A stretch of DNA of 64,000 bases from an uncultured bacterium (GCA_943788175.1 CALSPG010000001.1:64001-128000); one strand, 5' to 3'. Counted from the stretch's first letter, positions 1 through 64,000 are shown. Numbers and translations are program-made. The notes: a model not told the origin generated them from the sequence alone.

Positions 1-186
1 AAGGTGAAAAGCGCATACCCTATTATTACGATAGATAGCATTTTAAAAATTAAAGAAATAAAAAAATACTTATCTAGGTTTAATAACCTTCATATGATTG
101 GTCGGAATTCAAGTTTTGAATATTTACACACTCATAATATAATGGAAAAATCGAGGTCGTTAATTAATAAAATGGTTTCATTATAA
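1..186 (+). CDS. C-terminal part of an FAD-dependent oxidoreductase (HemY-like/amine oxidase family), truncated by the window edge
   Basis: 'AYP...LHMIGRNSSFEYLHTHNIM' resembles the conserved C-terminal GRxxxFxY segment of this family; the frame is open from position 1. Confidence 0.6.
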   Translation, partial: KVKSAYPIITIDSILKIKEIKKYLSRFNNLHMIGRNSSFEYLHTHNIMEKSRSLINKMVSL

Positions 187-295
187 CCAGAATTAAAATT
201 ATAAATAATAATATTAAAGGCGCTTCATTTATAATTCTAAAATATTTTGAAGATTGTTTTTGATTCTGATTTTTGAATTCTTGCAGATTTAAACC
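164..295 (-). pseudogene. hemJ: 3' remnant of hemJ (protoporphyrinogen IX oxidase, CopD/HemJ family)
   Basis: Manual minus-strand translation gives GLNLQEFKNQNQKQSSKYFRIINEAPLILLFIILILVIMKPFY*. This matches the HemJ terminal motif (F/Y)RxxNE(V/A)P...(V/I)xKPF. There is an in-frame stop at 296-298 and no start codon. Confidence 0.75.
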
Positions 296-507
296 TTATA
301 GGGCATTATGAACGGTTATGGGGCTTGATTATTTAATAGATTATTATCAGTCTGGTTTGTCGCTTCAAGTTGAGGCTATTTTAAGGGGGAAAGGATATCT
401 TAAGACTTTTCCATTAGATTCAGCTATTATTATTTATGATAATTTATCAGGACTTCAAAAAAATAATAAACGGTAGAGATATTAAAAACTCGTTTTTGTA
501 ATATTGT

Positions 508-2574
508 ATGATGCAATATTTACATATTATCAATGTTTTAACTTTTTTATCAATCATTTTTTTTAGTTCCTGTAATGATAATAAAGGAGATACCTCAGCA
601 CCTGAAGTATCTATTACGTTTCCTGAAAATGGAGCGGTTGTTAATGAAATTGTCACTATCTCGGCAAATGCCACCGATAACGAGGAAATTGATTTTGTTC
701 AGTTCTTTGTGAATGATAGTTTAGATAGTGCTTTAGTCTCTGTAGAGCCATATTTATTTAATTGGAATACAAATAACATTGATGATGGAAATTATACTAT
801 AGCAGTTATTGCGCAAGATGCTAGCAATAACACAAGCGATACATTGCAACTTAATTTAACAGTTGATAATACGCTTTCGTCTCCAAGCGCTGTGGAAATT
901 ATTGATATATCATATAGCCTCAATCTGATGTCCATTCGTTTTAATAAATCTGTCGAAAACGACTTTAATGATTATACTATTCTCACATCAAACTCCGTTG
1001 AAGGCTCTGAAAAAAGTGAAATTGGTAAAATTGTAGAAGTTACAGACACTCTTTTTACAACTACTGATTTTAACCCTATTGAAGAATTGTGGTATTATGT
1101 TAAAGTAACAGACATTTATGGCTATTCCGAAACTAGTCAAGGGTTCAGAGTAAAAGACAGTGCTCCTTCACTATCTATTTTAAACCCTCCAAACTATAAT
1201 AGAGGGTCACTCCGTTTTCAATGGTCGATGAATAGCGATAATGATTTTTTAAAATATCATTTATATTCTTCCAATAATGAAGATATGTCCAGTAAAGTAC
1301 TAATAATCACTAATAATATAAAAAGTGATACTACTCATTCGGTTCATTTAGATTTAACTAGTCAGACAAAATATTACCAGCTTGAGGTAGAAGACCATTG
1401 GGGGTTTGTAAGTGTCGGAGCCTCGATTCAGGCTAATCTTCCTTTTAAGTTTATAAAGAATTTTGGAGGAACTCAAAATGATAGGGGGTATGCAGTGCAG
1501 TCTGTGATTGATGGCTATGTCATTGTTGGTTCTACAAATTCATTAGGCTCTGGTAATTCAGATGTCTGGGTTTTAAAACTCGATTTTGAGGGACAACAAG
1601 TGTGGTCACGAGTCTATGGTGGTCAAGGGAGTGATTTTGGTAAAGATATCAAAACCACATCGAACCCTGATGGCTATATTATTACTGGTTCGACAAACTC
1701 TTACAATTCAGATTCAAACATGGATATGTGGGTAATAAGGACAGATGATTTAGGTCAAACCTGTCTCTTTGATGAAAATGGTGAATGTTCCGAAAGTGAT
1801 ACTAAATGGGCGCGTACATTTGGAACAAGTGGAAATGATTATGGAAATAGTGTGGTCGAATCAAATGGTGAGTTTATTGCCGTTGGAAAAAGTGGAAGGA
1901 TACCATCTTTTTTTGTAGTGAAGATTGACGCTTTTGGTGGTAAAATTTGGGAAAATCTTTATGGTGAAGGTCCCAACGATAATGGCCAATATGTTATTGA
2001 ATCTCCTGGGCAAACGCCAAAGTATATTGCGCTTGGGCAGAGTAATAATCTTAATACCTCTGATAGTGATATTTGTATAATAGGAATTAATTCAAATGGA
2101 ATAGAGCAATGGGTTAGAAGTATTCAATACGGGAATTCTGTAAATGAACAAGGGTATTATATTTTTAAGCTTAGTGGAGGTGGTTATATCGTAACTGGCA
2201 CTAAACAAATAAATCATTGGGATGACCTATTGATGATGAAAGTGAACAATGATGGCACTCAATCTAGTAGCTGGACTTTTGGTGGTAGTTATAATGAAGT
2301 CGGTAATTTTGCTCAAGAGGTATCAGATGGCTATATCGTTTCAGGGTCTACTGAATCTTATGGCCAAGGTCTATATGATGCTTGGGTAGTTAAAACCAAT
2401 GATGATGGAGAGGAAATTTACAATCATACCTTCGGTGGTAATCTAGATGACAAAGCTCTTGGAGGAGTAAAAAGTATAAATGGAGACCCAGTTCTTGTCG
2501 GTTATACAAAATCTTTTGGTAATGGCGGAGAAGATATTCTTTTGATTGTACTAGACCGTGACTACCAGCCGTGA
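508..2574 (+). CDS. Surface lipoprotein: Ig-like (Big) domain, FN3-like domains, C-terminal beta-propeller
   Basis: Lipobox FFSSC; 'APEVSITFPENG...ANATDNEEIDFVQFFVND' Big-type domain; repeated 'FGG..ND.G..V.....GY.I.G.T.S....D.W..K.D..G...W' blades. Confidence 0.75.
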   Translation: MMQYLHIINVLTFLSIIFFSSCNDNKGDTSAPEVSITFPENGAVVNEIVTISANATDNEEIDFVQFFVNDSLDSALVSVEPYLFNWNTNNIDDGNYTIAVIAQDASNNTSDTLQLNLTVDNTLSSPSAVEIIDISYSLNLMSIRFNKSVENDFNDYTILTSNSVEGSEKSEIGKIVEVTDTLFTTTDFNPIEELWYYVKVTDIYGYSETSQGFRVKDSAPSLSILNPPNYNRGSLRFQWSMNSDNDFLKYHLYSSNNEDMSSKVLIITNNIKSDTTHSVHLDLTSQTKYYQLEVEDHWGFVSVGASIQANLPFKFIKNFGGTQNDRGYAVQSVIDGYVIVGSTNSLGSGNSDVWVLKLDFEGQQVWSRVYGGQGSDFGKDIKTTSNPDGYIITGSTNSYNSDSNMDMWVIRTDDLGQTCLFDENGECSESDTKWARTFGTSGNDYGNSVVESNGEFIAVGKSGRIPSFFVVKIDAFGGKIWENLYGEGPNDNGQYVIESPGQTPKYIALGQSNNLNTSDSDICIIGINSNGIEQWVRSIQYGNSVNEQGYYIFKLSGGGYIVTGTKQINHWDDLLMMKVNNDGTQSSSWTFGGSYNEVGNFAQEVSDGYIVSGSTESYGQGLYDAWVVKTNDDGEEIYNHTFGGNLDDKALGGVKSINGDPVLVGYTKSFGNGGEDILLIVLDRDYQP

Positions 2575-2912
2575 GGGCTATCAAGTGTTATATAGTTTTT
2601 TTAACCCTTCTAATGCTCCTAGGTTGCATTGGTCCATTTAAAAAGCAACCTGTTCCTAATTCAATAAGCGAGCAAATTATAACTGTTCATCCAGAGATTT
2701 CCTTGGAGTGGAAAAAGATTAGAGCCATTCAATCAGATAAAGCTCAAATAATTAATTTGATTGGAGATCCTGATTTTGTTGATCATCACAATGCCGGCGA
2801 AGATTGGTATTATAGTCATCACAGAAGCATAGATTATGGATTAATAAGTTTTCCTGTTAAAGGACATCTTGTAAATCATGCTCAATATATTAAATACCCT
2901 GAATGGAGATAA
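2571..2912 (+). CDS. Small lipoprotein, SmpA/OmlA (BamE)-like domain
   Basis: Lipobox LLGC; 'DKAQIINLIGDPDF....EDWYY' resembles the SmpA 'xxQVxxxLGxP...WxY' motif; GTGA overlap with the upstream gene. Confidence 0.5.
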   Translation: MRAIKCYIVFLTLLMLLGCIGPFKKQPVPNSISEQIITVHPEISLEWKKIRAIQSDKAQIINLIGDPDFVDHHNAGEDWYYSHHRSIDYGLISFPVKGHLVNHAQYIKYPEWR

Positions 2913-2967
2913 AATTATTAGATTTATGAACGTTTTAACTAAACTATAGCTATGAGAAATAAAAATT

Positions 2968-4230
2968 ATGACATCATCAAATAAATATGTTTTAAGTATA
3001 ATATTAGTTTCTTCTTTATTTGCGCAGAAAATTGAATTATCGAGTGGCTTTTACCATGATAAAAATCAAAAAGATTCAATAGAAGTTGTTTCTAGTTTAG
3101 AAAAAATTGATTTACAGTTAACTAATGGTTCAAAATTGAGGTTTTTTCGCGAAGACAATGAATATAAGATGCAAAATCTAACGAACGATGGCTTTACAGG
3201 TTTAAGACTACTAAATAACAATAAATTTGAATTGTATTATGATCATAGTCTTCCAAAGTCTTCTTTTAATTCTTATGAACTTTATAAAAAACCTGGAGTT
3301 TTAAATAAAGTAATCGCTTTCTTGGTTACTAGCGCCCTGTTTATTTCAATATTTCAATTTTATCTTAAGCTAAATAAAGTGTGGAAGCGAAGAACTATTG
3401 CTGAAGTTGCCAATAGTATATCTATTGTAGCTGCTTTATTAGGGTTCACTGTGGGCTTTCCATTTTTACTAAATAGTCTTTTTATTAGTGGAGATTATCC
3501 TGCTGCTGGAAAGTCTGTTCTCGGCCTAGGTATGGCTGTAATGATGACATTAATAAGTATGGGTTATTTTGTTGAAGAGAACAAAGGTAAGAACTTTTTT
3601 AGGCTTTTGTTTGATGCGCTAGGAGCAGAGAAAAATGAATCAACCGATTTACTAAGTGCAATGCTTAGACCACAAGGTGCAACAAAAATAATTGAAATAC
3701 TTACACAGCTTGCGGCAATTGATGAAGAAGTAGCTCAAGAAGAGGTAGATTTGATTAATGACTTTGCAAGTAAGTGGAGAATAAATATTCCAGAAATTAA
3801 AGTCGGTGCTCCTGGAAAAATTACGAATCTTGTAGAGCTAAAAGCACTTGTTCAATCATATCTTGATGAAAAACCAGATGTAGAAGTTGCTCAAAACCTA
3901 GTTGACTTAATTAATATGATGGCTGAAGCAGACGATGAGGTTACAGATGAAGAGGCTATGGCAGTTGGGGAGTTTACAGGAATGATTGGACATTACGTCA
4001 GTCAAGAAAAAGGCGGTTCAATTGATGCTTTTGAAGTTGTTATAGTACCACAAAATGAAAATCAGTCCAATGCTGTCAAAGAGCTAATTCCAAATATAGA
4101 CTCTGTTAAAAAACAAGGTGGCGAGATATTTATTGTCGGGACGTTTTATTCTGAGGATTATGCTGAAGCTGTCTGCGGTAAATATATTTCACTAGGTCTT
4201 TTCACTAATTCAATAAAAGTAAAAATTTAA
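2968..4230 (+). CDS. Membrane protein with a TerB-like domain and a possible C-terminal SPOR-like domain
   Basis: N-terminal signal-like segment; about 3 TM helices; two TerB-type acidic motifs (LAAIDEEVAQEE, MAEADDEVTDEE); terminal 'IVGTFYSEDYAEAVC'. Confidence 0.6.
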   Translation: MTSSNKYVLSIILVSSLFAQKIELSSGFYHDKNQKDSIEVVSSLEKIDLQLTNGSKLRFFREDNEYKMQNLTNDGFTGLRLLNNNKFELYYDHSLPKSSFNSYELYKKPGVLNKVIAFLVTSALFISIFQFYLKLNKVWKRRTIAEVANSISIVAALLGFTVGFPFLLNSLFISGDYPAAGKSVLGLGMAVMMTLISMGYFVEENKGKNFFRLLFDALGAEKNESTDLLSAMLRPQGATKIIEILTQLAAIDEEVAQEEVDLINDFASKWRINIPEIKVGAPGKITNLVELKALVQSYLDEKPDVEVAQNLVDLINMMAEADDEVTDEEAMAVGEFTGMIGHYVSQEKGGSIDAFEVVIVPQNENQSNAVKELIPNIDSVKKQGGEIFIVGTFYSEDYAEAVCGKYISLGLFTNSIKVKI

Positions 4231-4248
4231 GTAATAACTATCTGATTT

Positions 4249-5736
4249 TTAGTTTTTTATAGCCCCAGGAACATTTGCTTTAATATATTGGACTGCTTCA
4301 AGGCCTTCATAAATTTTTGCCTTTGTTGGCTTAGTTGGATTTTCTACTGCTAGAAAAATCAACTTTGATTCTTTGTCATTTATAAAATATTGTAAAAGTT
4401 TATCTCCAGAAAGTGTTGTAGCTCCTAAGACCACTTCTAATTCTAATTTGATGTTACCAATACCATTGTATGATCTATATACTATTTCAGAACATGCTTG
4501 TTTTTCGCCACTAGTCAAATCAAAATCAAAATCATAATCATGGCCAAGAAATGAGTAAAGATTTTTGAGGGCTATGCGGATTTCACTATCATTTAAATTT
4601 GGTCTAAATGCGATAATTCTATTTGCATAACCATTTAAATAGGAGTCTAATGTAGATGTTCTTACCCCATCAGAATTTGCCTCAATTATATTATGATTTT
4701 CACCAATGTATTTTTTCTGATTTTCTTTTAGGCGAACTGCGCTTAGCATTGCATTCTTTTTAACGTCTTGAGAGCCGGTAAAAGATAAGGCATGTTTGAA
4801 ATAACCAGGTAAAAAGATATTACTTAGATATCCACTACTATAAGTTAGGATTATATCTCCAGGCTTTAATGCTTTTGTCACATGCTTTTTTTGTCGTCTT
4901 GAAAATTTTATGCCTTCAACAAGTGGCATCCTTACATCTGCCATGATTGTAAATAAAAACTCTTGTATTGCTTTTAGTTGGCTTCCTGCTTCATCAACCA
5001 TCGTGTTTACTGTTTCCTCGATAGTGTTGACCTGCATTATCTCTGCAGCCTCTAAGGGAAGAATAGTATAACTATCTAAGATTAATCTTTTATAATTATC
5101 ATATTCCTTAGCTAAGATTTCGGTCCTAGCTATCAATTCATCTATAAAAGGGAAGTAATCAGTTTTTTTATAAACTTCTTTTCTTCTATTGATTTGCCTT
5201 TTAAAGAATTCATTGGCAATATCAATATTGTTAACATTTTTAGGATTGGTTAGGTTGCTAATTAAGTAATTAAGACCATCTTTTTTTATTTCAGCTCTAG
5301 GGAACTCCTCATTTAATTTATTTATTAGAGGTTGATTACTAGCAGTTTTGAGGACTAATTCAGCGCTATGCTTGTAAAGAGTTAAAGAAGCACAATATCC
5401 AAGAGCAAATGCCTGTGCATTATTTTTCTTAAATTTTGACTTATTAGAAATATCTTTGTAGGCATTTACAATATCTAAAAGAGATTTTGTGCATAATGTA
5501 TATCTAAAGTAGAGTCTCTCAATTTCATCGTACTGGTTATTTGTAAAATATTTTTTGCCATTTTCTACGGAAGGTTTAATTAAAGAAAGCGATGATATTG
5601 TTTGATCTAAAACACTGTCAAATGTTTTTATATGATTGAAGTCATCTTCAGGAACCCAACGTTGAGAATAGTTTTGACCATGAGAAAAGAAAAAAGCAAT
5701 GAGAAAAACTGATTTTCTAAACGGTATTTTGGTCAT
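4249..5736 (-). CDS. YiiX/YebB-like permuted papain-like NlpC/P60 hydrolase with a long N-terminal helical region
   Basis: LKPGDIIL ... PGYFKHA (His) ... IIEA ... YDFDFD ... CSEIVY (Cys after His, i.e. permuted order). Confidence 0.85.
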   Translation of the reverse strand: MTKIPFRKSVFLIAFFFSHGQNYSQRWVPEDDFNHIKTFDSVLDQTISSLSLIKPSVENGKKYFTNNQYDEIERLYFRYTLCTKSLLDIVNAYKDISNKSKFKKNNAQAFALGYCASLTLYKHSAELVLKTASNQPLINKLNEEFPRAEIKKDGLNYLISNLTNPKNVNNIDIANEFFKRQINRRKEVYKKTDYFPFIDELIARTEILAKEYDNYKRLILDSYTILPLEAAEIMQVNTIEETVNTMVDEAGSQLKAIQEFLFTIMADVRMPLVEGIKFSRRQKKHVTKALKPGDIILTYSSGYLSNIFLPGYFKHALSFTGSQDVKKNAMLSAVRLKENQKKYIGENHNIIEANSDGVRTSTLDSYLNGYANRIIAFRPNLNDSEIRIALKNLYSFLGHDYDFDFDLTSGEKQACSEIVYRSYNGIGNIKLELEVVLGATTLSGDKLLQYFINDKESKLIFLAVENPTKPTKAKIYEGLEAVQYIKANVPGAIKN

Positions 5737-5759
5737 TAATGAAAGAGCTATATGATGTT

Positions 5760-7136
5760 CTACAGTTCTTTTAAGTCTTTTAGTAATTTTTGAAGCATTT
5801 CTTTTGCATCTCCAAAAACCATAATTGAATTATCATATCCAAAAAGTTCATTTTGAACTCCAGCAAAACCAGTATTCATCGTACGTTTATTTATAATTAC
5901 TGTTCTTGATTTATCTACATCTAAAATGGGCATACCATAAATAGGAGAAGACGAATCGTGCCTAGCTGCGGGGTTTACTACATCATTTGCACCTAAAACC
6001 AAAGCGACATCGCAGTCCTCAAATTCATTATTTACTTCATCAAGATCTTTGAGCTGATCATAGGGGATATTGGCTTCAGCTAAAAGAACATTCATATGTC
6101 CGGGCATTCTACCTGCAACAGGGTGAATTGCGTACAGCACTGTTTTACCATTTTTTGCTAAAAATTCAGCCACTTCTCTTACAGCATGCTGAGCTTGAGC
6201 AACAGCAAGACCATAGCCTGGAACTACAATGATTTTTTCCGCGGCATCAAATATCATTGCGGCTTCTTCTGTCGAATAGCTCTTGATATTTATTTGTTTT
6301 GTCTCACTACCTGAGTCAGTTGTTTGTTCTAGTCCAACAGCTCCAAAAATGACATTTGCTAAGGATCTGTTCATGCCCTTGCACATTATGTTTGTCAAAA
6401 TAAGTCCAGAAGCTCCAACTAGAGCGCCAGAAATAATAAGCGCATTATTATTTAATACAAACCCCGTTGAACTTGCGGCAATACCTGAATATGAATTTAA
6501 AAGAGATATAACAACGGGCATGTCTGCGCCACCAATTGGAATCGTTAAACCTATTCCAATAATAGCGGATGCAGCAATTATTAGATAAAAAATATTAATT
6601 TGCTCAGGGTCTAAAACAATATAAATAGATAATCCTAAAATAGAAATTCCGATAATTGCGTTTAAAAATTGTTGTCCAAAGAAAACGATAGGTTGTCCAC
6701 TAATAAATCCTTGAAGTTTTCCAAATGCTATAAAACTACCAGTGAATGTCAAAGTACCAACAAAAACAGATAAGGATATAGTTGCTAAACTAAAAGAAAG
6801 CAACGGTTCACTAGGGTTTAAAAATTCAGCGGCAGCAATTAGGGCCGATGCAATGCCACCAAAGCCATTAAAAATTGCAACCATTTGAGGCATCTGCGTC
6901 ATTTCTACTCTAATTGCAAAGAAAGCGCCAATGACAGAGCCAATAATTATGCCAATTGCAATTAACTCTAAATTGACGGTACTATTTGAAACTAGGGTTG
7001 TAATAATAGCAATGAGCATTCCTAGTGAAGCAATAAAATTTCCGCTTCTTGCAGTTTTAGGGTGGCTTAATCGTTTTATACCAATAATAAATAATATGGA
7101 TGATAAGACGTATAATATGCTATCTAAGTTTATCAT
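5760..7136 (-). CDS. pntB: NAD(P) transhydrogenase beta subunit
   Basis: MTQMPQMVA, IGGADMPVVISLLNSYSG, VPGYGLAVAQAQ, IHPVAGRMPGHMNVLLAEA, GANDVVNPAA. Confidence 0.98.
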   Translation of the reverse strand: MINLDSILYVLSSILFIIGIKRLSHPKTARSGNFIASLGMLIAIITTLVSNSTVNLELIAIGIIIGSVIGAFFAIRVEMTQMPQMVAIFNGFGGIASALIAAAEFLNPSEPLLSFSLATISLSVFVGTLTFTGSFIAFGKLQGFISGQPIVFFGQQFLNAIIGISILGLSIYIVLDPEQINIFYLIIAASAIIGIGLTIPIGGADMPVVISLLNSYSGIAASSTGFVLNNNALIISGALVGASGLILTNIMCKGMNRSLANVIFGAVGLEQTTDSGSETKQINIKSYSTEEAAMIFDAAEKIIVVPGYGLAVAQAQHAVREVAEFLAKNGKTVLYAIHPVAGRMPGHMNVLLAEANIPYDQLKDLDEVNNEFEDCDVALVLGANDVVNPAARHDSSSPIYGMPILDVDKSRTVIINKRTMNTGFAGVQNELFGYDNSIMVFGDAKEMLQKLLKDLKEL

Positions 7137-7139
7137 AGA

Positions 7140-7409
7140 CTATTTCTTTTTAAACATTTTTAGCATTCTATCAGTGACCATGAAACCACCGACAACATTA
7201 ACGGTTGCAAGTATGACTGCAACAAAGCCAAGCCAAGTACCAAGTTCACCGCCAACCTTGGTTGAAATTATTGCACCAACAATTGCAATTCCTGATATTG
7301 CGTTTGAACCACTCATTAGTGGTGTGTGCAGAGTAGGCGGTACTTTTGTTATTATCTCTACACCTACAAAAACCGCTAAAATAAAAACCGTAAAAATGTT
7401 TATGTCCAT
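7140..7409 (-). CDS. pntA: NAD(P) transhydrogenase alpha subunit part 2 (membrane, PntAB)
   Basis: VPPTLHTPLMSGSNAISG, NVVGGFMVTDRMLKMF. Confidence 0.96.
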   Translation of the reverse strand: MDINIFTVFILAVFVGVEIITKVPPTLHTPLMSGSNAISGIAIVGAIISTKVGGELGTWLGFVAVILATVNVVGGFMVTDRMLKMFKKK

Positions 7410-8546
7410 CTAAGAATCTTTCATGATGTTATTTGTGGGCTCATGCGTTATACTACCATGATGGGTAAAAGTTGAACCAGAGATTATCTCATCGTTCATA
7501 TCGAAATTAAGATTTTTTTCTTTAGTCATATGCTTAACTAATGCTAAAATATTTTTAGCGTATAATTCACTTGCATGAACCGGCATTGTCGCAGCAACAT
7601 TTGAAGTTCCGTCAATAATTACGCCATCATGTATAATGAGTTCATCTTTCTTAGTAATTTCACAGTTTCCCCCATTCTCCGCTGCAAGATCCATAATAAC
7701 GGAACCAGGTTTCATAAGTTCTACAACATCTTTTCCAATTAAAATAGGAGCTTTTCTACCAGGAATTAGAGCTGTTGTAATAACCATATCCGCTCTTGAT
7801 ATGTGCTCTTTAATAAGCTGCTGTTGCTTTTGCTTATAATCTTCAGATGTTTCTTTTGCATATCCACCTTCACCTACTCCATCATCAGATTCAGAGGAAA
7901 CTTCTACAAACTTTGCTCCAAGCGACTCAACTTGCTCTTTGACTTCAGGGCGAACATCAAAGGCCTCAACTTGAGAGCCAAGTCTCTTTGCGGTCGCGAT
8001 AGCTTGTAAACCTGCGACGCCTGCACCTAAAATTAAAACTTTAGCTGGTCTGATTGTTCCAGCAGCGGTCATCAATAATGGCATGTAAACACTCATATGA
8101 GTAGATCCCATTAGAACTGCTTTGTATCCAGCAATGTTTGCTTGCGATGAAAGTGCATCCATTTTTTGAGCTAGAGTTGTTCTAGGAACTAGGTGCATAG
8201 ACATTCCAGTAATATTGAATTTTTGCATAGCACTTACTTTATCTAATTCAATTGTCGGCTGAAAAAAAGAAATGCAAACTGATTTTTTGGCTAAAAGTGA
8301 AATCTCATCTAAACTTGGTGACGCGACTTTTAAGATTATGCTTGCATCATTTAATAATTCAGCAGAAGATTTAATAATTTTGGCACCAGATTTTTTAAAT
8401 AAATCATCAGAAATAAACGATTTATCCCCAGCACTGGCCTGAATACAAACTTCATAGCCTGATTTTATTAATTCTGAGACAGAATAAGGAGTTACAGCTA
8501 CTCTTGTTTCGCTGTCGACTGATTCTCTTGGTACTGAAATTTTCAT
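7410..8546 (-). CDS. pntA: NAD(P) transhydrogenase alpha subunit part 1 (soluble domain I, PntAA)
   Basis: ETRVAVTP, PRTTLAQKMDALSSQANIAGY, GAGVAGLQAIATAKRLG, GEGGYA, DLAAENGGNCE. Confidence 0.97.
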   Translation of the reverse strand: MKISVPRESVDSETRVAVTPYSVSELIKSGYEVCIQASAGDKSFISDDLFKKSGAKIIKSSAELLNDASIILKVASPSLDEISLLAKKSVCISFFQPTIELDKVSAMQKFNITGMSMHLVPRTTLAQKMDALSSQANIAGYKAVLMGSTHMSVYMPLLMTAAGTIRPAKVLILGAGVAGLQAIATAKRLGSQVEAFDVRPEVKEQVESLGAKFVEVSSESDDGVGEGGYAKETSEDYKQKQQQLIKEHISRADMVITTALIPGRKAPILIGKDVVELMKPGSVIMDLAAENGGNCEITKKDELIIHDGVIIDGTSNVAATMPVHASELYAKNILALVKHMTKEKNLNFDMNDEIISGSTFTHHGSITHEPTNNIMKDS

Positions 8547-8666
8547 TTTTTAATAGTGTTCTAAGCGCTGAACTTAGTAAGAAAAAATTAATGAACAATT
8601 GTTAAACAATAAAATTATTTACAATAAATTCCTTTCCTGTTTCAAATAAAAATAAATGAAATTTCA

Positions 8667-11348
8667 ATGATAAATAAAATTACAATTATCTCATGTCTTA
8701 TTTTTTCAATAGTTTACTCGAATACAATAACTGTTCCTGATGACTATTCATCTATTCAAATTGCGATAGACAATGCTGAAGAATTAGATACAGTTTTAGT
8801 TTCACCGGGGTTTTACCAAGAAAACATAAATTTTAATGGTAAAAACATTGTAATTACTTCTTCGTATGAATCTCAGAATGATTCCCTGGTGATTTCTACG
8901 ACAATTATTGATGGTGGCGATAATAGTTCCGTAGTTGTTTTTAATAGTAGCGAAAACGAAAATGCAGTTTTAAAAGGTTTTACGATTCAAAATGGTAATG
9001 GTTTTTTTGCGGATCCAGATGAGAATGGGACATTTTATACATACGGAGGAGGTATTTACTGCAAAGGTTCATCACCTGTATTAAAAGATTTAATTATTAA
9101 AAATAATTCGGGCAATGAAGGCGGTGGTGGCGGAATTTTTTGTTATGAAGCTTCCCCTACAATATCGGGATGTATTATAACTGAAAATTCAACAGATGAT
9201 GTGGGTGGTGGCCTTTATGCCAGGTTTTCTAATCTATCTATTTCCAATACCAATTTTATTTCAAACGAAGCTGATTTAGGCGCGGGTTGCTATTTACGAA
9301 ATGAATCAATCCCGAACTTAAATAATGTTGAATTTAGAACAAATATTGCCGCTAATTCTGGAGGTGCTATAGTTTTAAAAGATAATGCGGATGCAGTTTT
9401 CACGAATTTAAAAGTAATAAGTAACGAAGCTGAAGGTCTTGGTGGAGGACTTTATATAAATAATGCTGATCCGAGTTTAGGTCTTGCTCTTATAGCTTTA
9501 AACGTTGCTAGTGCAGGTGGTGGCGTTTATATGCGCAATAATTCAAATCCAATTTTTAATAATATAACTCTGGCATATAATAGCTCAGGCTTCGATGGAG
9601 GTGGAGGAGTCTATCTTAGAGATAACTCTGACTTACTTGTTTCAAATAGTGTATTTTGGGAAAATGGAGATTCGCAGTTTTATTTTCGTGATAGTGGTGA
9701 TGAAGTAGAACTAACTATATCATATAGTTTAGTTCAAAATAATCAAAATGGCGTAGAGGATAATAATAATGGTGATTTAAATTGGGGGCAAGGGATGCTT
9801 GAAGGTGATCCTTATTTTTGTAATGGAGAGGCTGGTGATTTTAGTGTTCGAGAAAATTCTTCATGCATTGATGGAGCTTCTGATGGTGGTTTGGTTGGTT
9901 TTTTAGGAGCTGGATGTGGACCTATTAATACTGGTCCTGTTTGGTATGTGAGCGAATTGGGAAATGATTCAAGTGATGGCTCAGTAGAAACTCCTTTTTC
10001 GTCAATACAAAAAGCAATCGATGTTTCTGTAAATGGGGATACAGTAAGATTGTTTACTGGTGAATATATTGAATCATTTGACTTTTTATCAAAGCAAATA
10101 GTTTTTGAATCCAGAGCTGAAGAGTTAGATAATGATACTATTGCTTTACAGACAATAATTTCTGTTGGGCCTTTAGGTGGTTCATGTATTGAATTAGTAG
10201 GGCAAGATGCTGCTAATGTTGAAATTAAAAATATGACTTTTTCTGGAGGGCAGAGTCAAATAGGTGGAGGTATCTACATAGAGAGCTCAAGTCCAAAACT
10301 TTCAGGAATTTTTGTTGAAAACAACACTGCTGAAGTAGGCGGTGGTCTGTATATAAATCAATCTAATGTTGAGCTGGTTGATGTTACTGTTTTTAATAAC
10401 GGTGCTAATTTTGGTGGCGGTGTTTATGCCACTGGTTCTTCTGTTAGTATTATTAGTTCATCCCTTGATAGTAATCTAGCATATTGGGGTGCTGGTATTT
10501 ATTCCGAAGATTCAAATTTTGATATAGAAATGTCAGATTTGAAACGAAATTATGCTCTAATTGAAGGAGGCGCTGTCTATCAAAGTGGTAATAGTTTTTT
10601 TGTAAGTGAATGTGCTATTTTTGAAAATTCAGGTTTAGATTTTGGCGGAGCTTTGGTCTCTTACAACGGTTTATTAGATGTCCAAAATAGTACTATTGCT
10701 GGAAACATTTCTAATTTTGGTGCTGCATTCAATTTAAGAGAGTCTGCATTAACGATAAAAAATTCAATAGTCTGGGAGAATGGACAGAATAGCTTGTATG
10801 TGGCCGCTGGCAATCAGTCAAGTATGATTTCCATAGATTTTTCAGATTTTTATGGAGGAGAGAACTATCTTTCTGAAAACCCAAATGTAATTTTAAACTG
10901 GGGACTTGGTAACTTTGATGTCGATCCACTTTTTTGTAATGCTTCTAATGGTGATTTTGCACTTCAAGAAAACTCAAGTTGTCTAGTCGCGAGTGATTCT
11001 TCAAGTTTTATTGGAGCGATTGAACAAACCTGCAGCCAACAACTTAGTTTAAATGATAATCTATTACCTATGGATTATAAGCTTTACCAAAATTACCCAA
11101 ATCCTTTTAATCCCAATACGACTATTAGATACACAATCGCAAAATCAAATATAGTTAACCTGTCAATATTCTCAATAAATGGTACGCTAGTAAAGGAATT
11201 AGTCAATGGTTATATGCCAATTGGAAATCATGCGTTAGTATGGGATGGCTCTGATAAAAATAACAATAGAGTTGCATCGGGTGTTTACCTTTACAGATTA
11301 TCAAACGGTGATAAGGTTGTAAGTATGAAAATGATTTTATCTAAATAA
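8667..11348 (+). CDS. Secreted right-handed parallel beta-helix protein (two tandem modules, DUF1565-like) with a FlgD/T9SS type-A-like CTD
   Basis: Signal peptide; many GGG[IVL]Y/GGA repeats; two 'SIQ.AID....DTV' starts and two 'DP.FCN...GDF...ENSSC' ends; terminal QNYPNPFNP...WDG...SGVY. Confidence 0.85.
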   Translation: MINKITIISCLIFSIVYSNTITVPDDYSSIQIAIDNAEELDTVLVSPGFYQENINFNGKNIVITSSYESQNDSLVISTTIIDGGDNSSVVVFNSSENENAVLKGFTIQNGNGFFADPDENGTFYTYGGGIYCKGSSPVLKDLIIKNNSGNEGGGGGIFCYEASPTISGCIITENSTDDVGGGLYARFSNLSISNTNFISNEADLGAGCYLRNESIPNLNNVEFRTNIAANSGGAIVLKDNADAVFTNLKVISNEAEGLGGGLYINNADPSLGLALIALNVASAGGGVYMRNNSNPIFNNITLAYNSSGFDGGGGVYLRDNSDLLVSNSVFWENGDSQFYFRDSGDEVELTISYSLVQNNQNGVEDNNNGDLNWGQGMLEGDPYFCNGEAGDFSVRENSSCIDGASDGGLVGFLGAGCGPINTGPVWYVSELGNDSSDGSVETPFSSIQKAIDVSVNGDTVRLFTGEYIESFDFLSKQIVFESRAEELDNDTIALQTIISVGPLGGSCIELVGQDAANVEIKNMTFSGGQSQIGGGIYIESSSPKLSGIFVENNTAEVGGGLYINQSNVELVDVTVFNNGANFGGGVYATGSSVSIISSSLDSNLAYWGAGIYSEDSNFDIEMSDLKRNYALIEGGAVYQSGNSFFVSECAIFENSGLDFGGALVSYNGLLDVQNSTIAGNISNFGAAFNLRESALTIKNSIVWENGQNSLYVAAGNQSSMISIDFSDFYGGENYLSENPNVILNWGLGNFDVDPLFCNASNGDFALQENSSCLVASDSSSFIGAIEQTCSQQLSLNDNLLPMDYKLYQNYPNPFNPNTTIRYTIAKSNIVNLSIFSINGTLVKELVNGYMPIGNHALVWDGSDKNNNRVASGVYLYRLSNGDKVVSMKMILSK

Positions 11349-11458
11349 GGTTTTATTAATTATTAAGTAATTTTTTGTTTTTTTTTAAACAATTTTAAAA
11401 AAAATCTAACTTTCTGCTTATAAAGAGCGGATTATTGTTATATTTAGCTCTACTTATT

Positions 11459-12202
11459 ATGAAATTGTTTAATTTTAAAAAGAAAATATTTTGTCTTGTT
11501 TCAATGACTGTTTTTATAAGTGCATCTGATCTTGGTGATTTTGCTGGTAATTGGGAAGGTTATGAATCGCTCAATAGCCCCTCATCAAATTATCAAGATA
11601 AACAGATTTACATTAATATTCGAACAGATGATGTTGAAGACACTAGCCTAGTTTACGTTTCTAATTCTTATTTCATTTATAATGGCTATCTAGATTGGGC
11701 CGATCATTACTTTTCTAATAACAAGAATGATAATATTATAACATTTTCGAGAAGATTCAATACGCCACTTGGGATAATAGGTACTCAAAATCTTGCATAT
11801 AAAATCTTAGATCATACTCAGGGAAGAATGTCTCTTGAATATATCTCTACTGATAGTACAACTATTCACAAGATCAGTGTCAGCATCGCTTCACTTGAAC
11901 TAATGTCAAATAATATTCCCAATTCTGTAAAATTAAAACCTAACTACCCGAATCCTTTCAACCCGTTGACAAGTATACCAGTTGTAGTTAAAAACACAGG
12001 CGAAGTCACAGTCAATATTTACGATTCAAATGGCGCATTTGTTAAAGAGGTTTTTAAAGGTATATTGAATTCAGGTGAGTTTTTATTTCGATGGGATGGT
12101 ATTAGTCAAAGTGGTAATAAAATGAGTTCGGGGCAATATTTTTGCAAATTAATTATAAATAACGAAATTGTAGCCTCAACAAAAATGATTTTACTTAAAT
12201 AG
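11459..12202 (+). CDS. Small secreted protein with a FlgD/T9SS type-A-like CTD
   Basis: ATG at 11459 gives a signal peptide; about 130-aa beta-rich domain; NYPNPFNP...WDG...SSGQY...KMILLK. Confidence 0.8.
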   Translation: MKLFNFKKKIFCLVSMTVFISASDLGDFAGNWEGYESLNSPSSNYQDKQIYINIRTDDVEDTSLVYVSNSYFIYNGYLDWADHYFSNNKNDNIITFSRRFNTPLGIIGTQNLAYKILDHTQGRMSLEYISTDSTTIHKISVSIASLELMSNNIPNSVKLKPNYPNPFNPLTSIPVVVKNTGEVTVNIYDSNGAFVKEVFKGILNSGEFLFRWDGISQSGNKMSSGQYFCKLIINNEIVASTKMILLK

Positions 12203-12233
12203 CGTTTATTTAAGATATTTAAAAAAATACTTA

Positions 12234-15200
12234 GTGTCTCAAATTAAAATTTTTATTTACCTATTTATCTTTTTTTCTCAAGCGAACGCAACGTGGCTTG
12301 AGAATATTCCACAAAAAATAAAACAGTCTAATGGTCAAGAGTTTGAATTATTTGCCTCTGGAGATCAGTATGCCCACAGGTTGCATGATAAAGATGATTA
12401 CACGATAGTTTTAAACCCGAATGATGGTGATTTTTATTATGCTGAAAAGATTGTCGATGACATTCTTCCCTCGGGCTACAAGGTAGGGTTGGTTGATCCC
12501 AAGCGAACAGGTTTGATACCCGGGTTAAATATTAGTAAAGAGAGATATCTAGAAAAAAAAGAATACTATGAGCAAAGCATGTCTTATAGAAATGGTCGTG
12601 ATGCGCCTACTTCTGGTAATTTATCACAGTTAAATGTTTTTATAAAGTTTGCTGATGATCCAAATTTTCCATTTAATCGCGATTATTATGATGTCCCTTT
12701 TAACTCAACAACAGAAGCTTCAATAAAAGATTATTATTATGAGGTTTCTTATGGAACGCTTACTGTTGATACCTACCATTATCCCCCAAGTATTCTAGGT
12801 TCAAACACATCTTACACTGATAGTAGAAACCGGGGATATTACAGTCCTTACTCTGCAACAAATACAGAAGGTTACCAAACAGATGATGAGAGAGCCACTC
12901 GAGAACATTCTTTGCTTAGAGATGCTGTAGTAGGAATACAGAACTCTGTTCCTGAAGATTTAAATATCGATGCAAATAACGATGGGTATGTTGATGCCTT
13001 GTCTTTTAGTATCAATGGCAATGTTGATGGGTGGTCTGAACTTTTATGGCCTCATCGTTGGGCATTGTTTTCATATGATGTTTATATTAATGGTGCCAGA
13101 GTTTATGACTACACTTTTGAGTTAACCGAAAGTTCCTATTTTACTGCTGGTGTTTTATGTCACGAATTTTTCCATGTGCTTGGTGCTCCAGATCTTTATC
13201 ATTATGATGGAGGAGGCGCTCCAGATGCTGTTGGAGGTTGGGATATTATGGAAAGTACCTCCAACCCTCCTCAATATATGGGTGCATTCTTAAAATGGAA
13301 GTATGGAGATTGGTTGCCGGAAATTCCTGAAATCAACTCTTCAGGTAGATACATGTTAAATCCGCTTCAACAGCAAGACAACGTTGCTTTCAAAATTGCA
13401 TCGCCGAATAGTGAAACAGAATATTATGTCGTTGAGTACAGAGTGAAAGAAGGTCGATATGACTCAAATACGCCTGGTTCTAGAGATGGTTTGCTGGTGT
13501 ACCGTATTAACACAGAAGCTGGAAATGGAAACGCTCAAGGGCCACCAGATGAAATATATCTTTACAGGCCGGGAGGTACACTCACTTCACAAGGGAGTTT
13601 TGTTTCTGCTCCTTACAACGCTTCATGGTCGCATACTGAAATAAATGATTTTTCTAATCCTGAGCCATATTTATATAATAATGGTATTGGAGCGAGTGGT
13701 GGTTTGAATTTATTAAATGTTGGAACAGGTGGAGAAACAATTTCTTTTACAGTCTCAATGGGCTCTCCAACAATTGAATTAAATCAAAGTAATATCTCTT
13801 TTAATTTGGAACCAAATGAATTTCAAGCTCAGAATATTTCTTTGGTAAATGGTGGTGACATAGAAACATTACTAATGTTTGAATTGAACTCTGCAAACTT
13901 ACCTTTTGCTAATCCCAGTAGTGGCCCCGATGGAGGTGGTTATTACTGGTCATCCTCATCCGTTGATACCTCTCTAGATTTTAGTTGGATAGATATTGAA
14001 AATTCTGGTACACAGGTTCAGTTCGTCAATAATGATGATTCTCCAAGTCCAGTATCGATAGGATTTAATTTCCCTTTTTTTGATAGTGAATATTCTGAAG
14101 TTTTAATTAATCCAAATGGCTGGATAGGGTTTGGTGAAGATAGTCCAAGCTGGTCAAACATCAGTATACCCAATGAAAATGCACCGAAACCAGCAATAAT
14201 GGCTATGTGGGATGATTTAAACCCTAATAATGATAACGGGAATACATCATCTGCTGGTGATGTTTATTATTATAATGATATTGAAAATGGCTACTTTGTT
14301 ATTTGGTATGATAATGTTGTTACTTGGCAAAATAATGCGGTCTCTGGCGAGTTTGATTTTCAGGTAGTATTGCATCAAGATGGCACTTTTCAACTTAACT
14401 ATAATGAAATTATTGGGAGCGCTAGTTCGGCAACAATTGGCTTCCAAGATGCGAGCGGTATTAACGGCTCATTAATTTCCTTTGATGAGGATATTTTAGC
14501 TAGTCAACAAACTATATTTGTATCGAAAGCCAGCCAATCTGATTGGCTAACGGTTGGAACTCAGACTGGAGAAATGAGTGGACTGTTAGGTGGGGGGCAA
14601 TCTTTTAATATTAACCTCATGGTTAACACAAATGGCATGGAGATTGGTAGCTACTACAGTTCATTGACTATCTCATCCGATCAAGTTGAATCTCAAACAG
14701 TGCCAATTGAATTAGAAATTTCGGGTGAGAATACTTCCATAATTTTACCATTTATTGATATAAATCAAGATACATTGGGAATAGTTGATATTCCAGAAAA
14801 TGTAGATACGAGAATCTCAACAGTATTTGAAAAATATACTCATTTAGAAATATCGGAAGGTGTCGTAATCCCAATCTTGGCACAAGGCGAGGTCGCAAAT
14901 AGTCAAATCCTACATGTGAAAAAGATACTAAAAGAGTTTTTAACCGATGTTGTCGGAACAGGATGGGGTGCAAATAAAACAGCTGTTATTAATGCTGTTT
15001 CAATGAGTAATGCATTCCTGGCGCTATTGAACGATGAAAATGAATATGGAAATCCAAATGTCCAATTACTGTTTAGTAGTGGTGCGAAAGGTCAAGATAT
15101 CCTTGGTACAGAAATTTTTTATGAAGGAACGAATGATTATATGAATAGCACAAAAAGAGATGCTACGTATGAAGAGGTTTTGCACTTTGTTCACAACTAT

Positions 15201-16202
15201 GGAATAGTAAATGCTCTTCCTTCAATGCAGTTAGCAATAAATCAGGCTATGAATAATGCTATTGAAAATGGTTTTTACGCGCCTCTTGTTGAGATTCCAG
15301 TTGAGGATCATGATGACGAGTATATTGCTTTAGCGATGGAAGTTTATTTTGGTCTTTGGGCTCATGACCCAGAAGGAAACGGCTGGGCAGGTGGACAAGA
15401 ATATCATTTTATTAATCGAGAACAAATGGTTCAAGGTGATTCACTTGGAGCGGAGTTGGTAAAATCATTTTTCGGGGAAAATTTTCGTTATATTGCTGAA
15501 CTTCCTTATTCTTTTGAAGGGTCTTTCAGTATGAGCCTCGACTCGAGTTTGTCGTACACAAATAGATCAAGATATCTTCAAAATGTTAGGGTATTAGGCG
15601 GAAATGACGTTGAAGTCATCGGCAATGATTTAAACAATATTGTTTTTGGAAACTCAGGTACTAATCAATTTACGGGTAAAGGAGACAATGACTATTTTGA
15701 TGGTGGTGATGGAATTGATAGAGCTGTTTTTTCTGGTAGTTATGGTGAATATGCAGTTTTTGAGAGCGCTGATTGGAATAATTACCAGCCCTTTGTTGTT
15801 GATTTATATTCAAATAGGGATGGAGCTGATACTTTGTTAGATATTGAAGAGATGGATTTTAATGGCGTTATATACGGCTTAGGAGAAGAGCTAAATACCA
15901 ATATAAGTAATTTTATAATTGATGAATTCAAGTTATTTCCAAGCTACCCGAACCCTTTTAATTCTTCCACTACTATAAATTTTAATTTACCAAAAGAATC
16001 TACTGTGAATTTAGTTATTATTGATTTACTTGGACGCAAAGTTAGGACGATATTAGATGATGAAATAAAAAATATGGGTTCCTATCAAGTAAAATGGCAT
16101 GGCTATAATGACTCTGGCTCCTTAGTTCCTTCTGGTATATATTTAATTCACTTTACGAGCGAATCATTTTCTAAGCATTTTAAGACAGTTCTTATTAAAT
16201 AA
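12234..16202 (+). CDS. M6 (immune inhibitor A-like) metalloprotease, multidomain, with CTD
   Basis: HEFFHVLGAPDLY (HExxHxxGxxD), WDIM Met-turn, LWPHRW; then a nidogen-like domain, an EEVLHFVH domain, RTX-like GG repeats and an SYPNPFN CTD. Confidence 0.88.
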   Translation: MSQIKIFIYLFIFFSQANATWLENIPQKIKQSNGQEFELFASGDQYAHRLHDKDDYTIVLNPNDGDFYYAEKIVDDILPSGYKVGLVDPKRTGLIPGLNISKERYLEKKEYYEQSMSYRNGRDAPTSGNLSQLNVFIKFADDPNFPFNRDYYDVPFNSTTEASIKDYYYEVSYGTLTVDTYHYPPSILGSNTSYTDSRNRGYYSPYSATNTEGYQTDDERATREHSLLRDAVVGIQNSVPEDLNIDANNDGYVDALSFSINGNVDGWSELLWPHRWALFSYDVYINGARVYDYTFELTESSYFTAGVLCHEFFHVLGAPDLYHYDGGGAPDAVGGWDIMESTSNPPQYMGAFLKWKYGDWLPEIPEINSSGRYMLNPLQQQDNVAFKIASPNSETEYYVVEYRVKEGRYDSNTPGSRDGLLVYRINTEAGNGNAQGPPDEIYLYRPGGTLTSQGSFVSAPYNASWSHTEINDFSNPEPYLYNNGIGASGGLNLLNVGTGGETISFTVSMGSPTIELNQSNISFNLEPNEFQAQNISLVNGGDIETLLMFELNSANLPFANPSSGPDGGGYYWSSSSVDTSLDFSWIDIENSGTQVQFVNNDDSPSPVSIGFNFPFFDSEYSEVLINPNGWIGFGEDSPSWSNISIPNENAPKPAIMAMWDDLNPNNDNGNTSSAGDVYYYNDIENGYFVIWYDNVVTWQNNAVSGEFDFQVVLHQDGTFQLNYNEIIGSASSATIGFQDASGINGSLISFDEDILASQQTIFVSKASQSDWLTVGTQTGEMSGLLGGGQSFNINLMVNTNGMEIGSYYSSLTISSDQVESQTVPIELEISGENTSIILPFIDINQDTLGIVDIPENVDTRISTVFEKYTHLEISEGVVIPILAQGEVANSQILHVKKILKEFLTDVVGTGWGANKTAVINAVSMSNAFLALLNDENEYGNPNVQLLFSSGAKGQDILGTEIFYEGTNDYMNSTKRDATYEEVLHFVHNYGIVNALPSMQLAINQAMNNAIENGFYAPLVEIPVEDHDDEYIALAMEVYFGLWAHDPEGNGWAGGQEYHFINREQMVQGDSLGAELVKSFFGENFRYIAELPYSFEGSFSMSLDSSLSYTNRSRYLQNVRVLGGNDVEVIGNDLNNIVFGNSGTNQFTGKGDNDYFDGGDGIDRAVFSGSYGEYAVFESADWNNYQPFVVDLYSNRDGADTLLDIEEMDFNGVIYGLGEELNTNISNFIIDEFKLFPSYPNPFNSSTTINFNLPKESTVNLVIIDLLGRKVRTILDDEIKNMGSYQVKWHGYNDSGSLVPSGIYLIHFTSESFSKHFKTVLIK

Positions 16203-16336
16203 ATAAAAGATATTTGTAAGTGTTTTTCCTCGATTACTCGTTCTTATATTAGTCGGTGTAAATTTATAGTTTTCGCATGCGTTTATTAACATGCAAGTAG
16301 TTTTATTGATAAGTAATTAATAATTAATTTTAATTA

Positions 16337-16342
16337 AAGGAG
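16337..16342 (+). promoter_or_regulatory. Shine-Dalgarno site of pilA, preceded by an A/T-only enhancer-like tract
   Basis: AAGGAG 5 nt upstream of the ATG at 16348. Confidence 0.75.
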
Positions 16343-16347
16343 TTTTT

Positions 16348-16755
16348 ATGAAAGTATTAAAAAAATTGCGGTCTGGTTTTACTATGATAGAAATTATGGT
16401 TGTTGTTGTTATTGTCGCGATTTTAGCTGCGATAGCACTTCCAATCTATCTTGATTATGTCCAGAGCTCTTACGCTTCGGAAGCTAGGACAGTTATGTCA
16501 AATGTCCATAATGCGGCAAAAATGTATTATCAGACTAAAGGTGAATGGCCGGGTGATGTTGAGCAGTTAGAGAGATCTGGGCAACTTGATTTAGATAGAT
16601 CTACAAAGCTTAAGTGGACTTTTGAGTTGCAATTACCTGATAGATTAAGCGCGACAAGTACCGAGGAGATGACGGGTGGTGCTGGAAAAGTCGTGTCTTT
16701 TGATGCTCTAACCGGAAAATTCAAGGGGTATGGTTCACCAGAAGATAATCAGTAG
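16348..16755 (+). CDS. pilA: Type IVa major pilin
   Basis: Short basic leader, G|FTMIEIMVVVVIVAILAAIALP (F1, E5, P22); strong RBS; first gene of the pil cluster. Confidence 0.92.
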   Translation: MKVLKKLRSGFTMIEIMVVVVIVAILAAIALPIYLDYVQSSYASEARTVMSNVHNAAKMYYQTKGEWPGDVEQLERSGQLDLDRSTKLKWTFELQLPDRLSATSTEEMTGGAGKVVSFDALTGKFKGYGSPEDNQ

Positions 16756-16757
16756 CC

Positions 16758-17810
16758 ATGGACCTTAATCAATTATTATCGTACAGTATCGACAGCGGTG
16801 CATCTGATTTGCACTTGAGTGTTGGCTCGATTCCTATGGTACGTATTAATGGAACAATGAAGCCTCTAAATCTCGATGTTCTGATACAAGAGGATATCGA
16901 AAAAATGTTACCCGAAATAATGGACAAGGACCAGCTGGCAATATTTAAAGAACAAAAAGAAATAGATTTCTCGGCTAAGCTTGAAGGTAAGGGTAGGTTT
17001 AGGGTTAATTTTTTCAATCAAATAAATGGCCTTGCCGCTGTATTTAGAACTATTCCTGACAGTATTAAAAGTTGTGATGAGCTGGGTATTCCTCCATTTA
17101 TGCAGGACTTAGCAATGATTGATAGGGGTCTTGTCCTTTTGACTGGGCCAACTGGTTCTGGTAAGAGTACTACTTTAGCAGCAATGGTTGACCATATTAA
17201 TAGAAATAAGGCTTGTCATATCATAACGATTGAGGACCCTGTAGAATATTATCACCACACGAAAGAAAGTTTGATTAACCAGAGGGAGTTAGGCGCGAGT
17301 ACCCATAGTTTTTCAAATGCTCTAAGAGCTGCTTTAAGGGAGGACCCTGATGTTATATTAGTTGGCGAGATGAGAGACTTAGACACTATTTCATTAGCTT
17401 TGACGGCAGCAGAAACTGGTCACCTTGTTCTGTCTACTCTCCATACATCTAGTGCAGTAAAGTCAATTGATAGAATTATTGATATTTATCCATCAGGACA
17501 AAAAGATCAAATTAGATCGATGTTATCTGAATCTCTAGAAGCTGTTATCTCCCAAAAGCTATTGCCTACTAAGGATGGTAAAGGTCGGGTACCAGCCTGC
17601 GAGGTTATGATATCAAGTACAGCAATTAGAAATCTTATTAGAGAAGATAGGGTATTCCAGATAACGTCTGTAATTCAGTCCGGCGGAGTTGAGGGTATGC
17701 AAACTTTGGATCAGGATTTACAGCGATTGGTAACCCAGGGGAAAATTGAGCGTAAGGTTGCAATGGAGATTGCTGACAACCCTAAGCTTTTTAAACAAAA
17801 TGTGTTGTGA
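16758..17810 (+). CDS. pilT: Type IV pilus retraction ATPase
   Basis: Walker A GPTGSGKS, Walker B ILVGE, TGHLVLSTLH, and the PilT signature AIRNLIRE. Confidence 0.97.
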   Translation: MDLNQLLSYSIDSGASDLHLSVGSIPMVRINGTMKPLNLDVLIQEDIEKMLPEIMDKDQLAIFKEQKEIDFSAKLEGKGRFRVNFFNQINGLAAVFRTIPDSIKSCDELGIPPFMQDLAMIDRGLVLLTGPTGSGKSTTLAAMVDHINRNKACHIITIEDPVEYYHHTKESLINQRELGASTHSFSNALRAALREDPDVILVGEMRDLDTISLALTAAETGHLVLSTLHTSSAVKSIDRIIDIYPSGQKDQIRSMLSESLEAVISQKLLPTKDGKGRVPACEVMISSTAIRNLIREDRVFQITSVIQSGGVEGMQTLDQDLQRLVTQGKIERKVAMEIADNPKLFKQNVL

Positions 17811-18289
17811 TAATGATTAGAAAAACAAGTAGCGGAATAGGTTTTATTGAAGTCATGACAGCGGTTGTAATCATTTCAATTGCTGCTCTAGGTATTCTTA
17901 TGGGTGCAGTTCATGCTCGAGGAGAACTTCATGCTCTAGAAGTAAAGGAGCGCGCAACGGAAGAGCTTCTAAATCATATGGAATACTGGAAAGGAAGAAT
18001 TGCTGATGGTGTTTTATCCTCTTCCGAATGGAGTGGTGATTTACAAGGTGATCAAATTTATCTTTTTGGAAACGCTCAATCTAGTTATAAAGTAAAAGCA
18101 ACATTGTATTATGATATAAATAAGCTCGAGGGCACAACAGAGCATGGGCCAACAGATTTTAGAAGATATCAGCTTGACTGTTGGATAAAATGGAAAGATT
18201 ACATGCAGACGCCAGCTAATAGGTGGAGCGATAAGGTTGAAAAGGAAAGAAGACTTTCTACTGTAATGGCTGTCTTTGATATTGGATAA
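17807..18289 (+). CDS. Minor pilin (PilV/GspI-like)
   Basis: Class III signal SG|IGFIEVMTAVVII (E at +5); position in the cluster; start may be the ATG at 17813. Confidence 0.75.
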   Translation: MIMIRKTSSGIGFIEVMTAVVIISIAALGILMGAVHARGELHALEVKERATEELLNHMEYWKGRIADGVLSSSEWSGDLQGDQIYLFGNAQSSYKVKATLYYDINKLEGTTEHGPTDFRRYQLDCWIKWKDYMQTPANRWSDKVEKERRLSTVMAVFDIG

Positions 18290-18906
18290 TGATTTTATTA
18301 AAAACATCTAAAGGTATGACATTAATTGAGATGACCGCGGTTGTTGTAGTTACTAGTATTATTGCTCTGGGAATGACAATGGGTACACAAGGCGTTTTAT
18401 TGCATTATCAATCTGACCATGTCAGACAAGATTTAAGACAATATGGAAGCAATGTAATGCGAGAAGTGGTCAAAGAGTTAAATCTGGCACAAAAAGTCGA
18501 AGTTGATGGTCTCAATGGCTTCTCAAGAATAAAACTATTTAAGTTCTATAATGACCTTACGCCATCGATGGTTATATCCTGCCATCAAACTAATGGAGTT
18601 CAGTTTAATTATGCTGTTCCACTAGATGGGACTCTTAAATTTCCTAATTTTGGAGCATTTAGAGGTAACGGGCAGAGGAGTATCTGGATAAAAGATTTTG
18701 TTGTAAATAGCGAGCCAAGCTCTAGGCCTGGTTTAACAGCCTTTAAACAGTCCTATTTACACCTTGAGTTAACCTTATCAATGGATCAAGACGTATTCAC
18801 TAATGGTCAAACTACCTCCGAGGATCATTATTTTCACAGAGGAGTATTTTTAGGGCAATCCTTTATTATGAAAAAACTTACAAATGACCAGTCTCAGATT
18901 TCATAA
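18289..18906 (+). CDS. Minor pilin (PilW/GspJ-like)
   Basis: KG|MTLIEMTAVVVV class III signal; TAATG coupling. Confidence 0.78.
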   Translation: MILLKTSKGMTLIEMTAVVVVTSIIALGMTMGTQGVLLHYQSDHVRQDLRQYGSNVMREVVKELNLAQKVEVDGLNGFSRIKLFKFYNDLTPSMVISCHQTNGVQFNYAVPLDGTLKFPNFGAFRGNGQRSIWIKDFVVNSEPSSRPGLTAFKQSYLHLELTLSMDQDVFTNGQTTSEDHYFHRGVFLGQSFIMKKLTNDQSQIS

Positions 18907-21127
18907 TAAGGGGAGTGCTGCTCCATTAGCAATGTTGTTTACTTTGGTGAGCATGACCTTTACTGCTGCGTACCTTAAAAGTTCATTTAATTTATCTGTT
19001 TTGGAAGAGTATCGATATGCTGAACACCGGGCTTTGTACGCTGCTGAAGCAGGCTTGAATGAGGTTGGTGTTGTTATCTTGCCTCAATTGGTTACTGAGG
19101 ACACATTGTTATACCCCGAAGGAAAAAATTATGGTAAAAATGAATATGGCTCTCCTATTGGTAAATATAAAAACATTTATGCTCGAACAGAATTAGAGCA
19201 AAATTCAACCAGAAAATTATATTATGTCTACTCAACTGGTGAAGCGACTCCAATTACTAGTTTTGGGGATAAAGTAGATCCCATTGAGCGTACAGTATTT
19301 ATGACAATGCAAGCCCAAGGCTTTGAAGATTTTATGTATTTTACGAATGAAGAAAAGCCTATCGGGCCTGGAAATACAGGGACCGTGAACTTCGGTACCA
19401 ATGATCAACTTGAGGGTAGGGTTCATACAAATGGAGATATGGTCTTTAGTAGTTATGGTTGTCCTGAATTCTCAGGCTCCGTTACAATCACGAACGAAGC
19501 AGTCGATAATGGTGGCGGCATAGGTTCGTGGGGCGCCTGCGATGAAGGTGTCTTTGAGCAAAATATTGATGGTGAATCTGTTAATATACTTGATACTATA
19601 GCCACAATAACATTTCCGCCTGAAAACTCTGCTCAACTAGTTAGAGCAAATGCTGACTATGTGTTTGATGCTGATAATATGCTTTTTCGAACAGGTAAAA
19701 AAGATACTTTGGTAATGACAGAAATTAATTTTACTCCAAGTGGTTTTTGGGCGTCTCAATGGTGGTACAATATTCCACCTATTGGTGGCCCGCCAAATGA
19801 GTTTGATTATATTTGGGACGGATTAAGTCCAGCATTAAATGTGAATGTTTCTAGCGTTCATTTTGGTCCAGATAACGCCTTTATACCAGGAGTTGGTTAT
19901 GAAGGTACTTTCATCATCCTTAGTGCGTTGGATGTGTCTGGAGAAAATATTAGAGCAACACTCATTGGTTCCATTAGCGCTGGTGATGTTTTGAGATTGG
20001 CAAATCTAGATATTTCTAAATCTGTTTCATTTGCAGTGATAAACGACCCAATACCAATTGGTGAAGATCGTGTAATGATTCAAATAAATTCCGAATCGAT
20101 TAACTTTGTTTCTGCCTCAGAGGAGGGTTTTACTGATGGAGAAGCCATAACGTTAGTGAATACGAGTGCTTCCACAGGTTTAGCTGAAGATGTTGAATGG
20201 AACGATTTTAAATATTACCATGATCATGAAGATGATGGTTCAGAGTATTGTCCTCCTGGTGGAAGGCATCATTTTGATTTCGATTATTGGAACGCAGGCG
20301 GTTTAAGTGGTTTGAATTGCGATATCTTCTCTTGCCCTGATCAAATCTACAATAGTGATTATGTTTATATGCAGAGACTGTTTTACCCCTATTCTGGCCC
20401 ATCAGTTATCTATGTTAAAGGTGGTCAAGTATTAGTCAGGGGGCAGGTAGGAGGGCAGTATACTGTTGTTACGGATGATTATACAGAATATAGGCGACAT
20501 GACGATCAAAGTATTGTAGATCGGGTGTGGGGCAATATCTGGCTTATCGATGATTTAGTTTATGCTGATTCATATGCCAATGGAGCTATCGTTCATCCAG
20601 ATGAAGGGGGTACTCAAAATGTTATTGGTCTAGTTGCTGGCGGCAGTGTAATCGTGGCAAACACTCGACCTAATGGTGCCCGAGGGCAGCTTTATGATTC
20701 TGATATAAAAATTAATGCCTCAATAATGGCACTTTATGGTGGATTCATTTCTCATTATTGGCAAAATACTCTTACGGCATATCATGATTGGAATGATAAT
20801 TTGTCGTATGGTTATATTGCTGACGGCAGAGGGGGTCATAGAAATAATTTTAGATCTCAAGAAAATAATGGTCTTTATACTAACACGAATGATAAACGCG
20901 GGGTTATCCACCTATGGGGTTCTATTGTGCAGCAAAAAAGAGGCTATTTGCTAAGAAATTACCCAGGACCTTACAATGTATCTCCTGGTGTAGGTTATGA
21001 TAAGAATTTTCATTACGATTGGAATTTGCGCATGAATCCTCCTCCTTATTATCCAGACCAGGTTGATGTAAATAATAACGTAATTCTCAAGATGGCATCC
21101 TATGGTGAGCTGAGCGATGATAGTTAA
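18884..21127 (+). CDS. Very large PilX/GspK-like minor pilin (747 aa) with a C-terminal beta-rich domain
   Basis: KG|SAAPLAML (no E5, typical of PilX); ALYAAEAGL PilX-N motif; C-terminal GRVHTNG, IGLVAG, LWGSIVQ, GYDKNFHYD...PPPYYP. Confidence 0.75.
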   Translation: MTSLRFHNKGSAAPLAMLFTLVSMTFTAAYLKSSFNLSVLEEYRYAEHRALYAAEAGLNEVGVVILPQLVTEDTLLYPEGKNYGKNEYGSPIGKYKNIYARTELEQNSTRKLYYVYSTGEATPITSFGDKVDPIERTVFMTMQAQGFEDFMYFTNEEKPIGPGNTGTVNFGTNDQLEGRVHTNGDMVFSSYGCPEFSGSVTITNEAVDNGGGIGSWGACDEGVFEQNIDGESVNILDTIATITFPPENSAQLVRANADYVFDADNMLFRTGKKDTLVMTEINFTPSGFWASQWWYNIPPIGGPPNEFDYIWDGLSPALNVNVSSVHFGPDNAFIPGVGYEGTFIILSALDVSGENIRATLIGSISAGDVLRLANLDISKSVSFAVINDPIPIGEDRVMIQINSESINFVSASEEGFTDGEAITLVNTSASTGLAEDVEWNDFKYYHDHEDDGSEYCPPGGRHHFDFDYWNAGGLSGLNCDIFSCPDQIYNSDYVYMQRLFYPYSGPSVIYVKGGQVLVRGQVGGQYTVVTDDYTEYRRHDDQSIVDRVWGNIWLIDDLVYADSYANGAIVHPDEGGTQNVIGLVAGGSVIVANTRPNGARGQLYDSDIKINASIMALYGGFISHYWQNTLTAYHDWNDNLSYGYIADGRGGHRNNFRSQENNGLYTNTNDKRGVIHLWGSIVQQKRGYLLRNYPGPYNVSPGVGYDKNFHYDWNLRMNPPPYYPDQVDVNNNVILKMASYGELSDDS

Positions 21128-21148
21128 TAGATTGAAAGGAGACGGCTG

Positions 21149-22201
21149 GTGTTTGTTGGATTAGATATTGGAAGACAATATATCAAAATTGTTGCAATGA
21201 ATAAGACCAAAGACGGTTATAAATTATTAGATGCTGGTCAAAGACTAGTGCCTGAACCTAATCAAGCTTTTGATCCAGATAAAATTGATACTCATCACTG
21301 GGTTATGGCTATAAAAGAATTGCTAAAGCAGCAAAATTTGAATTCAAAAAAAATTAAATTAATTGCAACAGGTGTGAGTGGTGCATCTGCAAGTGTTAAA
21401 CAAATCACTACAATGGAAATGCCTGCAGAAGAGTTGGAATCTGCGATGACGTTTGAAGCAAGAAAGCACATTCCTATGGACGGAACGGATGCAGTAATTG
21501 ATTATCAAATTTTAGGTTCAAATGAAAAAGAAGTTGATAAAATAGATGTAAGTCTCGTTGCATGTACAAAAGGGGTGTTAACCTCTCATATAGATTTGCT
21601 AAAAGAAAGCGGTCTAAAGCCTGGTGTAATAGATGCGGATCCAATCGCAATTACAAATTCATTTACGTATTTAAAAGATATGCCATCTGAAGGCTTAGCC
21701 GTTATCTTAGATATAGGGGCTTTGTCATCGAGTCTAATTGTTTGGGGTAATGGGCAACAATATTTTACGAGGGATTTGCCTGTTGGTGGCCATCAGTTTG
21801 TTAAAGAAATTGTTGATAAAAAAGATATTAGTTACACTGAAGCTCAAGATATTCTTTTCAAAGAGGGTGTTGCTTCAATTATGAAAAATGAAGCAATTGA
21901 AGATCAGTCAACTCTCGGTGTTGCGGAAAGATCGGTTTATGATAATCTAATTGAAGACCTTCGAAGAAGTTTGAGGTTTTATGCTAAGCAAACTGGGCAG
22001 AGTTTTTTCTTGAAAATTTTATTAACTGGAGGAGCGGCCGGAACTCCAGGCTTGGCCGAATTAATCAGCTCTAAACTAAATATAGATTGTGATATTTTGA
22101 ATCCATTTGAAGGTTTAGATGGTGCTGAATCTTTGAACTTTGATAACCCTAGTCAATATGTTCTTGCAATGGGATTATGTATTAGAGCGGGTATGGAATA
22201 A
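21149..22201 (+). CDS. pilM: Type IV pilus assembly protein PilM (actin-like)
   Basis: VGLDIG, FEARKHIP..IDYQ, LDIGA, ILLTGGAA; AAAGGAG RBS upstream. Confidence 0.93.
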   Translation: MFVGLDIGRQYIKIVAMNKTKDGYKLLDAGQRLVPEPNQAFDPDKIDTHHWVMAIKELLKQQNLNSKKIKLIATGVSGASASVKQITTMEMPAEELESAMTFEARKHIPMDGTDAVIDYQILGSNEKEVDKIDVSLVACTKGVLTSHIDLLKESGLKPGVIDADPIAITNSFTYLKDMPSEGLAVILDIGALSSSLIVWGNGQQYFTRDLPVGGHQFVKEIVDKKDISYTEAQDILFKEGVASIMKNEAIEDQSTLGVAERSVYDNLIEDLRRSLRFYAKQTGQSFFLKILLTGGAAGTPGLAELISSKLNIDCDILNPFEGLDGAESLNFDNPSQYVLAMGLCIRAGME

Positions 22202-22791
22202 TGAAAACCTATATCAAAATTAATCTGAACAAAGCAGAAAGTTCAGAGGTTGTCAAAGAAAGAGTTCTCGAGCGTACTAGGTGGGTTGTTTTTGGAGTTC
22301 TGATATTTAGTTTTTTATTTATTAATATTAGAGTTTTGATGATTGGGTTTGGGTATAACTCCGTAATCAATAAAAAGAAAAATCAAATTGTTCAACTAGA
22401 AAATCAAATTAAGCAGTTGCAATCTAAAGGTAAAAATTTATCCAAGAATGATATTATGTCTTTTGCTGATCTGGAACAGGACAGATTCCTCTGGGCAAGG
22501 AATATGGAATTATTAGGCAAAATGACGCCTGATGATATGGCGATAACTGGAATGAAGTTTAAACGAGATAAATTAACGATTAAAGGCATTGCGTTAACTT
22601 TTGAAGATAGAAAAGATTTCGAAATTATTGATGAATATGTCCAAACATTGAGAAGTAATAAAGAATTTTCGGAGAATTTTTCTCGGATTAAATATGTTGG
22701 GCATCAAAAGGTAAATATTCGAGGACAAAATATTATTCGTTTTGAAGTGATTGCCTCAATCAAAAAAGGTGGTAGTAAGGTATATTCATAA
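22201..22791 (+). CDS. pilN: PilN
   Basis: N-terminal INL motif, single TM, coiled coil, 'PDDMAITGM...LTIKGIA'; follows pilM. Confidence 0.85.
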   Translation: MKTYIKINLNKAESSEVVKERVLERTRWVVFGVLIFSFLFINIRVLMIGFGYNSVINKKKNQIVQLENQIKQLQSKGKNLSKNDIMSFADLEQDRFLWARNMELLGKMTPDDMAITGMKFKRDKLTIKGIALTFEDRKDFEIIDEYVQTLRSNKEFSENFSRIKYVGHQKVNIRGQNIIRFEVIASIKKGGSKVYS

Positions 22792-22792
22792 T

Positions 22793-23362
22793 ATGGCGGA
22801 AAAAAGAAATATCATTTTGTTTGGTGCGATAATTATTTTGACCATTACTTATTGGGCCAGTTCTTCACTTTTTATTGGTGAAAAACCATTAAAAATAAAA
22901 CTCTTAGAACAAGAAGAGACCGAGCTAAATGAAAACCTAATCAGTGCTCAAATACTCGCAAGTAAGCTTGATAGAGTTTACACTCTTTTCCAAGAAAACT
23001 TAGCTTTGTCTCAACAAGACTCATTAGCTGAAGATGCTAGCCTTCCTTTTTTAAATGCTCTAACAGATATATTAGATGATTTAGACATACAACTGTTAGG
23101 TATCAAGCCCAAGGATAGAATAAGTAAAGGGGATTATTATAAATCTCCATATGTTATTACGATTGAGTGTAGTTACGATGAGTTTGGAAAGTTTTTAGCA
23201 GAAATTGAGCGATCGCCTAGATTAATAACTTTGAATGAGTATGAAGTTAAAAATGGTATTGAGAGAGTAAAAACAAATGTTTCAGAAGACGATTTGTCAG
23301 AACAAGTGTTTGAGTTAAATCTTGCGACAATTACATTAGTAAAATCTAGGTCGAAAGGTTAA
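22793..23362 (+). CDS. pilO: PilO
   Basis: TM + coiled coil + 'YYKSPYVITIECSYDEFGKFLAEIERSPRLI'; ATG at 22793 is the likely start. Confidence 0.85.
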   Translation: MAEKRNIILFGAIIILTITYWASSSLFIGEKPLKIKLLEQEETELNENLISAQILASKLDRVYTLFQENLALSQQDSLAEDASLPFLNALTDILDDLDIQLLGIKPKDRISKGDYYKSPYVITIECSYDEFGKFLAEIERSPRLITLNEYEVKNGIERVKTNVSEDDLSEQVFELNLATITLVKSRSKG

Positions 23363-23364
23363 TC

Positions 23365-23904
23365 ATGAGCGAACGATCACTTACTATTTGGAAGCTTTTA
23401 ATAACATTTGCAATTCTTTCGATTGTAGCTGGTGGATTTAGTTTGTATCCAAAAAATAAAAAATATAGGAAAATTATTGCTAAGTCTTCAAGAACTTTTG
23501 GAACAGATAAAGATTTAGAAAATGTTATTGAATATTTAGAAAAACGCTTAGAGCAAAGAGGCTATTATCAGTTTTCATTAGAAAAACAGCCTATGAGACT
23601 TACAAATGTCCTAACCCTAGCTGATGGTAGTGGTCCAAGCAGCAGAAGAAGCCGTAGTGCTTTAAGAATAGCTATGATATATCAGAGCCAAAATAAGTTT
23701 CAGGCCCAATTAAATTATAGAGGGAATATTTATAATGCCACTAGTGGTGAAAACATTCCAAGCCTAGGGAAAGTGGTACATATAGATGAAAAGCAGGTAA
23801 TTATTAAAAGAGAAAATAAAATTTTTTCTTATCCTGCTCCAGGTACTGACAGACAAAATGCTTTAGAAATTAGTGCGGAAGATTTTAAACGAGGTAAGAT
23901 TTAA
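23365..23904 (+). CDS. PilP/GspC-like protein (TM-anchored, HR-like domain)
   Basis: Sits between pilO and pilQ; N-terminal TM with no lipobox; 'GENIPSLGKVVHIDEKQVII' resembles the PilP/GspC HR domain. Confidence 0.55.
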   Translation: MSERSLTIWKLLITFAILSIVAGGFSLYPKNKKYRKIIAKSSRTFGTDKDLENVIEYLEKRLEQRGYYQFSLEKQPMRLTNVLTLADGSGPSSRRSRSALRIAMIYQSQNKFQAQLNYRGNIYNATSGENIPSLGKVVHIDEKQVIIKRENKIFSYPAPGTDRQNALEISAEDFKRGKI

Positions 23905-23910
23905 CGAAAG

Positions 23911-25413
23911 GTGAACAGTAATATGCAGTCCTTAAGAAAATTTATCATTTACACATCATTATCCATTTCGACGATTTTTGGTCAAGACTCGGGTGCTTTA
24001 GATGGAGCCCCAGATCAATCAGAAGAGCTTAATTTGGTTACAGTCCACGCGGAAGATGCTCATTTACCGAGCATTCTTGCAATACTTGCAAAAGAAAGTG
24101 GTTACAATATTGTTACCGACCCCAATGTAAACAGGCAAGAAAAAATATCTATTCATTTAGATGACGTTCCAATAGAACAGGCGATTAATTTAGTCGTTCG
24201 CGCAGTTGGATTGAGTTACGAAGTTGTTGGAAATTCATTTTTAATTGCTGATCCAAAAAAATTAAAGGAAGAGGTAGGGGTTACATCTTATGTAATCGAA
24301 TTAAAATACGCTTCTGCACAAGAAATAAAATCCATGCTGCAAGACATATCTGACCAAATCCAGGTCGATATTTCAGGGAATAAACTTTTGGTAAATGCTT
24401 CTCCTAAAAAAATCGCTGAGATTCAAGAAGTCGTCAAACAGATTGACATTCCTGCTATTCAAATTATGTTGGAAACTCGTTTAATTGAAGTTGCTGCGGA
24501 TAATGAAGAGCAACTTGGCATTGATTGGTCAAGGCTTTCAAAGTTTACGACCATCTTAGCAGAAAATGCGTTAGATGAAGCAACAGGTGGGTCTGTCGTG
24601 CCAGATGACCAGACTATTGGACAAAAGCCAACAACAATGCCTTTTGACCCGCTCAAATCAGACCTGAATGATGGTAGTCAAATTGTACCTAGATACTTTA
24701 GTCGGCAAATGACAGCTTTTGATGTGACTCTAGATATGCTAATGAAAGCAAATCAAGCAGAAGTTTTAGCTGATTCAAGGCTTACGACACTTAACGGTAG
24801 AGAGGCTTCTATTAAGCTCGTTGATATTGTTCCATATATTCTCAGTTCTGGGGGCGTGGGCGGTCAGGTACAAGTTCAGCGAGAAGAAGTCGGTATTAAG
24901 CTAGAGATCAATCCCACTGTAAATACAGATGGTTTTATCACAGTGAAAGTTGAGCCAGAAGTTTCTACAATTTTTGAATTTATTGGTCCTGACAATAATA
25001 TACCTCGAGTTAAAAGTAGAAAATCATCAACTACTATAAGAGTTAAGGATGGTGAAAGTATTATCATTGGTGGTTTGTTAAGTAATGATAGAAAACAAAC
25101 TTTATACAAAGTTCCAATATTGCACAAAATTCCTTGGTTTGGTGAAAAAATATTTACCAGTAAAAACCTTGTCGAAAGGAAAACAGATTTAATTATACAG
25201 ATAACACCAAGGATTGTAGTTGATAACTATACTGGTATTATGAAAACCAATCGAATGAGGTCATTTGAAAAAAATCTACTTGGGAAAAGTGAAGATGGTA
25301 CTGCAAAGAACTCAGACCTTGGTGAGGTCGAATTAGAAAATACGTCTACATACGAAGGAATTTGGAATGACACCTCTTCGTTACCAGAACAAATTGAATC
25401 AGACGAAGAATAA
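23911..25413 (+). CDS. pilQ: Secretin PilQ (short form, no AMIN domains)
   Basis: N0/STN + N3 (IELKYASA) + secretin domain (QIMLETRLIEV..LGIDW, VGIKLEINP, VKDGESIIIGGL, KVPILHKIPWFG, LIIQITPRIV). Confidence 0.93.
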   Translation: MNSNMQSLRKFIIYTSLSISTIFGQDSGALDGAPDQSEELNLVTVHAEDAHLPSILAILAKESGYNIVTDPNVNRQEKISIHLDDVPIEQAINLVVRAVGLSYEVVGNSFLIADPKKLKEEVGVTSYVIELKYASAQEIKSMLQDISDQIQVDISGNKLLVNASPKKIAEIQEVVKQIDIPAIQIMLETRLIEVAADNEEQLGIDWSRLSKFTTILAENALDEATGGSVVPDDQTIGQKPTTMPFDPLKSDLNDGSQIVPRYFSRQMTAFDVTLDMLMKANQAEVLADSRLTTLNGREASIKLVDIVPYILSSGGVGGQVQVQREEVGIKLEINPTVNTDGFITVKVEPEVSTIFEFIGPDNNIPRVKSRKSSTTIRVKDGESIIIGGLLSNDRKQTLYKVPILHKIPWFGEKIFTSKNLVERKTDLIIQITPRIVVDNYTGIMKTNRMRSFEKNLLGKSEDGTAKNSDLGEVELENTSTYEGIWNDTSSLPEQIESDEE

Positions 25414-25425
25414 AAGGAGCCTGAT

Positions 25426-27696
25426 ATGATAATAAATACATTTAAATCTATTTTAGTTAGTTTTTCAATTATTCTAATTTTTTCATCTTTGAGTTGTGAC
25501 GATCGTAAAGTGAGTGCTTCAGTCACAGAAGATGGCTTAACACTTGCTTTTATTGAAGCGCAACCTGTAGCAAGTGGCAGCACCGTTGGCGAAGCAGTTG
25601 TTGGGTATGCTGGTGTCTTTTTAATTGTTGAGCTAAGAGACGCTGATGGAGATCCGGTTAAAGGGGGTGTTATCTCTTTTAGTGCAAAGGCTTTAGAAGG
25701 GTCTTCTTATAAGTCTATCGGCAGTTTTGACGTCAATACAGTAACAACTGGATCTGATGGTTCAGCCTTTGTAACGTATAACGTTAGTAGTGGTAGTGGT
25801 GCTGTTGATAATCCGACTACTCCTATTTTTGAAAACGTTGAGATCACAGCTTATTATGGAGAAAATTTAGAAGCGTCAACTAGGTTTGATGTCTATGGAT
25901 CAAAAGACGATATATGGCCTTATACTTTTACAATGACCGCTCCTAATCCTGAAGAAATAACATTAGCATCAGATACTCCATCTGATATCACATGCAGACT
26001 ATTAAATAAGAACGGTACTCCTGTAAGAAACGTGATTGTTCAAATTGATGCTGGTGAAAAAGGATACATAAAAATTGATGATAATGTTGTGGACTCTGAC
26101 ACAACCAATAATAATGGTGAGATAACATTTAGTTTTCACGATTATGGTGAACAAGAAAATATTGGTATTGCTACAGTTAAAGCGTTGTTTCAACACCCTT
26201 CCATTAGTTCCTCAGTTATCGACTCTTCTACTATCTCTATTGTTACTCAGGTAGGCTTAGTTCAAGAATGTACATATGTAGAAATTGCATCATCAGTGCC
26301 TGATAATATTGTTGTTCGGGATGGTGGAGGAATTGAGTCTACTTCAATAAAGGCTAAACTTTTTGATGATAATGAGAACCTTATCGATGAACCTAGATTA
26401 ATTCGCTTCGTTTTGAATCCAATTATGGAAGGTGCATACTTGGAAGAGCCAGGAGTTACAGATACCAGCGTCTTCACAATTAATGGAATTGCAACAGTTT
26501 CTGTTAATAGTGGCACTGTTCCTGGACCAATTAGGGTGGAAGCTAGTGTAGATTGTGATGAAGATGGAGATTATGAGATTAATGCAAATGCAGTACCTGT
26601 AATTATAGCTTCTGGTGCTCCTTACTACATTGAGCCAGAATATGATCCAAATTCAACAGAGCCGATCGGTGGTGGTTTTTATAAAACCCAATGTGCAGCA
26701 ATAGTTTATGATAAATGGTACAACCCCGTTGAAGATTCAACTTACGTTTATTGGTCAATTGACCCTATTGCGCCTGATACTTTAATTGATGCATTTGTCG
26801 AAGGCATTAGCTTCACCGGCAATGAAAATCTAGATGGTGACGCAAACAAAGGTGTGGCTTACAGCGAACTAGTTTACTCAACAGATGCTATTGGAGATTT
26901 TGGTAGAGTAAAAGCAACAACATTTGGTTCAGATGGTCCTGATGAAGATACAATTGCTGATTCTGTTTCTGCTTTGATAAATGAAGATGTTGGAGATGCA
27001 GCATTGTTTTTTCTTCCTGGTGAATTATCGTTGACTGCCAGTGCTACATATCACGACTTCTCTCTTCCTGCTCCAACAGAGGAAGTAGAGATAACAATCA
27101 CAGCAATTTTGATTGATTTTTATGGTAATCCAGTTGTGAATGCGCCAATATCTTTTGTAGGCACAGGCGTTGAAGCCTGGAGGGAACTTGGCTATGAACT
27201 ATATGAGGATGTTGGAATAAATGGCGTTGCAAATACAGGCGAGGACAACGGCTGCTTTAGTTGGCGCGATTATGGTGCTGATGATAGTTCTCAAACCGCT
27301 GATATGGGTACATTTAACGAAGAACACGATGCTTTTGATACTGATGGTGATGGGAAATTCGATGTTCAGGAGGTTTCAGAACCTTTTAGTGATAATGGTG
27401 TTGATCAAGCTCCAAATACGAATGACCTAGGTGAAGGTAATGGAAAATGGGATGGCTATAGCATGATTAACTGCGAACCTATTGTTAGAACCGACCAAGA
27501 TGGGTATGCAAGAATTATAGCTGTTTTTCCCAGGGAACTGTGTATTTGGCAAGCAACAGATGATGAGACTGGTATTTGTACTTTTGAAGATTTTAGTGCC
27601 TCAATCTCTTCTACTTTATTAATCCCGCAGATTACAACAAGTGATCCGCTAGACATACAATTAGTGCGAACACAAACAACAGTGGGGTGTCCATAA
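25426..27696 (+). CDS. Acidic lipoprotein with invasin/intimin-type Ig-like (Big-1) domains
   Basis: Lipobox SLSC; repeated 'L.D..G.PV....I.F ... T...G.A' Big-1 motifs; DTDGDG Ca-binding-like loop; AAGGAG RBS. Confidence 0.7.
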   Translation: MIINTFKSILVSFSIILIFSSLSCDDRKVSASVTEDGLTLAFIEAQPVASGSTVGEAVVGYAGVFLIVELRDADGDPVKGGVISFSAKALEGSSYKSIGSFDVNTVTTGSDGSAFVTYNVSSGSGAVDNPTTPIFENVEITAYYGENLEASTRFDVYGSKDDIWPYTFTMTAPNPEEITLASDTPSDITCRLLNKNGTPVRNVIVQIDAGEKGYIKIDDNVVDSDTTNNNGEITFSFHDYGEQENIGIATVKALFQHPSISSSVIDSSTISIVTQVGLVQECTYVEIASSVPDNIVVRDGGGIESTSIKAKLFDDNENLIDEPRLIRFVLNPIMEGAYLEEPGVTDTSVFTINGIATVSVNSGTVPGPIRVEASVDCDEDGDYEINANAVPVIIASGAPYYIEPEYDPNSTEPIGGGFYKTQCAAIVYDKWYNPVEDSTYVYWSIDPIAPDTLIDAFVEGISFTGNENLDGDANKGVAYSELVYSTDAIGDFGRVKATTFGSDGPDEDTIADSVSALINEDVGDAALFFLPGELSLTASATYHDFSLPAPTEEVEITITAILIDFYGNPVVNAPISFVGTGVEAWRELGYELYEDVGINGVANTGEDNGCFSWRDYGADDSSQTADMGTFNEEHDAFDTDGDGKFDVQEVSEPFSDNGVDQAPNTNDLGEGNGKWDGYSMINCEPIVRTDQDGYARIIAVFPRELCIWQATDDETGICTFEDFSASISSTLLIPQITTSDPLDIQLVRTQTTVGCP

Positions 27697-29417
27697 TGGC
27701 TAGTGATTTTAATCCGCAATTTCAAAAAATTGGTGAAATTTTAATTCATGCCTCAAAAATTGATGAAAGCAAATTAAATAGTGCGTTAGCTGAACAAAAA
27801 AAGACGAATGAAAAATTAGGGCAAGTTTTGATTTCGATGGGGTCTATTGATGAAGATGATTTTATTACAGCTTACTCAATGCAAATGGGATATCGTAAAG
27901 CAGATAATTTTTTGCTTTTAGAAGCGGATCAAGATGCAGTTGGTTTAATACCTGAAGATTTTGCTAGATCTAATTCAGTTTTAGCAGTAAAAAGATCAGA
28001 TAGTGCTGTTACGATAGTGATGGAAGATCCTGAGGATATTGCCACGATAGATTCAGTGAAACGTTTAACTGGCCTAGAGCCCGACATTGTTGTCGCTGGT
28101 TTTGATTTAATTAATAAAGCGATGGATCAACTTTATGGCGAAATTACACAAGCGGGTAAAGTTGAAGAGGCTATACAAGGCATTACTGTTATTTCAGGAG
28201 ATGAAGATTCAGCAGAAGAGGTAGACCTCTCCCCAGAGAATGCTAGCGATGAAGATGCTCCAATAGTAAAGCTAGTTAATTTAATCCTGCAGGAAGCAAT
28301 AAAAGAGCGTGCTACAGATATCCACGTTGAACCGCAAGAGAGCAAAGTAAATGTGAGAATACGTATTGATGGTGTTCTTCAAATTATTATGACTCCACCG
28401 TCAACTTCTCTCAGCGGCTTAGTTACAAGAATAAAAATATTGTCAAAACTTAATATAGCAGAAAAAAGATTACCGCAAGATGGTAGGTTTTCTATCAAGA
28501 CAGCAGCAAAAGATTTAGATGTTCGTGTGTCTATTTTACCTACAGTGCATGGGGAAAAAATTGTAATGAGGTTGCTAGATAAAAGTGGATTTGATTTTAA
28601 TCTTACAACATTGGGTTTTCCTAAAAAGAATCTAAGCATCTTTAAAAAAGTTATTAGTCAACCTTATGGTATGGTCGTTGTATCGGGACCGACAGGTTCT
28701 GGAAAATCAACTTCTTTATACGCTGCACTTAAGCAAATAAAAGATGAAAAAACAAATATTATTACCGTTGAAGATCCTGTTGAATATCAACTTGATGGTA
28801 TTACTCAAGTCCAGATTTTTGAAGATATCGGTCTCACCTTTGGTTCTTCGTTGCGATCAATCTTGCGTCAAGATCCAGATGTATTATTGATTGGTGAGAT
28901 AAGAGATGAAGAGACAGCGGATATTGCTGTTAAGTTTTCTTTAACAGGTCATTTGGTCTTTTCAACTGTTCACGCAAATGATGCTCCAGGTACTTTAACA
29001 AGATTGCTAGATATTGGAATTGCCCCATTTTTGGTAGGATCATGCTTGAACTTAGTTATGGCTCAAAGATTGGTCAGAAAGTTATGTGATAAATGCAAAG
29101 AATCATATGCTCCTACGGCTGATGAACTAGCATTGATTGGATTAGAAACCAAAGATGTAAAAGGAGAGCTTAATAAAGCAAAAGGTTGCGCCGATTGCAG
29201 AAATACTGGCTATCGAGGAAGAACAGCTATCTTCGAAATGATTCCTATGGCAAGAGAATTAAGAAAACTTGTTTTTGATAGTGCAAATGAAGACGAGATA
29301 AGGCAGGCGGCTATTAAAAATGGCATGGTAACACTTCGAGACGCTGGTAATGAAAGAGTCCTAGATGGCACTACTAGTGTTGAAGAAGTGTTGAGGTCAA
29401 CTGTCGAGGATTTATAG
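27696..29417 (+). CDS. pilB: Type IV pilus extension ATPase PilB (GspE/PulE family) with an MshEN-like N-terminus
   Basis: EKRLPQDG, Walker A GPTGSGKS, LRQDPDVLLIGEIRD, tetracysteine CDKC/CADC; TAATG overlap gives the start at 27696. Confidence 0.95.
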   Translation: MASDFNPQFQKIGEILIHASKIDESKLNSALAEQKKTNEKLGQVLISMGSIDEDDFITAYSMQMGYRKADNFLLLEADQDAVGLIPEDFARSNSVLAVKRSDSAVTIVMEDPEDIATIDSVKRLTGLEPDIVVAGFDLINKAMDQLYGEITQAGKVEEAIQGITVISGDEDSAEEVDLSPENASDEDAPIVKLVNLILQEAIKERATDIHVEPQESKVNVRIRIDGVLQIIMTPPSTSLSGLVTRIKILSKLNIAEKRLPQDGRFSIKTAAKDLDVRVSILPTVHGEKIVMRLLDKSGFDFNLTTLGFPKKNLSIFKKVISQPYGMVVVSGPTGSGKSTSLYAALKQIKDEKTNIITVEDPVEYQLDGITQVQIFEDIGLTFGSSLRSILRQDPDVLLIGEIRDEETADIAVKFSLTGHLVFSTVHANDAPGTLTRLLDIGIAPFLVGSCLNLVMAQRLVRKLCDKCKESYAPTADELALIGLETKDVKGELNKAKGCADCRNTGYRGRTAIFEMIPMARELRKLVFDSANEDEIRQAAIKNGMVTLRDAGNERVLDGTTSVEEVLRSTVEDL

Positions 29418-30667
29418 TGAGCGTATTTCATTACTTAGTTAAAAATGATGAAGGCAGTAGGTCAGAGGGTGATATACGTGCTGAATCAATGGATTTAGCT
29501 ATCCAAAAGCTCACGTCGAATGGGCAGATAGTTATTACCTTAAAAGAGGTTGATACTACTTTTGATTTCTTAGGGCCATTTCTTGATGAAATCAATCTGA
29601 CTTTTGAAAGACTAAAAAATAGAGTACCTTTAGCAAATATTGTATTTTTTACCAGGCAGCTGGCAACAATGTTTAGTGCGGGATTAACTCTTAGAAAGGG
29701 CTATAAGCGCTCTTTCTGTTGAAGAGAAGCACAAAAAGTTTAAAAAAATTCTTACTGAGGTAGGCTCAAGTATCCGTAAAGGATTAAATCTTTCTGAATC
29801 ATTATCTCGTCACCCAGGTGTTTTTAATAATCTTTTTGTTGCGATGACAAAAGCTGGTGAAGTAAGTGGAAATTTAAATGAGATCTTAGATCAACTGGCT
29901 TCATACCTTGAAAATCTTGATGATACACGAAGAAAAGTAAAAGGGGCAATGACGTATCCTATATTTATGGTCATTTTTCTAGGGTGCATGGTATTAGCAA
30001 TGTTTATTTGGATTATTCCAAAGTTTTCTGAAGTCTATTCTCAGCTTGGGGCTTCACTTCCTGGAGCGACTAAGAAAGATGATGGATGCTAGTGCCTGGG
30101 TAACTGAAAATTTAGGTTTTATGGTTTTTCAACTTTATTGTTGTGTTTTTGGTGGTCTTCTTAATTTCAAAAACCCAGCGAGGAGGATTCATTATTGACA
30201 CTGTTAAATTGAAAATCCCAGTGTTTGGAAGTCTACTTAATCAATCTATATTAAATAAATTTTGTAAAACCTTTGGAATCTTGATTGGTGCTGGTGTCCC
30301 TGTGCTTGAAGCAATGGCGCTATTAAAAAAAGTAGTTGGAAACAAAGTCTACGAAAAAGCAGTTCAAGATGCGTCTAATTACATTAGAGATGGTTACAAT
30401 ATTTCAACAGCGCTACGAAGAACTGAAGTTTTCCCGTCTATCTTGCTTCAACTTGTCTCTACAGGTGAAGAAACTGGGGAAATTGATGATTTACTTGATA
30501 GAGCAGCTGATTATTATCATAAACAGGTTAACGCTCTAGTAGAGCGTATGACTACTCTGATTGAGCCTCTTCTAATATTGATGGTGGGCGCTGTTATTGC
30601 TCTTATGGTTGTTCTTACTTATCTACCAGTCTTTCATCTTGGATCTGCATTGCAGTCGGGTTTGTAA
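29417..30667 (+). CDS. pilC: Type IV pilus platform protein PilC (GspF family), broken by three +1 indels as assembled
   Basis: FTRQLATMFSAGL | AGEVSGNL..L..L, AMTYP | GEETGEID..L...IEPLLI..YLPVF; frame changes near 29691, 30072 and 30126. Confidence 0.9.
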
Positions 30668-30672
30668 TAAAA

Positions 30673-31320
30673 ATGTTAAATGTGTTTTTGATATTATGCA
30701 TCAGTTATATTTACGCAAGATCATTAAAATTTTCTATTAATTGGTTGAATGTTGATGGATTCTCTATTAGAAATAACGATTTCAAAATGGAGGCATTTTG
30801 CGCATTATCATGGTTGTGGGGTTCTTATGCATTGCCACCAATGGAAGCTGTGATTTTTAGCTTGCTTGCAGGGTTGCTGTTTGCAATTAGTTGGGTTGAT
30901 TTTTACACCTTTCAAATTCCACTTCTTTTCATTCTCGTCGGTTCTCTGATTGTTTTATATGGTGTTGTAAATGGGGTATTTCATTATAAGACTGCATTTT
31001 ATGGTGTTGTCGTTGGCTCCATTATACCCTTAGTATTGATTTGGCTTATTTTTCTTATTACGAAAAGACAAGGGATGGGTTATGGTGATATTCAACTTGG
31101 TTTTGTTTTAGGTATTTGGTTAGGTCCAATGAGAATGGCACTTACACTTTTTGGCGCATCATTATTAAGTTTAATTGTTTGGGTAATTATAGCTGTTATA
31201 AAAGGTTTTGATAGGAATAGAGCATTGCCGTTTGCGCCATATCTAGCAATTGCTTCTATTGCTATCTATATTGGAAGTTTCTATTTTCCTAACATATTTC
31301 ATTATTTAATATTTAATTAG
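30673..31320 (+). CDS. pilD: Prepilin peptidase (A24), peptidase domain only
   Basis: Catalytic Asp motifs WVDFYT and GMGYGDIQL, LPFAPYL; no CxxC pairs. Confidence 0.88.
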   Translation: MLNVFLILCISYIYARSLKFSINWLNVDGFSIRNNDFKMEAFCALSWLWGSYALPPMEAVIFSLLAGLLFAISWVDFYTFQIPLLFILVGSLIVLYGVVNGVFHYKTAFYGVVVGSIIPLVLIWLIFLITKRQGMGYGDIQLGFVLGIWLGPMRMALTLFGASLLSLIVWVIIAVIKGFDRNRALPFAPYLAIASIAIYIGSFYFPNIFHYLIFN

Positions 31321-31332
31321 AGAGATTTTAAA

Positions 31333-34300
31333 ATGAAAATCAAATTTTTATCGTTTATATTTATTTTTTACACTGCTTTTGGTGCTGAAAATCTTACATC
31401 TATTTCAAAAGATCCAGGGTTTAAGTATCAAGTTAAAAACAATGGTAATGGTCTCATTACATACACCACGCCAGAATATGTTATTGATTCTAAAAATGAT
31501 ATTAATGGTAAAATTCTTAAAAAGCCTGTTTTTTCAAATTCTAGCCAAACTTCTGAGCCTGGAATGCCCGATCTGCCATCAAGCACAACATTTATCGCAG
31601 TTGACCCAAATAAAAATTACTCCATAGAAGTAACATATGGCTCTTCACGCTTTATTAATGACGTTGATATAGTCGCAAAAGGTTCTTGGGATAATAACGT
31701 AAATGAAGACGTAGTCTCAGAACCAAATTATTCTGATATTGATAATTATTATCCAGCTGACATCGCTTTGATATCTGAACCTATGGCTATGAGAGAATTA
31801 TCATTGCTTACATTAACAGTCTCGCCATTTCGGTATCATCCTGATCAAAAAATCTTAGAAGAATTTATTGATATTGAAATAGAATTAGTTGAGAACGGTA
31901 GTCGTGAATCTGCTCTGTTTCACCCTTCAAAACGATCAAGAGCTTTTGAACCATTATATAAATCAATGATTGCAAATTATTCTTCTTTAAACCGTGAAAG
32001 TATTCCTTACCAGAGACCTTCTATTTTGTATGTTCTTCCGAATAATATAGGAAACCTTTTAGGGACAGTTGAAGTACTTATGGATTGGAAAAAAAGAATG
32101 GGATATGAAGTAAACTATATATCTAGTTCTAATATTGTGAATAACTCTAATAACCTTAAAGATTATATAGAGACTGCTTACGAAGGTTGGGATAATCCCC
32201 CAGAATATGTTACTATCGTAGGCGATGCTGAGGGTAGCTACGATATACCAACGCATTTTGAAAATTGGAGTGGTTACAATGGAGAAGGTGACCATCCTTA
32301 TGCCACACTAGTTGGAAATGATTTATTCCCGGAATTATTTGTTGGTAGGCTTTCTTTTGATAGTCAAAGCCATTTACAGACCATTATAAGTAAAACTGTT
32401 AATTATGAATCAAACCCCTATATGGGTGAAAATTGGTTTAAAAGAGCATGTTTAGTTGGAGACCCTTCTACTTCAGGCGTTTCATGCATTATTACAAATA
32501 ATAATATAAAAGAAGTTCTTCAAAATTATGGATATGAAGATATAAGAACTGTTTTTTCTGGGGATTTTCCTAGTCAGATGACTAGTAATCTTAATGATGG
32601 AGTAGGGTTTTTTAATTACAGAGGTTTTTATGGCGTAAGTGGCTATACGAATGATGACCCTGGCTTGTCAAATAATGGTTTTATGCTTCCAATTGCCACA
32701 GTCATTACCTGTGGAACGGGTTCTTTTGGTACTGAAGAATCATTGTCCGAGTCGTTTTTAAGAGCTGGAACTGCTTCAAACCCAAGAGCTGCAGTTGCTT
32801 GTATCGGTACTGCAACACTGGGTACGCATACGATGTTTAATAATATGGTTGATATGGGTTTTTATCATGGCGCTATTGTTGAAAATATAAACTCAGTTGG
32901 TGGTGCTCTTATGGCCGGTAAACTCTGGCTTTCTAGAGCATACCCTACGAACCCTAATCAATATGTTTCTACTTTTACTCATTGGAACAGCCTTATGGGT
33001 GATGCCTCTCTTCAAATGTGGACAGAATATCCTGAAATGCTAAATGTATCGCATTTGTATTCTCTGACAAAAGGTACCAATTTCATCGATTTTTCGCTTA
33101 CTAATAGTGGTGGCAACCCTGTGCAAGATGCTTGGGTAACAATCTACAAAGAAGGCTCTGTTTTAGAGTCTGGTTATAGTGATTCCAATGGATCAATTCG
33201 ATTAATGATTCCAATTGTTCAGGAAGGCGAGATTCTTGTAACAGTTACTAAAAAAAATCATTACCCATATCAAAGCTCTTTTCAAATCTACAATCCAGGT
33301 GCCAGTGTGAATATTTTTGGTGATAACATATCCCTAATTGAAAATGGAACTGGTTCTTCAAATGGGAATGGAGATGGAGAAATAAATTCTGGCGAAGTAG
33401 TAGACCTGATTATTCCTGTATCGAACTATGGTAATGCAAATGCTTCTCAAATTAGTGGTACTCTTTCTTCAGAAAATTCTAATGTTACAATTACAAATGA
33501 TACATTTTTTTACGGAGACCTAACATCAGGAGATGTTGTTAGTAACGATTCATCTCCGTTTACATTTAGCGTAAATAACGATGTGCATGATAATTCAAAT
33601 GTTAAGCTGTTGCTTACACTTACCAATAGTAATGGTTATTTGTCTACAGGCTATTTGGAGTTTTCTGTCTCAGGCAAAAATATTTATGCATCGAATATTG
33701 ATGTTTCTGGCAGTAGTCAAGATGTCTTGTCAGCCGGAGAAATATCAAATGTTCATATTCAATTACATAATATTGGCTCCACTATAGCACAAAATATTAC
33801 AGGTCAAATAACCTCATCATCTGGTGCAATAGAGATTATTGATAATTCCGCTACTTGGTCATCAATCAATCCAGGTGCCTATAGCTCTAGCTCAAACAGT
33901 GGGGATTCATTTATTATTAGTGCTCAAGAAGATGTTATTCCTGGGACCATCGCAAATTTAATTGTATCTCTAAGTTCGGATGATGGATACTCAGCCTCTT
34001 CAGTTATTACGATCCAAATTGGTATTCCGTCAGAAAATGATCCATTGGGACCAGATGAATATGGTTATTATATATATGATAGCGGAGATATTGACTATCT
34101 TATTGCACCATCTTATGATTGGATTGAGATAGATGATAGGTATGATGGAAATGGTACGTATTTAAACTCCCTAAGTGATAATGGCGATAATGGAGATGAT
34201 GTCCAGACAGTTTAGCCTACCTTTTAATTTTAGATTTTATGGCCAAGAATATGAAAGTCTAAGTATTTGTTCAAATGGATGGATATCTTTTGGCGCAACT

Positions 34301-34939
34301 GATTTAAGCTCATTTAGAAATTATCCTCTGCCAGGAGCTGGGGGACCAGGAAAGATGGTCGCTGTTTTTTGGGATGATTTAAAATTAACAAATTCAGGAA
34401 GAGTTTATACTTGGTATGACGAAATTAATAAATTGTTTATAGTTCAATGGTCAAGAGTTCGTACTTTCCAAAATAATACTTCAGAAACATTTCAAGTGAT
34501 TTTAAAAGATCCTATGTATCACACTACTCCTACTGGTGATGGCGAAATAGTGATACAATATTTAGATTTCAATAATGATACTAATGGAAGCTATAGTTGG
34601 AGTCAAATTCATGGTAACTATTGCACTGTAGGTATTGAAGATCATACAATGAAACGAGGATTACAGTATACTTTTAATAATTCATATGCTGATGCAGCTA
34701 TGCCTTTATCAGATGGAACTGCGATTTTAATTACCACCCGTGGAAGTGAACTGCGTTTAGATGGTGATTTAAATACTGATGGAATGATTGATGTGAATGA
34801 TCTTCTTATTCTTATAGATCATATCGTTGTAGACCAAACAAATTTTAACCCATACCTAGCAGATATAAATTCTGATGGAATGGTGAATATTTTGGATATG
34901 GTAAGGCTTATTCAAATTGTAATGGGTTACGATCAGTAA
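31333..34939 (+). CDS. C25 (gingipain-like) peptidase with propeptide, Ig domains, a nidogen-like domain and a C-terminal type I dockerin; one +1 indel near 34212
   Basis: GMPDLP propeptide; IVGDA, DHPY, VGRLS, NYRGF, ITCGTG, LMGDAS; removing one T at 34211-34213 fuses the two ORFs (VQTV-SLPFNF); dockerin GDLNTDGMIDVNDL / ADINSDGMVNILDM. Confidence 0.85.
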
Positions 34940-34960
34940 TTTTAACTGAGTCTTGCGGGT

Positions 34961-36145
34961 ATGCTAATTTCGCCCTTATTGATTCTTGGTTTTCTAGCTA
35001 CCCTTTTAATCATTGCCGGCCTACTAGAATTTAAATACCATCAAACAAGCTTATCCGGTATTCCAATTAGAATTCATGTAAACGGTACCAGAGGAAAATC
35101 AAGCGTCACTCGTCTTATAGCTGCAGGGTTAAGAGCTGGAGGAAAACGTACATTTGCCAAAACAACAGGCACGGCACCTAGAGTAATTGATTCTAAAGGA
35201 ATCGATAGAATTATCCATAGATTAAGAAAACCCTCTATTGGTGAGCAAGTAAGATTGCTTAAATATTTTTCTGATGAAAAACCTGATGTGGTTGTAATGG
35301 AATGTATGGCAGTTCAACCTCAATATCAGTGGATCTCTGAACATCAGATGGTAAAATCAGATATTGGGGTTATTACGAATGCAAGGCCAGATCACTTAGA
35401 TGAAATGGGGCCAACAGAAGTGGATGTTGTAAAATCATTATGTAATTCAATTCCTGTAGGTGGTGTTCTTGTAACGGCTGAAAAAAAACACAAAAAAATC
35501 ATTAAAAAAGTTACGTATGACAATAACTCTGATTTTATTTTATCAGATGAAAATTCAATTTCAAATGAGTATATAAACAATTTTAAATACATCGAGCACC
35601 CTCAAAACATAGCAATCGCATTGGATGTGTGTGAAAAAATTAGGAATTGATAGAGACACAGCAATAGGAGGTATGCACCAAGTTCAACCAGATTTAGGTG
35701 CTTTGATTGTTTGGAAATTAATTGGTCAAAAAGGTTCATTGCAATTCGTAAATGGAATGGCTGCAAATGACCCCGTATCGACATTGCAAATATGGAAATT
35801 TGTAATTGATAGGTATCCTACCAAAAGTGCAACGGCGGTATTTTTTAATTCAAGAGATGACCGCCCTATACGTACAAAACAAATGTTAGAACTCACGTTT
35901 GAAGAAATTCGACCTGAATATTTAATTGTCAGAGGTGATAAGATCGAAGCAAAAATAAACAAGCTTAAACACCACTCGCCTGAAACTATTGTTATAAATA
36001 TTCTCTATTGACGAGAAGCCTGATGTTGTTAGTAAAGCGATATTAAATTGCCTGATGATTCAATTATTTACGCAATTGGTAACCAAGTAGGAAGTTGGGC
36101 AAGAGATATTAGAAGATTTAGCCAGGAATAGAAGTAATTGGTTGA
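34961..36145 (+). CDS. capB: Poly-gamma-glutamate synthase CapB/PgsB (Mur/folylpolyglutamate ligase family), several indels as assembled
   Basis: IRIHVNGTRGKSSVTRLIAAGL, KTTGT, ECMAVQP, ITNARPDHLDEMGPT, FVNGMAANDP, NSRDDRP.RT, then YAIGNQVG in a later frame; shifts near 35636, 36000, 36047 and 36093; end approximate. Confidence 0.92.
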
Positions 36146-36582
36146 AATTAGCATTGGGTTAGGAATTATTCTAAGCTTAGTATTGTCAGAAGCTCTAGGC
36201 GTCACAGCTGGTGGGATTATTGTGCCAGGTTATATAGCTTTATTTTTACATCAACCAGTTCAGGATATTCTCAACTTTTTTTGTAGCTATTTTGGTTTTA
36301 GGAATAATAAAAATTTTAAGCAAAATTATGTTCTTATATGGAAAAAGGAGAATTGTACTTGCACTGATCCTTGGTTTTTTCTTCGGCTATTTATCTAGAA
36401 CGTTGTATGTTGATTCGGAAAGCATAAAAAGTGTTGCTGTTATAGGTAATATTATACCTGGCCTTATTGCAAATTGGATGGATAGACAAGGTGTGACGCG
36501 CACAATTTCAGTTGTTATTCTTACAGCTGTCATTGTAAAGCTGATGGTGATGATATTATTTGGAGGAGCAATCTTTGAATAA
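36138..36582 (+). CDS. capC: Poly-gamma-glutamate biosynthesis membrane protein CapC/PgsC, one +1 indel near 36262
   Basis: GVTAGGIIVPGYIAL ... LYGKRR ... VIGNIIPGLIANWMDRQG. Confidence 0.92.
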
Positions 36583-37729
36583 TTACAAACAAAATCCATT
36601 CATTCCTGCAATTCAAAAAACATCCACTCTCTTAATTTTGTCTCTTATAGCAATGGTTGCCTTTATAATTTCATTAAAGAGTACCATCATAGAGGTATCA
36701 TCTTCATACGATACGAAAGTTAAAGCTGCTTCTCTAATGAAAAAATCAATGAATGTATTGAAGTCTAATAGAATGGTTTCTAGTGTTTTTATTGATGATG
36801 AAAATGACCCGAATGAAACCGGATTAGTTGGAAGTCCATTCAGTCTGATAACTACTGACGAAGGTGATTTAGACGCGAAACTCACAACATTAGATCCAAA
36901 CTTTTCTGCAGGTATGGTCGAACTGATGGTTCAAGTCGGCATAGAAAAAAATGACACTGTAGCGGTCCTTTTAACTGGGTCTATGCCAGGTGGAAATATT
37001 GCAGTCCTTACTGCATTGAAAGCACTTGGCGCTTATTCTGTTGTCATTACATCTGTTGGAGCATCACAATGGGGTGCAAATCATATTGATTTTACTTGGC
37101 TTGATATGGAAAAAATACTTTATGAAGAAAATTTAATTCTAAATAGAAGTATAGCTGCATCCATTGGCGGACGAAATGATATGGGTAGATTACTTAGTCC
37201 TGAAGGAAGAAATATTATTAATAAAAATATTTCAAAGCATGGGTTACCAATAATTAAAAAAAGTAGATTGGCTGATAACATAAGTCATAGAATGAAACTT
37301 TTTAATAATATCGCGAAAATAGATAATTATAGTGCAATGATAAATGTCGGAGGTGGTGTAGCAAGCTTGGGTACAAGTTTTAATTCAAAATTACTTCCTG
37401 CAGGCATTGTAAATAGATCTGATGTCCAAAGTATTTCATTGCAGGACGGTGGAATAGAAGGTGTTTTATCAAAATTTTCAAAAAACGACATTCCGGTTTT
37501 ACATGTATTAAACATTAAATCATTAACAGAAAAACTTGGAATGCCTTTTGCTCCAATACCTGTTCCTGAGGTTGGTGTGGGTACTTTATATGCTGTTGAA
37601 AAATATAACGTATTTGTTGCCTTCGTCTGCTTAATCGTCTTATGTAGTGCAGTTTTTGTAGTTGGTTATCAAAGTAAAAAAGAAATAAAGGAGCATCTCA
37701 TAAATCATGAGCCAGATAGTTTACTATAA
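36575..37729 (+). CDS. pgsW: Poly-gamma-glutamate system protein (PgsW-type)
   Basis: DPNETGLVG...ITTDEGDLDAKLTTLDPNF, GSMPGGNIA, SVGASQWGAN, INVGGG; N- and C-terminal TM; follows capBC; start uncertain (36560 or 36575). Confidence 0.85.
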   Translation: MNNYKQNPFIPAIQKTSTLLILSLIAMVAFIISLKSTIIEVSSSYDTKVKAASLMKKSMNVLKSNRMVSSVFIDDENDPNETGLVGSPFSLITTDEGDLDAKLTTLDPNFSAGMVELMVQVGIEKNDTVAVLLTGSMPGGNIAVLTALKALGAYSVVITSVGASQWGANHIDFTWLDMEKILYEENLILNRSIAASIGGRNDMGRLLSPEGRNIINKNISKHGLPIIKKSRLADNISHRMKLFNNIAKIDNYSAMINVGGGVASLGTSFNSKLLPAGIVNRSDVQSISLQDGGIEGVLSKFSKNDIPVLHVLNIKSLTEKLGMPFAPIPVPEVGVGTLYAVEKYNVFVAFVCLIVLCSAVFVVGYQSKKEIKEHLINHEPDSLL

Positions 37730-38585
37730 GTTAATTTTTATCTCGTTGTTCTTTATTTGTGAATCTACTGCGTTTGCAAAATTATTGAGACCATCAAAGA
37801 ATCGAGACCAGAAAGAAATTCTTGTCATAAACTCAAAAAGAAGAGTTTATTATCCAATTAAACAAGAAGGTCTTGTTTATCAGATTAATGGCCCTGTAAG
37901 GACGGAATTTATTAGTAGGTATCCAGTACTAAAGAAAAAGAAAAGGAGTCACAGTTTTAACTATGTTATTGTACTTAACCAAAAAGACACCATTAACGTC
38001 AATCATCGATACAAAGTGCAATCTCCTGTGCGCTCTGTTCAGCACCCAAAACATAGATACACTTTTTCTGGAAACTATTTTATTAACCTGCCTAAAGGAA
38101 ACCATACGGTAGAAATTCTTCAAAATAAAGATTTAAAGTACCCTGTTCTTCTTCGGCTATTATCGAAAGAATTTGAAACCCCAAAGAAAGATCAAGAAAT
38201 ATTAGTTCCTATGGTTCATAAGAATAATGTGGATATTGAATTAGATGGAAAAAATCTAAAATATTTTGAATGTAGTAAAAATATACCTTTGCAGATAGAA
38301 GCATACGGTCCAAAGATCTTAAGAATTATTAGTAGATTAGAGTTTACAGAAAAAATGGGAGCACAGGAATCTTATAGAATTCACGTAAAAAGTGAAAAAA
38401 AAGTGGTTGGAACTTATTTTTTTAATACTGAAAGGTCTGGATCTTCAAAAATTAAAAATCGGTCAGATAAAGTACCTGGCAAATGGCGAAGTTGTGAAAT
38501 TAAAGTACCAAAAGGTAATCATAATTTTTCTATTGAAGTTTTTGATGAGGGAAAAACAGCTCTTACGCGTTTTATGTTATACTAA
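37707..38585 (+). CDS. Exported basic protein with two tandem homologous beta domains, function unknown
   Basis: Signal peptide ending AFA; internal repeat YY..GP...FISR...PKGNH.VEI / YF..GP...IISR...PKGNH.FSI; Lys/Arg-rich. Confidence 0.75.
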   Translation: MSQIVYYKLIFISLFFICESTAFAKLLRPSKNRDQKEILVINSKRRVYYPIKQEGLVYQINGPVRTEFISRYPVLKKKKRSHSFNYVIVLNQKDTINVNHRYKVQSPVRSVQHPKHRYTFSGNYFINLPKGNHTVEILQNKDLKYPVLLRLLSKEFETPKKDQEILVPMVHKNNVDIELDGKNLKYFECSKNIPLQIEAYGPKILRIISRLEFTEKMGAQESYRIHVKSEKKVVGTYFFNTERSGSSKIKNRSDKVPGKWRSCEIKVPKGNHNFSIEVFDEGKTALTRFMLY

Positions 38586-39613
38586 TGCGATTTTTAATTA
38601 TACTTAAAATACTATATATTTTTTGCTCTGCTAACGGCTCAACGCCTATCGACTTAAGTTTGAGTTATCAAGGTGGGTACGATGATAATGTAATGAGATT
38701 TTCTAAAAAAGAAATTTCAGATGCTTCGTCTAATATTAAATACCTTGGTGGTTCAAAAACTTTTGATAGTTATATTAATAAAATTCAATTTGGTTTTAAT
38801 AAAACATTATATGCAAAAAATAACAAAGAGGTGCTTTATAATTCATCTGTGGCTTTGTCCGATTATGTCCATAATTCGAACAAAGACTATTGGTCAGGTA
38901 ACATATCTGTAAAATATAAATGGGGGTCATACCGAAATCTAAAATACTCTTTAAGACATCTTAATAGTTACTATTTACGTCATTATATTGATAGAGACTT
39001 ATCCTTAAATGAATTGAAATCATGCAGCTTCACAGATAACGATCAAAATGTGTCGATTTCAAATAGAATCAATAAGAGAAATTGGTATATCATTAGTTTT
39101 GGTTTTCTTCAAAGGTATTATGATAAACCATTCACAGAATTTGACTTAAATATCTATTATGCTAAAGTAAAGATAAATAAAAAAATAAAAAGATATGGTA
39201 CAATTTCTTTTCAAGTAAATCGAGGTTTCGCTGATAATGTGACTTTTACAAAAACTGGTATTTCAAGTGATTTTGACCGTTCATATGAATCTATTGAATG
39301 GTATATGCCTATAAAAATAAACAGCCCGGTACCTATGATTGAGAATTTTGGTTTTTCATTTAGACAAGAACTAAGATATTATAATGCAGAAGCTGTAAAT
39401 GATGTTTTACATGCAGGTAGAGATCACGTAGATAATAAATTGGACTTTTGGTTCAATAAGAGTCTAAAAGAAAATCTTGATGTCGTATTTAGTGTTCGTT
39501 TTCGATCAAGAGAAACAGGGTCATCATATAGCTGGGTTCGTGATCTAAAGAGTTTTAAACAAATGCAGTTATGGTGTAAAATTAAATGGGGTTTTTCCTA
39601 TGATAATTATTAA
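38585..39613 (+). CDS. Putative outer-membrane beta-barrel protein
   Basis: Signal peptide, early 'GGYDDNV' motif, alternating amphipathic strands rich in Y/F/W and K/R, aromatic C-terminus. Confidence 0.65.
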   Translation: MRFLIILKILYIFCSANGSTPIDLSLSYQGGYDDNVMRFSKKEISDASSNIKYLGGSKTFDSYINKIQFGFNKTLYAKNNKEVLYNSSVALSDYVHNSNKDYWSGNISVKYKWGSYRNLKYSLRHLNSYYLRHYIDRDLSLNELKSCSFTDNDQNVSISNRINKRNWYIISFGFLQRYYDKPFTEFDLNIYYAKVKINKKIKRYGTISFQVNRGFADNVTFTKTGISSDFDRSYESIEWYMPIKINSPVPMIENFGFSFRQELRYYNAEAVNDVLHAGRDHVDNKLDFWFNKSLKENLDVVFSVRFRSRETGSSYSWVRDLKSFKQMQLWCKIKWGFSYDNY

Positions 39614-40652
39614 AAAAGTTAATTTTTTATTAATAGTTCTATTGTTGTTCTCATGCATGGAACCAAATGATGAGGGTCTTTGGTCTGTTGATCAAATAAG
39701 TGTTTTTAATACCCAAGGATTCTGTAGAGGCGTTTCTGTCGAAGAAAATATAGCCTATATTGCCTCTGGGCAAGCTGGGGTCCAAGTTTGGAATTTAGAA
39801 ACTGGAGACGCATTGCATGAATATTTGGGTTATTCACAAGATGGCTCTTACATTGAATTTGATGATATATCAATTGTAAAAAGAGATGGAGCTAATAATT
39901 TAATATTCGTTACTGAATCAAATAAAAAAGTAAAAGTTTTCTTTTTTGATGATAGTAGTGATTTTGTTTATAGGAACGAAATCATGAGTGATCGCACAAA
40001 AGACTATGTTTCATTTCCAACTGCTGGAGGTGGTTTTACTATGTATGTTGCTGATAATGATGATGGTCTCAAATGGGGAACATATAGGTCAGATACTACA
40101 ACCATATTCAATCTTGAGATAATAAATTGGATGCCAACTGCTGGTGGAGAAATTTCTACGGATGGAAAGCCGTTAGGCATCGATAGTAATGGTGAAAATT
40201 TAGTAGCTATGGCGGTAGATCAGTTAGGTGTAGAATTTTACAATCTTATTTTTAACCAATCTATTGAAAATGCTGGAGGGGAACCTGTTTTTCTTTCCAG
40301 GTTTGACTTAGGTGGTAATGCAGAACAAGTAAAATTAGTCGATAACGGAGCATATATATCAGTAGATGATTTCGGAGCATATTTTATAGAAAAAGAGTCA
40401 ATTTTATCTGGTGATGGTGAAGCTATTCATTTTGCAGAAGGCCTCACGGTTGATCACATTTCTATCAAAGATGATATAGCAGTATTAAGCATTGGATCTA
40501 AAGGTATTGCTCTTTATGATATTTCTGATATCCATAATCCTAAAGCAAAAGGAATTTTTGATGTTGGTTACACATACAAAACTGAATTCTGGGATGAATA
40601 CATTTTAATTTGTACTAGATCAGGTTTAAAAACTGCAAAAATAAATATTTAA
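39600..40652 (+). CDS. Lipoprotein with an LVIVD-like beta-propeller
   Basis: Lipobox LFSC; 'IAYIASGQAGVQVWN', 'AVLSIGSKGIALYDISDIHNP' blades. Confidence 0.72.
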   Translation: MIIIKKVNFLLIVLLLFSCMEPNDEGLWSVDQISVFNTQGFCRGVSVEENIAYIASGQAGVQVWNLETGDALHEYLGYSQDGSYIEFDDISIVKRDGANNLIFVTESNKKVKVFFFDDSSDFVYRNEIMSDRTKDYVSFPTAGGGFTMYVADNDDGLKWGTYRSDTTTIFNLEIINWMPTAGGEISTDGKPLGIDSNGENLVAMAVDQLGVEFYNLIFNQSIENAGGEPVFLSRFDLGGNAEQVKLVDNGAYISVDDFGAYFIEKESILSGDGEAIHFAEGLTVDHISIKDDIAVLSIGSKGIALYDISDIHNPKAKGIFDVGYTYKTEFWDEYILICTRSGLKTAKINI

Positions 40653-40677
40653 CATTTCAACGGAGATTAACAAATCA

Positions 40678-43600
40678 ATGAAGATTCGAGTTTTATTATT
40701 TTTTCTTACAATTTTTTCTTTGAGAGCTGAACAATTCACTTTCGATAATGCATCTCCAATTAGGCAAGGTGTTCATGTCGAATGGTATCGAACAGTCGTT
40801 CCCTCTCTCAATGGCTCTGCCATTTTCGTGTGGTCAGATACTCGATTTGGTATGCGCAATGTATTTGCTCACAAAATAGATAAAAATGGAAACCTATTGT
40901 GGGGTGAGGCAGGGACAGTTGTTACGAATTTACCTGGGAGGCAGGAAGACCCTGTATCAATTGAAGACGGCAATGGTGGCGCGTTCATTGCTTGGGTTGA
41001 CTATAGATTTGATGACGCTGGCGATATTTTTATCCAGCATGTAAACAATGATGGTTCAATATTGATGGATCCTAATGGAGTGGCATTAGCTCAGTTTCAA
41101 GGTCAGCAGATTTCCATAAACATGTGCACAGATAGTCTTGGTGGCGTTTTTGTAACTTGGCAAGATAAACGCGGAGGCGTTGATGATGATATCTATGGTA
41201 CTCACGTTGATAGCAATTATAATATCATTGAACCCGGAATAGGTGTTCCTATTGTAGTGCAGGGTGGAACTCAATCAGCCAAAAGCATTGAGTATGCAGG
41301 AAACAATGAGGCTTTTATTTGTTGGTCAGATTCTAGGCAAGGTGAAAATATTGATATTTACGGACAAAGATTAGATATGACTATGTCACCACTGTTTCAA
41401 GAAGATGGTATTCCTATTGCTAGTACTTCCGGGTTGGAAACTAGGCCACGTACAACCTTTGTAAATAATACAACTTCAATTGTGACTTGGAAGTTTGGCG
41501 ATGAAAATGGCAGAATATTATTTCAGTTTGTTGACCAAAATGGACTTGTTTTTACTAACTCAAAACCTGTTTCTGAGTATGATGCTATTCAAACTGGGCC
41601 AAGGCTAAAAAGAGGTAGTCAGGGCGACGTATTTTTGTCTTGGAAAGATTTACGTTTTGATCCTGTAGATGGTGATATTTTTATGCAAAAAATTAATGAA
41701 GATGGTGATGTGGAATGGGGCGATGGTATTCAGGTTGATTTAACAGACGGTGTTAATTTTAGCGGAAGATTTTCTGCAAATAATGTTGGCGGATTTGATA
41801 TATTTTGGGAGAAAGGTGTTTTTCCAAATGTTGATATCTTGTTTCAAAGTTTTAACTCGAACGGTCAGCCTCAGAGTGATATGCCAATTATTGTTACTAG
41901 TGATGAGGGTTACCAGTTCGCGCCCAATATCATTAGTGGTTCAAGTGATAGTGTATTTGTAGTTTATGCTGATCAAGGAAATGGTAGCATAGATTTAAAA
42001 GTTAATTACTACAAAGGTGTCAATTCGCTTTTCGAAACTGGTGGATTGCTTGCCGTTAAAGGGTTAGATGGTGATATTAAATATAATGTTGGATACCCAA
42101 TTGATGATGAAAAAATAGTTTTAGTTTGGGAAGATAATAGAGCAAGTAAGAAAATTTATGCAAATGTCATTAGCGCAGGAGAATTATCGCACTTAAATGG
42201 AAAACAACTCTCATTTTCTGACAACTCTTCAACTGAAATTGATTTGTCCAGTCCGTTTATGATAAACGCATCTAATTATGTTTATACTGCAACCTTCGAT
42301 GCCACCGGAACACCGAAAAAGATTAGAATAAATAAATTAAATGCTAACCTGGAAAATGTTTGGGATCAAAGTGGCGTTTCCCTCAATCCTGAGAATGATC
42401 AACGGAACGCTCATTTGGTAGATCTCGGGATGCAGGGCGTTGGTGTTTTTTGGTCAGAGAGTAGATCTTTTTTAAGTGGTTTTGATATATTTTTTCAATC
42501 GCTAAATAATAATGGAGAAAGTCAGCTGAATGCCGGGGGTATTGCCGTAGCAGAGTCAAATGGAGATGATTATATCCAAAGTATACTGCCAACGCCTGAT
42601 GGAAATTTTCTTATTTTTTGGGTAGAAGAAGTTTGGCCAGCATCAAGATTAAAGTATACTAAAGTAGATGCAGGTGGGTCTACATCTATTGGTTGGCCTC
42701 CAAATGGCTATAGTCTTAGTAATCAAACTATAGGGGCAAATAACTTATCTGTTAAATCAATATCTGAAACCAGCGGTGTGCTTGCAGTTTGGAATCAAGA
42801 GGGGAATTTTAGTGATATTTATGCCCAAAAAATTAATTGGAATGGTCAAACAGAATGGGACGATAACGGTGTGGCAATAAGTATAGAGGACAATGATCAA
42901 TCTGCGATATCTTTTGATATTGATCAACCAGGTCAAACAGCATTTATTGTATGGGAGGATTATCGTAATGGTACTGATTATAACGTTGTTGGTAGAGAGT
43001 TAAACCTTGTTTCAGGTGCTATGAATCAAATCGATGTCTTTTTTACATCTGATACAACCAACCAACAAAAGCCGCTGGTGAAATCAGTTGCGGCAGGAGA
43101 ATATATTATTGTCTGGGAGGATGGTAGAGGATATTACAATGATGACCCGCTTTTAATAAATGGTGTTGATCTTTATGGTTCAGCGTATGTTGTTGGCTCT
43201 GGAAGAACAACAGGTATAGATGGCATTCCAATATCTGTTGAATATCATGGTCAAAAAAATCCTAGGATTACTAAATATAGTGGCGAAGACTATCTTCTTC
43301 ATTGGATTGATCTTAGAAGTTCAGGGAAGGAGGACCTTGCTAATTATTATGCTAAAATTATTAGAAGGACAGGTATTCTCAGCTCTAAAAATGAAGAATT
43401 TGATATAAATATTCCAAATAGTTTTGAGATTCAATCTGTATACCCAAATCCATTTAATGGTAAAGTTAAATTTGATTTTACCATCGACACTCCTCAATTA
43501 GTGACATTCAATGTCTATGACATTACTGGGAAAATGATTGTTGATGAATTAATAATAGGCGGTGCAAGAGGTTATCATCAAATTTCTTGGGATGGAAAAA

Positions 43601-43695
43601 ATAAATATGGTGATTTGGTTTCAAGTGGAGTTTATTATTACACATTTACACTGCAAGAGAAGATTGTAAAAGGTAAACTGACTTATTTAAAGTAA
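40678..43695 (+). CDS. Large secreted WxDxR-repeat (beta-propeller-like) protein with CTD
   Basis: More than ten 'hhW.D.R....DIY.Q.h...G...W...G' repeats; terminal VYPNPFNG...WDG...SSGVY. Confidence 0.8.
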   Translation: MKIRVLLFFLTIFSLRAEQFTFDNASPIRQGVHVEWYRTVVPSLNGSAIFVWSDTRFGMRNVFAHKIDKNGNLLWGEAGTVVTNLPGRQEDPVSIEDGNGGAFIAWVDYRFDDAGDIFIQHVNNDGSILMDPNGVALAQFQGQQISINMCTDSLGGVFVTWQDKRGGVDDDIYGTHVDSNYNIIEPGIGVPIVVQGGTQSAKSIEYAGNNEAFICWSDSRQGENIDIYGQRLDMTMSPLFQEDGIPIASTSGLETRPRTTFVNNTTSIVTWKFGDENGRILFQFVDQNGLVFTNSKPVSEYDAIQTGPRLKRGSQGDVFLSWKDLRFDPVDGDIFMQKINEDGDVEWGDGIQVDLTDGVNFSGRFSANNVGGFDIFWEKGVFPNVDILFQSFNSNGQPQSDMPIIVTSDEGYQFAPNIISGSSDSVFVVYADQGNGSIDLKVNYYKGVNSLFETGGLLAVKGLDGDIKYNVGYPIDDEKIVLVWEDNRASKKIYANVISAGELSHLNGKQLSFSDNSSTEIDLSSPFMINASNYVYTATFDATGTPKKIRINKLNANLENVWDQSGVSLNPENDQRNAHLVDLGMQGVGVFWSESRSFLSGFDIFFQSLNNNGESQLNAGGIAVAESNGDDYIQSILPTPDGNFLIFWVEEVWPASRLKYTKVDAGGSTSIGWPPNGYSLSNQTIGANNLSVKSISETSGVLAVWNQEGNFSDIYAQKINWNGQTEWDDNGVAISIEDNDQSAISFDIDQPGQTAFIVWEDYRNGTDYNVVGRELNLVSGAMNQIDVFFTSDTTNQQKPLVKSVAAGEYIIVWEDGRGYYNDDPLLINGVDLYGSAYVVGSGRTTGIDGIPISVEYHGQKNPRITKYSGEDYLLHWIDLRSSGKEDLANYYAKIIRRTGILSSKNEEFDINIPNSFEIQSVYPNPFNGKVKFDFTIDTPQLVTFNVYDITGKMIVDELIIGGARGYHQISWDGKNKYGDLVSSGVYYYTFTLQEKIVKGKLTYLK

Positions 43696-43725
43696 GTTAT
43701 TAAGTAAATTGTATTTATTGCTATT

Positions 43726-46053
43726 ATGAATGTATTTAAGAGTATAATTCTGTACATATTTTTATGGGGATTTGTTTCTTCGCAGTCCCTAGATGAAAGA
43801 TATCACTCTTATCCTGAAATTTTATCATTAATTGATTCATTGTCGAACGTCGAAGAATACCAAAGCATACTTTTAGTTGATACTATTGGATATTCTTCTT
43901 TAGAAAATATTCCAATTGTTGCTGTTAAAATATCAGATAATGTTAACATTAAAGAAGATGAGCCTAGAGTATTGTTTGTCGGTCAGGTTCATGCTGAAGA
44001 AGTATTAGGAATTGAAGTAATCCTAAGTTTAATGAATGATCTTTTGGACCCAAGACCTGAAGAATATAATCACATGAATATTTTAAAATCCTATTTAGAA
44101 GTTTGGTTGATTCCATCTGCAAATCCGGATGGTCTTGGAGTGGTGCATGAAGGTCTTGATTTAACATTTAGAAAAAATAAGACTGATTTTTCCCCAGGAG
44201 GTCTTGACCCTAATGGTATATTCGATTTTGAACCATCGATTGGTAATGATGTAGATGGTGTCGATTTGAATAGAAATTTTGGATTTAATTGGACATTTGG
44301 TGATACTTTTTTAGTTTTTGACGAGACAGATTATGGTTCTCATTATGATTATTATCGAGGGCCTGCACCATTTTCTGAGAGCGAGGCAGTCGCAATTCGT
44401 GACTTAGCACTTCAGCATGATTTTGTTTTTTCAATTGTATGGCATAGTTCTAGGTCAGGTAGATTATCTGAGAAGGTTTTTACATCCTGGAATTGGGAGG
44501 GTGCTAAGCCTTCACCAGATCTAGATTTGATGAAAGGAGTTGCAGACACGTTCTCTGGTTTGATGGAGAAAGAGGATGGTACGGGTAGTTATCTATCAGT
44601 CTTAAGTGGATCAAGGAATGGTAAACTCCATGATTGGTTTTATAGAGAAACCGGTTGTATTCAGTATTTAGTGGAGTGTGGAACTTCAAACCTACAGCCA
44701 GATAGCTTATTAATTGAAAGTACAGTTAGTAGAACGAAACCTGCGATGATTTATCTAATGGATAGAACCATTGGTTACAATACGGATGCTGGGCAAGCTA
44801 CTGGTATCATTTATGATGCAAATACAAATGCCCCTATTCATGGGGTAGAAATTAAAATCGAAGAACACTCAGGTTCTGTATTAAAACCGAGGTTAACAAA
44901 TGAATTTGGGCGTTACAGACGTATTTTAGATGCAGGAACGTATCATCTAAATATCTCAAAAAAAGGATATCTTCCTATTCGGCAATCAATTACAACAAAT
45001 AACAGTGGCATCACTGAAGCAGATTTTTCCCTAATCCAGGCGCCTTTACATTCAGTAAGAATAGATTTAGATAATGGACTGACTGGGAATCTACCATACG
45101 AAGTAAAGTGTCTTGTAATTAGTGAGAACGATACAGATACTCTATTGTTAGATGATTCATACCTTGACTTAATATTGCCTGAGGGTCTTTATAAATTGGT
45201 TATTAATCCATCTATTGGGACACCTTGGGAAAAGAAGTTGTATATTGATCAGAATTATAATTTTGTTGTACCAATGGGTACTGCAACTAGTTATGATCTT
45301 AGCCAGAATTGGAATGAGTGGTCAGCCGATCAAGATAGTTGGCACATCGTAAATAATAATTTATTATCACAGTCAAATATCTATTATGACAATAACGATT
45401 CGCTTCAAATATTACAAAAAATAAGTTCTCCACTTTATGATATCTCTGGAAAAAATAGAGTTACATTTAAAATAGTTCACCAATATGAGACAGAATGGGA
45501 TCATGATTCAGTAGGTGTTTCAATTTATGATGCTAACGAAACTTTATTATATAGAGATGGTTGGAGTGGCCATAAGTGGGGTAATTATGTTTCTAATTAC
45601 TTTAGTATTACTAATAATCAAGGGTATTATGACTCATTGAGATTGGTGTTATGGTTTAAAACTGACCAAACAGTTAATTATCGTGGATGGGATATAATTA
45701 GTTTCACAATGTATGCATTGGATGATGCATTTTTGTCAGTTGAAGAAATTTCATCTAATACTCTGCCTCAGATTAATTTTAATTTTCAAGGTGTTTTCCC
45801 CAACCCCTCGTTTGGGAAAATGAGTTTAGATGTCCGATCTTGGCAAGGTGGTTCTGCGAAGGTAAAAGTGTATAATATATTAGGTCAACAATTGTATGAA
45901 AGAAAAACTGAGGTTTTAAGAAAAGGTAGTTTCTTTCTTAATTTAGACTTTAGAGATTTTAACTATGCTCCAGTAAGTTCTGGAATGTTCTTTGTTGAAA
46001 TTGAATCAAATAATCAGAAAGTAATTCGAAAATGCATCATATTAAAAAATTAG
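43726..46053 (+). CDS. M14 zinc carboxypeptidase with a transthyretin-like (CarboxypepD_reg) domain and CTD
   Basis: HAEE (HxxE), FRKN, GVDLNRNF, WHS, DWFY...VECG catalytic Glu; VFPNP CTD. Confidence 0.9.
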   Translation: MNVFKSIILYIFLWGFVSSQSLDERYHSYPEILSLIDSLSNVEEYQSILLVDTIGYSSLENIPIVAVKISDNVNIKEDEPRVLFVGQVHAEEVLGIEVILSLMNDLLDPRPEEYNHMNILKSYLEVWLIPSANPDGLGVVHEGLDLTFRKNKTDFSPGGLDPNGIFDFEPSIGNDVDGVDLNRNFGFNWTFGDTFLVFDETDYGSHYDYYRGPAPFSESEAVAIRDLALQHDFVFSIVWHSSRSGRLSEKVFTSWNWEGAKPSPDLDLMKGVADTFSGLMEKEDGTGSYLSVLSGSRNGKLHDWFYRETGCIQYLVECGTSNLQPDSLLIESTVSRTKPAMIYLMDRTIGYNTDAGQATGIIYDANTNAPIHGVEIKIEEHSGSVLKPRLTNEFGRYRRILDAGTYHLNISKKGYLPIRQSITTNNSGITEADFSLIQAPLHSVRIDLDNGLTGNLPYEVKCLVISENDTDTLLLDDSYLDLILPEGLYKLVINPSIGTPWEKKLYIDQNYNFVVPMGTATSYDLSQNWNEWSADQDSWHIVNNNLLSQSNIYYDNNDSLQILQKISSPLYDISGKNRVTFKIVHQYETEWDHDSVGVSIYDANETLLYRDGWSGHKWGNYVSNYFSITNNQGYYDSLRLVLWFKTDQTVNYRGWDIISFTMYALDDAFLSVEEISSNTLPQINFNFQGVFPNPSFGKMSLDVRSWQGGSAKVKVYNILGQQLYERKTEVLRKGSFFLNLDFRDFNYAPVSSGMFFVEIESNNQKVIRKCIILKN

Positions 46054-49000
46054 TCTTTTTTATTTTCTTTATAAGCCTTTCATTATCAGGCGATAGGCAC
46101 TTTAGAGGTATGAATAAAAATGAAGTCCTACGATCAAAAATCCCAATTAGTTTTAGACATCAAGTAATGCAGGGATATGATGTCTTACCTCAACAACTTT
46201 CTGTAAATAGAGGATCATATTTGATAATTGCTAGAGAAGGGTTAGTGCAACAAGGATACGTTGAAGTTTTCGCAGAGTTTAAAAAAACACAAGGTTTTAA
46301 TGTTTATATTGTTTCCCTCTCAGATTCTGAATTAGATGTAAATAGTGTCCAAAATCATATTACGGAGCACTTTACAGCAGACCCAATGCTTGAATATGTT
46401 CTGCTTATTGGAGATGTTGATGGTTTCGCAGAAATACCGTCATATTACTACGGACCAGAAAATGATGTAACAGATCAAAAATACACCCATATTTTAGGAG
46501 ACGATTACATCCCAGACTTGTTTATTGGAAGAATTTCTATAGACTCGGCTTATGAATTAGCTGTGATAATGTTAAAAACAATTGCCTATGCTAGAGAGCC
46601 TCTTGCTTATGACCAAAATTGGCTTGATCGAGCACTTGTAGTAGCTGGCAACTATGCTAATTCTCCTCCAATTCCGATAACTCCCAAGTGGACATCTTCT
46701 TGGCTTCGAGATGAGTTATTGAACTTAGGATATAACTCAGTGGATACAGTTTTCTATCCTCCTATTCAGCAAGGTGCTCCTTATATTACAGAAATAATCA
46801 ATAATGGTGTAGGTTTAGTTAATTATAGGGGCTGGGGAGATGCAAATGGCTGGCATTATCCAGAATTTCATGCTGATGATGTAAATGGCTTAAATAATGG
46901 TTGGTTAACACCTGTTTTTATGAGTTACGTTTGCAACTCAAATGATTTTGCTAATAGTGTAGACCCGTGTTTTGCTGAAGCTATATTAAGGGGAGGTACT
47001 ACAAGTAATCCAAAAGGTGGTGTCGCTTTTATAGGTCCATCCGATTTACACACTAGTACTAAATATAATAATGTAATAAATGCTTCAATGTATGATGCGA
47101 TGATTAATTATGATGTTCTCGAGTTGGGCCCTGCTTTGATGGCTGGGCAGTTTGGGCTTGTTAAAGAATTTCCAAACCAGGACGAACCGGGAGAAGCTCA
47201 AGAATTTTATTTTCACGTTTATAATATTTTAGGTGATCCTTCGCTCCAAGTTTACTTAGATACTCCTGATACTTTTCTTATCGAGGCAGATGAAGTTTCG
47301 TTCAAAGACGGTTACTTAAACGTTAAGGTTACATCATCAGACGGTACACCAGTTAAAGAAACTGTTATAGCTGTTATAAAAGATGGCCAGATTTTATCTA
47401 AAGGGATTACTTCAGATAGTGGATATTATATTGATAATATAAATATAGATAACCAAAGTAATATTGATATTTATGCAAATAAAGCTGGCTTCATTCAGGG
47501 GCATATCTCTAAATCAATAAATAATGAAAATAGTTCAGGTTTAAGAATAAAAAAAATATACTCATCTAATGAACTTGAATCTGGTATTAATTCTTTTGGA
47601 AGTGTAATTGATTTAAATATTCAATTTTTAAATTCTTCTTTTAACACTTTTGAAAGTAGTGATGCTGTAATTAATTTTTCTCAAGGGTTAACACCGTCGA
47701 GTTCTTCTTTTTCATTACCTAGAATATCAAGTGGTGATTCGGCTATTGTCTCCGTAAGTAGTTTGCAGATTCATGGTAGCGGCAGCGAGTATTACATAGA
47801 TGGCACTATCCTAAATCAAAATGGGGATGAATTATTTAATATTGGATTGAAAATCGAACCTGTAAATATTTTAGCTTCTATTGTTAATCAAGATGTATCT
47901 GTTTTATCTGAATTTAGTCCTCAAATTGAAATAAATAATTACTCTGCATCAAAGTATGAAGATGTAAAAATAATACTTCAAACTTTATCGGAAGGTTCTG
48001 AAATTATAAATAATGGCAACGTGAGTTTGAGTCATAATGTTGAGCCCTTTTCTAGCGAAGTGTTTCAAACAGATTACAGTGTTAATGTTGGAAACATATC
48101 TTCTGGAAGTACAGTGACAATTTTGCTTCAATTAAAAAAATTAGATTCAACTTTTTTTAGTCAAAAGTTAGAGTTTGAAATTGCTTCTGAATTTCAAAAT
48201 TTCCCTGTTTCTCCTAACGATTACGGTTATTGGGCATATGACAATACAGATACTGAATATGAACAAAAGCCCTCTTTTGATTGGATCGAACTAGACCCTT
48301 CCTTTGGTGGCGATGGCGCAACTGAATATTTATTGGATGATGATGATCACGTTGATGTTCAACTTCCTTTTCAAGTTAAATATCATGGTGAATACTATAA
48401 TGAATTGACGATTAATTCAAATGGTTGGGCATCTTTGGTTCCATGTGATATTGATTATTTTTGGAACATGTCTATCCCCTCATTTATGAGCCCTAAAGCG
48501 ATGCTAGCTCCATTTTGGGATGATCTTGAGGTTGTAGGTGAAGATTGGATTAGAGTGTACACAAAGCATGATGCTCTTCAAGGGAAGTTTATCATTGAAT
48601 GGTCAAGGGCTTTAAATGGTTATGATGAATTAACAAAAGAAACTTTTGAAATCATTATTTATGATACAAATTCAATGTCAACAGCATCGGGTGACAATGT
48701 GATTGAGTTTCAATATTTAGAAATAGATGATGTAGATGTTACCAAAAATTATTCTACGGTCGGTATACAATCCCCTCAAAACAATGATGGTTTGTCTATG
48801 GTTTTTAACAATAATTATACTCCAGGCGCAACGAGCTTAGTTGATAGTACTGTTATCAGGTTCACAACTGACGCACCAGATTCATACATATCACCATTAG
48901 GTGTAGATGAAAAGATTTTGATTCCTGAAAACTTTATTATCGGTAAGTTATATCCGAATCCATTCAATCCTAGAGTAAATATTGATTTAAAAGTAGTGGA

Positions 49001-49205
49001 AAACGGTAAAGTTACTATATCTGTTTTTGATATGAGGGGAAGAGTTGTTGATGAGATTCATTCAGGGATATTAGTTTCTGGAAATCATCATTTTTCATGG
49101 GATGGAAAAACATACAACAATCAACTGGCTAGTTCAGGTGCCTATTTTTTGGTTGTCTCAAATGGAACAAACAAGCAATTCAAAAAAATGTTGCTTTTAA
49201 AATAA
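46032..49205 (+). CDS. Second C25 (gingipain-like) peptidase, no full propeptide, with a nidogen-like domain and CTD
   Basis: YVLLIGDVD, TDQKY, FIGRIS, NYRGWG, YVCNSNDF, CFAEA, YNILGDPSL; LYPNPFNP CTD. Confidence 0.88.
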   Translation: MHHIKKLVFFIFFISLSLSGDRHFRGMNKNEVLRSKIPISFRHQVMQGYDVLPQQLSVNRGSYLIIAREGLVQQGYVEVFAEFKKTQGFNVYIVSLSDSELDVNSVQNHITEHFTADPMLEYVLLIGDVDGFAEIPSYYYGPENDVTDQKYTHILGDDYIPDLFIGRISIDSAYELAVIMLKTIAYAREPLAYDQNWLDRALVVAGNYANSPPIPITPKWTSSWLRDELLNLGYNSVDTVFYPPIQQGAPYITEIINNGVGLVNYRGWGDANGWHYPEFHADDVNGLNNGWLTPVFMSYVCNSNDFANSVDPCFAEAILRGGTTSNPKGGVAFIGPSDLHTSTKYNNVINASMYDAMINYDVLELGPALMAGQFGLVKEFPNQDEPGEAQEFYFHVYNILGDPSLQVYLDTPDTFLIEADEVSFKDGYLNVKVTSSDGTPVKETVIAVIKDGQILSKGITSDSGYYIDNINIDNQSNIDIYANKAGFIQGHISKSINNENSSGLRIKKIYSSNELESGINSFGSVIDLNIQFLNSSFNTFESSDAVINFSQGLTPSSSSFSLPRISSGDSAIVSVSSLQIHGSGSEYYIDGTILNQNGDELFNIGLKIEPVNILASIVNQDVSVLSEFSPQIEINNYSASKYEDVKIILQTLSEGSEIINNGNVSLSHNVEPFSSEVFQTDYSVNVGNISSGSTVTILLQLKKLDSTFFSQKLEFEIASEFQNFPVSPNDYGYWAYDNTDTEYEQKPSFDWIELDPSFGGDGATEYLLDDDDHVDVQLPFQVKYHGEYYNELTINSNGWASLVPCDIDYFWNMSIPSFMSPKAMLAPFWDDLEVVGEDWIRVYTKHDALQGKFIIEWSRALNGYDELTKETFEIIIYDTNSMSTASGDNVIEFQYLEIDDVDVTKNYSTVGIQSPQNNDGLSMVFNNNYTPGATSLVDSTVIRFTTDAPDSYISPLGVDEKILIPENFIIGKLYPNPFNPRVNIDLKVVENGKVTISVFDMRGRVVDEIHSGILVSGNHHFSWDGKTYNNQLASSGAYFLVVSNGTNKQFKKMLLLK

Positions 49206-49215
49206 GAAATTAATC

Positions 49216-49470
49216 ATGATAAATAATAGCTCTGCAATTACAATATATTCAACTTCTTGGTGCGGTCCTTGCGCAAGTGCGAAAAGACTACTTAAAGAAA
49301 AGGGGTTTTCCTTTGATGAAGTAGATATTGAAGAAAAAGGAATGACGCGTGAGGATCTTTATGAAAAAACTGGCGGGCGTACAGTTCCTCAAATAGTTGT
49401 TGATGGAAAAACAATCGGTGGTTACGATAACTTATTAGAGTTAGAATCAGATGGAATGTTGATAGTTTGA
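49216..49470 (+). CDS. grxC: Glutaredoxin (GrxC-like)
   Basis: CxxC (WCGPC), TVPQI cis-Pro motif, IGGYD. Confidence 0.85.
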   Translation: MINNSSAITIYSTSWCGPCASAKRLLKEKGFSFDEVDIEEKGMTREDLYEKTGGRTVPQIVVDGKTIGGYDNLLELESDGMLIV

Positions 49471-50404
49471 TAGCTGATTATTTAAATAGGCTAAGGGTTT
49501 CAATCATTTTTGGAACCCTTTTTTTATGCCTAAGTTGTGTTAGTCAAGCTCCAACCGTATGGTTTTTGAGAGATTTGCAGTCGCTTGACGCCAATATAAT
49601 GAATACAGTCCAGTGGTTAAAGATTGAAAAAAGCAATTTTAAATTTTTGAATAAATCTATTAAGAAGAAGTTAAATCTTTTTAGAAAAACTAATTTTTTA
49701 GTATTTCAAAAAATTGAAATAGAAATCAATAGTATTGAAAAAAATATAAAAAATATTGAGGCAAACCTCACAAAGCAAAAAAAATTGGCTAGACGAATAA
49801 AAAAAAGACCAAAACTAAAAATATTTGAGGCCTATGATAACAAAGAGACTAAAAGGCTTCCATTTCTTGGAAAAGAAAAGGAAACTGGTTTAAAGAATAG
49901 TAAATCAAAAACGGTTTTAAAAATTTTAGAGTCTTTGGCAAAAAACAGTTCTTTAATCATTGTAAATCAAGCGGCTTATAATAGCTCCTTAAATAACCTA
50001 ATTAAGTTTTTTAAGAAAGAAAAATACGACCTTGTTTTTATAAGGAAAGAAATAGAAGAATATAAATACACTATCAAAGAGTTAACTATTCAGCGAAAAC
50101 AACAAAATATTCTTTTGGAGAAATTAATTTTCAAGCTAAATGATGCTCTTCTTGTTAGTAAAAAATCTTCTTATACTTTAAACCTTTTAGATATAAGTCA
50201 AAATATTCAAAACTATAATAATAAGATGGATAAATTTGAATATTTTGTTAATAACTTAGTTGATATTGGTGGTAAAGAGTGCCGCGGGTTAGTTTATTTA
50301 AAAAAAATGGCCATAAAAAAGAATATCAAAAAAAATATGAGATGGGTCTCATTGACTATAAAACTACCTTGAGTGAAATACCAAAGTTAATTTCATCAAT
50401 TTAG
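49467..50404 (+). CDS. Basic coiled-coil putative lipoprotein; probable indel in the A-run at about 50301
   Basis: LCLSC lipobox-like; helical and K-rich. As assembled it stops at 50372; the alternative frame NGHKKEYQKKYEMG...ISSI* ends at 50404, flush with the convergent gene. Confidence 0.55.
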
Positions 50405-52105
50405 TTAGTTAAGCACAGTAACCTTTTTCACTTGTCTTTTTTTTTCACCTTTAATTTCTATAAAATAAATTCCGCTTGATACTTTCTTGCCGTGCCTATT
50501 TTTTAAATTCCATTCAAATGATTTTTCTTCAGACTCTAATAGTAATAGACTCTTATTTAGGATTGTTTGTCCGAGAATATTATAAATATTGATTTTGACA
50601 TTTTGAGTAACTGATGAAATTAGTTTCGTTGTAAATTTATCATTTTGGCTTATATAAGGATTTGGGTAATCATTATTAACATTAAAATCTTCAGTTTTTC
50701 CTGGGCCAATAGATAAGCTATAAGACCAACTGTTCTGATTTTGACTCTGAGTATTTATTAATAAACTTGCCCATTCTAACTTTGTTCCAGGATCAATATT
50801 TAAATCATTTCCCATTTTAATAGTCCAGTTTTCTCCATTTTGGTATTTCAAGATAACAGCGCTGAAAATATCTTCCTCAAACCCGTTGTCTACGTCAATC
50901 TTGATTTTTGCAGGTGCAAGTAAATCAATTTTAAAATAGTTAGCAGCGTTTTTACTGATCGCGTTTTGCGTATAATTGACAGTGTTATTTTCAAAGCTAA
51001 GTTGAGCAATTTCTAGTGGTCCAGTTACTGGGTAGGTATTAGCTTCTTCATATGTAAATGGGAAAGCATTTGGATGGCTTGACATTATTCGATTCGCTAT
51101 CCTCATATTATTTATAGCGCTATTAAAACTAGATCCAACTTCTTCAAGAGCTGAATTTATTGATACAAAACTAATATCATTTACTGAGTTAGCAGCATAG
51201 CGAGAATTCTCCCATATGTTTTTTATTAAATCAGGTCCTCCTAGGTGCTCTTCTAAATATTGAAAAAAAATAAAAGAGCCATACATATGAGTGGATTCAT
51301 CATCTATTGTTTTACTTGAATTTTGAAACCAAGAAGGCATATATCTATAATGGTCATTAATATCATCGTATATTTTGTCTTCTGACCATACGGCTGTTGC
51401 TTCCATTAGCCAAAACCGCTCGTAGCAGTTATAAGAAAATTGAATGGCATGGAAAAATTCATGAGCAGCAGTTACTTTAATATTGTCAATTTCGCTTAAG
51501 TTCTGGAAACTTGAGCCATTATAATTATTCCGCATTTTTATATAGCTCCCACAACTAGTGTTAGATTCATTTATAAAAGAGGTCGTGTATGTTAGTGCAA
51601 AATAATTTGGAGGTAAGTTATTAATGAAAATATTATATTTCTCAATATTTGAGTTTTGGTTATTGTTAAATATTAAATCATAGTTTAAAGAATCTTTAAA
51701 ATATGAATGAACATATTCGAAAATCGCACCCATATTTTCTGCGTAATCTGGGACACTATTACTATCTAAATCTTCTTCATCAATAGCATTGATACTTGAT
51801 GCATCTAAATCATAATGAATGTTAAAATGTTCAGTTTCATAAATAGACTCCATCACATGTGGTGTTAATACTTTTAATTCATTATTGACGACTTTTATAT
51901 TTAAATCTTTTAACAAGTTTTCTTCTCTATCTGATATTGGCAGAGAGTTATTTCTTAATATGTTGTTGATGTGATGTGAAGCATGTATGTATTCTTTATC
52001 GATATTAATTAAGGCTTCCCAAGAATCCTTTATAGCCTTTTGCCTGCAAAAACATATGTTAAGGGATAAGATAATCCAGAAGAATCTTAGTTTAGAGTTT
52101 TTCAT
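50405..52105 (-). CDS. Secreted zinc metalloprotease (MXAN_6640-like) with a CTD-like tail
   Basis: VTAAHEFFHAIQFSY, WLMEATAVWSED, YGSFIFFQYL; tail YPNPY...IYNILGQ...WN...SSGIY. Confidence 0.82.
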   Translation of the reverse strand: MKNSKLRFFWIILSLNICFCRQKAIKDSWEALINIDKEYIHASHHINNILRNNSLPISDREENLLKDLNIKVVNNELKVLTPHVMESIYETEHFNIHYDLDASSINAIDEEDLDSNSVPDYAENMGAIFEYVHSYFKDSLNYDLIFNNNQNSNIEKYNIFINNLPPNYFALTYTTSFINESNTSCGSYIKMRNNYNGSSFQNLSEIDNIKVTAAHEFFHAIQFSYNCYERFWLMEATAVWSEDKIYDDINDHYRYMPSWFQNSSKTIDDESTHMYGSFIFFQYLEEHLGGPDLIKNIWENSRYAANSVNDISFVSINSALEEVGSSFNSAINNMRIANRIMSSHPNAFPFTYEEANTYPVTGPLEIAQLSFENNTVNYTQNAISKNAANYFKIDLLAPAKIKIDVDNGFEEDIFSAVILKYQNGENWTIKMGNDLNIDPGTKLEWASLLINTQSQNQNSWSYSLSIGPGKTEDFNVNNDYPNPYISQNDKFTTKLISSVTQNVKINIYNILGQTILNKSLLLLESEEKSFEWNLKNRHGKKVSSGIYFIEIKGEKKRQVKKVTVLN

Positions 52106-52201
52106 CTTCCTGAAAAATATCTTTGTTTTTTATCCGAATGAAAAGACCCATCAGAATAATTACTATTGCCCAAATTAAAGAAAAATAGATTAAATAAGAG
52201 T

Positions 52202-52831
52202 TCAATTATTTGTCCAAGATTTATTTATAAAATATGACAATATAAGAGTTATAATTCCCGCCTCGACATTAATTTTCGTATCTTTGTCATTAATCAATGA
52301 TGCTATAGAATACCCACTAGCTAAAATAAATAGCCAAGATTTAGATCGTGCAAATAGATTGTCAAACTCTCTCACTTTATTCGTTTTAGTATTCGCAAGA
52401 ATAACTGAGTTGAAATTGTCAAGAGAGTAATGGAGGTGAGCATTTAACAAGTTTTTTTGATTTCGGTTATAAAATTCGAATGAATCTACTCGTTTTTTTA
52501 ATCTTAATCCGATTTGGGTACTGTTACTGCTTATAATTGGTTGAAAATCAAGTATTGGTAAGTTGAAAGTTGTCTCCTGCTCAAGTTTGAGTGTGTCGGA
52601 TAAAATGTTATGTAGAGTAAAATAGAACCATTGATTATCTGATTGCCAAGCGTATACTGAATCAGATGATATAGGCTCTATAAATTTAAACTCTACAATT
52701 ATGCCATTTTCTTTTTCTTCAAATTCTATATTAGTTAAGACATTACTACAAAAACTACTATCATATGCAAATATCAAAACTATCAAACATAATTGAATTA
52801 TTTTAAGATGTTTTTGAATCAACCTCTTCAT
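52202..52831 (-). CDS. Exported protein with an AMIN-like domain and a hydrophobic C-terminus
   Basis: ATG at 52831 gives a signal peptide; 'KENGIIVEF...WFYFTLHN...STQIGLRL' beta domain. Confidence 0.5.
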   Translation of the reverse strand: MKRLIQKHLKIIQLCLIVLIFAYDSSFCSNVLTNIEFEEKENGIIVEFKFIEPISSDSVYAWQSDNQWFYFTLHNILSDTLKLEQETTFNLPILDFQPIISSNSTQIGLRLKKRVDSFEFYNRNQKNLLNAHLHYSLDNFNSVILANTKTNKVREFDNLFARSKSWLFILASGYSIASLINDKDTKINVEAGIITLILSYFINKSWTNN

Positions 52832-53012
52832 CCGGTCTGGTTTTATTTGTAATAAATAAATGAAAAATAAAATAAGACCCAAGCCATAAGGGAACAATAC
52901 CTAGTAGTATTAATGATTTTTTTAGATCTGTGAAAAAAGGAATGATTATTAATATTATTCCAGCAAGAATTGCAAAAAGGGGAGGAAGTAATTCTTTTTT
53001 GTTCATGATCAT
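52803..53012 (-). CDS. Small two-TM membrane protein
   Basis: Two hydrophobic helices and a charged tail; overlaps the next gene's start. Confidence 0.6.
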   Translation of the reverse strand: MIMNKKELLPPLFAILAGIILIIIPFFTDLKKSLILLGIVPLWLGSYFIFHLFITNKTRPDEEVDSKTS

Positions 53013-53114
53013 GCTTAAATATTTACAAATTATTTATGATAATACTAGTTCTAATTACAGGTTGTTCCTTCAAAAATAATGAGGTTAATTTATATTACAA
53101 TTTATTAGAGTCAA

Positions 53115-54695
53115 TTGACAAAAATATTCCACATATCTTTTTTGTTTGTACTTGTTTCTTTTCTTCAGTCACAAAGTTACACTTCAACCAGTGTCCAAGG
53201 GGCTTTTGGAGCGGTTACGATTGATGGAAAAATATGGAATCAGATTGCTCTAAGGCCCATAATTCCTATTGGTAAGGTAACACTTGCTCTGGATATAGTA
53301 TTTTATATTGATCAGGATGGCAATATTCATGATGATGAGTGGGATTTTTCAAATGGAAAGAATTCAAAAAATTCAATCATAGATAAAATATATTATGTTC
53401 GTTATGGTAAAAAATGGGAACCCTTTTATTTCCAAATTGGAGCTTTAGAAAATGTGACAATAGGTCAAGGTATCCTCGTTAATAGATATTCGAATACTAT
53501 CTTATATCCGCAATTAAGAAAAGTCGGGATGGAATTAAAGTTCAAAACATATGGTTTGGATTTCTATGCCTTTACTAACGATTTTAAGGAAAACTTGGGC
53601 TTAGCGGGTTTTCGAGTGTCTAAAAAACTTATGAATAGTATAAATATTGGAGGGTCCTTTGTGACTGATCGAAATCAATATTTAGGATTAAGAGATCGAG
53701 ATGATGACGGACGCCCTGACCTGGTTGACGATTTTCCTAATGATCCAGGTTTTTGGCTAGATACTGATGGTGATGGACTTGCGGATGGCATACCTGAAGA
53801 ATTGGACATTGATGGGGATGGAGTGACAGATACTCTTGATAGTGATGTTCCTGGTTGGAATTTGGATACTTCTTTTGTCCTAGACACTGAAATAATTAGA
53901 AAACCTGAACCTCTTAATGTGAAAGAAAAAGAAAGATCGATTTTTGCTGTTTCCTTAGATGCCTCTAAAACTATTTTAGTCGAAAAAAATATGAATGTTA
54001 CGGTTTATGCTCAATATGCTACATTAATTGGTGAGACTATTGATCCAATAACGAAAGCTAGCACTACATTAGGAAATGGTTTAATACCATTAGGGTTGTC
54101 CGTTAAACTTGGTCCTGCGAGATTTAATTTTGAATATAGAATGATGCCTTCAGGAAAATTTGAATTTGGATATTGGGATAGATCATATGAAATAGAGAGG
54201 GCGACTTTTTCTGCTTCAAATGCTTCTATGATGCCTGGGGTGAAAACAGGTGAAATTATTACGAAAGATAGTAAGTTGGGAAAATTTGGAAAACAAAAAG
54301 GTTATTTTTCTACGCTGAGCCTTGATCTAGGCGAACTAATTGGTTCTTCATTATCCTATCAAAACCTTTTTGGAGAACAATGGAGTAATTACGATAACAA
54401 TTTTATTAAAGATCGCAATCAAAGTTTTATCGCTAGCATTGGATTGAAAAAACCAATTAGTAAAATCACTAGCGCTAGATGGTATTACCAACAACGAAAT
54501 GTTCCTAATCCATTTAATTTTAAATATACAGAAAGTACTATATCAGGTTATCGAGTTGGAATAAAACTCGGAAATGGTATGATACTAAATTACATTTTTA
54601 GGCAGTCTTTTCGAGATATAGATGGTGATGGTGATGTAAATGGAAAAGAAGAGACTATTAACATGACAAGCATTGAGACTAGTTTCTCATTTTAA
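53115..54695 (+). CDS. Putative outer-membrane beta-barrel protein with inserted thrombospondin type 3-like Ca-binding repeats
   Basis: Signal peptide; DRDDDGRPDLVDDFPND..DTDGDG..DIDGDG; terminal ETSFSF. Confidence 0.65.
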   Translation: MTKIFHISFLFVLVSFLQSQSYTSTSVQGAFGAVTIDGKIWNQIALRPIIPIGKVTLALDIVFYIDQDGNIHDDEWDFSNGKNSKNSIIDKIYYVRYGKKWEPFYFQIGALENVTIGQGILVNRYSNTILYPQLRKVGMELKFKTYGLDFYAFTNDFKENLGLAGFRVSKKLMNSINIGGSFVTDRNQYLGLRDRDDDGRPDLVDDFPNDPGFWLDTDGDGLADGIPEELDIDGDGVTDTLDSDVPGWNLDTSFVLDTEIIRKPEPLNVKEKERSIFAVSLDASKTILVEKNMNVTVYAQYATLIGETIDPITKASTTLGNGLIPLGLSVKLGPARFNFEYRMMPSGKFEFGYWDRSYEIERATFSASNASMMPGVKTGEIITKDSKLGKFGKQKGYFSTLSLDLGELIGSSLSYQNLFGEQWSNYDNNFIKDRNQSFIASIGLKKPISKITSARWYYQQRNVPNPFNFKYTESTISGYRVGIKLGNGMILNYIFRQSFRDIDGDGDVNGKEETINMTSIETSFSF

Positions 54696-54697
54696 AT

Positions 54698-57292
54698 ATG
54701 AAATCATCAGATATAAGAAAATCATTTATAGAGTTCTTTCAGCAAAAAGATCATAAGTTTATAAGAAGCGCTCCAGTTGTTCCAATCGGCGACCCAACTC
54801 TTTTATTTACAAATGCTGGGATGAATCAATTCAAACCTATTTTTCTTGATGAATCTAAGCCTAACTATCCACGAGCCGTTAATAGTCAAAAGTGTATTAG
54901 AGTAAGTGGAAAACACAACGATCTTGAAGAAGTTGGTATTGATACCTTTCATCATACCTTTTTTGAAATGCTAGGTAATTGGTCTTTTGGAGATTATTAC
55001 AAAAGTGAGGCTATAAAATGGGCCTGGGAATTATTAACTGAAGTTTGGGGTTTAGATAAAAATAGACTCTGGGTAACTGTATACAAAGACGATAAAGAAG
55101 CTTATGACCTTTGGCTAAATAACACTGATATTAAAAAAGATCGTGTACTCTGGTTCGGTAAGAAAGAAAATTTTTGGGAGATGGGTGAGACTGGTCCATG
55201 TGGACCGTGTTCAGAGATTCATTACTTTATTGGTGATGATTTATCTAATCAGTCAAAAGAAGGTGTCAATAGAGCAGATGAATATTGGGAATTATGGAAT
55301 TTAGTATTTATTCAAAATGAGCGTTTAGCTGATGGTTCATTAATAAACTTATCTCAAAGTCATGTTGATACTGGAGCTGGTTTAGAACGAATTACAAGCG
55401 TTATTCAAGGAAAAACGAGTAATTATGAAACAGATCTTTTTCAGCCAATCATTAAAGAATTGGAATCAAGTTCTGAATGTAAATATGTGGACAATCCAGT
55501 ACCTTTTCAGGTTATAGCGGACCACATACGAATGCTTTGTTTCTCAATCGCTGATGGTGCTTTACCCTCGAATGAAGGCAGAGGATATGTCCTAAGACGA
55601 ATTTTAAGACGTGCCTCGAGGTTTGGGCGAGTACTTAAGCTTGAAAAACCTTTTTTGCATAAAATTGTTCCTTCTGTTTGCAACCTAATGGGAGATGCTT
55701 ATCCAGAATTAAAAGAGAAAAGTACTCACATAAAGCTAGTTATAGGAACAGAAGAAACTCTTTTTAATCAAACTCTTGATAGAGGTATTACTCATTTAGA
55801 AAAACTGATGAGTGGTCTCAAAAGTGGTAAAACTATTTTAGGTAGCGATGCTTTCAAACTCTATGACACTTATGGGTTTCCTCTTGATTTAATAGAGCTA
55901 ATAGCAAGGGAAAAAAATATTGATGTTGACGAAGAAGGATTTCATCTTGAAATGGCAAAGCAAAAAGATAAAGCCAGGCAAGCGGGAAACTTTAAATTGA
56001 AAGAAAAAAGTATTGATTGGATAGAGCTTTTAAAAGGAAAAGGCTCTGAATTTGTTGGTTATGAATATCTAGAAACTAGCTCTAGAGTTTTAAAGTATTC
56101 AGAAATCGAAGATGGTTTTATACTTGTGCTTGATAAAACACCCTTCTATCCAGAGTCTGGTGGCCAAATCGGTGATAGAGGTAAAATCTCATTTGAGGGT
56201 ATAGATTTAAATGTAATTGATGTTCAGAAGCATAATGACATGATAATTCACTTATGTAAAGGTGTAGTTTTAGATTGGAGTAAGGTCGTAAGTGTTCAAT
56301 GTGTCGTCAATGATTTTCATAGATCAAGTGTAAAAAGAAATCATACTGCTACGCATTTATTGCACGCTGCTTTAAAAAAAGAATTAGGGGACCAAGTTCA
56401 GCAAGCAGGTTCATTGGTACACCCAAATTATTTAAGATTTGACTTAACATATTTTGAAAAAATTACAGGGGATCAAATAAGAAACATTGAAAATATTGTT
56501 AATAGACAAATTCTATTAAATAGTGCTTTAAACACTTCAGTTAAAGCATATGATGAAGCTATTAGTAGTGGCGTAGTTGCCCTTTTTGGTGAAAAATATG
56601 GTGACAATGTTAGAGTTGTATCAACCGGTAAATTTTCAAATGAACTTTGTGGCGGAACTCATGTTAATAGCACTGGTGATATAGGATTATTTAAAATAAC
56701 AGAAGAATCATCATTAGCATCTGGTGTGAGACGCATTGTTGCTGTTACCGGCACCACTGCAATTGAACTATTTCAAAACCAAGCTGATTTAATATTTAAT
56801 ATGCAAAGAATGTTGAATTGTAAGGAAGAAGAGTTACCTGATAGAATTAGTCAATTATATCAAGATAAAAAATCGTTAGAGAAAAAAATAAAGGAGTTAA
56901 ACCAATCAGATGATTCAGATATTATTGCCTGGGTAAATAAAGCAAGTAAAGTTGGTGATTATATTTTTGTAATTGAATTATTGAGTATTGAAGGTGCTGA
57001 TGAATTAAAGCGTGTAGGGGATCGACTTATCTCTGAAATTAAAAGCGGTATTGGTGTTTTATTTAACAATGCAAATGATAAACCCTCAGCTGTTGTTGTC
57101 GTCAGTGAAGATTTAGTTCATAAAAAAATAAACGCTGGAATTTTAGCTAAGGAAATAGGCTCTTATATGGGCGGCGGTGGTGGTGGAAAACCTCAAATTG
57201 CGACAGCAGGAGGTCGTCAATTTGGTGTTGTTGAAAAAGCTATTATCAAGACAGAAAAATTAATTTTAAAAGTTTTAAACAAGGAGCTGTAA
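54698..57292 (+). CDS. alaS: Alanine--tRNA ligase
   Basis: DPTLLFTNAGMNQFK, HHTFFEMLGNWSFGDY, GPCGPCSEI, NHTATHLLH, ELCGGTH, GGGGGK. Confidence 0.99.
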   Translation: MKSSDIRKSFIEFFQQKDHKFIRSAPVVPIGDPTLLFTNAGMNQFKPIFLDESKPNYPRAVNSQKCIRVSGKHNDLEEVGIDTFHHTFFEMLGNWSFGDYYKSEAIKWAWELLTEVWGLDKNRLWVTVYKDDKEAYDLWLNNTDIKKDRVLWFGKKENFWEMGETGPCGPCSEIHYFIGDDLSNQSKEGVNRADEYWELWNLVFIQNERLADGSLINLSQSHVDTGAGLERITSVIQGKTSNYETDLFQPIIKELESSSECKYVDNPVPFQVIADHIRMLCFSIADGALPSNEGRGYVLRRILRRASRFGRVLKLEKPFLHKIVPSVCNLMGDAYPELKEKSTHIKLVIGTEETLFNQTLDRGITHLEKLMSGLKSGKTILGSDAFKLYDTYGFPLDLIELIAREKNIDVDEEGFHLEMAKQKDKARQAGNFKLKEKSIDWIELLKGKGSEFVGYEYLETSSRVLKYSEIEDGFILVLDKTPFYPESGGQIGDRGKISFEGIDLNVIDVQKHNDMIIHLCKGVVLDWSKVVSVQCVVNDFHRSSVKRNHTATHLLHAALKKELGDQVQQAGSLVHPNYLRFDLTYFEKITGDQIRNIENIVNRQILLNSALNTSVKAYDEAISSGVVALFGEKYGDNVRVVSTGKFSNELCGGTHVNSTGDIGLFKITEESSLASGVRRIVAVTGTTAIELFQNQADLIFNMQRMLNCKEEELPDRISQLYQDKKSLEKKIKELNQSDDSDIIAWVNKASKVGDYIFVIELLSIEGADELKRVGDRLISEIKSGIGVLFNNANDKPSAVVVVSEDLVHKKINAGILAKEIGSYMGGGGGGKPQIATAGGRQFGVVEKAIIKTEKLILKVLNKEL

Positions 57293-57300
57293 ATCATATT

Positions 57301-57717
57301 ATGTCTAATCAGAAAATAAATGAAAGAAAACCTATTCGTGAACTCATTCAAACTGATAATGCGCCCAATGCTGTTGGAACATACAGTCAAGCAGTTTCTG
57401 CGGGTGGTTTTTTGTATACTTCTGGTCAAGTTGGAATTAATCCGCTTACTGGTGAAATGGTTTCTGGCAATACAAAAGAGCAATGTCTTCAAGTTCTAAA
57501 AAATATTTTAGCTATTCTTGAGGCAAGAAATCTTTCTTTGGTAAATATTGTTAAGCTCAATGTGTTTTTAAAAGATTTGAATGACTTTGGTGACTTAAAT
57601 GATACTTTTGTTGATTTCTTTGGCAATACAAATTTCCCTGCAAGGTCAACTATTGAAGTAGCTGGTTTACCGCTTGGAGCCAGAGTAGAGATTGATTGTA
57701 TCGCAGTAGAGGGTTAA
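57301..57717 (+). CDS. ridA: RidA family enamine/imine deaminase
   Basis: AP.AVGTYSQA, SGQVG, FPARSTIEVAGLP...VEID (catalytic Arg present). Confidence 0.93.
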   Translation: MSNQKINERKPIRELIQTDNAPNAVGTYSQAVSAGGFLYTSGQVGINPLTGEMVSGNTKEQCLQVLKNILAILEARNLSLVNIVKLNVFLKDLNDFGDLNDTFVDFFGNTNFPARSTIEVAGLPLGARVEIDCIAVEG

Positions 57718-58136
57718 TGAGTTCTAAATCCTTATTTTTTTCATTATTGCTATCTTATAATCTTAATGCCCAAATTAACGAAGTAGATTCAACATTGATT
57801 AAAAATTCTCGGCAAGCCTTTCTCTTTTCACTTGTTCCAGGCGGTGGTCAATTTTATAACCAGAAATACATTAAAGGTTCTTTAGTCATGGGCCTGGAAA
57901 CTTTGGCATTTTATTCATGGTTAGAAAATTCAAAAATTTATAAAAATTATGATTCTGATATATATTCTCTTAGGCAAAACAGATATCTTGAAAAGCGAAA
58001 TAAATATGCCTGGTGGGTAATATTCCTTTATTTTTACAGCATGATTGATGCGATGGTTGATGCGCATTTGAGTCCATTTGATGATATAATGAGTACATCT
58101 ATTGATGATGTAGGAGGAGAAGACAATGAAAAATAA
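57717..58136 (+). CDS. DUF5683-like membrane protein
   Basis: AFLFSLVPGGGQFYNQKY.K ... IDAMVDAHL; TAATG coupling. Confidence 0.75.
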   Translation: MSSKSLFFSLLLSYNLNAQINEVDSTLIKNSRQAFLFSLVPGGGQFYNQKYIKGSLVMGLETLAFYSWLENSKIYKNYDSDIYSLRQNRYLEKRNKYAWWVIFLYFYSMIDAMVDAHLSPFDDIMSTSIDDVGGEDNEK

Positions 58137-59526
58137 TAGAGAGCAATGGGGGTCTAGACTTGGCTTTATTTTAGCAGCTTCTGGTTCTGCTGTTGGACTT
58201 GGTAATATTTGGAAATATCCTCATATGGCTGGACAAAATGGTGGTGCTGCTTTTACGATAGTCTATTTGATTTGCATACTTATAGTTGGATTACCAGTAT
58301 TGTTGGGAGAATTGGCCATCGGCCGTAATACACAATTAAGCCCTGTCGGTGCATTTAAGAAACTTTCAAATGCATCTTATTGGAAATGGGTAGGGTTTCT
58401 TGGAGTTTCATCAGCTTTTGTGATATTATCTTTCTATGGTGTAGTAGGTGGTTGGACTTTAAGATATACGTTTTTTTCTTTGTTCGGTGGTTTTGATGCA
58501 CTTTCAGGGAATTCAGATTCTTCCGCAAAAATATTTAGTCTTTTTGTGAGCAATGATATAAATCCAATTTTTTGGCTAATTCTATTCATGTCATTATGTA
58601 TGTTTATAATTATTAAAGGAGTTAAATCTGGTATTGAACAAGCTGCAAAGATCATGATGCCAATCATTATTGTTATACTCATTCTTTTAGTCATTAAAGG
58701 TTTAAGTCTTGAAGGAGGTAAGAAAGGATTAAAATTTCTTTTTATGCCTAAATTTTCAGATCTAACTCCATCAAGCATCGTTATGGCGCTTGGCCATGCT
58801 TTTTTTACTTTAAGTCTGGGTATGGGTACAATGATAACATACGGTAGTTATTTAGGTAAAAATCAAAACCTTATTAGTTCTGCACTTTGGGTAATAATAC
58901 TAGATACTATTATCGCTATGTTGGCCGGGACTGCTATTTTCACAATAGTATTTGCAATGGGTGCAGATCCAAGCTCAGGTCCAGGTCTTATTTTTGAAGT
59001 ACTGCCCACTATCTTTCCGCAAATTGGTGGTGGAGTCATATGGGGCACATTGTTCTTCTTTATTTTATTTATGGCCGCTTTAACATCGGCAGTATCAATA
59101 CTAGAAGTAATAACATCATATTTTATTGATCAAAAAGGATGGACAAGAGAAAGGGCTACATTATCTTTTGGTATATTAATTACAATTGTAGGGATGTTTT
59201 GTTCTTTATCCATGGGCTCTTTTAATGATTTTAAGATTATTTTTAATATATCCTTTATGGATTTTCTCGATGAATTATCATCTAAGTATATGTTACCAAT
59301 TGGTGGAGCGCTTACAGCTCTTTTTATATTAAGTAAATGGTCTGTTAAAACATTTTTAGATGAAATACTTGTTGGCGTTCAAACTCGAAAATTTGATAAA
59401 GGGTTGCTTCTAAATTTTTTAAAAGTGCTTCTTATAGTTTCTTCTTTTATTGTCGGACTTATTATTCTTAATGAGCTTTTTGAACTTTTTTTTGGTTCTT
59501 CTCTGCAAAAAATAGCAGGTTTTTAA
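58126..59526 (+). CDS. Sodium-dependent transporter, NSS/SNF family
   Basis: REQWGSRLGFILAASGSAVGLGNIWKYP, GGAAF, AFFTLSLGMG, GPGLIF. Confidence 0.95.
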   Translation: MKNNREQWGSRLGFILAASGSAVGLGNIWKYPHMAGQNGGAAFTIVYLICILIVGLPVLLGELAIGRNTQLSPVGAFKKLSNASYWKWVGFLGVSSAFVILSFYGVVGGWTLRYTFFSLFGGFDALSGNSDSSAKIFSLFVSNDINPIFWLILFMSLCMFIIIKGVKSGIEQAAKIMMPIIIVILILLVIKGLSLEGGKKGLKFLFMPKFSDLTPSSIVMALGHAFFTLSLGMGTMITYGSYLGKNQNLISSALWVIILDTIIAMLAGTAIFTIVFAMGADPSSGPGLIFEVLPTIFPQIGGGVIWGTLFFFILFMAALTSAVSILEVITSYFIDQKGWTRERATLSFGILITIVGMFCSLSMGSFNDFKIIFNISFMDFLDELSSKYMLPIGGALTALFILSKWSVKTFLDEILVGVQTRKFDKGLLLNFLKVLLIVSSFIVGLIILNELFELFFGSSLQKIAGF

Positions 59527-59543
59527 CAAAAGGTTAATAAAAT

Positions 59544-60362
59544 ATGATTTTAGCTAGGGTTATTCCAAAAGATTCAAATTCGTTTAAAAAAAATAGAAAG
59601 AGAATGTCTTTCTTCGTTCAATTCGTTGATAAGTATAACATTTCATATTTGTTTGGTGTTTGGACTGCTACTATTGCTGGTTATGTTTATCTTTTAGGTA
59701 ATATTGATCGTTATAGCTACTGGGAATGGTCTGGATTACCTAATGGAGTTTTAAGGATACTTTTAAGTACATTATTTTTTTATAGTTTTTCTAGTTTTGG
59801 TTTCTGGCGTACTTCAAATAAGCGCTTGGAACAAGCAGCCCTCATTTATAATTCTTTTTTTTACTTCGCTTGTTTTATTTTGGGAAGTTTGAGTTTTAAT
59901 GTTTTGGAATTCAATTCTGTTGGCTACTTACCATACTTAGCTTTTATCATTTCAGGTGTTTTGATTTACGAGTTTAAAGTTTTATACAATTTAGAAAGTG
60001 GAAACTGGTCAGTTGATAGTTGGAACAAAAAGAATTCATATATGATAGCCGCTTTTATTTTAATGGTTTTTGCCACATTTCTTGGTTATGTCCTCGATGA
60101 CCCGATCATAAGTACTGTTGGAATTGTTTCTCTTTTTTTCCCGGCGGTGGTATTGATTTGGCCAAGTGATGTAAGACATATTAAACGTTTACAATTCTAT
60201 CCTCTTTTTACATTTGCAATGTTTACATGCGTTAGAGCACCATGGTTTTTTATAATACTAGCAATACTTTTCTTTTTCCTAAGATCAACTAATTATTTTA
60301 AATATGGAATAGTTTATCCTTCTTTTGGGGTACATCTAGAAGAAATAAATTCGGATGTATGA
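59544..60362 (+). CDS. Polytopic membrane protein, function unknown
   Basis: About 8 hydrophobic segments; overlaps the next gene. Confidence 0.7.
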   Translation: MILARVIPKDSNSFKKNRKRMSFFVQFVDKYNISYLFGVWTATIAGYVYLLGNIDRYSYWEWSGLPNGVLRILLSTLFFYSFSSFGFWRTSNKRLEQAALIYNSFFYFACFILGSLSFNVLEFNSVGYLPYLAFIISGVLIYEFKVLYNLESGNWSVDSWNKKNSYMIAAFILMVFATFLGYVLDDPIISTVGIVSLFFPAVVLIWPSDVRHIKRLQFYPLFTFAMFTCVRAPWFFIILAILFFFLRSTNYFKYGIVYPSFGVHLEEINSDV

Positions 60363-61569
60363 TGCCATCATTGTGGGTGCTGGTCCAGCAGGATCTAGCG
60401 CAGCTATCTACTGTAATAAACTAGGTCTCAATACTTTATTATTGGATAAGTCTATATTCCCTAGAGATAAAATTTGTGGTGATGCTCTATCTGGGAAAAG
60501 TGTAAAAATCTTAGAAGAGTTAGATTTATTACAAGATTTAGATAAACTAGATGGCGCAATCGTTAATAGAATTATTTTTGGAAATCCAAATCATTCTGAA
60601 TGTGAATTGCATCTTAATAAAAGCTTAAATAAAAGGCATATTTCTCATGGTTTTGTAATCCCAAGAAAAATATTTGATAATTATTTATTTAAAAAAGCTA
60701 GTGATGTTTCTAATGTGGTAAGTGGTTTTAAAGTCGAAGATCTTATCTATGATAAAAGTCAAGTAGTTGGAGTTAAAGGGAAGTCTAATAAGGGAATACA
60801 TAAAAAATATTTTGGTAATATTGTTCTAGGCGCTGATGGACCTTACTCCATAGTTTCAAGAAGAACAGGGCTATATAATTCTGATATGAATTATACTGCA
60901 GTTGGGTTGAGATGTTATTATGAAAATGTTGAAGATTTAACGGATCAAATAGAACTTCATTATGTAAACGAGACTATTCCTGGATACTTTTGGATTTTTC
61001 CTGCTGGAAATAAAAAAGCAAATATTGGTGTTGGTTTACTAAAAAGTAGAGCAAAAAAAAAGAAGTACGACCTCCAACAAATAATGAAGCAAGTAATAAA
61101 TTCAAAAAATTTCAAGCATAGGTTTAAAAATTCAAATGCACTTGAAAAACCAAAAGGATGGAATCTACCATTCGGAAATACGAAAAGAGAAAACCACGGT
61201 AATGGTTTTTTGCTTCTTGGTGATGCTGCCGGGTTGGTTGATCCTTTCACTGGGGAAGGTATCGGTAATGCAATGGAATCAGGAAAAATAGCTGCAGATA
61301 TTGTGTTGAAAGCAAAAAAAATAAATAATTTTTCAAATCAAATTCTTTCAGAATATGACAAAGTACTTTGGGAATATTTAGGTAGTGAACTCAAAACTAG
61401 TACTCTATTATTAAAGTTAGCTCATTATAGAATTCTACTTAATTTTGTAATTGATAGGGCAAGCAGAAATAAAAATATAAAAAATATGATTTCAGGTATG
61501 CTTGCAGATGAAGTTCCTAAAACAGAATTATCAAATCCAATGTTCTATCTAAAAACATTATTTAGTTAA
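60355..61569 (+). CDS. Geranylgeranyl reductase family FAD oxidoreductase
   Basis: GAGPAG, FPRDKICGDAL, GYFWIFP, LLGDAAGLVDPFTGEGI. Confidence 0.92.
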   Translation: MYDAIIVGAGPAGSSAAIYCNKLGLNTLLLDKSIFPRDKICGDALSGKSVKILEELDLLQDLDKLDGAIVNRIIFGNPNHSECELHLNKSLNKRHISHGFVIPRKIFDNYLFKKASDVSNVVSGFKVEDLIYDKSQVVGVKGKSNKGIHKKYFGNIVLGADGPYSIVSRRTGLYNSDMNYTAVGLRCYYENVEDLTDQIELHYVNETIPGYFWIFPAGNKKANIGVGLLKSRAKKKKYDLQQIMKQVINSKNFKHRFKNSNALEKPKGWNLPFGNTKRENHGNGFLLLGDAAGLVDPFTGEGIGNAMESGKIAADIVLKAKKINNFSNQILSEYDKVLWEYLGSELKTSTLLLKLAHYRILLNFVIDRASRNKNIKNMISGMLADEVPKTELSNPMFYLKTLFS

Positions 61570-61572
61570 GCT

Positions 61573-64000
61573 ATGAAGCAAACGGAATTATTAAAAAAGT
61601 TAAACCTATCTACTTACGTCGCATTAGATTTTGAGACAACTGGCTTAGACCCAGATTTTGACAGAGTTATCGAGGTTGCCGCTATTGTATTTAAAAATGG
61701 TAAACCTAAAAAAACATTCTCCACACTAGTAAATCCAGAAAAAAATATTTCACCTTTTATTACAAATATTACGGGTATATCTAATGCGATGGTCAACACT
61801 GCTCCAAAGGAATCTGAAATTATAAATGAATTAATGAAGACAATTGGTGATCATCCTATTGTTGCACATAACATTAAGTTTGATTTGAATTTTCTTACAA
61901 AATTATGTGTAAGGCATAATTATGATCTTCCAAAAAACACACTTTACGATACACTACAGTTGGCAAGATCAGTACTTTTTGACCATCCTGTTTTTAATCT
62001 TTCTGCTTTGTCCGAGTTTTATGGCCTTGATGCATCAGGGAGTCATAGAGCAGAAAAAGATACAGAAAATTGTGGGCAAATATTTTTACACCTGCTTGAT
62101 GAATTAATGTGTCATAATCTCGAGGAACTTTCTAGTGTCTTAGCCGTCTTAGATAAATATGAAGTTCCTAACAAGAAGCTTTATGTTGACGCAGCAAATA
62201 TTTTAATAAAGATTGGTGATCCTAAAGTTGCTTTGAAAAATAGATTAATTGACAGAGAGTCGGGGCATAGTATTTATGAATTTTCAGGGTCACAAAATAT
62301 TCAAAATTTGAGTGCCTCAGACGTATTTGGATCCAAAGGAGTGCTTTCAAAAAAATATGATTGGTTCGAAGACAGAGCAAATCAAGTAGAATATGCAAAT
62401 ACATGTGATAACATATTTGCTGGAAATGACTCTGGTGTCCTAGAAGCGGGAACAGGGTTGGGTAAGTCTATGGGGTATCTTTTTGCAGCGATTAAAAGAA
62501 AATACGAAACAGATAAAAGGGGCCCTGTTGTAATAGCCTGTAATACTAAACATTTACAAGATCAGTTATTCTATAAAGATTTGCCAAAATTATCGGAGGC
62601 ATTAGATACTTCCATCAAAGCATTACTAATTAAAGGAAGAAAAAATTATTTATGTAAAACACGGTTTGATTGGTTTATCAGTGATCGAAATACAATAGGT
62701 GTGGATGATATCGAGTCAGTGATACCAATACTCTTTTGGTTACATTATACTAGGTCTGGCGATTTGTCTGAATGTAATGGCTTTTTTAACTCTAGGAAAA
62801 CTTGGATTGTTTCTATGATTTGTAGCGATACCGGTTTTTGTACTGGGAATATTTGTAGTAAAAACCATGGATGTTTTTATGGTTCGATACGAAAGCAAAT
62901 GTATGAGGCTGATATACTTGTAGCAAACCATTCCTTATTGTTATCTGAAGCTAAGGTCCCTGGTATTTTACCTGAACACGATACTATCATCATAGATGAG
63001 GCTCATAATTTGGTAAAAGGAGGGTATGATCAATTTAAAATAAGTCTCGATTATAATAGTATAACCTCATTACTTAGATCGTTAAATCCTTCTAATCCTC
63101 GATCAAAAAGATGGAATAATATTTTGATGTCCATATCTGATAGCGAACCCTTATTGAAAAGTTTAAGAGAAAAGTTAATATTAGAACTAGATAGGGTTAA
63201 AAGTTCATTTATTGCCTTTATGAATGAGCTCGCAGTAAATAATGAATCTGAATTTGATATTAAAAAATCTTATCAAGAGCGACCAATTATTAACTCATTA
63301 ATAAAAGAATATTCTTCATTAACTCCAGAATTATCAAGCTTTTCTAACAGCTCTTACAAACTGTCCGTTTGTTTCAAAAATATAAGTAGTTTTGTTTTAA
63401 AACTTGATACAAATAGATCAAAATATACTTTTTTACATAGTATTCTTGAAAAAGGCTTAGAAAATATCAATGTTTTGAATGATTCAATAAGCTTACTAAC
63501 GGGTTCTCAAGATAATGATTGGGTTTATTGGAAAGAAGGGTATTATAATTCTAAAAAAGAATTAGACAGTGACCTTCAAGTCTCCTTACACGCTTCGAAA
63601 ATTGATATTTCAGAAGTCTTAAGACGAAGGTTGTATGATAAAAACGTAAACTTTATTTTAACCTCAGCTACAATAAAAGTAGAAAATTCATTTGATTATT
63701 TTTTACATAGAAATGGCCTCGAGAATTCTGCAAGTATAGTAACAAGAGAATATACAAGTCCTTTTTCTTACTACGATCAAGTAAAATACTATCAATATGG
63801 TGGATCTAGAGATATAACAAATGATATTGGACAACTAGCAGATCTTATTTATCATGTCCATAAGACTTATAAAAAAAGGACAATGGTTCTATTTACTTCT
63901 GTAAAAATGCTGGAGAATGTTTCGAAAAAAATAAAAGAAAGGTTAGGTGGTAATAAAATACCGCTTTTTGCTCAATCTAAGGGAGCTTCAAAGCCTTCGA
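61573..64000 (+). CDS. dinG: DEDDh 3'-5' exonuclease fused to a DinG helicase; runs off the window (absent from the ORF track)
   Basis: Manual translation from ATG 61573: ALDFETTG, VAHNIKFD, HRAEKD; EAGTGLGKS, LQDQL, KGRKNYLC, Fe-S Cys cluster, VANHSLL, IIDEAH, LTSAT, LFTS. Confidence 0.93.
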   Translation, partial: MKQTELLKKLNLSTYVALDFETTGLDPDFDRVIEVAAIVFKNGKPKKTFSTLVNPEKNISPFITNITGISNAMVNTAPKESEIINELMKTIGDHPIVAHNIKFDLNFLTKLCVRHNYDLPKNTLYDTLQLARSVLFDHPVFNLSALSEFYGLDASGSHRAEKDTENCGQIFLHLLDELMCHNLEELSSVLAVLDKYEVPNKKLYVDAANILIKIGDPKVALKNRLIDRESGHSIYEFSGSQNIQNLSASDVFGSKGVLSKKYDWFEDRANQVEYANTCDNIFAGNDSGVLEAGTGLGKSMGYLFAAIKRKYETDKRGPVVIACNTKHLQDQLFYKDLPKLSEALDTSIKALLIKGRKNYLCKTRFDWFISDRNTIGVDDIESVIPILFWLHYTRSGDLSECNGFFNSRKTWIVSMICSDTGFCTGNICSKNHGCFYGSIRKQMYEADILVANHSLLLSEAKVPGILPEHDTIIIDEAHNLVKGGYDQFKISLDYNSITSLLRSLNPSNPRSKRWNNILMSISDSEPLLKSLREKLILELDRVKSSFIAFMNELAVNNESEFDIKKSYQERPIINSLIKEYSSLTPELSSFSNSSYKLSVCFKNISSFVLKLDTNRSKYTFLHSILEKGLENINVLNDSISLLTGSQDNDWVYWKEGYYNSKKELDSDLQVSLHASKIDISEVLRRRLYDKNVNFILTSATIKVENSFDYFLHRNGLENSASIVTREYTSPFSYYDQVKYYQYGGSRDITNDIGQLADLIYHVHKTYKKRTMVLFTSVKMLENVSKKIKERLGGNKIPLFAQSKGASKPS

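Follow-up and report, generated by a model that had tools for sequence, protein, structure and literature searches.

A poly-gamma-glutamate synthase operon with a candidate outer-membrane exit route in a marine SAR406 bacterium

In a marine SAR406 (Marinimicrobia) bacterium, the genes for poly-gamma-glutamate (PGA) synthase and for three envelope proteins without names form one operon (Table 1). On balance, we favour the view that this is a conserved envelope-spanning module, which makes PGA and delivers it across the diderm outer membrane, with the three envelope proteins as the best candidate for the passage of the polymer to the surface of a two-membrane cell. The evidence consists of gene identities, folds, charge, linkage and one natural fusion. 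A wider claim, which we put forward tentatively as possible rather than probable, is that the module might be the missing PGA exit of two-membrane bacteria, built from parts unrelated to known secretion systems, ancestral to much of the FCB group and including a C25-like enzyme at the surface, whose active site is non-canonical and which would cut or attach the polymer.

To our knowledge, studies of PGA export have been confined to Bacillus, which has a single membrane. For the passage of a large polyanion through a diderm outer membrane, the module offers three small, clonable candidate proteins. If the wider claim is correct, abundant ocean SAR406 as well as many anaerobic Bacteroidales and Ignavibacteria would be coated in, or would shed, PGA. 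The module also suggests that PGA may be far more widespread as an envelope or matrix polymer (in the ocean, sediments and digesters), which would be of consequence for dissolved organic nitrogen in the sea and for the stickiness of particles. In a literature search of titles and abstract openings, there was no description of the module, nor of TIGR04332/PgsW in this sense, and no link of PGA to Marinimicrobia, SAR406, Ignavibacteria or Lentimicrobium.

Table 1. Genes of the PGA module and its flanks, with positions in the window (the whole 64,000-nt stretch of DNA that was analysed).
Feature	Position	Strand	Basis
C25-like (gingipain-like) family protein with propeptide, ~1200 aa	31333..34939	+	Peptidase_C25, Propeptide_C25
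pgsB, PGA synthase, Mur-ligase type	34961..36145 (end approximate)	+	TIGR04012
pgsC	36138..36582	+	TIGR04011 + PF14102 on two ORFs
pgsW, 'poly-gamma-glutamate system protein'	36560..37729	+	TIGR04332
37707, exported strongly basic protein, two CBM-like jelly-roll domains	37707..38585	+	AF2, Foldseek, VIA
38585, predicted 14-stranded outer-membrane beta-barrel with a predicted conserved basic lumen-facing surface	38585..39613	+	AF2, VIA, alternation heuristic
39600, acidic beta-propeller lipoprotein	39600..40652	+	lipobox, profile match to Tako8
Acidic T9SS cargo protein, 1005 aa	40678..43695	+	T9SS type A sorting domain
M14 zinc carboxypeptidase with T9SS tail	43726..46053	+	Peptidase_M14 + Por_Secre_tail

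The operon and its synthase

The six genes that an earlier note on this DNA had listed, from pgsB to 39600, were all found in place; pgsB and pgsC are not single ORFs in the window, each being split by frameshifts (discussed in the last section). From pgsC through 39600, coding regions overlap by 1-23 nt, with pgsW adjoining and overlapping pgsC. The overlapping stop and start codons that had been noticed after pgsW were borne out, the overlaps measuring 23, 1 and 14 nt for pgsW/37707, 37707/38585 and 38585/39600, respectively. A promoter and terminator scan was uninformative, giving 86 promoter-like sites (91 were expected) and no intergenic terminators within the module.

The three synthase proteins were identified by NCBIfam equivalog/subfamily models. 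For PgsB, the first window ORF scores 292.8 bits against TIGR04012 (model residues 1-221), which is above the curated cut-off of 222.7 bits, and the second ORF scores 90.9 bits (218-339), while the intact same-genus orthologue of 393 aa reaches 417 bits over 1-379 of 380. Because pgsC is split in the window, the scores of its fragments against TIGR04011 (49.3 and 65.9 bits) are both under the cut-off of 96.45; with 123.3 bits over 1-131 of 132, the unbroken orthologue (147 aa) exceeds it. PgsW matches TIGR04332 with 290.4 bits (cut-off 100) over model positions 3-306 of 307, and the pgsB-pgsC-pgsW cassette defined by this model is present in the window. Neither a profile search with PgsW against PDB sequences nor a Pfam scan of its alignment members found a relative. 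PgsW has hydrophobic segments close to both ends, with ~300 aa between them, a layout that suggests, as read from the sequence, an inner-membrane topology in which this middle part would be periplasmic. Since the matches of PgsB and PgsC are at equivalog level, the polymer is most likely PGA.

These two proteins are common, at that same level, to the Bacillus PgsBCA(E)/CapBCA(E)D system, from which the present one differs in that (i) the host has two membranes, (ii) PgsW is found at the third position, (iii) it has, in addition, three outer-membrane/periplasmic genes and a C25-like gene and (iv) PgsA/CapA was not found in the genome, nor a CapD-type transpeptidase in the locus. The earlier note could recognise neither capA nor capD in the window, in agreement with the 0 matches to CapA/PGA_cap (PF09587) in the whole 92%-complete genome (the same search gave matches in 7/14 control genomes) and with the location of the sole PF01019 gamma-glutamyltranspeptidase of the genome on another contig (C7), outside the window.

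Several T9SS cargo genes are found downstream of the module in the window. In most Fidelibacterota loci, the gene for the 1005-aa T9SS cargo comes after the module (synteny L025-L050), whereas in Bacteroidota loci this cargo gives weak tail-level matches alone. The M14 gene (Peptidase_M14, E 2e-31), which is syntenic within the phylum, possibly encodes a polymer-trimming enzyme.

Three envelope proteins

None of the three envelope genes belongs to a named Pfam or NCBIfam family, and the database names encountered for their products were all 'hypothetical protein'. The first product, 37707, is exported and strongly basic, as had been noted, with a signal peptide, a net charge of +25 and a pI of 9.95, which places its basicity in the top 3% of the 1607 long ORFs of the genome. 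Its orthologues are basic in 27/27 cases (pI 8.69-10.0), and the exported proteins neighbouring it are acidic (pI 4.3-4.7). The AF2 model (pLDDT 85.5) has two beta-sandwich domains, matched by Foldseek to tandem CBM51/CBM22 (E 3e-7) and by VIA to CBM35/36/51 and BcsB with middling Z scores of 8-9 (8.1 for the carbohydrate-binding domain of BcsB). That 37707 is a repeat protein holds for the fold, which is the same in both domains, and fails for the sequence, of which they have only a PKGNH motif (E 0.011) in common. No Pfam family was over cut-off for 37707 (weak MtxA_IG-like matches occur in 11/27 alignment members), and its profile gave no useful match against PDB sequences.

A natural fusion connects this protein to the next. 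In P0190, a metagenomic protein of 498 aa, a stretch at residues 33-152 aligns with the second jelly-roll domain at an hhalign probability of 97% (E 1e-10), and the barrel profile aligns with residues 160-496 (E 5e-33), while P0253, a Krumholzibacteria protein of 497 aa, reaches an hhalign probability of 47% against the jelly-roll profile. Longer barrel relatives with a fusion were looked for in a word-indexed library (E 1e-5), a method that is weak for absence, and none was found. When 37707, 39600 and the barrel were co-folded, the score was 0.18 beside a mark of 0.32, from which the method gives no verdict. The proposal that 37707 is a cationic guide for the polymer fits with its uniformly basic orthologues, the likeness of its domains to polymer-binding CBMs and this one fusion to a barrel.

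The second product, 38585, is predicted to be an outer-membrane barrel, as the earlier note expected (pLDDT 87.3 and pTM 0.81 for the AF2 model). Two further expectations failed: the model has 14 strands by DSSP and not 16-18, the number in the polymer porins AlgE, PgaA, BcsC and PelB, and its nearest structures are not AlgE or PgaA but CymA from Klebsiella oxytoca (VIA Z 23.9, rmsd 3.5, 287 aligned) and OmpG from E. coli (Z 21.0, rmsd 3.4, 244 aligned), which are 14-stranded monomeric channels with 7-8% identity to it. It also resembles 14-stranded Bacteroidota BAM-complex barrels and FadL-type barrels (Z 16-17). The polymer porins, to which no sequence relationship of 38585 was found, align structurally and all score below CymA, OmpG and FadL (PgaA 14.3, BcsC 13.9, PelB 13.5, AlgE 10.3). 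This greater nearness to solute channels counts against a role in export. The 38585 profile had no hit in PDB sequences at E up to 10, and neither the alignment members nor ten distant relatives had a match in Pfam.

Among inward-facing residues of 38585, 23 K/R stand against 10 D/E, a net charge of +13 that comes from a strand-alternation heuristic and not from coordinates; by this same heuristic, the net charge is +2 to +13 in 27/27 orthologues. Two arginines are invariant (R132, R264) and two others are found in 26/27 orthologues (R307, R309). The barrel had been described as basic, with an N-terminal YDDNV motif. The motif is real (G31-Y32-D33-(D)-N35-V, in which G31, Y32, D33 and N35 are invariant in 27/27 orthologues), whereas basicity of the whole protein does not extend across orthologues (pI 5.49-9.74). 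This spread, together with the heuristic origin of the lumen charge, is also to be counted against export.

CymA and OmpG are sugar uptake channels without a sequence match to 38585, which differs from them by its place in a polymer synthase operon. The barrel could nevertheless serve for the uptake of glutamate, peptides or PGA fragments that feed the synthase, with nearby peptidases supplying the substrate. Its nearest folds, a lumen whose heuristically assigned basic charge would suit anionic solutes and the C25 and M14 peptidase genes flanking the module are all in line with this, which we nonetheless consider very improbable, since neither strict pgsBCW adjacency across phyla nor fusion to a polymer-binding-like domain is expected of a general nutrient channel.

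The third product, 39600, was rightly called a propeller lipoprotein. The Cys19 of its lipobox is invariant (23/23), its profile matches Tako8, a designed 8-bladed propeller, over 7 stretches (E 2e-16) and its pI is 4.3. In loci outside the phylum, the lipoprotein gene follows the barrel gene in 78/80 cases, the two exceptions being cut by locus ends. Using tblastn with the window protein, no homologue was found in three loci (L046, L049, L050), each of which has a gene-sized gap, and absence there is therefore treated as divergence.

This arrangement brings to mind Slam, in which the gene for a 14-stranded barrel with an N-terminal periplasmic TPR domain lies beside that for its substrate lipoprotein. 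By analogy, 38585 might be a translocon carrying 39600 to the surface, and the envelope trio would retain or organise surface PGA without being its conduit. Besides the strand number and the persistence of the lipoprotein gene directly after the barrel gene, an Atlas feature search speaks for this possibility, having returned a cluster with PF04575 (SlipAM) in 19% of its members (score 0.96, which measures feature similarity only). We find it unlikely, as PF04575 matches 0/27 barrel alignment members at E up to 1, and the cationic jelly-roll protein and its fusion to a barrel would be left unexplained. In addition, the barrel begins at residue 22, directly after the signal peptide, and therefore has no Slam-type TPR domain.

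Linkage across phyla, the C25-like gene and a candidate export route

The claim that homologues of 38585 and 37707 co-occur with pgsB-pgsC-pgsW in other genomes is now upheld across the phylum, Bacteroidota and Ignavibacteria. Within the order, the five genes from pgsB to 38585 follow each other in the same order in 25/26 loci, the last being cut by a contig end, and all six genes are found in 10/10 loci from other families and classes of the phylum. In a sample of 301 genomes of the phylum, barrel and PgsW occur together in 114 and are both missing from 173; 3 have a barrel without PgsW and 11 have PgsW without a barrel. Outside the phylum, where genomes were scanned with an alignment of 15 distant barrel sequences, 80 loci were collected from Bacteroidales, Lentimicrobiaceae, Ignavibacteria, a Chlorobiota MAG and other related MAGs; in 66 of them the five partners are all encoded on one strand within 6.5 kb, and the remaining 14 all end at contig ends. 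One locus is from a Marinifilum MAG (L147). Compared with the cassette defined by TIGR04332, the module has in addition the C25-like gene and three downstream genes in no named Pfam or NCBIfam family.

In seven loci of the same phylum, the pgsBCW cluster is divergent and lacks jelly-roll, barrel and propeller genes in its vicinity. Those that were checked have a gamma-glutamyltranspeptidase, a racemase and a T9SS-tailed FGase-like protein instead, and a barrel search in five genomes with such a cluster gave 0 matches. PgsBCW can therefore evidently occur without the barrel. The existence of this second cluster type, which the earlier note did not mention, weighs against export, as do jelly-roll matches of only Z 8-9.

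The C25-like gene is a conserved member of the module that had likewise been overlooked. Among the 80 Bacteroidota/Ignavibacteria loci, most have a homologue directly 5' of pgsB (82 ORF hits), and in a same-genus locus (L025) the gene is a single ORF of 1203 aa. The protein matches Peptidase_C25 (E 3e-45) as well as Propeptide_C25, but NCBIfam does not identify it as PorU; its Bacteroidales copy has a T9SS type A tail. Cys460, aligned to the catalytic Cys of RgpB, is invariant in 61/61 homologues, and the position aligned to the catalytic His of RgpB is occupied by E, Y, F, W or Q, with His in 0/61. In contrast to C25 gingipains with their His-Cys dyad, the C25-like protein thus keeps the Cys without the canonical His, a point that we also count against the export reading.

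This gene invites another explanation, that is, that the barrel, 37707 and 39600 form a PorV-like shuttle or attachment complex for a T9SS-secreted C25-like protein, PGA being an anionic anchor or matrix that leaves by another route. The position of the C25-like gene, directly 5' of pgsB in most loci of three phyla, the T9SS tail of the Bacteroidales copy, the similarity of 38585 to BAM-complex and FadL-type barrels and the T9SS cargo genes downstream are consistent with it. We judge it decidedly unlikely: CymA and OmpG, rather than FadL-type barrels, are the top structural matches, the C25-like protein is not called PorU, and translational coupling runs from pgsC to pgsW to the barrel, with the C25 gene outside.

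In the export reading, which we prefer, we infer each transport step, the topology of PgsW and the role of every accessory protein. PgsB, an ATP-dependent amide ligase, and PgsC would polymerise glutamate at the inner membrane, where PgsW, with its large periplasmic domain, would substitute for the absent PgsA/CapA. The cationic 37707 would then bind the polyanion in the periplasm and dock at the periplasmic face of the barrel, whose inward-facing residues, rich in arginine and lysine, would line the exit channel, with the propeller lipoprotein as an outer-membrane accessory. At the surface, the C25-like protein and the M14 carboxypeptidase may process or attach the polymer. Such a layout – inner-membrane synthase, periplasmic polymer-binding element, outer-membrane barrel and lipoprotein in one operon – is like that of AlgK/AlgE, PgaA, BcsB/BcsC and PelB/PelC, and the resemblance extends to the BcsB-like domain of 37707. 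The differences are that the periplasmic element is here a jelly-roll tandem and not TPR, and that the polymer is a polyamide and not a polysaccharide. The PGA secretion apparatus that the earlier note imagined is thus supported in part: linkage, barrel fold and cationic guide agree with it, while strand number, likeness to AlgE/PgaA and universal basicity of the barrel do not.

Frameshifts in this assembly

Seven single-base indels, which the earlier note had not reported, separate the window from two same-genus genomes between 34213 and 36265, the other 13 kb aligned having none. A +1 indel at 34213 breaks the C25-like gene; pgsB has four (35639, 35998, 36047, 36093), leaving a reading frame of 34961-35650, 35625-36011 and a shifted tail; and pgsC has two, at 36139 in the start codon region and at 36265, which split it into 36138-36398 and 36292-36582. 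This local defect would lead annotation to label these genes as pseudogenes.

Seven frameshifting indels within 2 kb might indeed mean that the locus is decaying into pseudogenes in this organism, a reading that is extremely improbable. Contigs covering 33800-36700 from 4/4 public runs (four studies; three DNA libraries and one RNA library) lack all seven indels and differ from the window at 1-5 other letters, evidence on which we reject pseudogene decay. Moreover, the PgsB fragments are 97.5-97.8% identical to the same-genus orthologue, above the identity of neighbouring genes, and the remainder of the 15 kb alignment is free of indels. The frameshifts in pgsB and pgsC are therefore defects private to this assembly, and the natural population is without them. 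That one of these contigs comes from an RNA library is a weak hint that the region is expressed.

Organisation and conservation of the cluster

The names attached to homologues place the organism in Fidelibacterota (also called Marinimicrobia or SAR406). All long ORFs between 31333 and 49205 lie on the + strand (see table), and the overlapping stop and start codons earlier noted after pgsW are confirmed, with coding overlaps of 23, 1 and 14 nt along the series pgsW, 37707 (jelly-roll protein), 38585 (barrel) and 39600 (propeller lipoprotein), these ORFs being named by their start. Three T9SS cargo genes are found downstream of the module, which encode a 1005-aa protein, an M14 carboxypeptidase and a second C25 protein. 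Immediately upstream (25426-31320) are type IV pilus or type II secretion genes; the T2SSF ORF among them is short and may be a further case of a split gene.

Features of the cluster and of the genes upstream (window positions)
Feature	Position	Strand	Remarks
PilB/GspE ATPase	27687-29417		
T2SSF-domain ORF	30143-30667		174 aa only; 82-aa ORF before it
A24 prepilin peptidase	30673-31320		
C25 (gingipain-family) gene with propeptide	31333-34215 and 34175-34939 (two ORFs)	+	upstream of pgsB
PgsB	34961-35650 and 35625-36011 (two ORFs)	+	NCBIfam TIGR04012
PgsC	36138-36398 and 36292-36582 (two ORFs)	+	NCBIfam TIGR04011
PgsW	36560-37729	+	TIGR04332, 290 bits vs cut-off 100
37707	37707-38585	+	no Pfam or NCBIfam family
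38585	38585-39613	+	no Pfam or NCBIfam family
39600	39600-40652	+	no Pfam or NCBIfam family

The predicted co-occurrence of 37707 and 38585 homologues with capBC-pgsW (here pgsBCW) is seen within the order, in the wider phylum and beyond it. The barrel query matched 29 of a set of 41 relatives drawn from 16 families of the order, and the genes for the C25-like (gingipain-family) protein, PgsB, PgsC, PgsW, 37707 and 38585 follow each other in the same order in 25 of the 26 loci fetched, the 26th ending at a contig end. The 39600 query matched 23 of these 26, a gene-sized gap being present in the other three (L046, L049 and L050). All six genes were also found in 10/10 loci of other families and classes. 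When 301 genomes sampled evenly from the phylum were surveyed with the barrel profile (117 genomes) and TIGR04332 (125 genomes), 114 had both barrel and PgsW, 3 the barrel only and 11 PgsW only.

To look beyond the phylum, 1.84 billion representatives were searched exhaustively with HMMER, which retrieved 611 barrel relatives at E 1e-3, some of the distant ones carrying Krumholzibacteria or Bacteroidota MAG protein names. A profile of 15 distant relatives, run on a species-representative genome collection, gave 196 confirmed sites, of which the best 80 were examined; these include Bacteroidales, Lentimicrobiaceae, Rikenellaceae, Marinifilum, Chitinophagales, Sphingobacteriia and Ignavibacteria, one Chlorobiota MAG and one MAG labelled Clostridia. 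The pgsB, pgsC, pgsW, jelly-roll and propeller genes lie within 6.5 kb, on the barrel's strand, in 66 of these 80 loci, and each of the remaining 14 is cut off at a contig or locus end. Gene order is permuted in two of the 80 (L107, a Bacteroidales chromosome MAG, and L147, a Marinifilum MAG), where C25-like, barrel and propeller lipoprotein genes precede pgsB-pgsC-pgsW and the jelly-roll gene; the module genes stay together even after rearrangement. In most of the 80, the large C25-like gene is directly upstream of pgsB. An improbable rival reading is that the barrel, jelly-roll protein and lipoprotein serve this T9SS protein.

Frameshifts in the C25-like gene, pgsB and pgsC

The order and identity of the capB-capC-pgsW run stand, but PgsB and PgsC are each split over two ORFs here. 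Alignment of 15 kb of the window to two same-genus genomes (92.3% and 90.6% identity) revealed seven single-base indels, all between 34213 and 36265 (~2 kb) and none in the remaining 13 kb aligned. In six of them an A or T is inserted and in one an A is lost. Four disrupt pgsB and two disrupt pgsC, one of the latter within the region of its start codon; the remaining one disrupts the C25-like gene. Each of the three genes is an uninterrupted ORF in the same-genus locus L025 (C25-like gene, 1203 aa; pgsB, 393 aa; pgsC, 147 aa), where PgsB and PgsC exceed the family cut-offs over their full length. A fraction of 0.90 of the sampled words is present in 14 public DNA runs from five studies. In four runs compared, from four studies (three DNA libraries and one RNA library), one contig per run spans 33800-36700, with 1-5 other letters differing; all seven indels are absent from each, and each has T>A at 36006. 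The frameshifts thus belong to this assembly alone, and the natural population carries intact C25-like, pgsB and pgsC genes. The indel cluster looks like a local consensus defect of the assembly, a private lineage being the alternative origin.

Predicted folds, charge and a natural fusion

The 38585 model (27-sequence alignment; pLDDT 87.3, pTM 0.81) consists of 14 beta strands preceded by a signal helix, with a short helical insert behind strand 1; the barrel proposed in the earlier note is thus predicted, but with 14 strands rather than 16-18. Nor does it resemble AlgE or PgaA most closely, since the nearest structure in both Foldseek and full-library VIA is CymA (Z 23.9, rmsd 3.5, 287 aligned), followed in both by OmpG (Z 21.0) and then by FadL and the 14-stranded barrels found in BAM complexes of Bacteroidota (Z 16-17), whereas the known polymer porins score lower (PgaA 14.3, BcsC 13.9, PelB 13.5, AlgE 10.3). 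Less probably, the barrel would serve uptake or act in a Slam-like role. As to the electropositive lumen expected of a polyanion porin, inward-facing residues, assigned by hydrophobicity alternation along DSSP strands (a heuristic, not an electrostatic calculation), comprise 23 K/R vs 10 D/E (net +13), and by the same heuristic the inward net charge is positive, +2 to +13, in 27/27 orthologues. Two arginines, R132 and R264, never vary, and 26/27 orthologues retain R307 and R309.

The 37707 model (pLDDT 85.5) has two jelly-roll domains, which resemble carbohydrate-binding modules: Foldseek returned tandem CBM51/CBM22 (E 3e-7) and VIA returned CBM35/36/51 and a BcsB domain (Z 8-9, a middling range). 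As previously described, the protein is strongly basic (net charge +25, pI 9.95, top 3% of the genome's 1607 long ORFs), as are 27/27 orthologues, unlike the remaining exported proteins of the cluster, which are acidic. A jelly-roll ORF of only about 160 aa (5068-5553) in L056 (G046, from another class of the phylum) suggests that the 37707 family also has a single-domain version. The assignment of 39600 as a propeller lipoprotein is upheld by an invariant lipobox cysteine and a profile match to a designed eight-bladed propeller.

In a metagenomic protein of 498 aa (P0190), one jelly-roll domain is naturally fused to a barrel: the second jelly-roll domain aligns with residues 33-152 (hhalign probability 97%, E 1e-10) and the barrel profile with residues 160-496 (E 5e-33). 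Since outer-membrane barrels with an even number of strands have their N-terminus in the periplasm, the fusion places the jelly-roll domain of P0190 at the barrel's periplasmic mouth. P0253 (Krumholzibacteria, 497 aa) may be similar, its fusion signal being weak (hhalign probability 47%).

A candidate secretion system and its partners

From the observed gene identities, folds, charge, linkage and fusion, the likeliest reading, just more probable than not, is that the module secretes a polyamide in a synthase-dependent manner, and we infer each transport step: PgsBC would polymerise, PgsW would take the place of PgsA, the cationic jelly-roll protein would guide the polyanion to the cationic 14-stranded channel, and the lipoprotein accessory and surface enzymes would complete the system. 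The listings returned by a literature search contain no description of this module.

Seven loci of the same phylum (L061-L065, L068, L069) have a divergent pgsBCW without a jelly-roll, barrel or propeller gene, and in the four scanned its neighbours include genes for a gamma-glutamyltranspeptidase, an Asp/Glu racemase and a T9SS-tailed FGase-like protein. In the profile scan of the phylum sample, five genomes carrying divergent pgsBCW had no barrel match, and two genomes (G245 and G129) have both cluster types. This second type strengthens poly-gamma-glutamate as the product because of its CapD-like, racemase and hydrolase-like partners, and it shows, by lacking a barrel gene, that this barrel need not accompany PgsBCW.

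As for the C25-like protein, the catalytic Cys is kept in 61/61 homologues (window and L025-L150), within an invariant N-Y-R-G...I-x-C-G pattern. The position of the RgpB catalytic His is never His (E in 44, Y/F/W/Q in 17), and H499, conserved in 58/61, may substitute for it.
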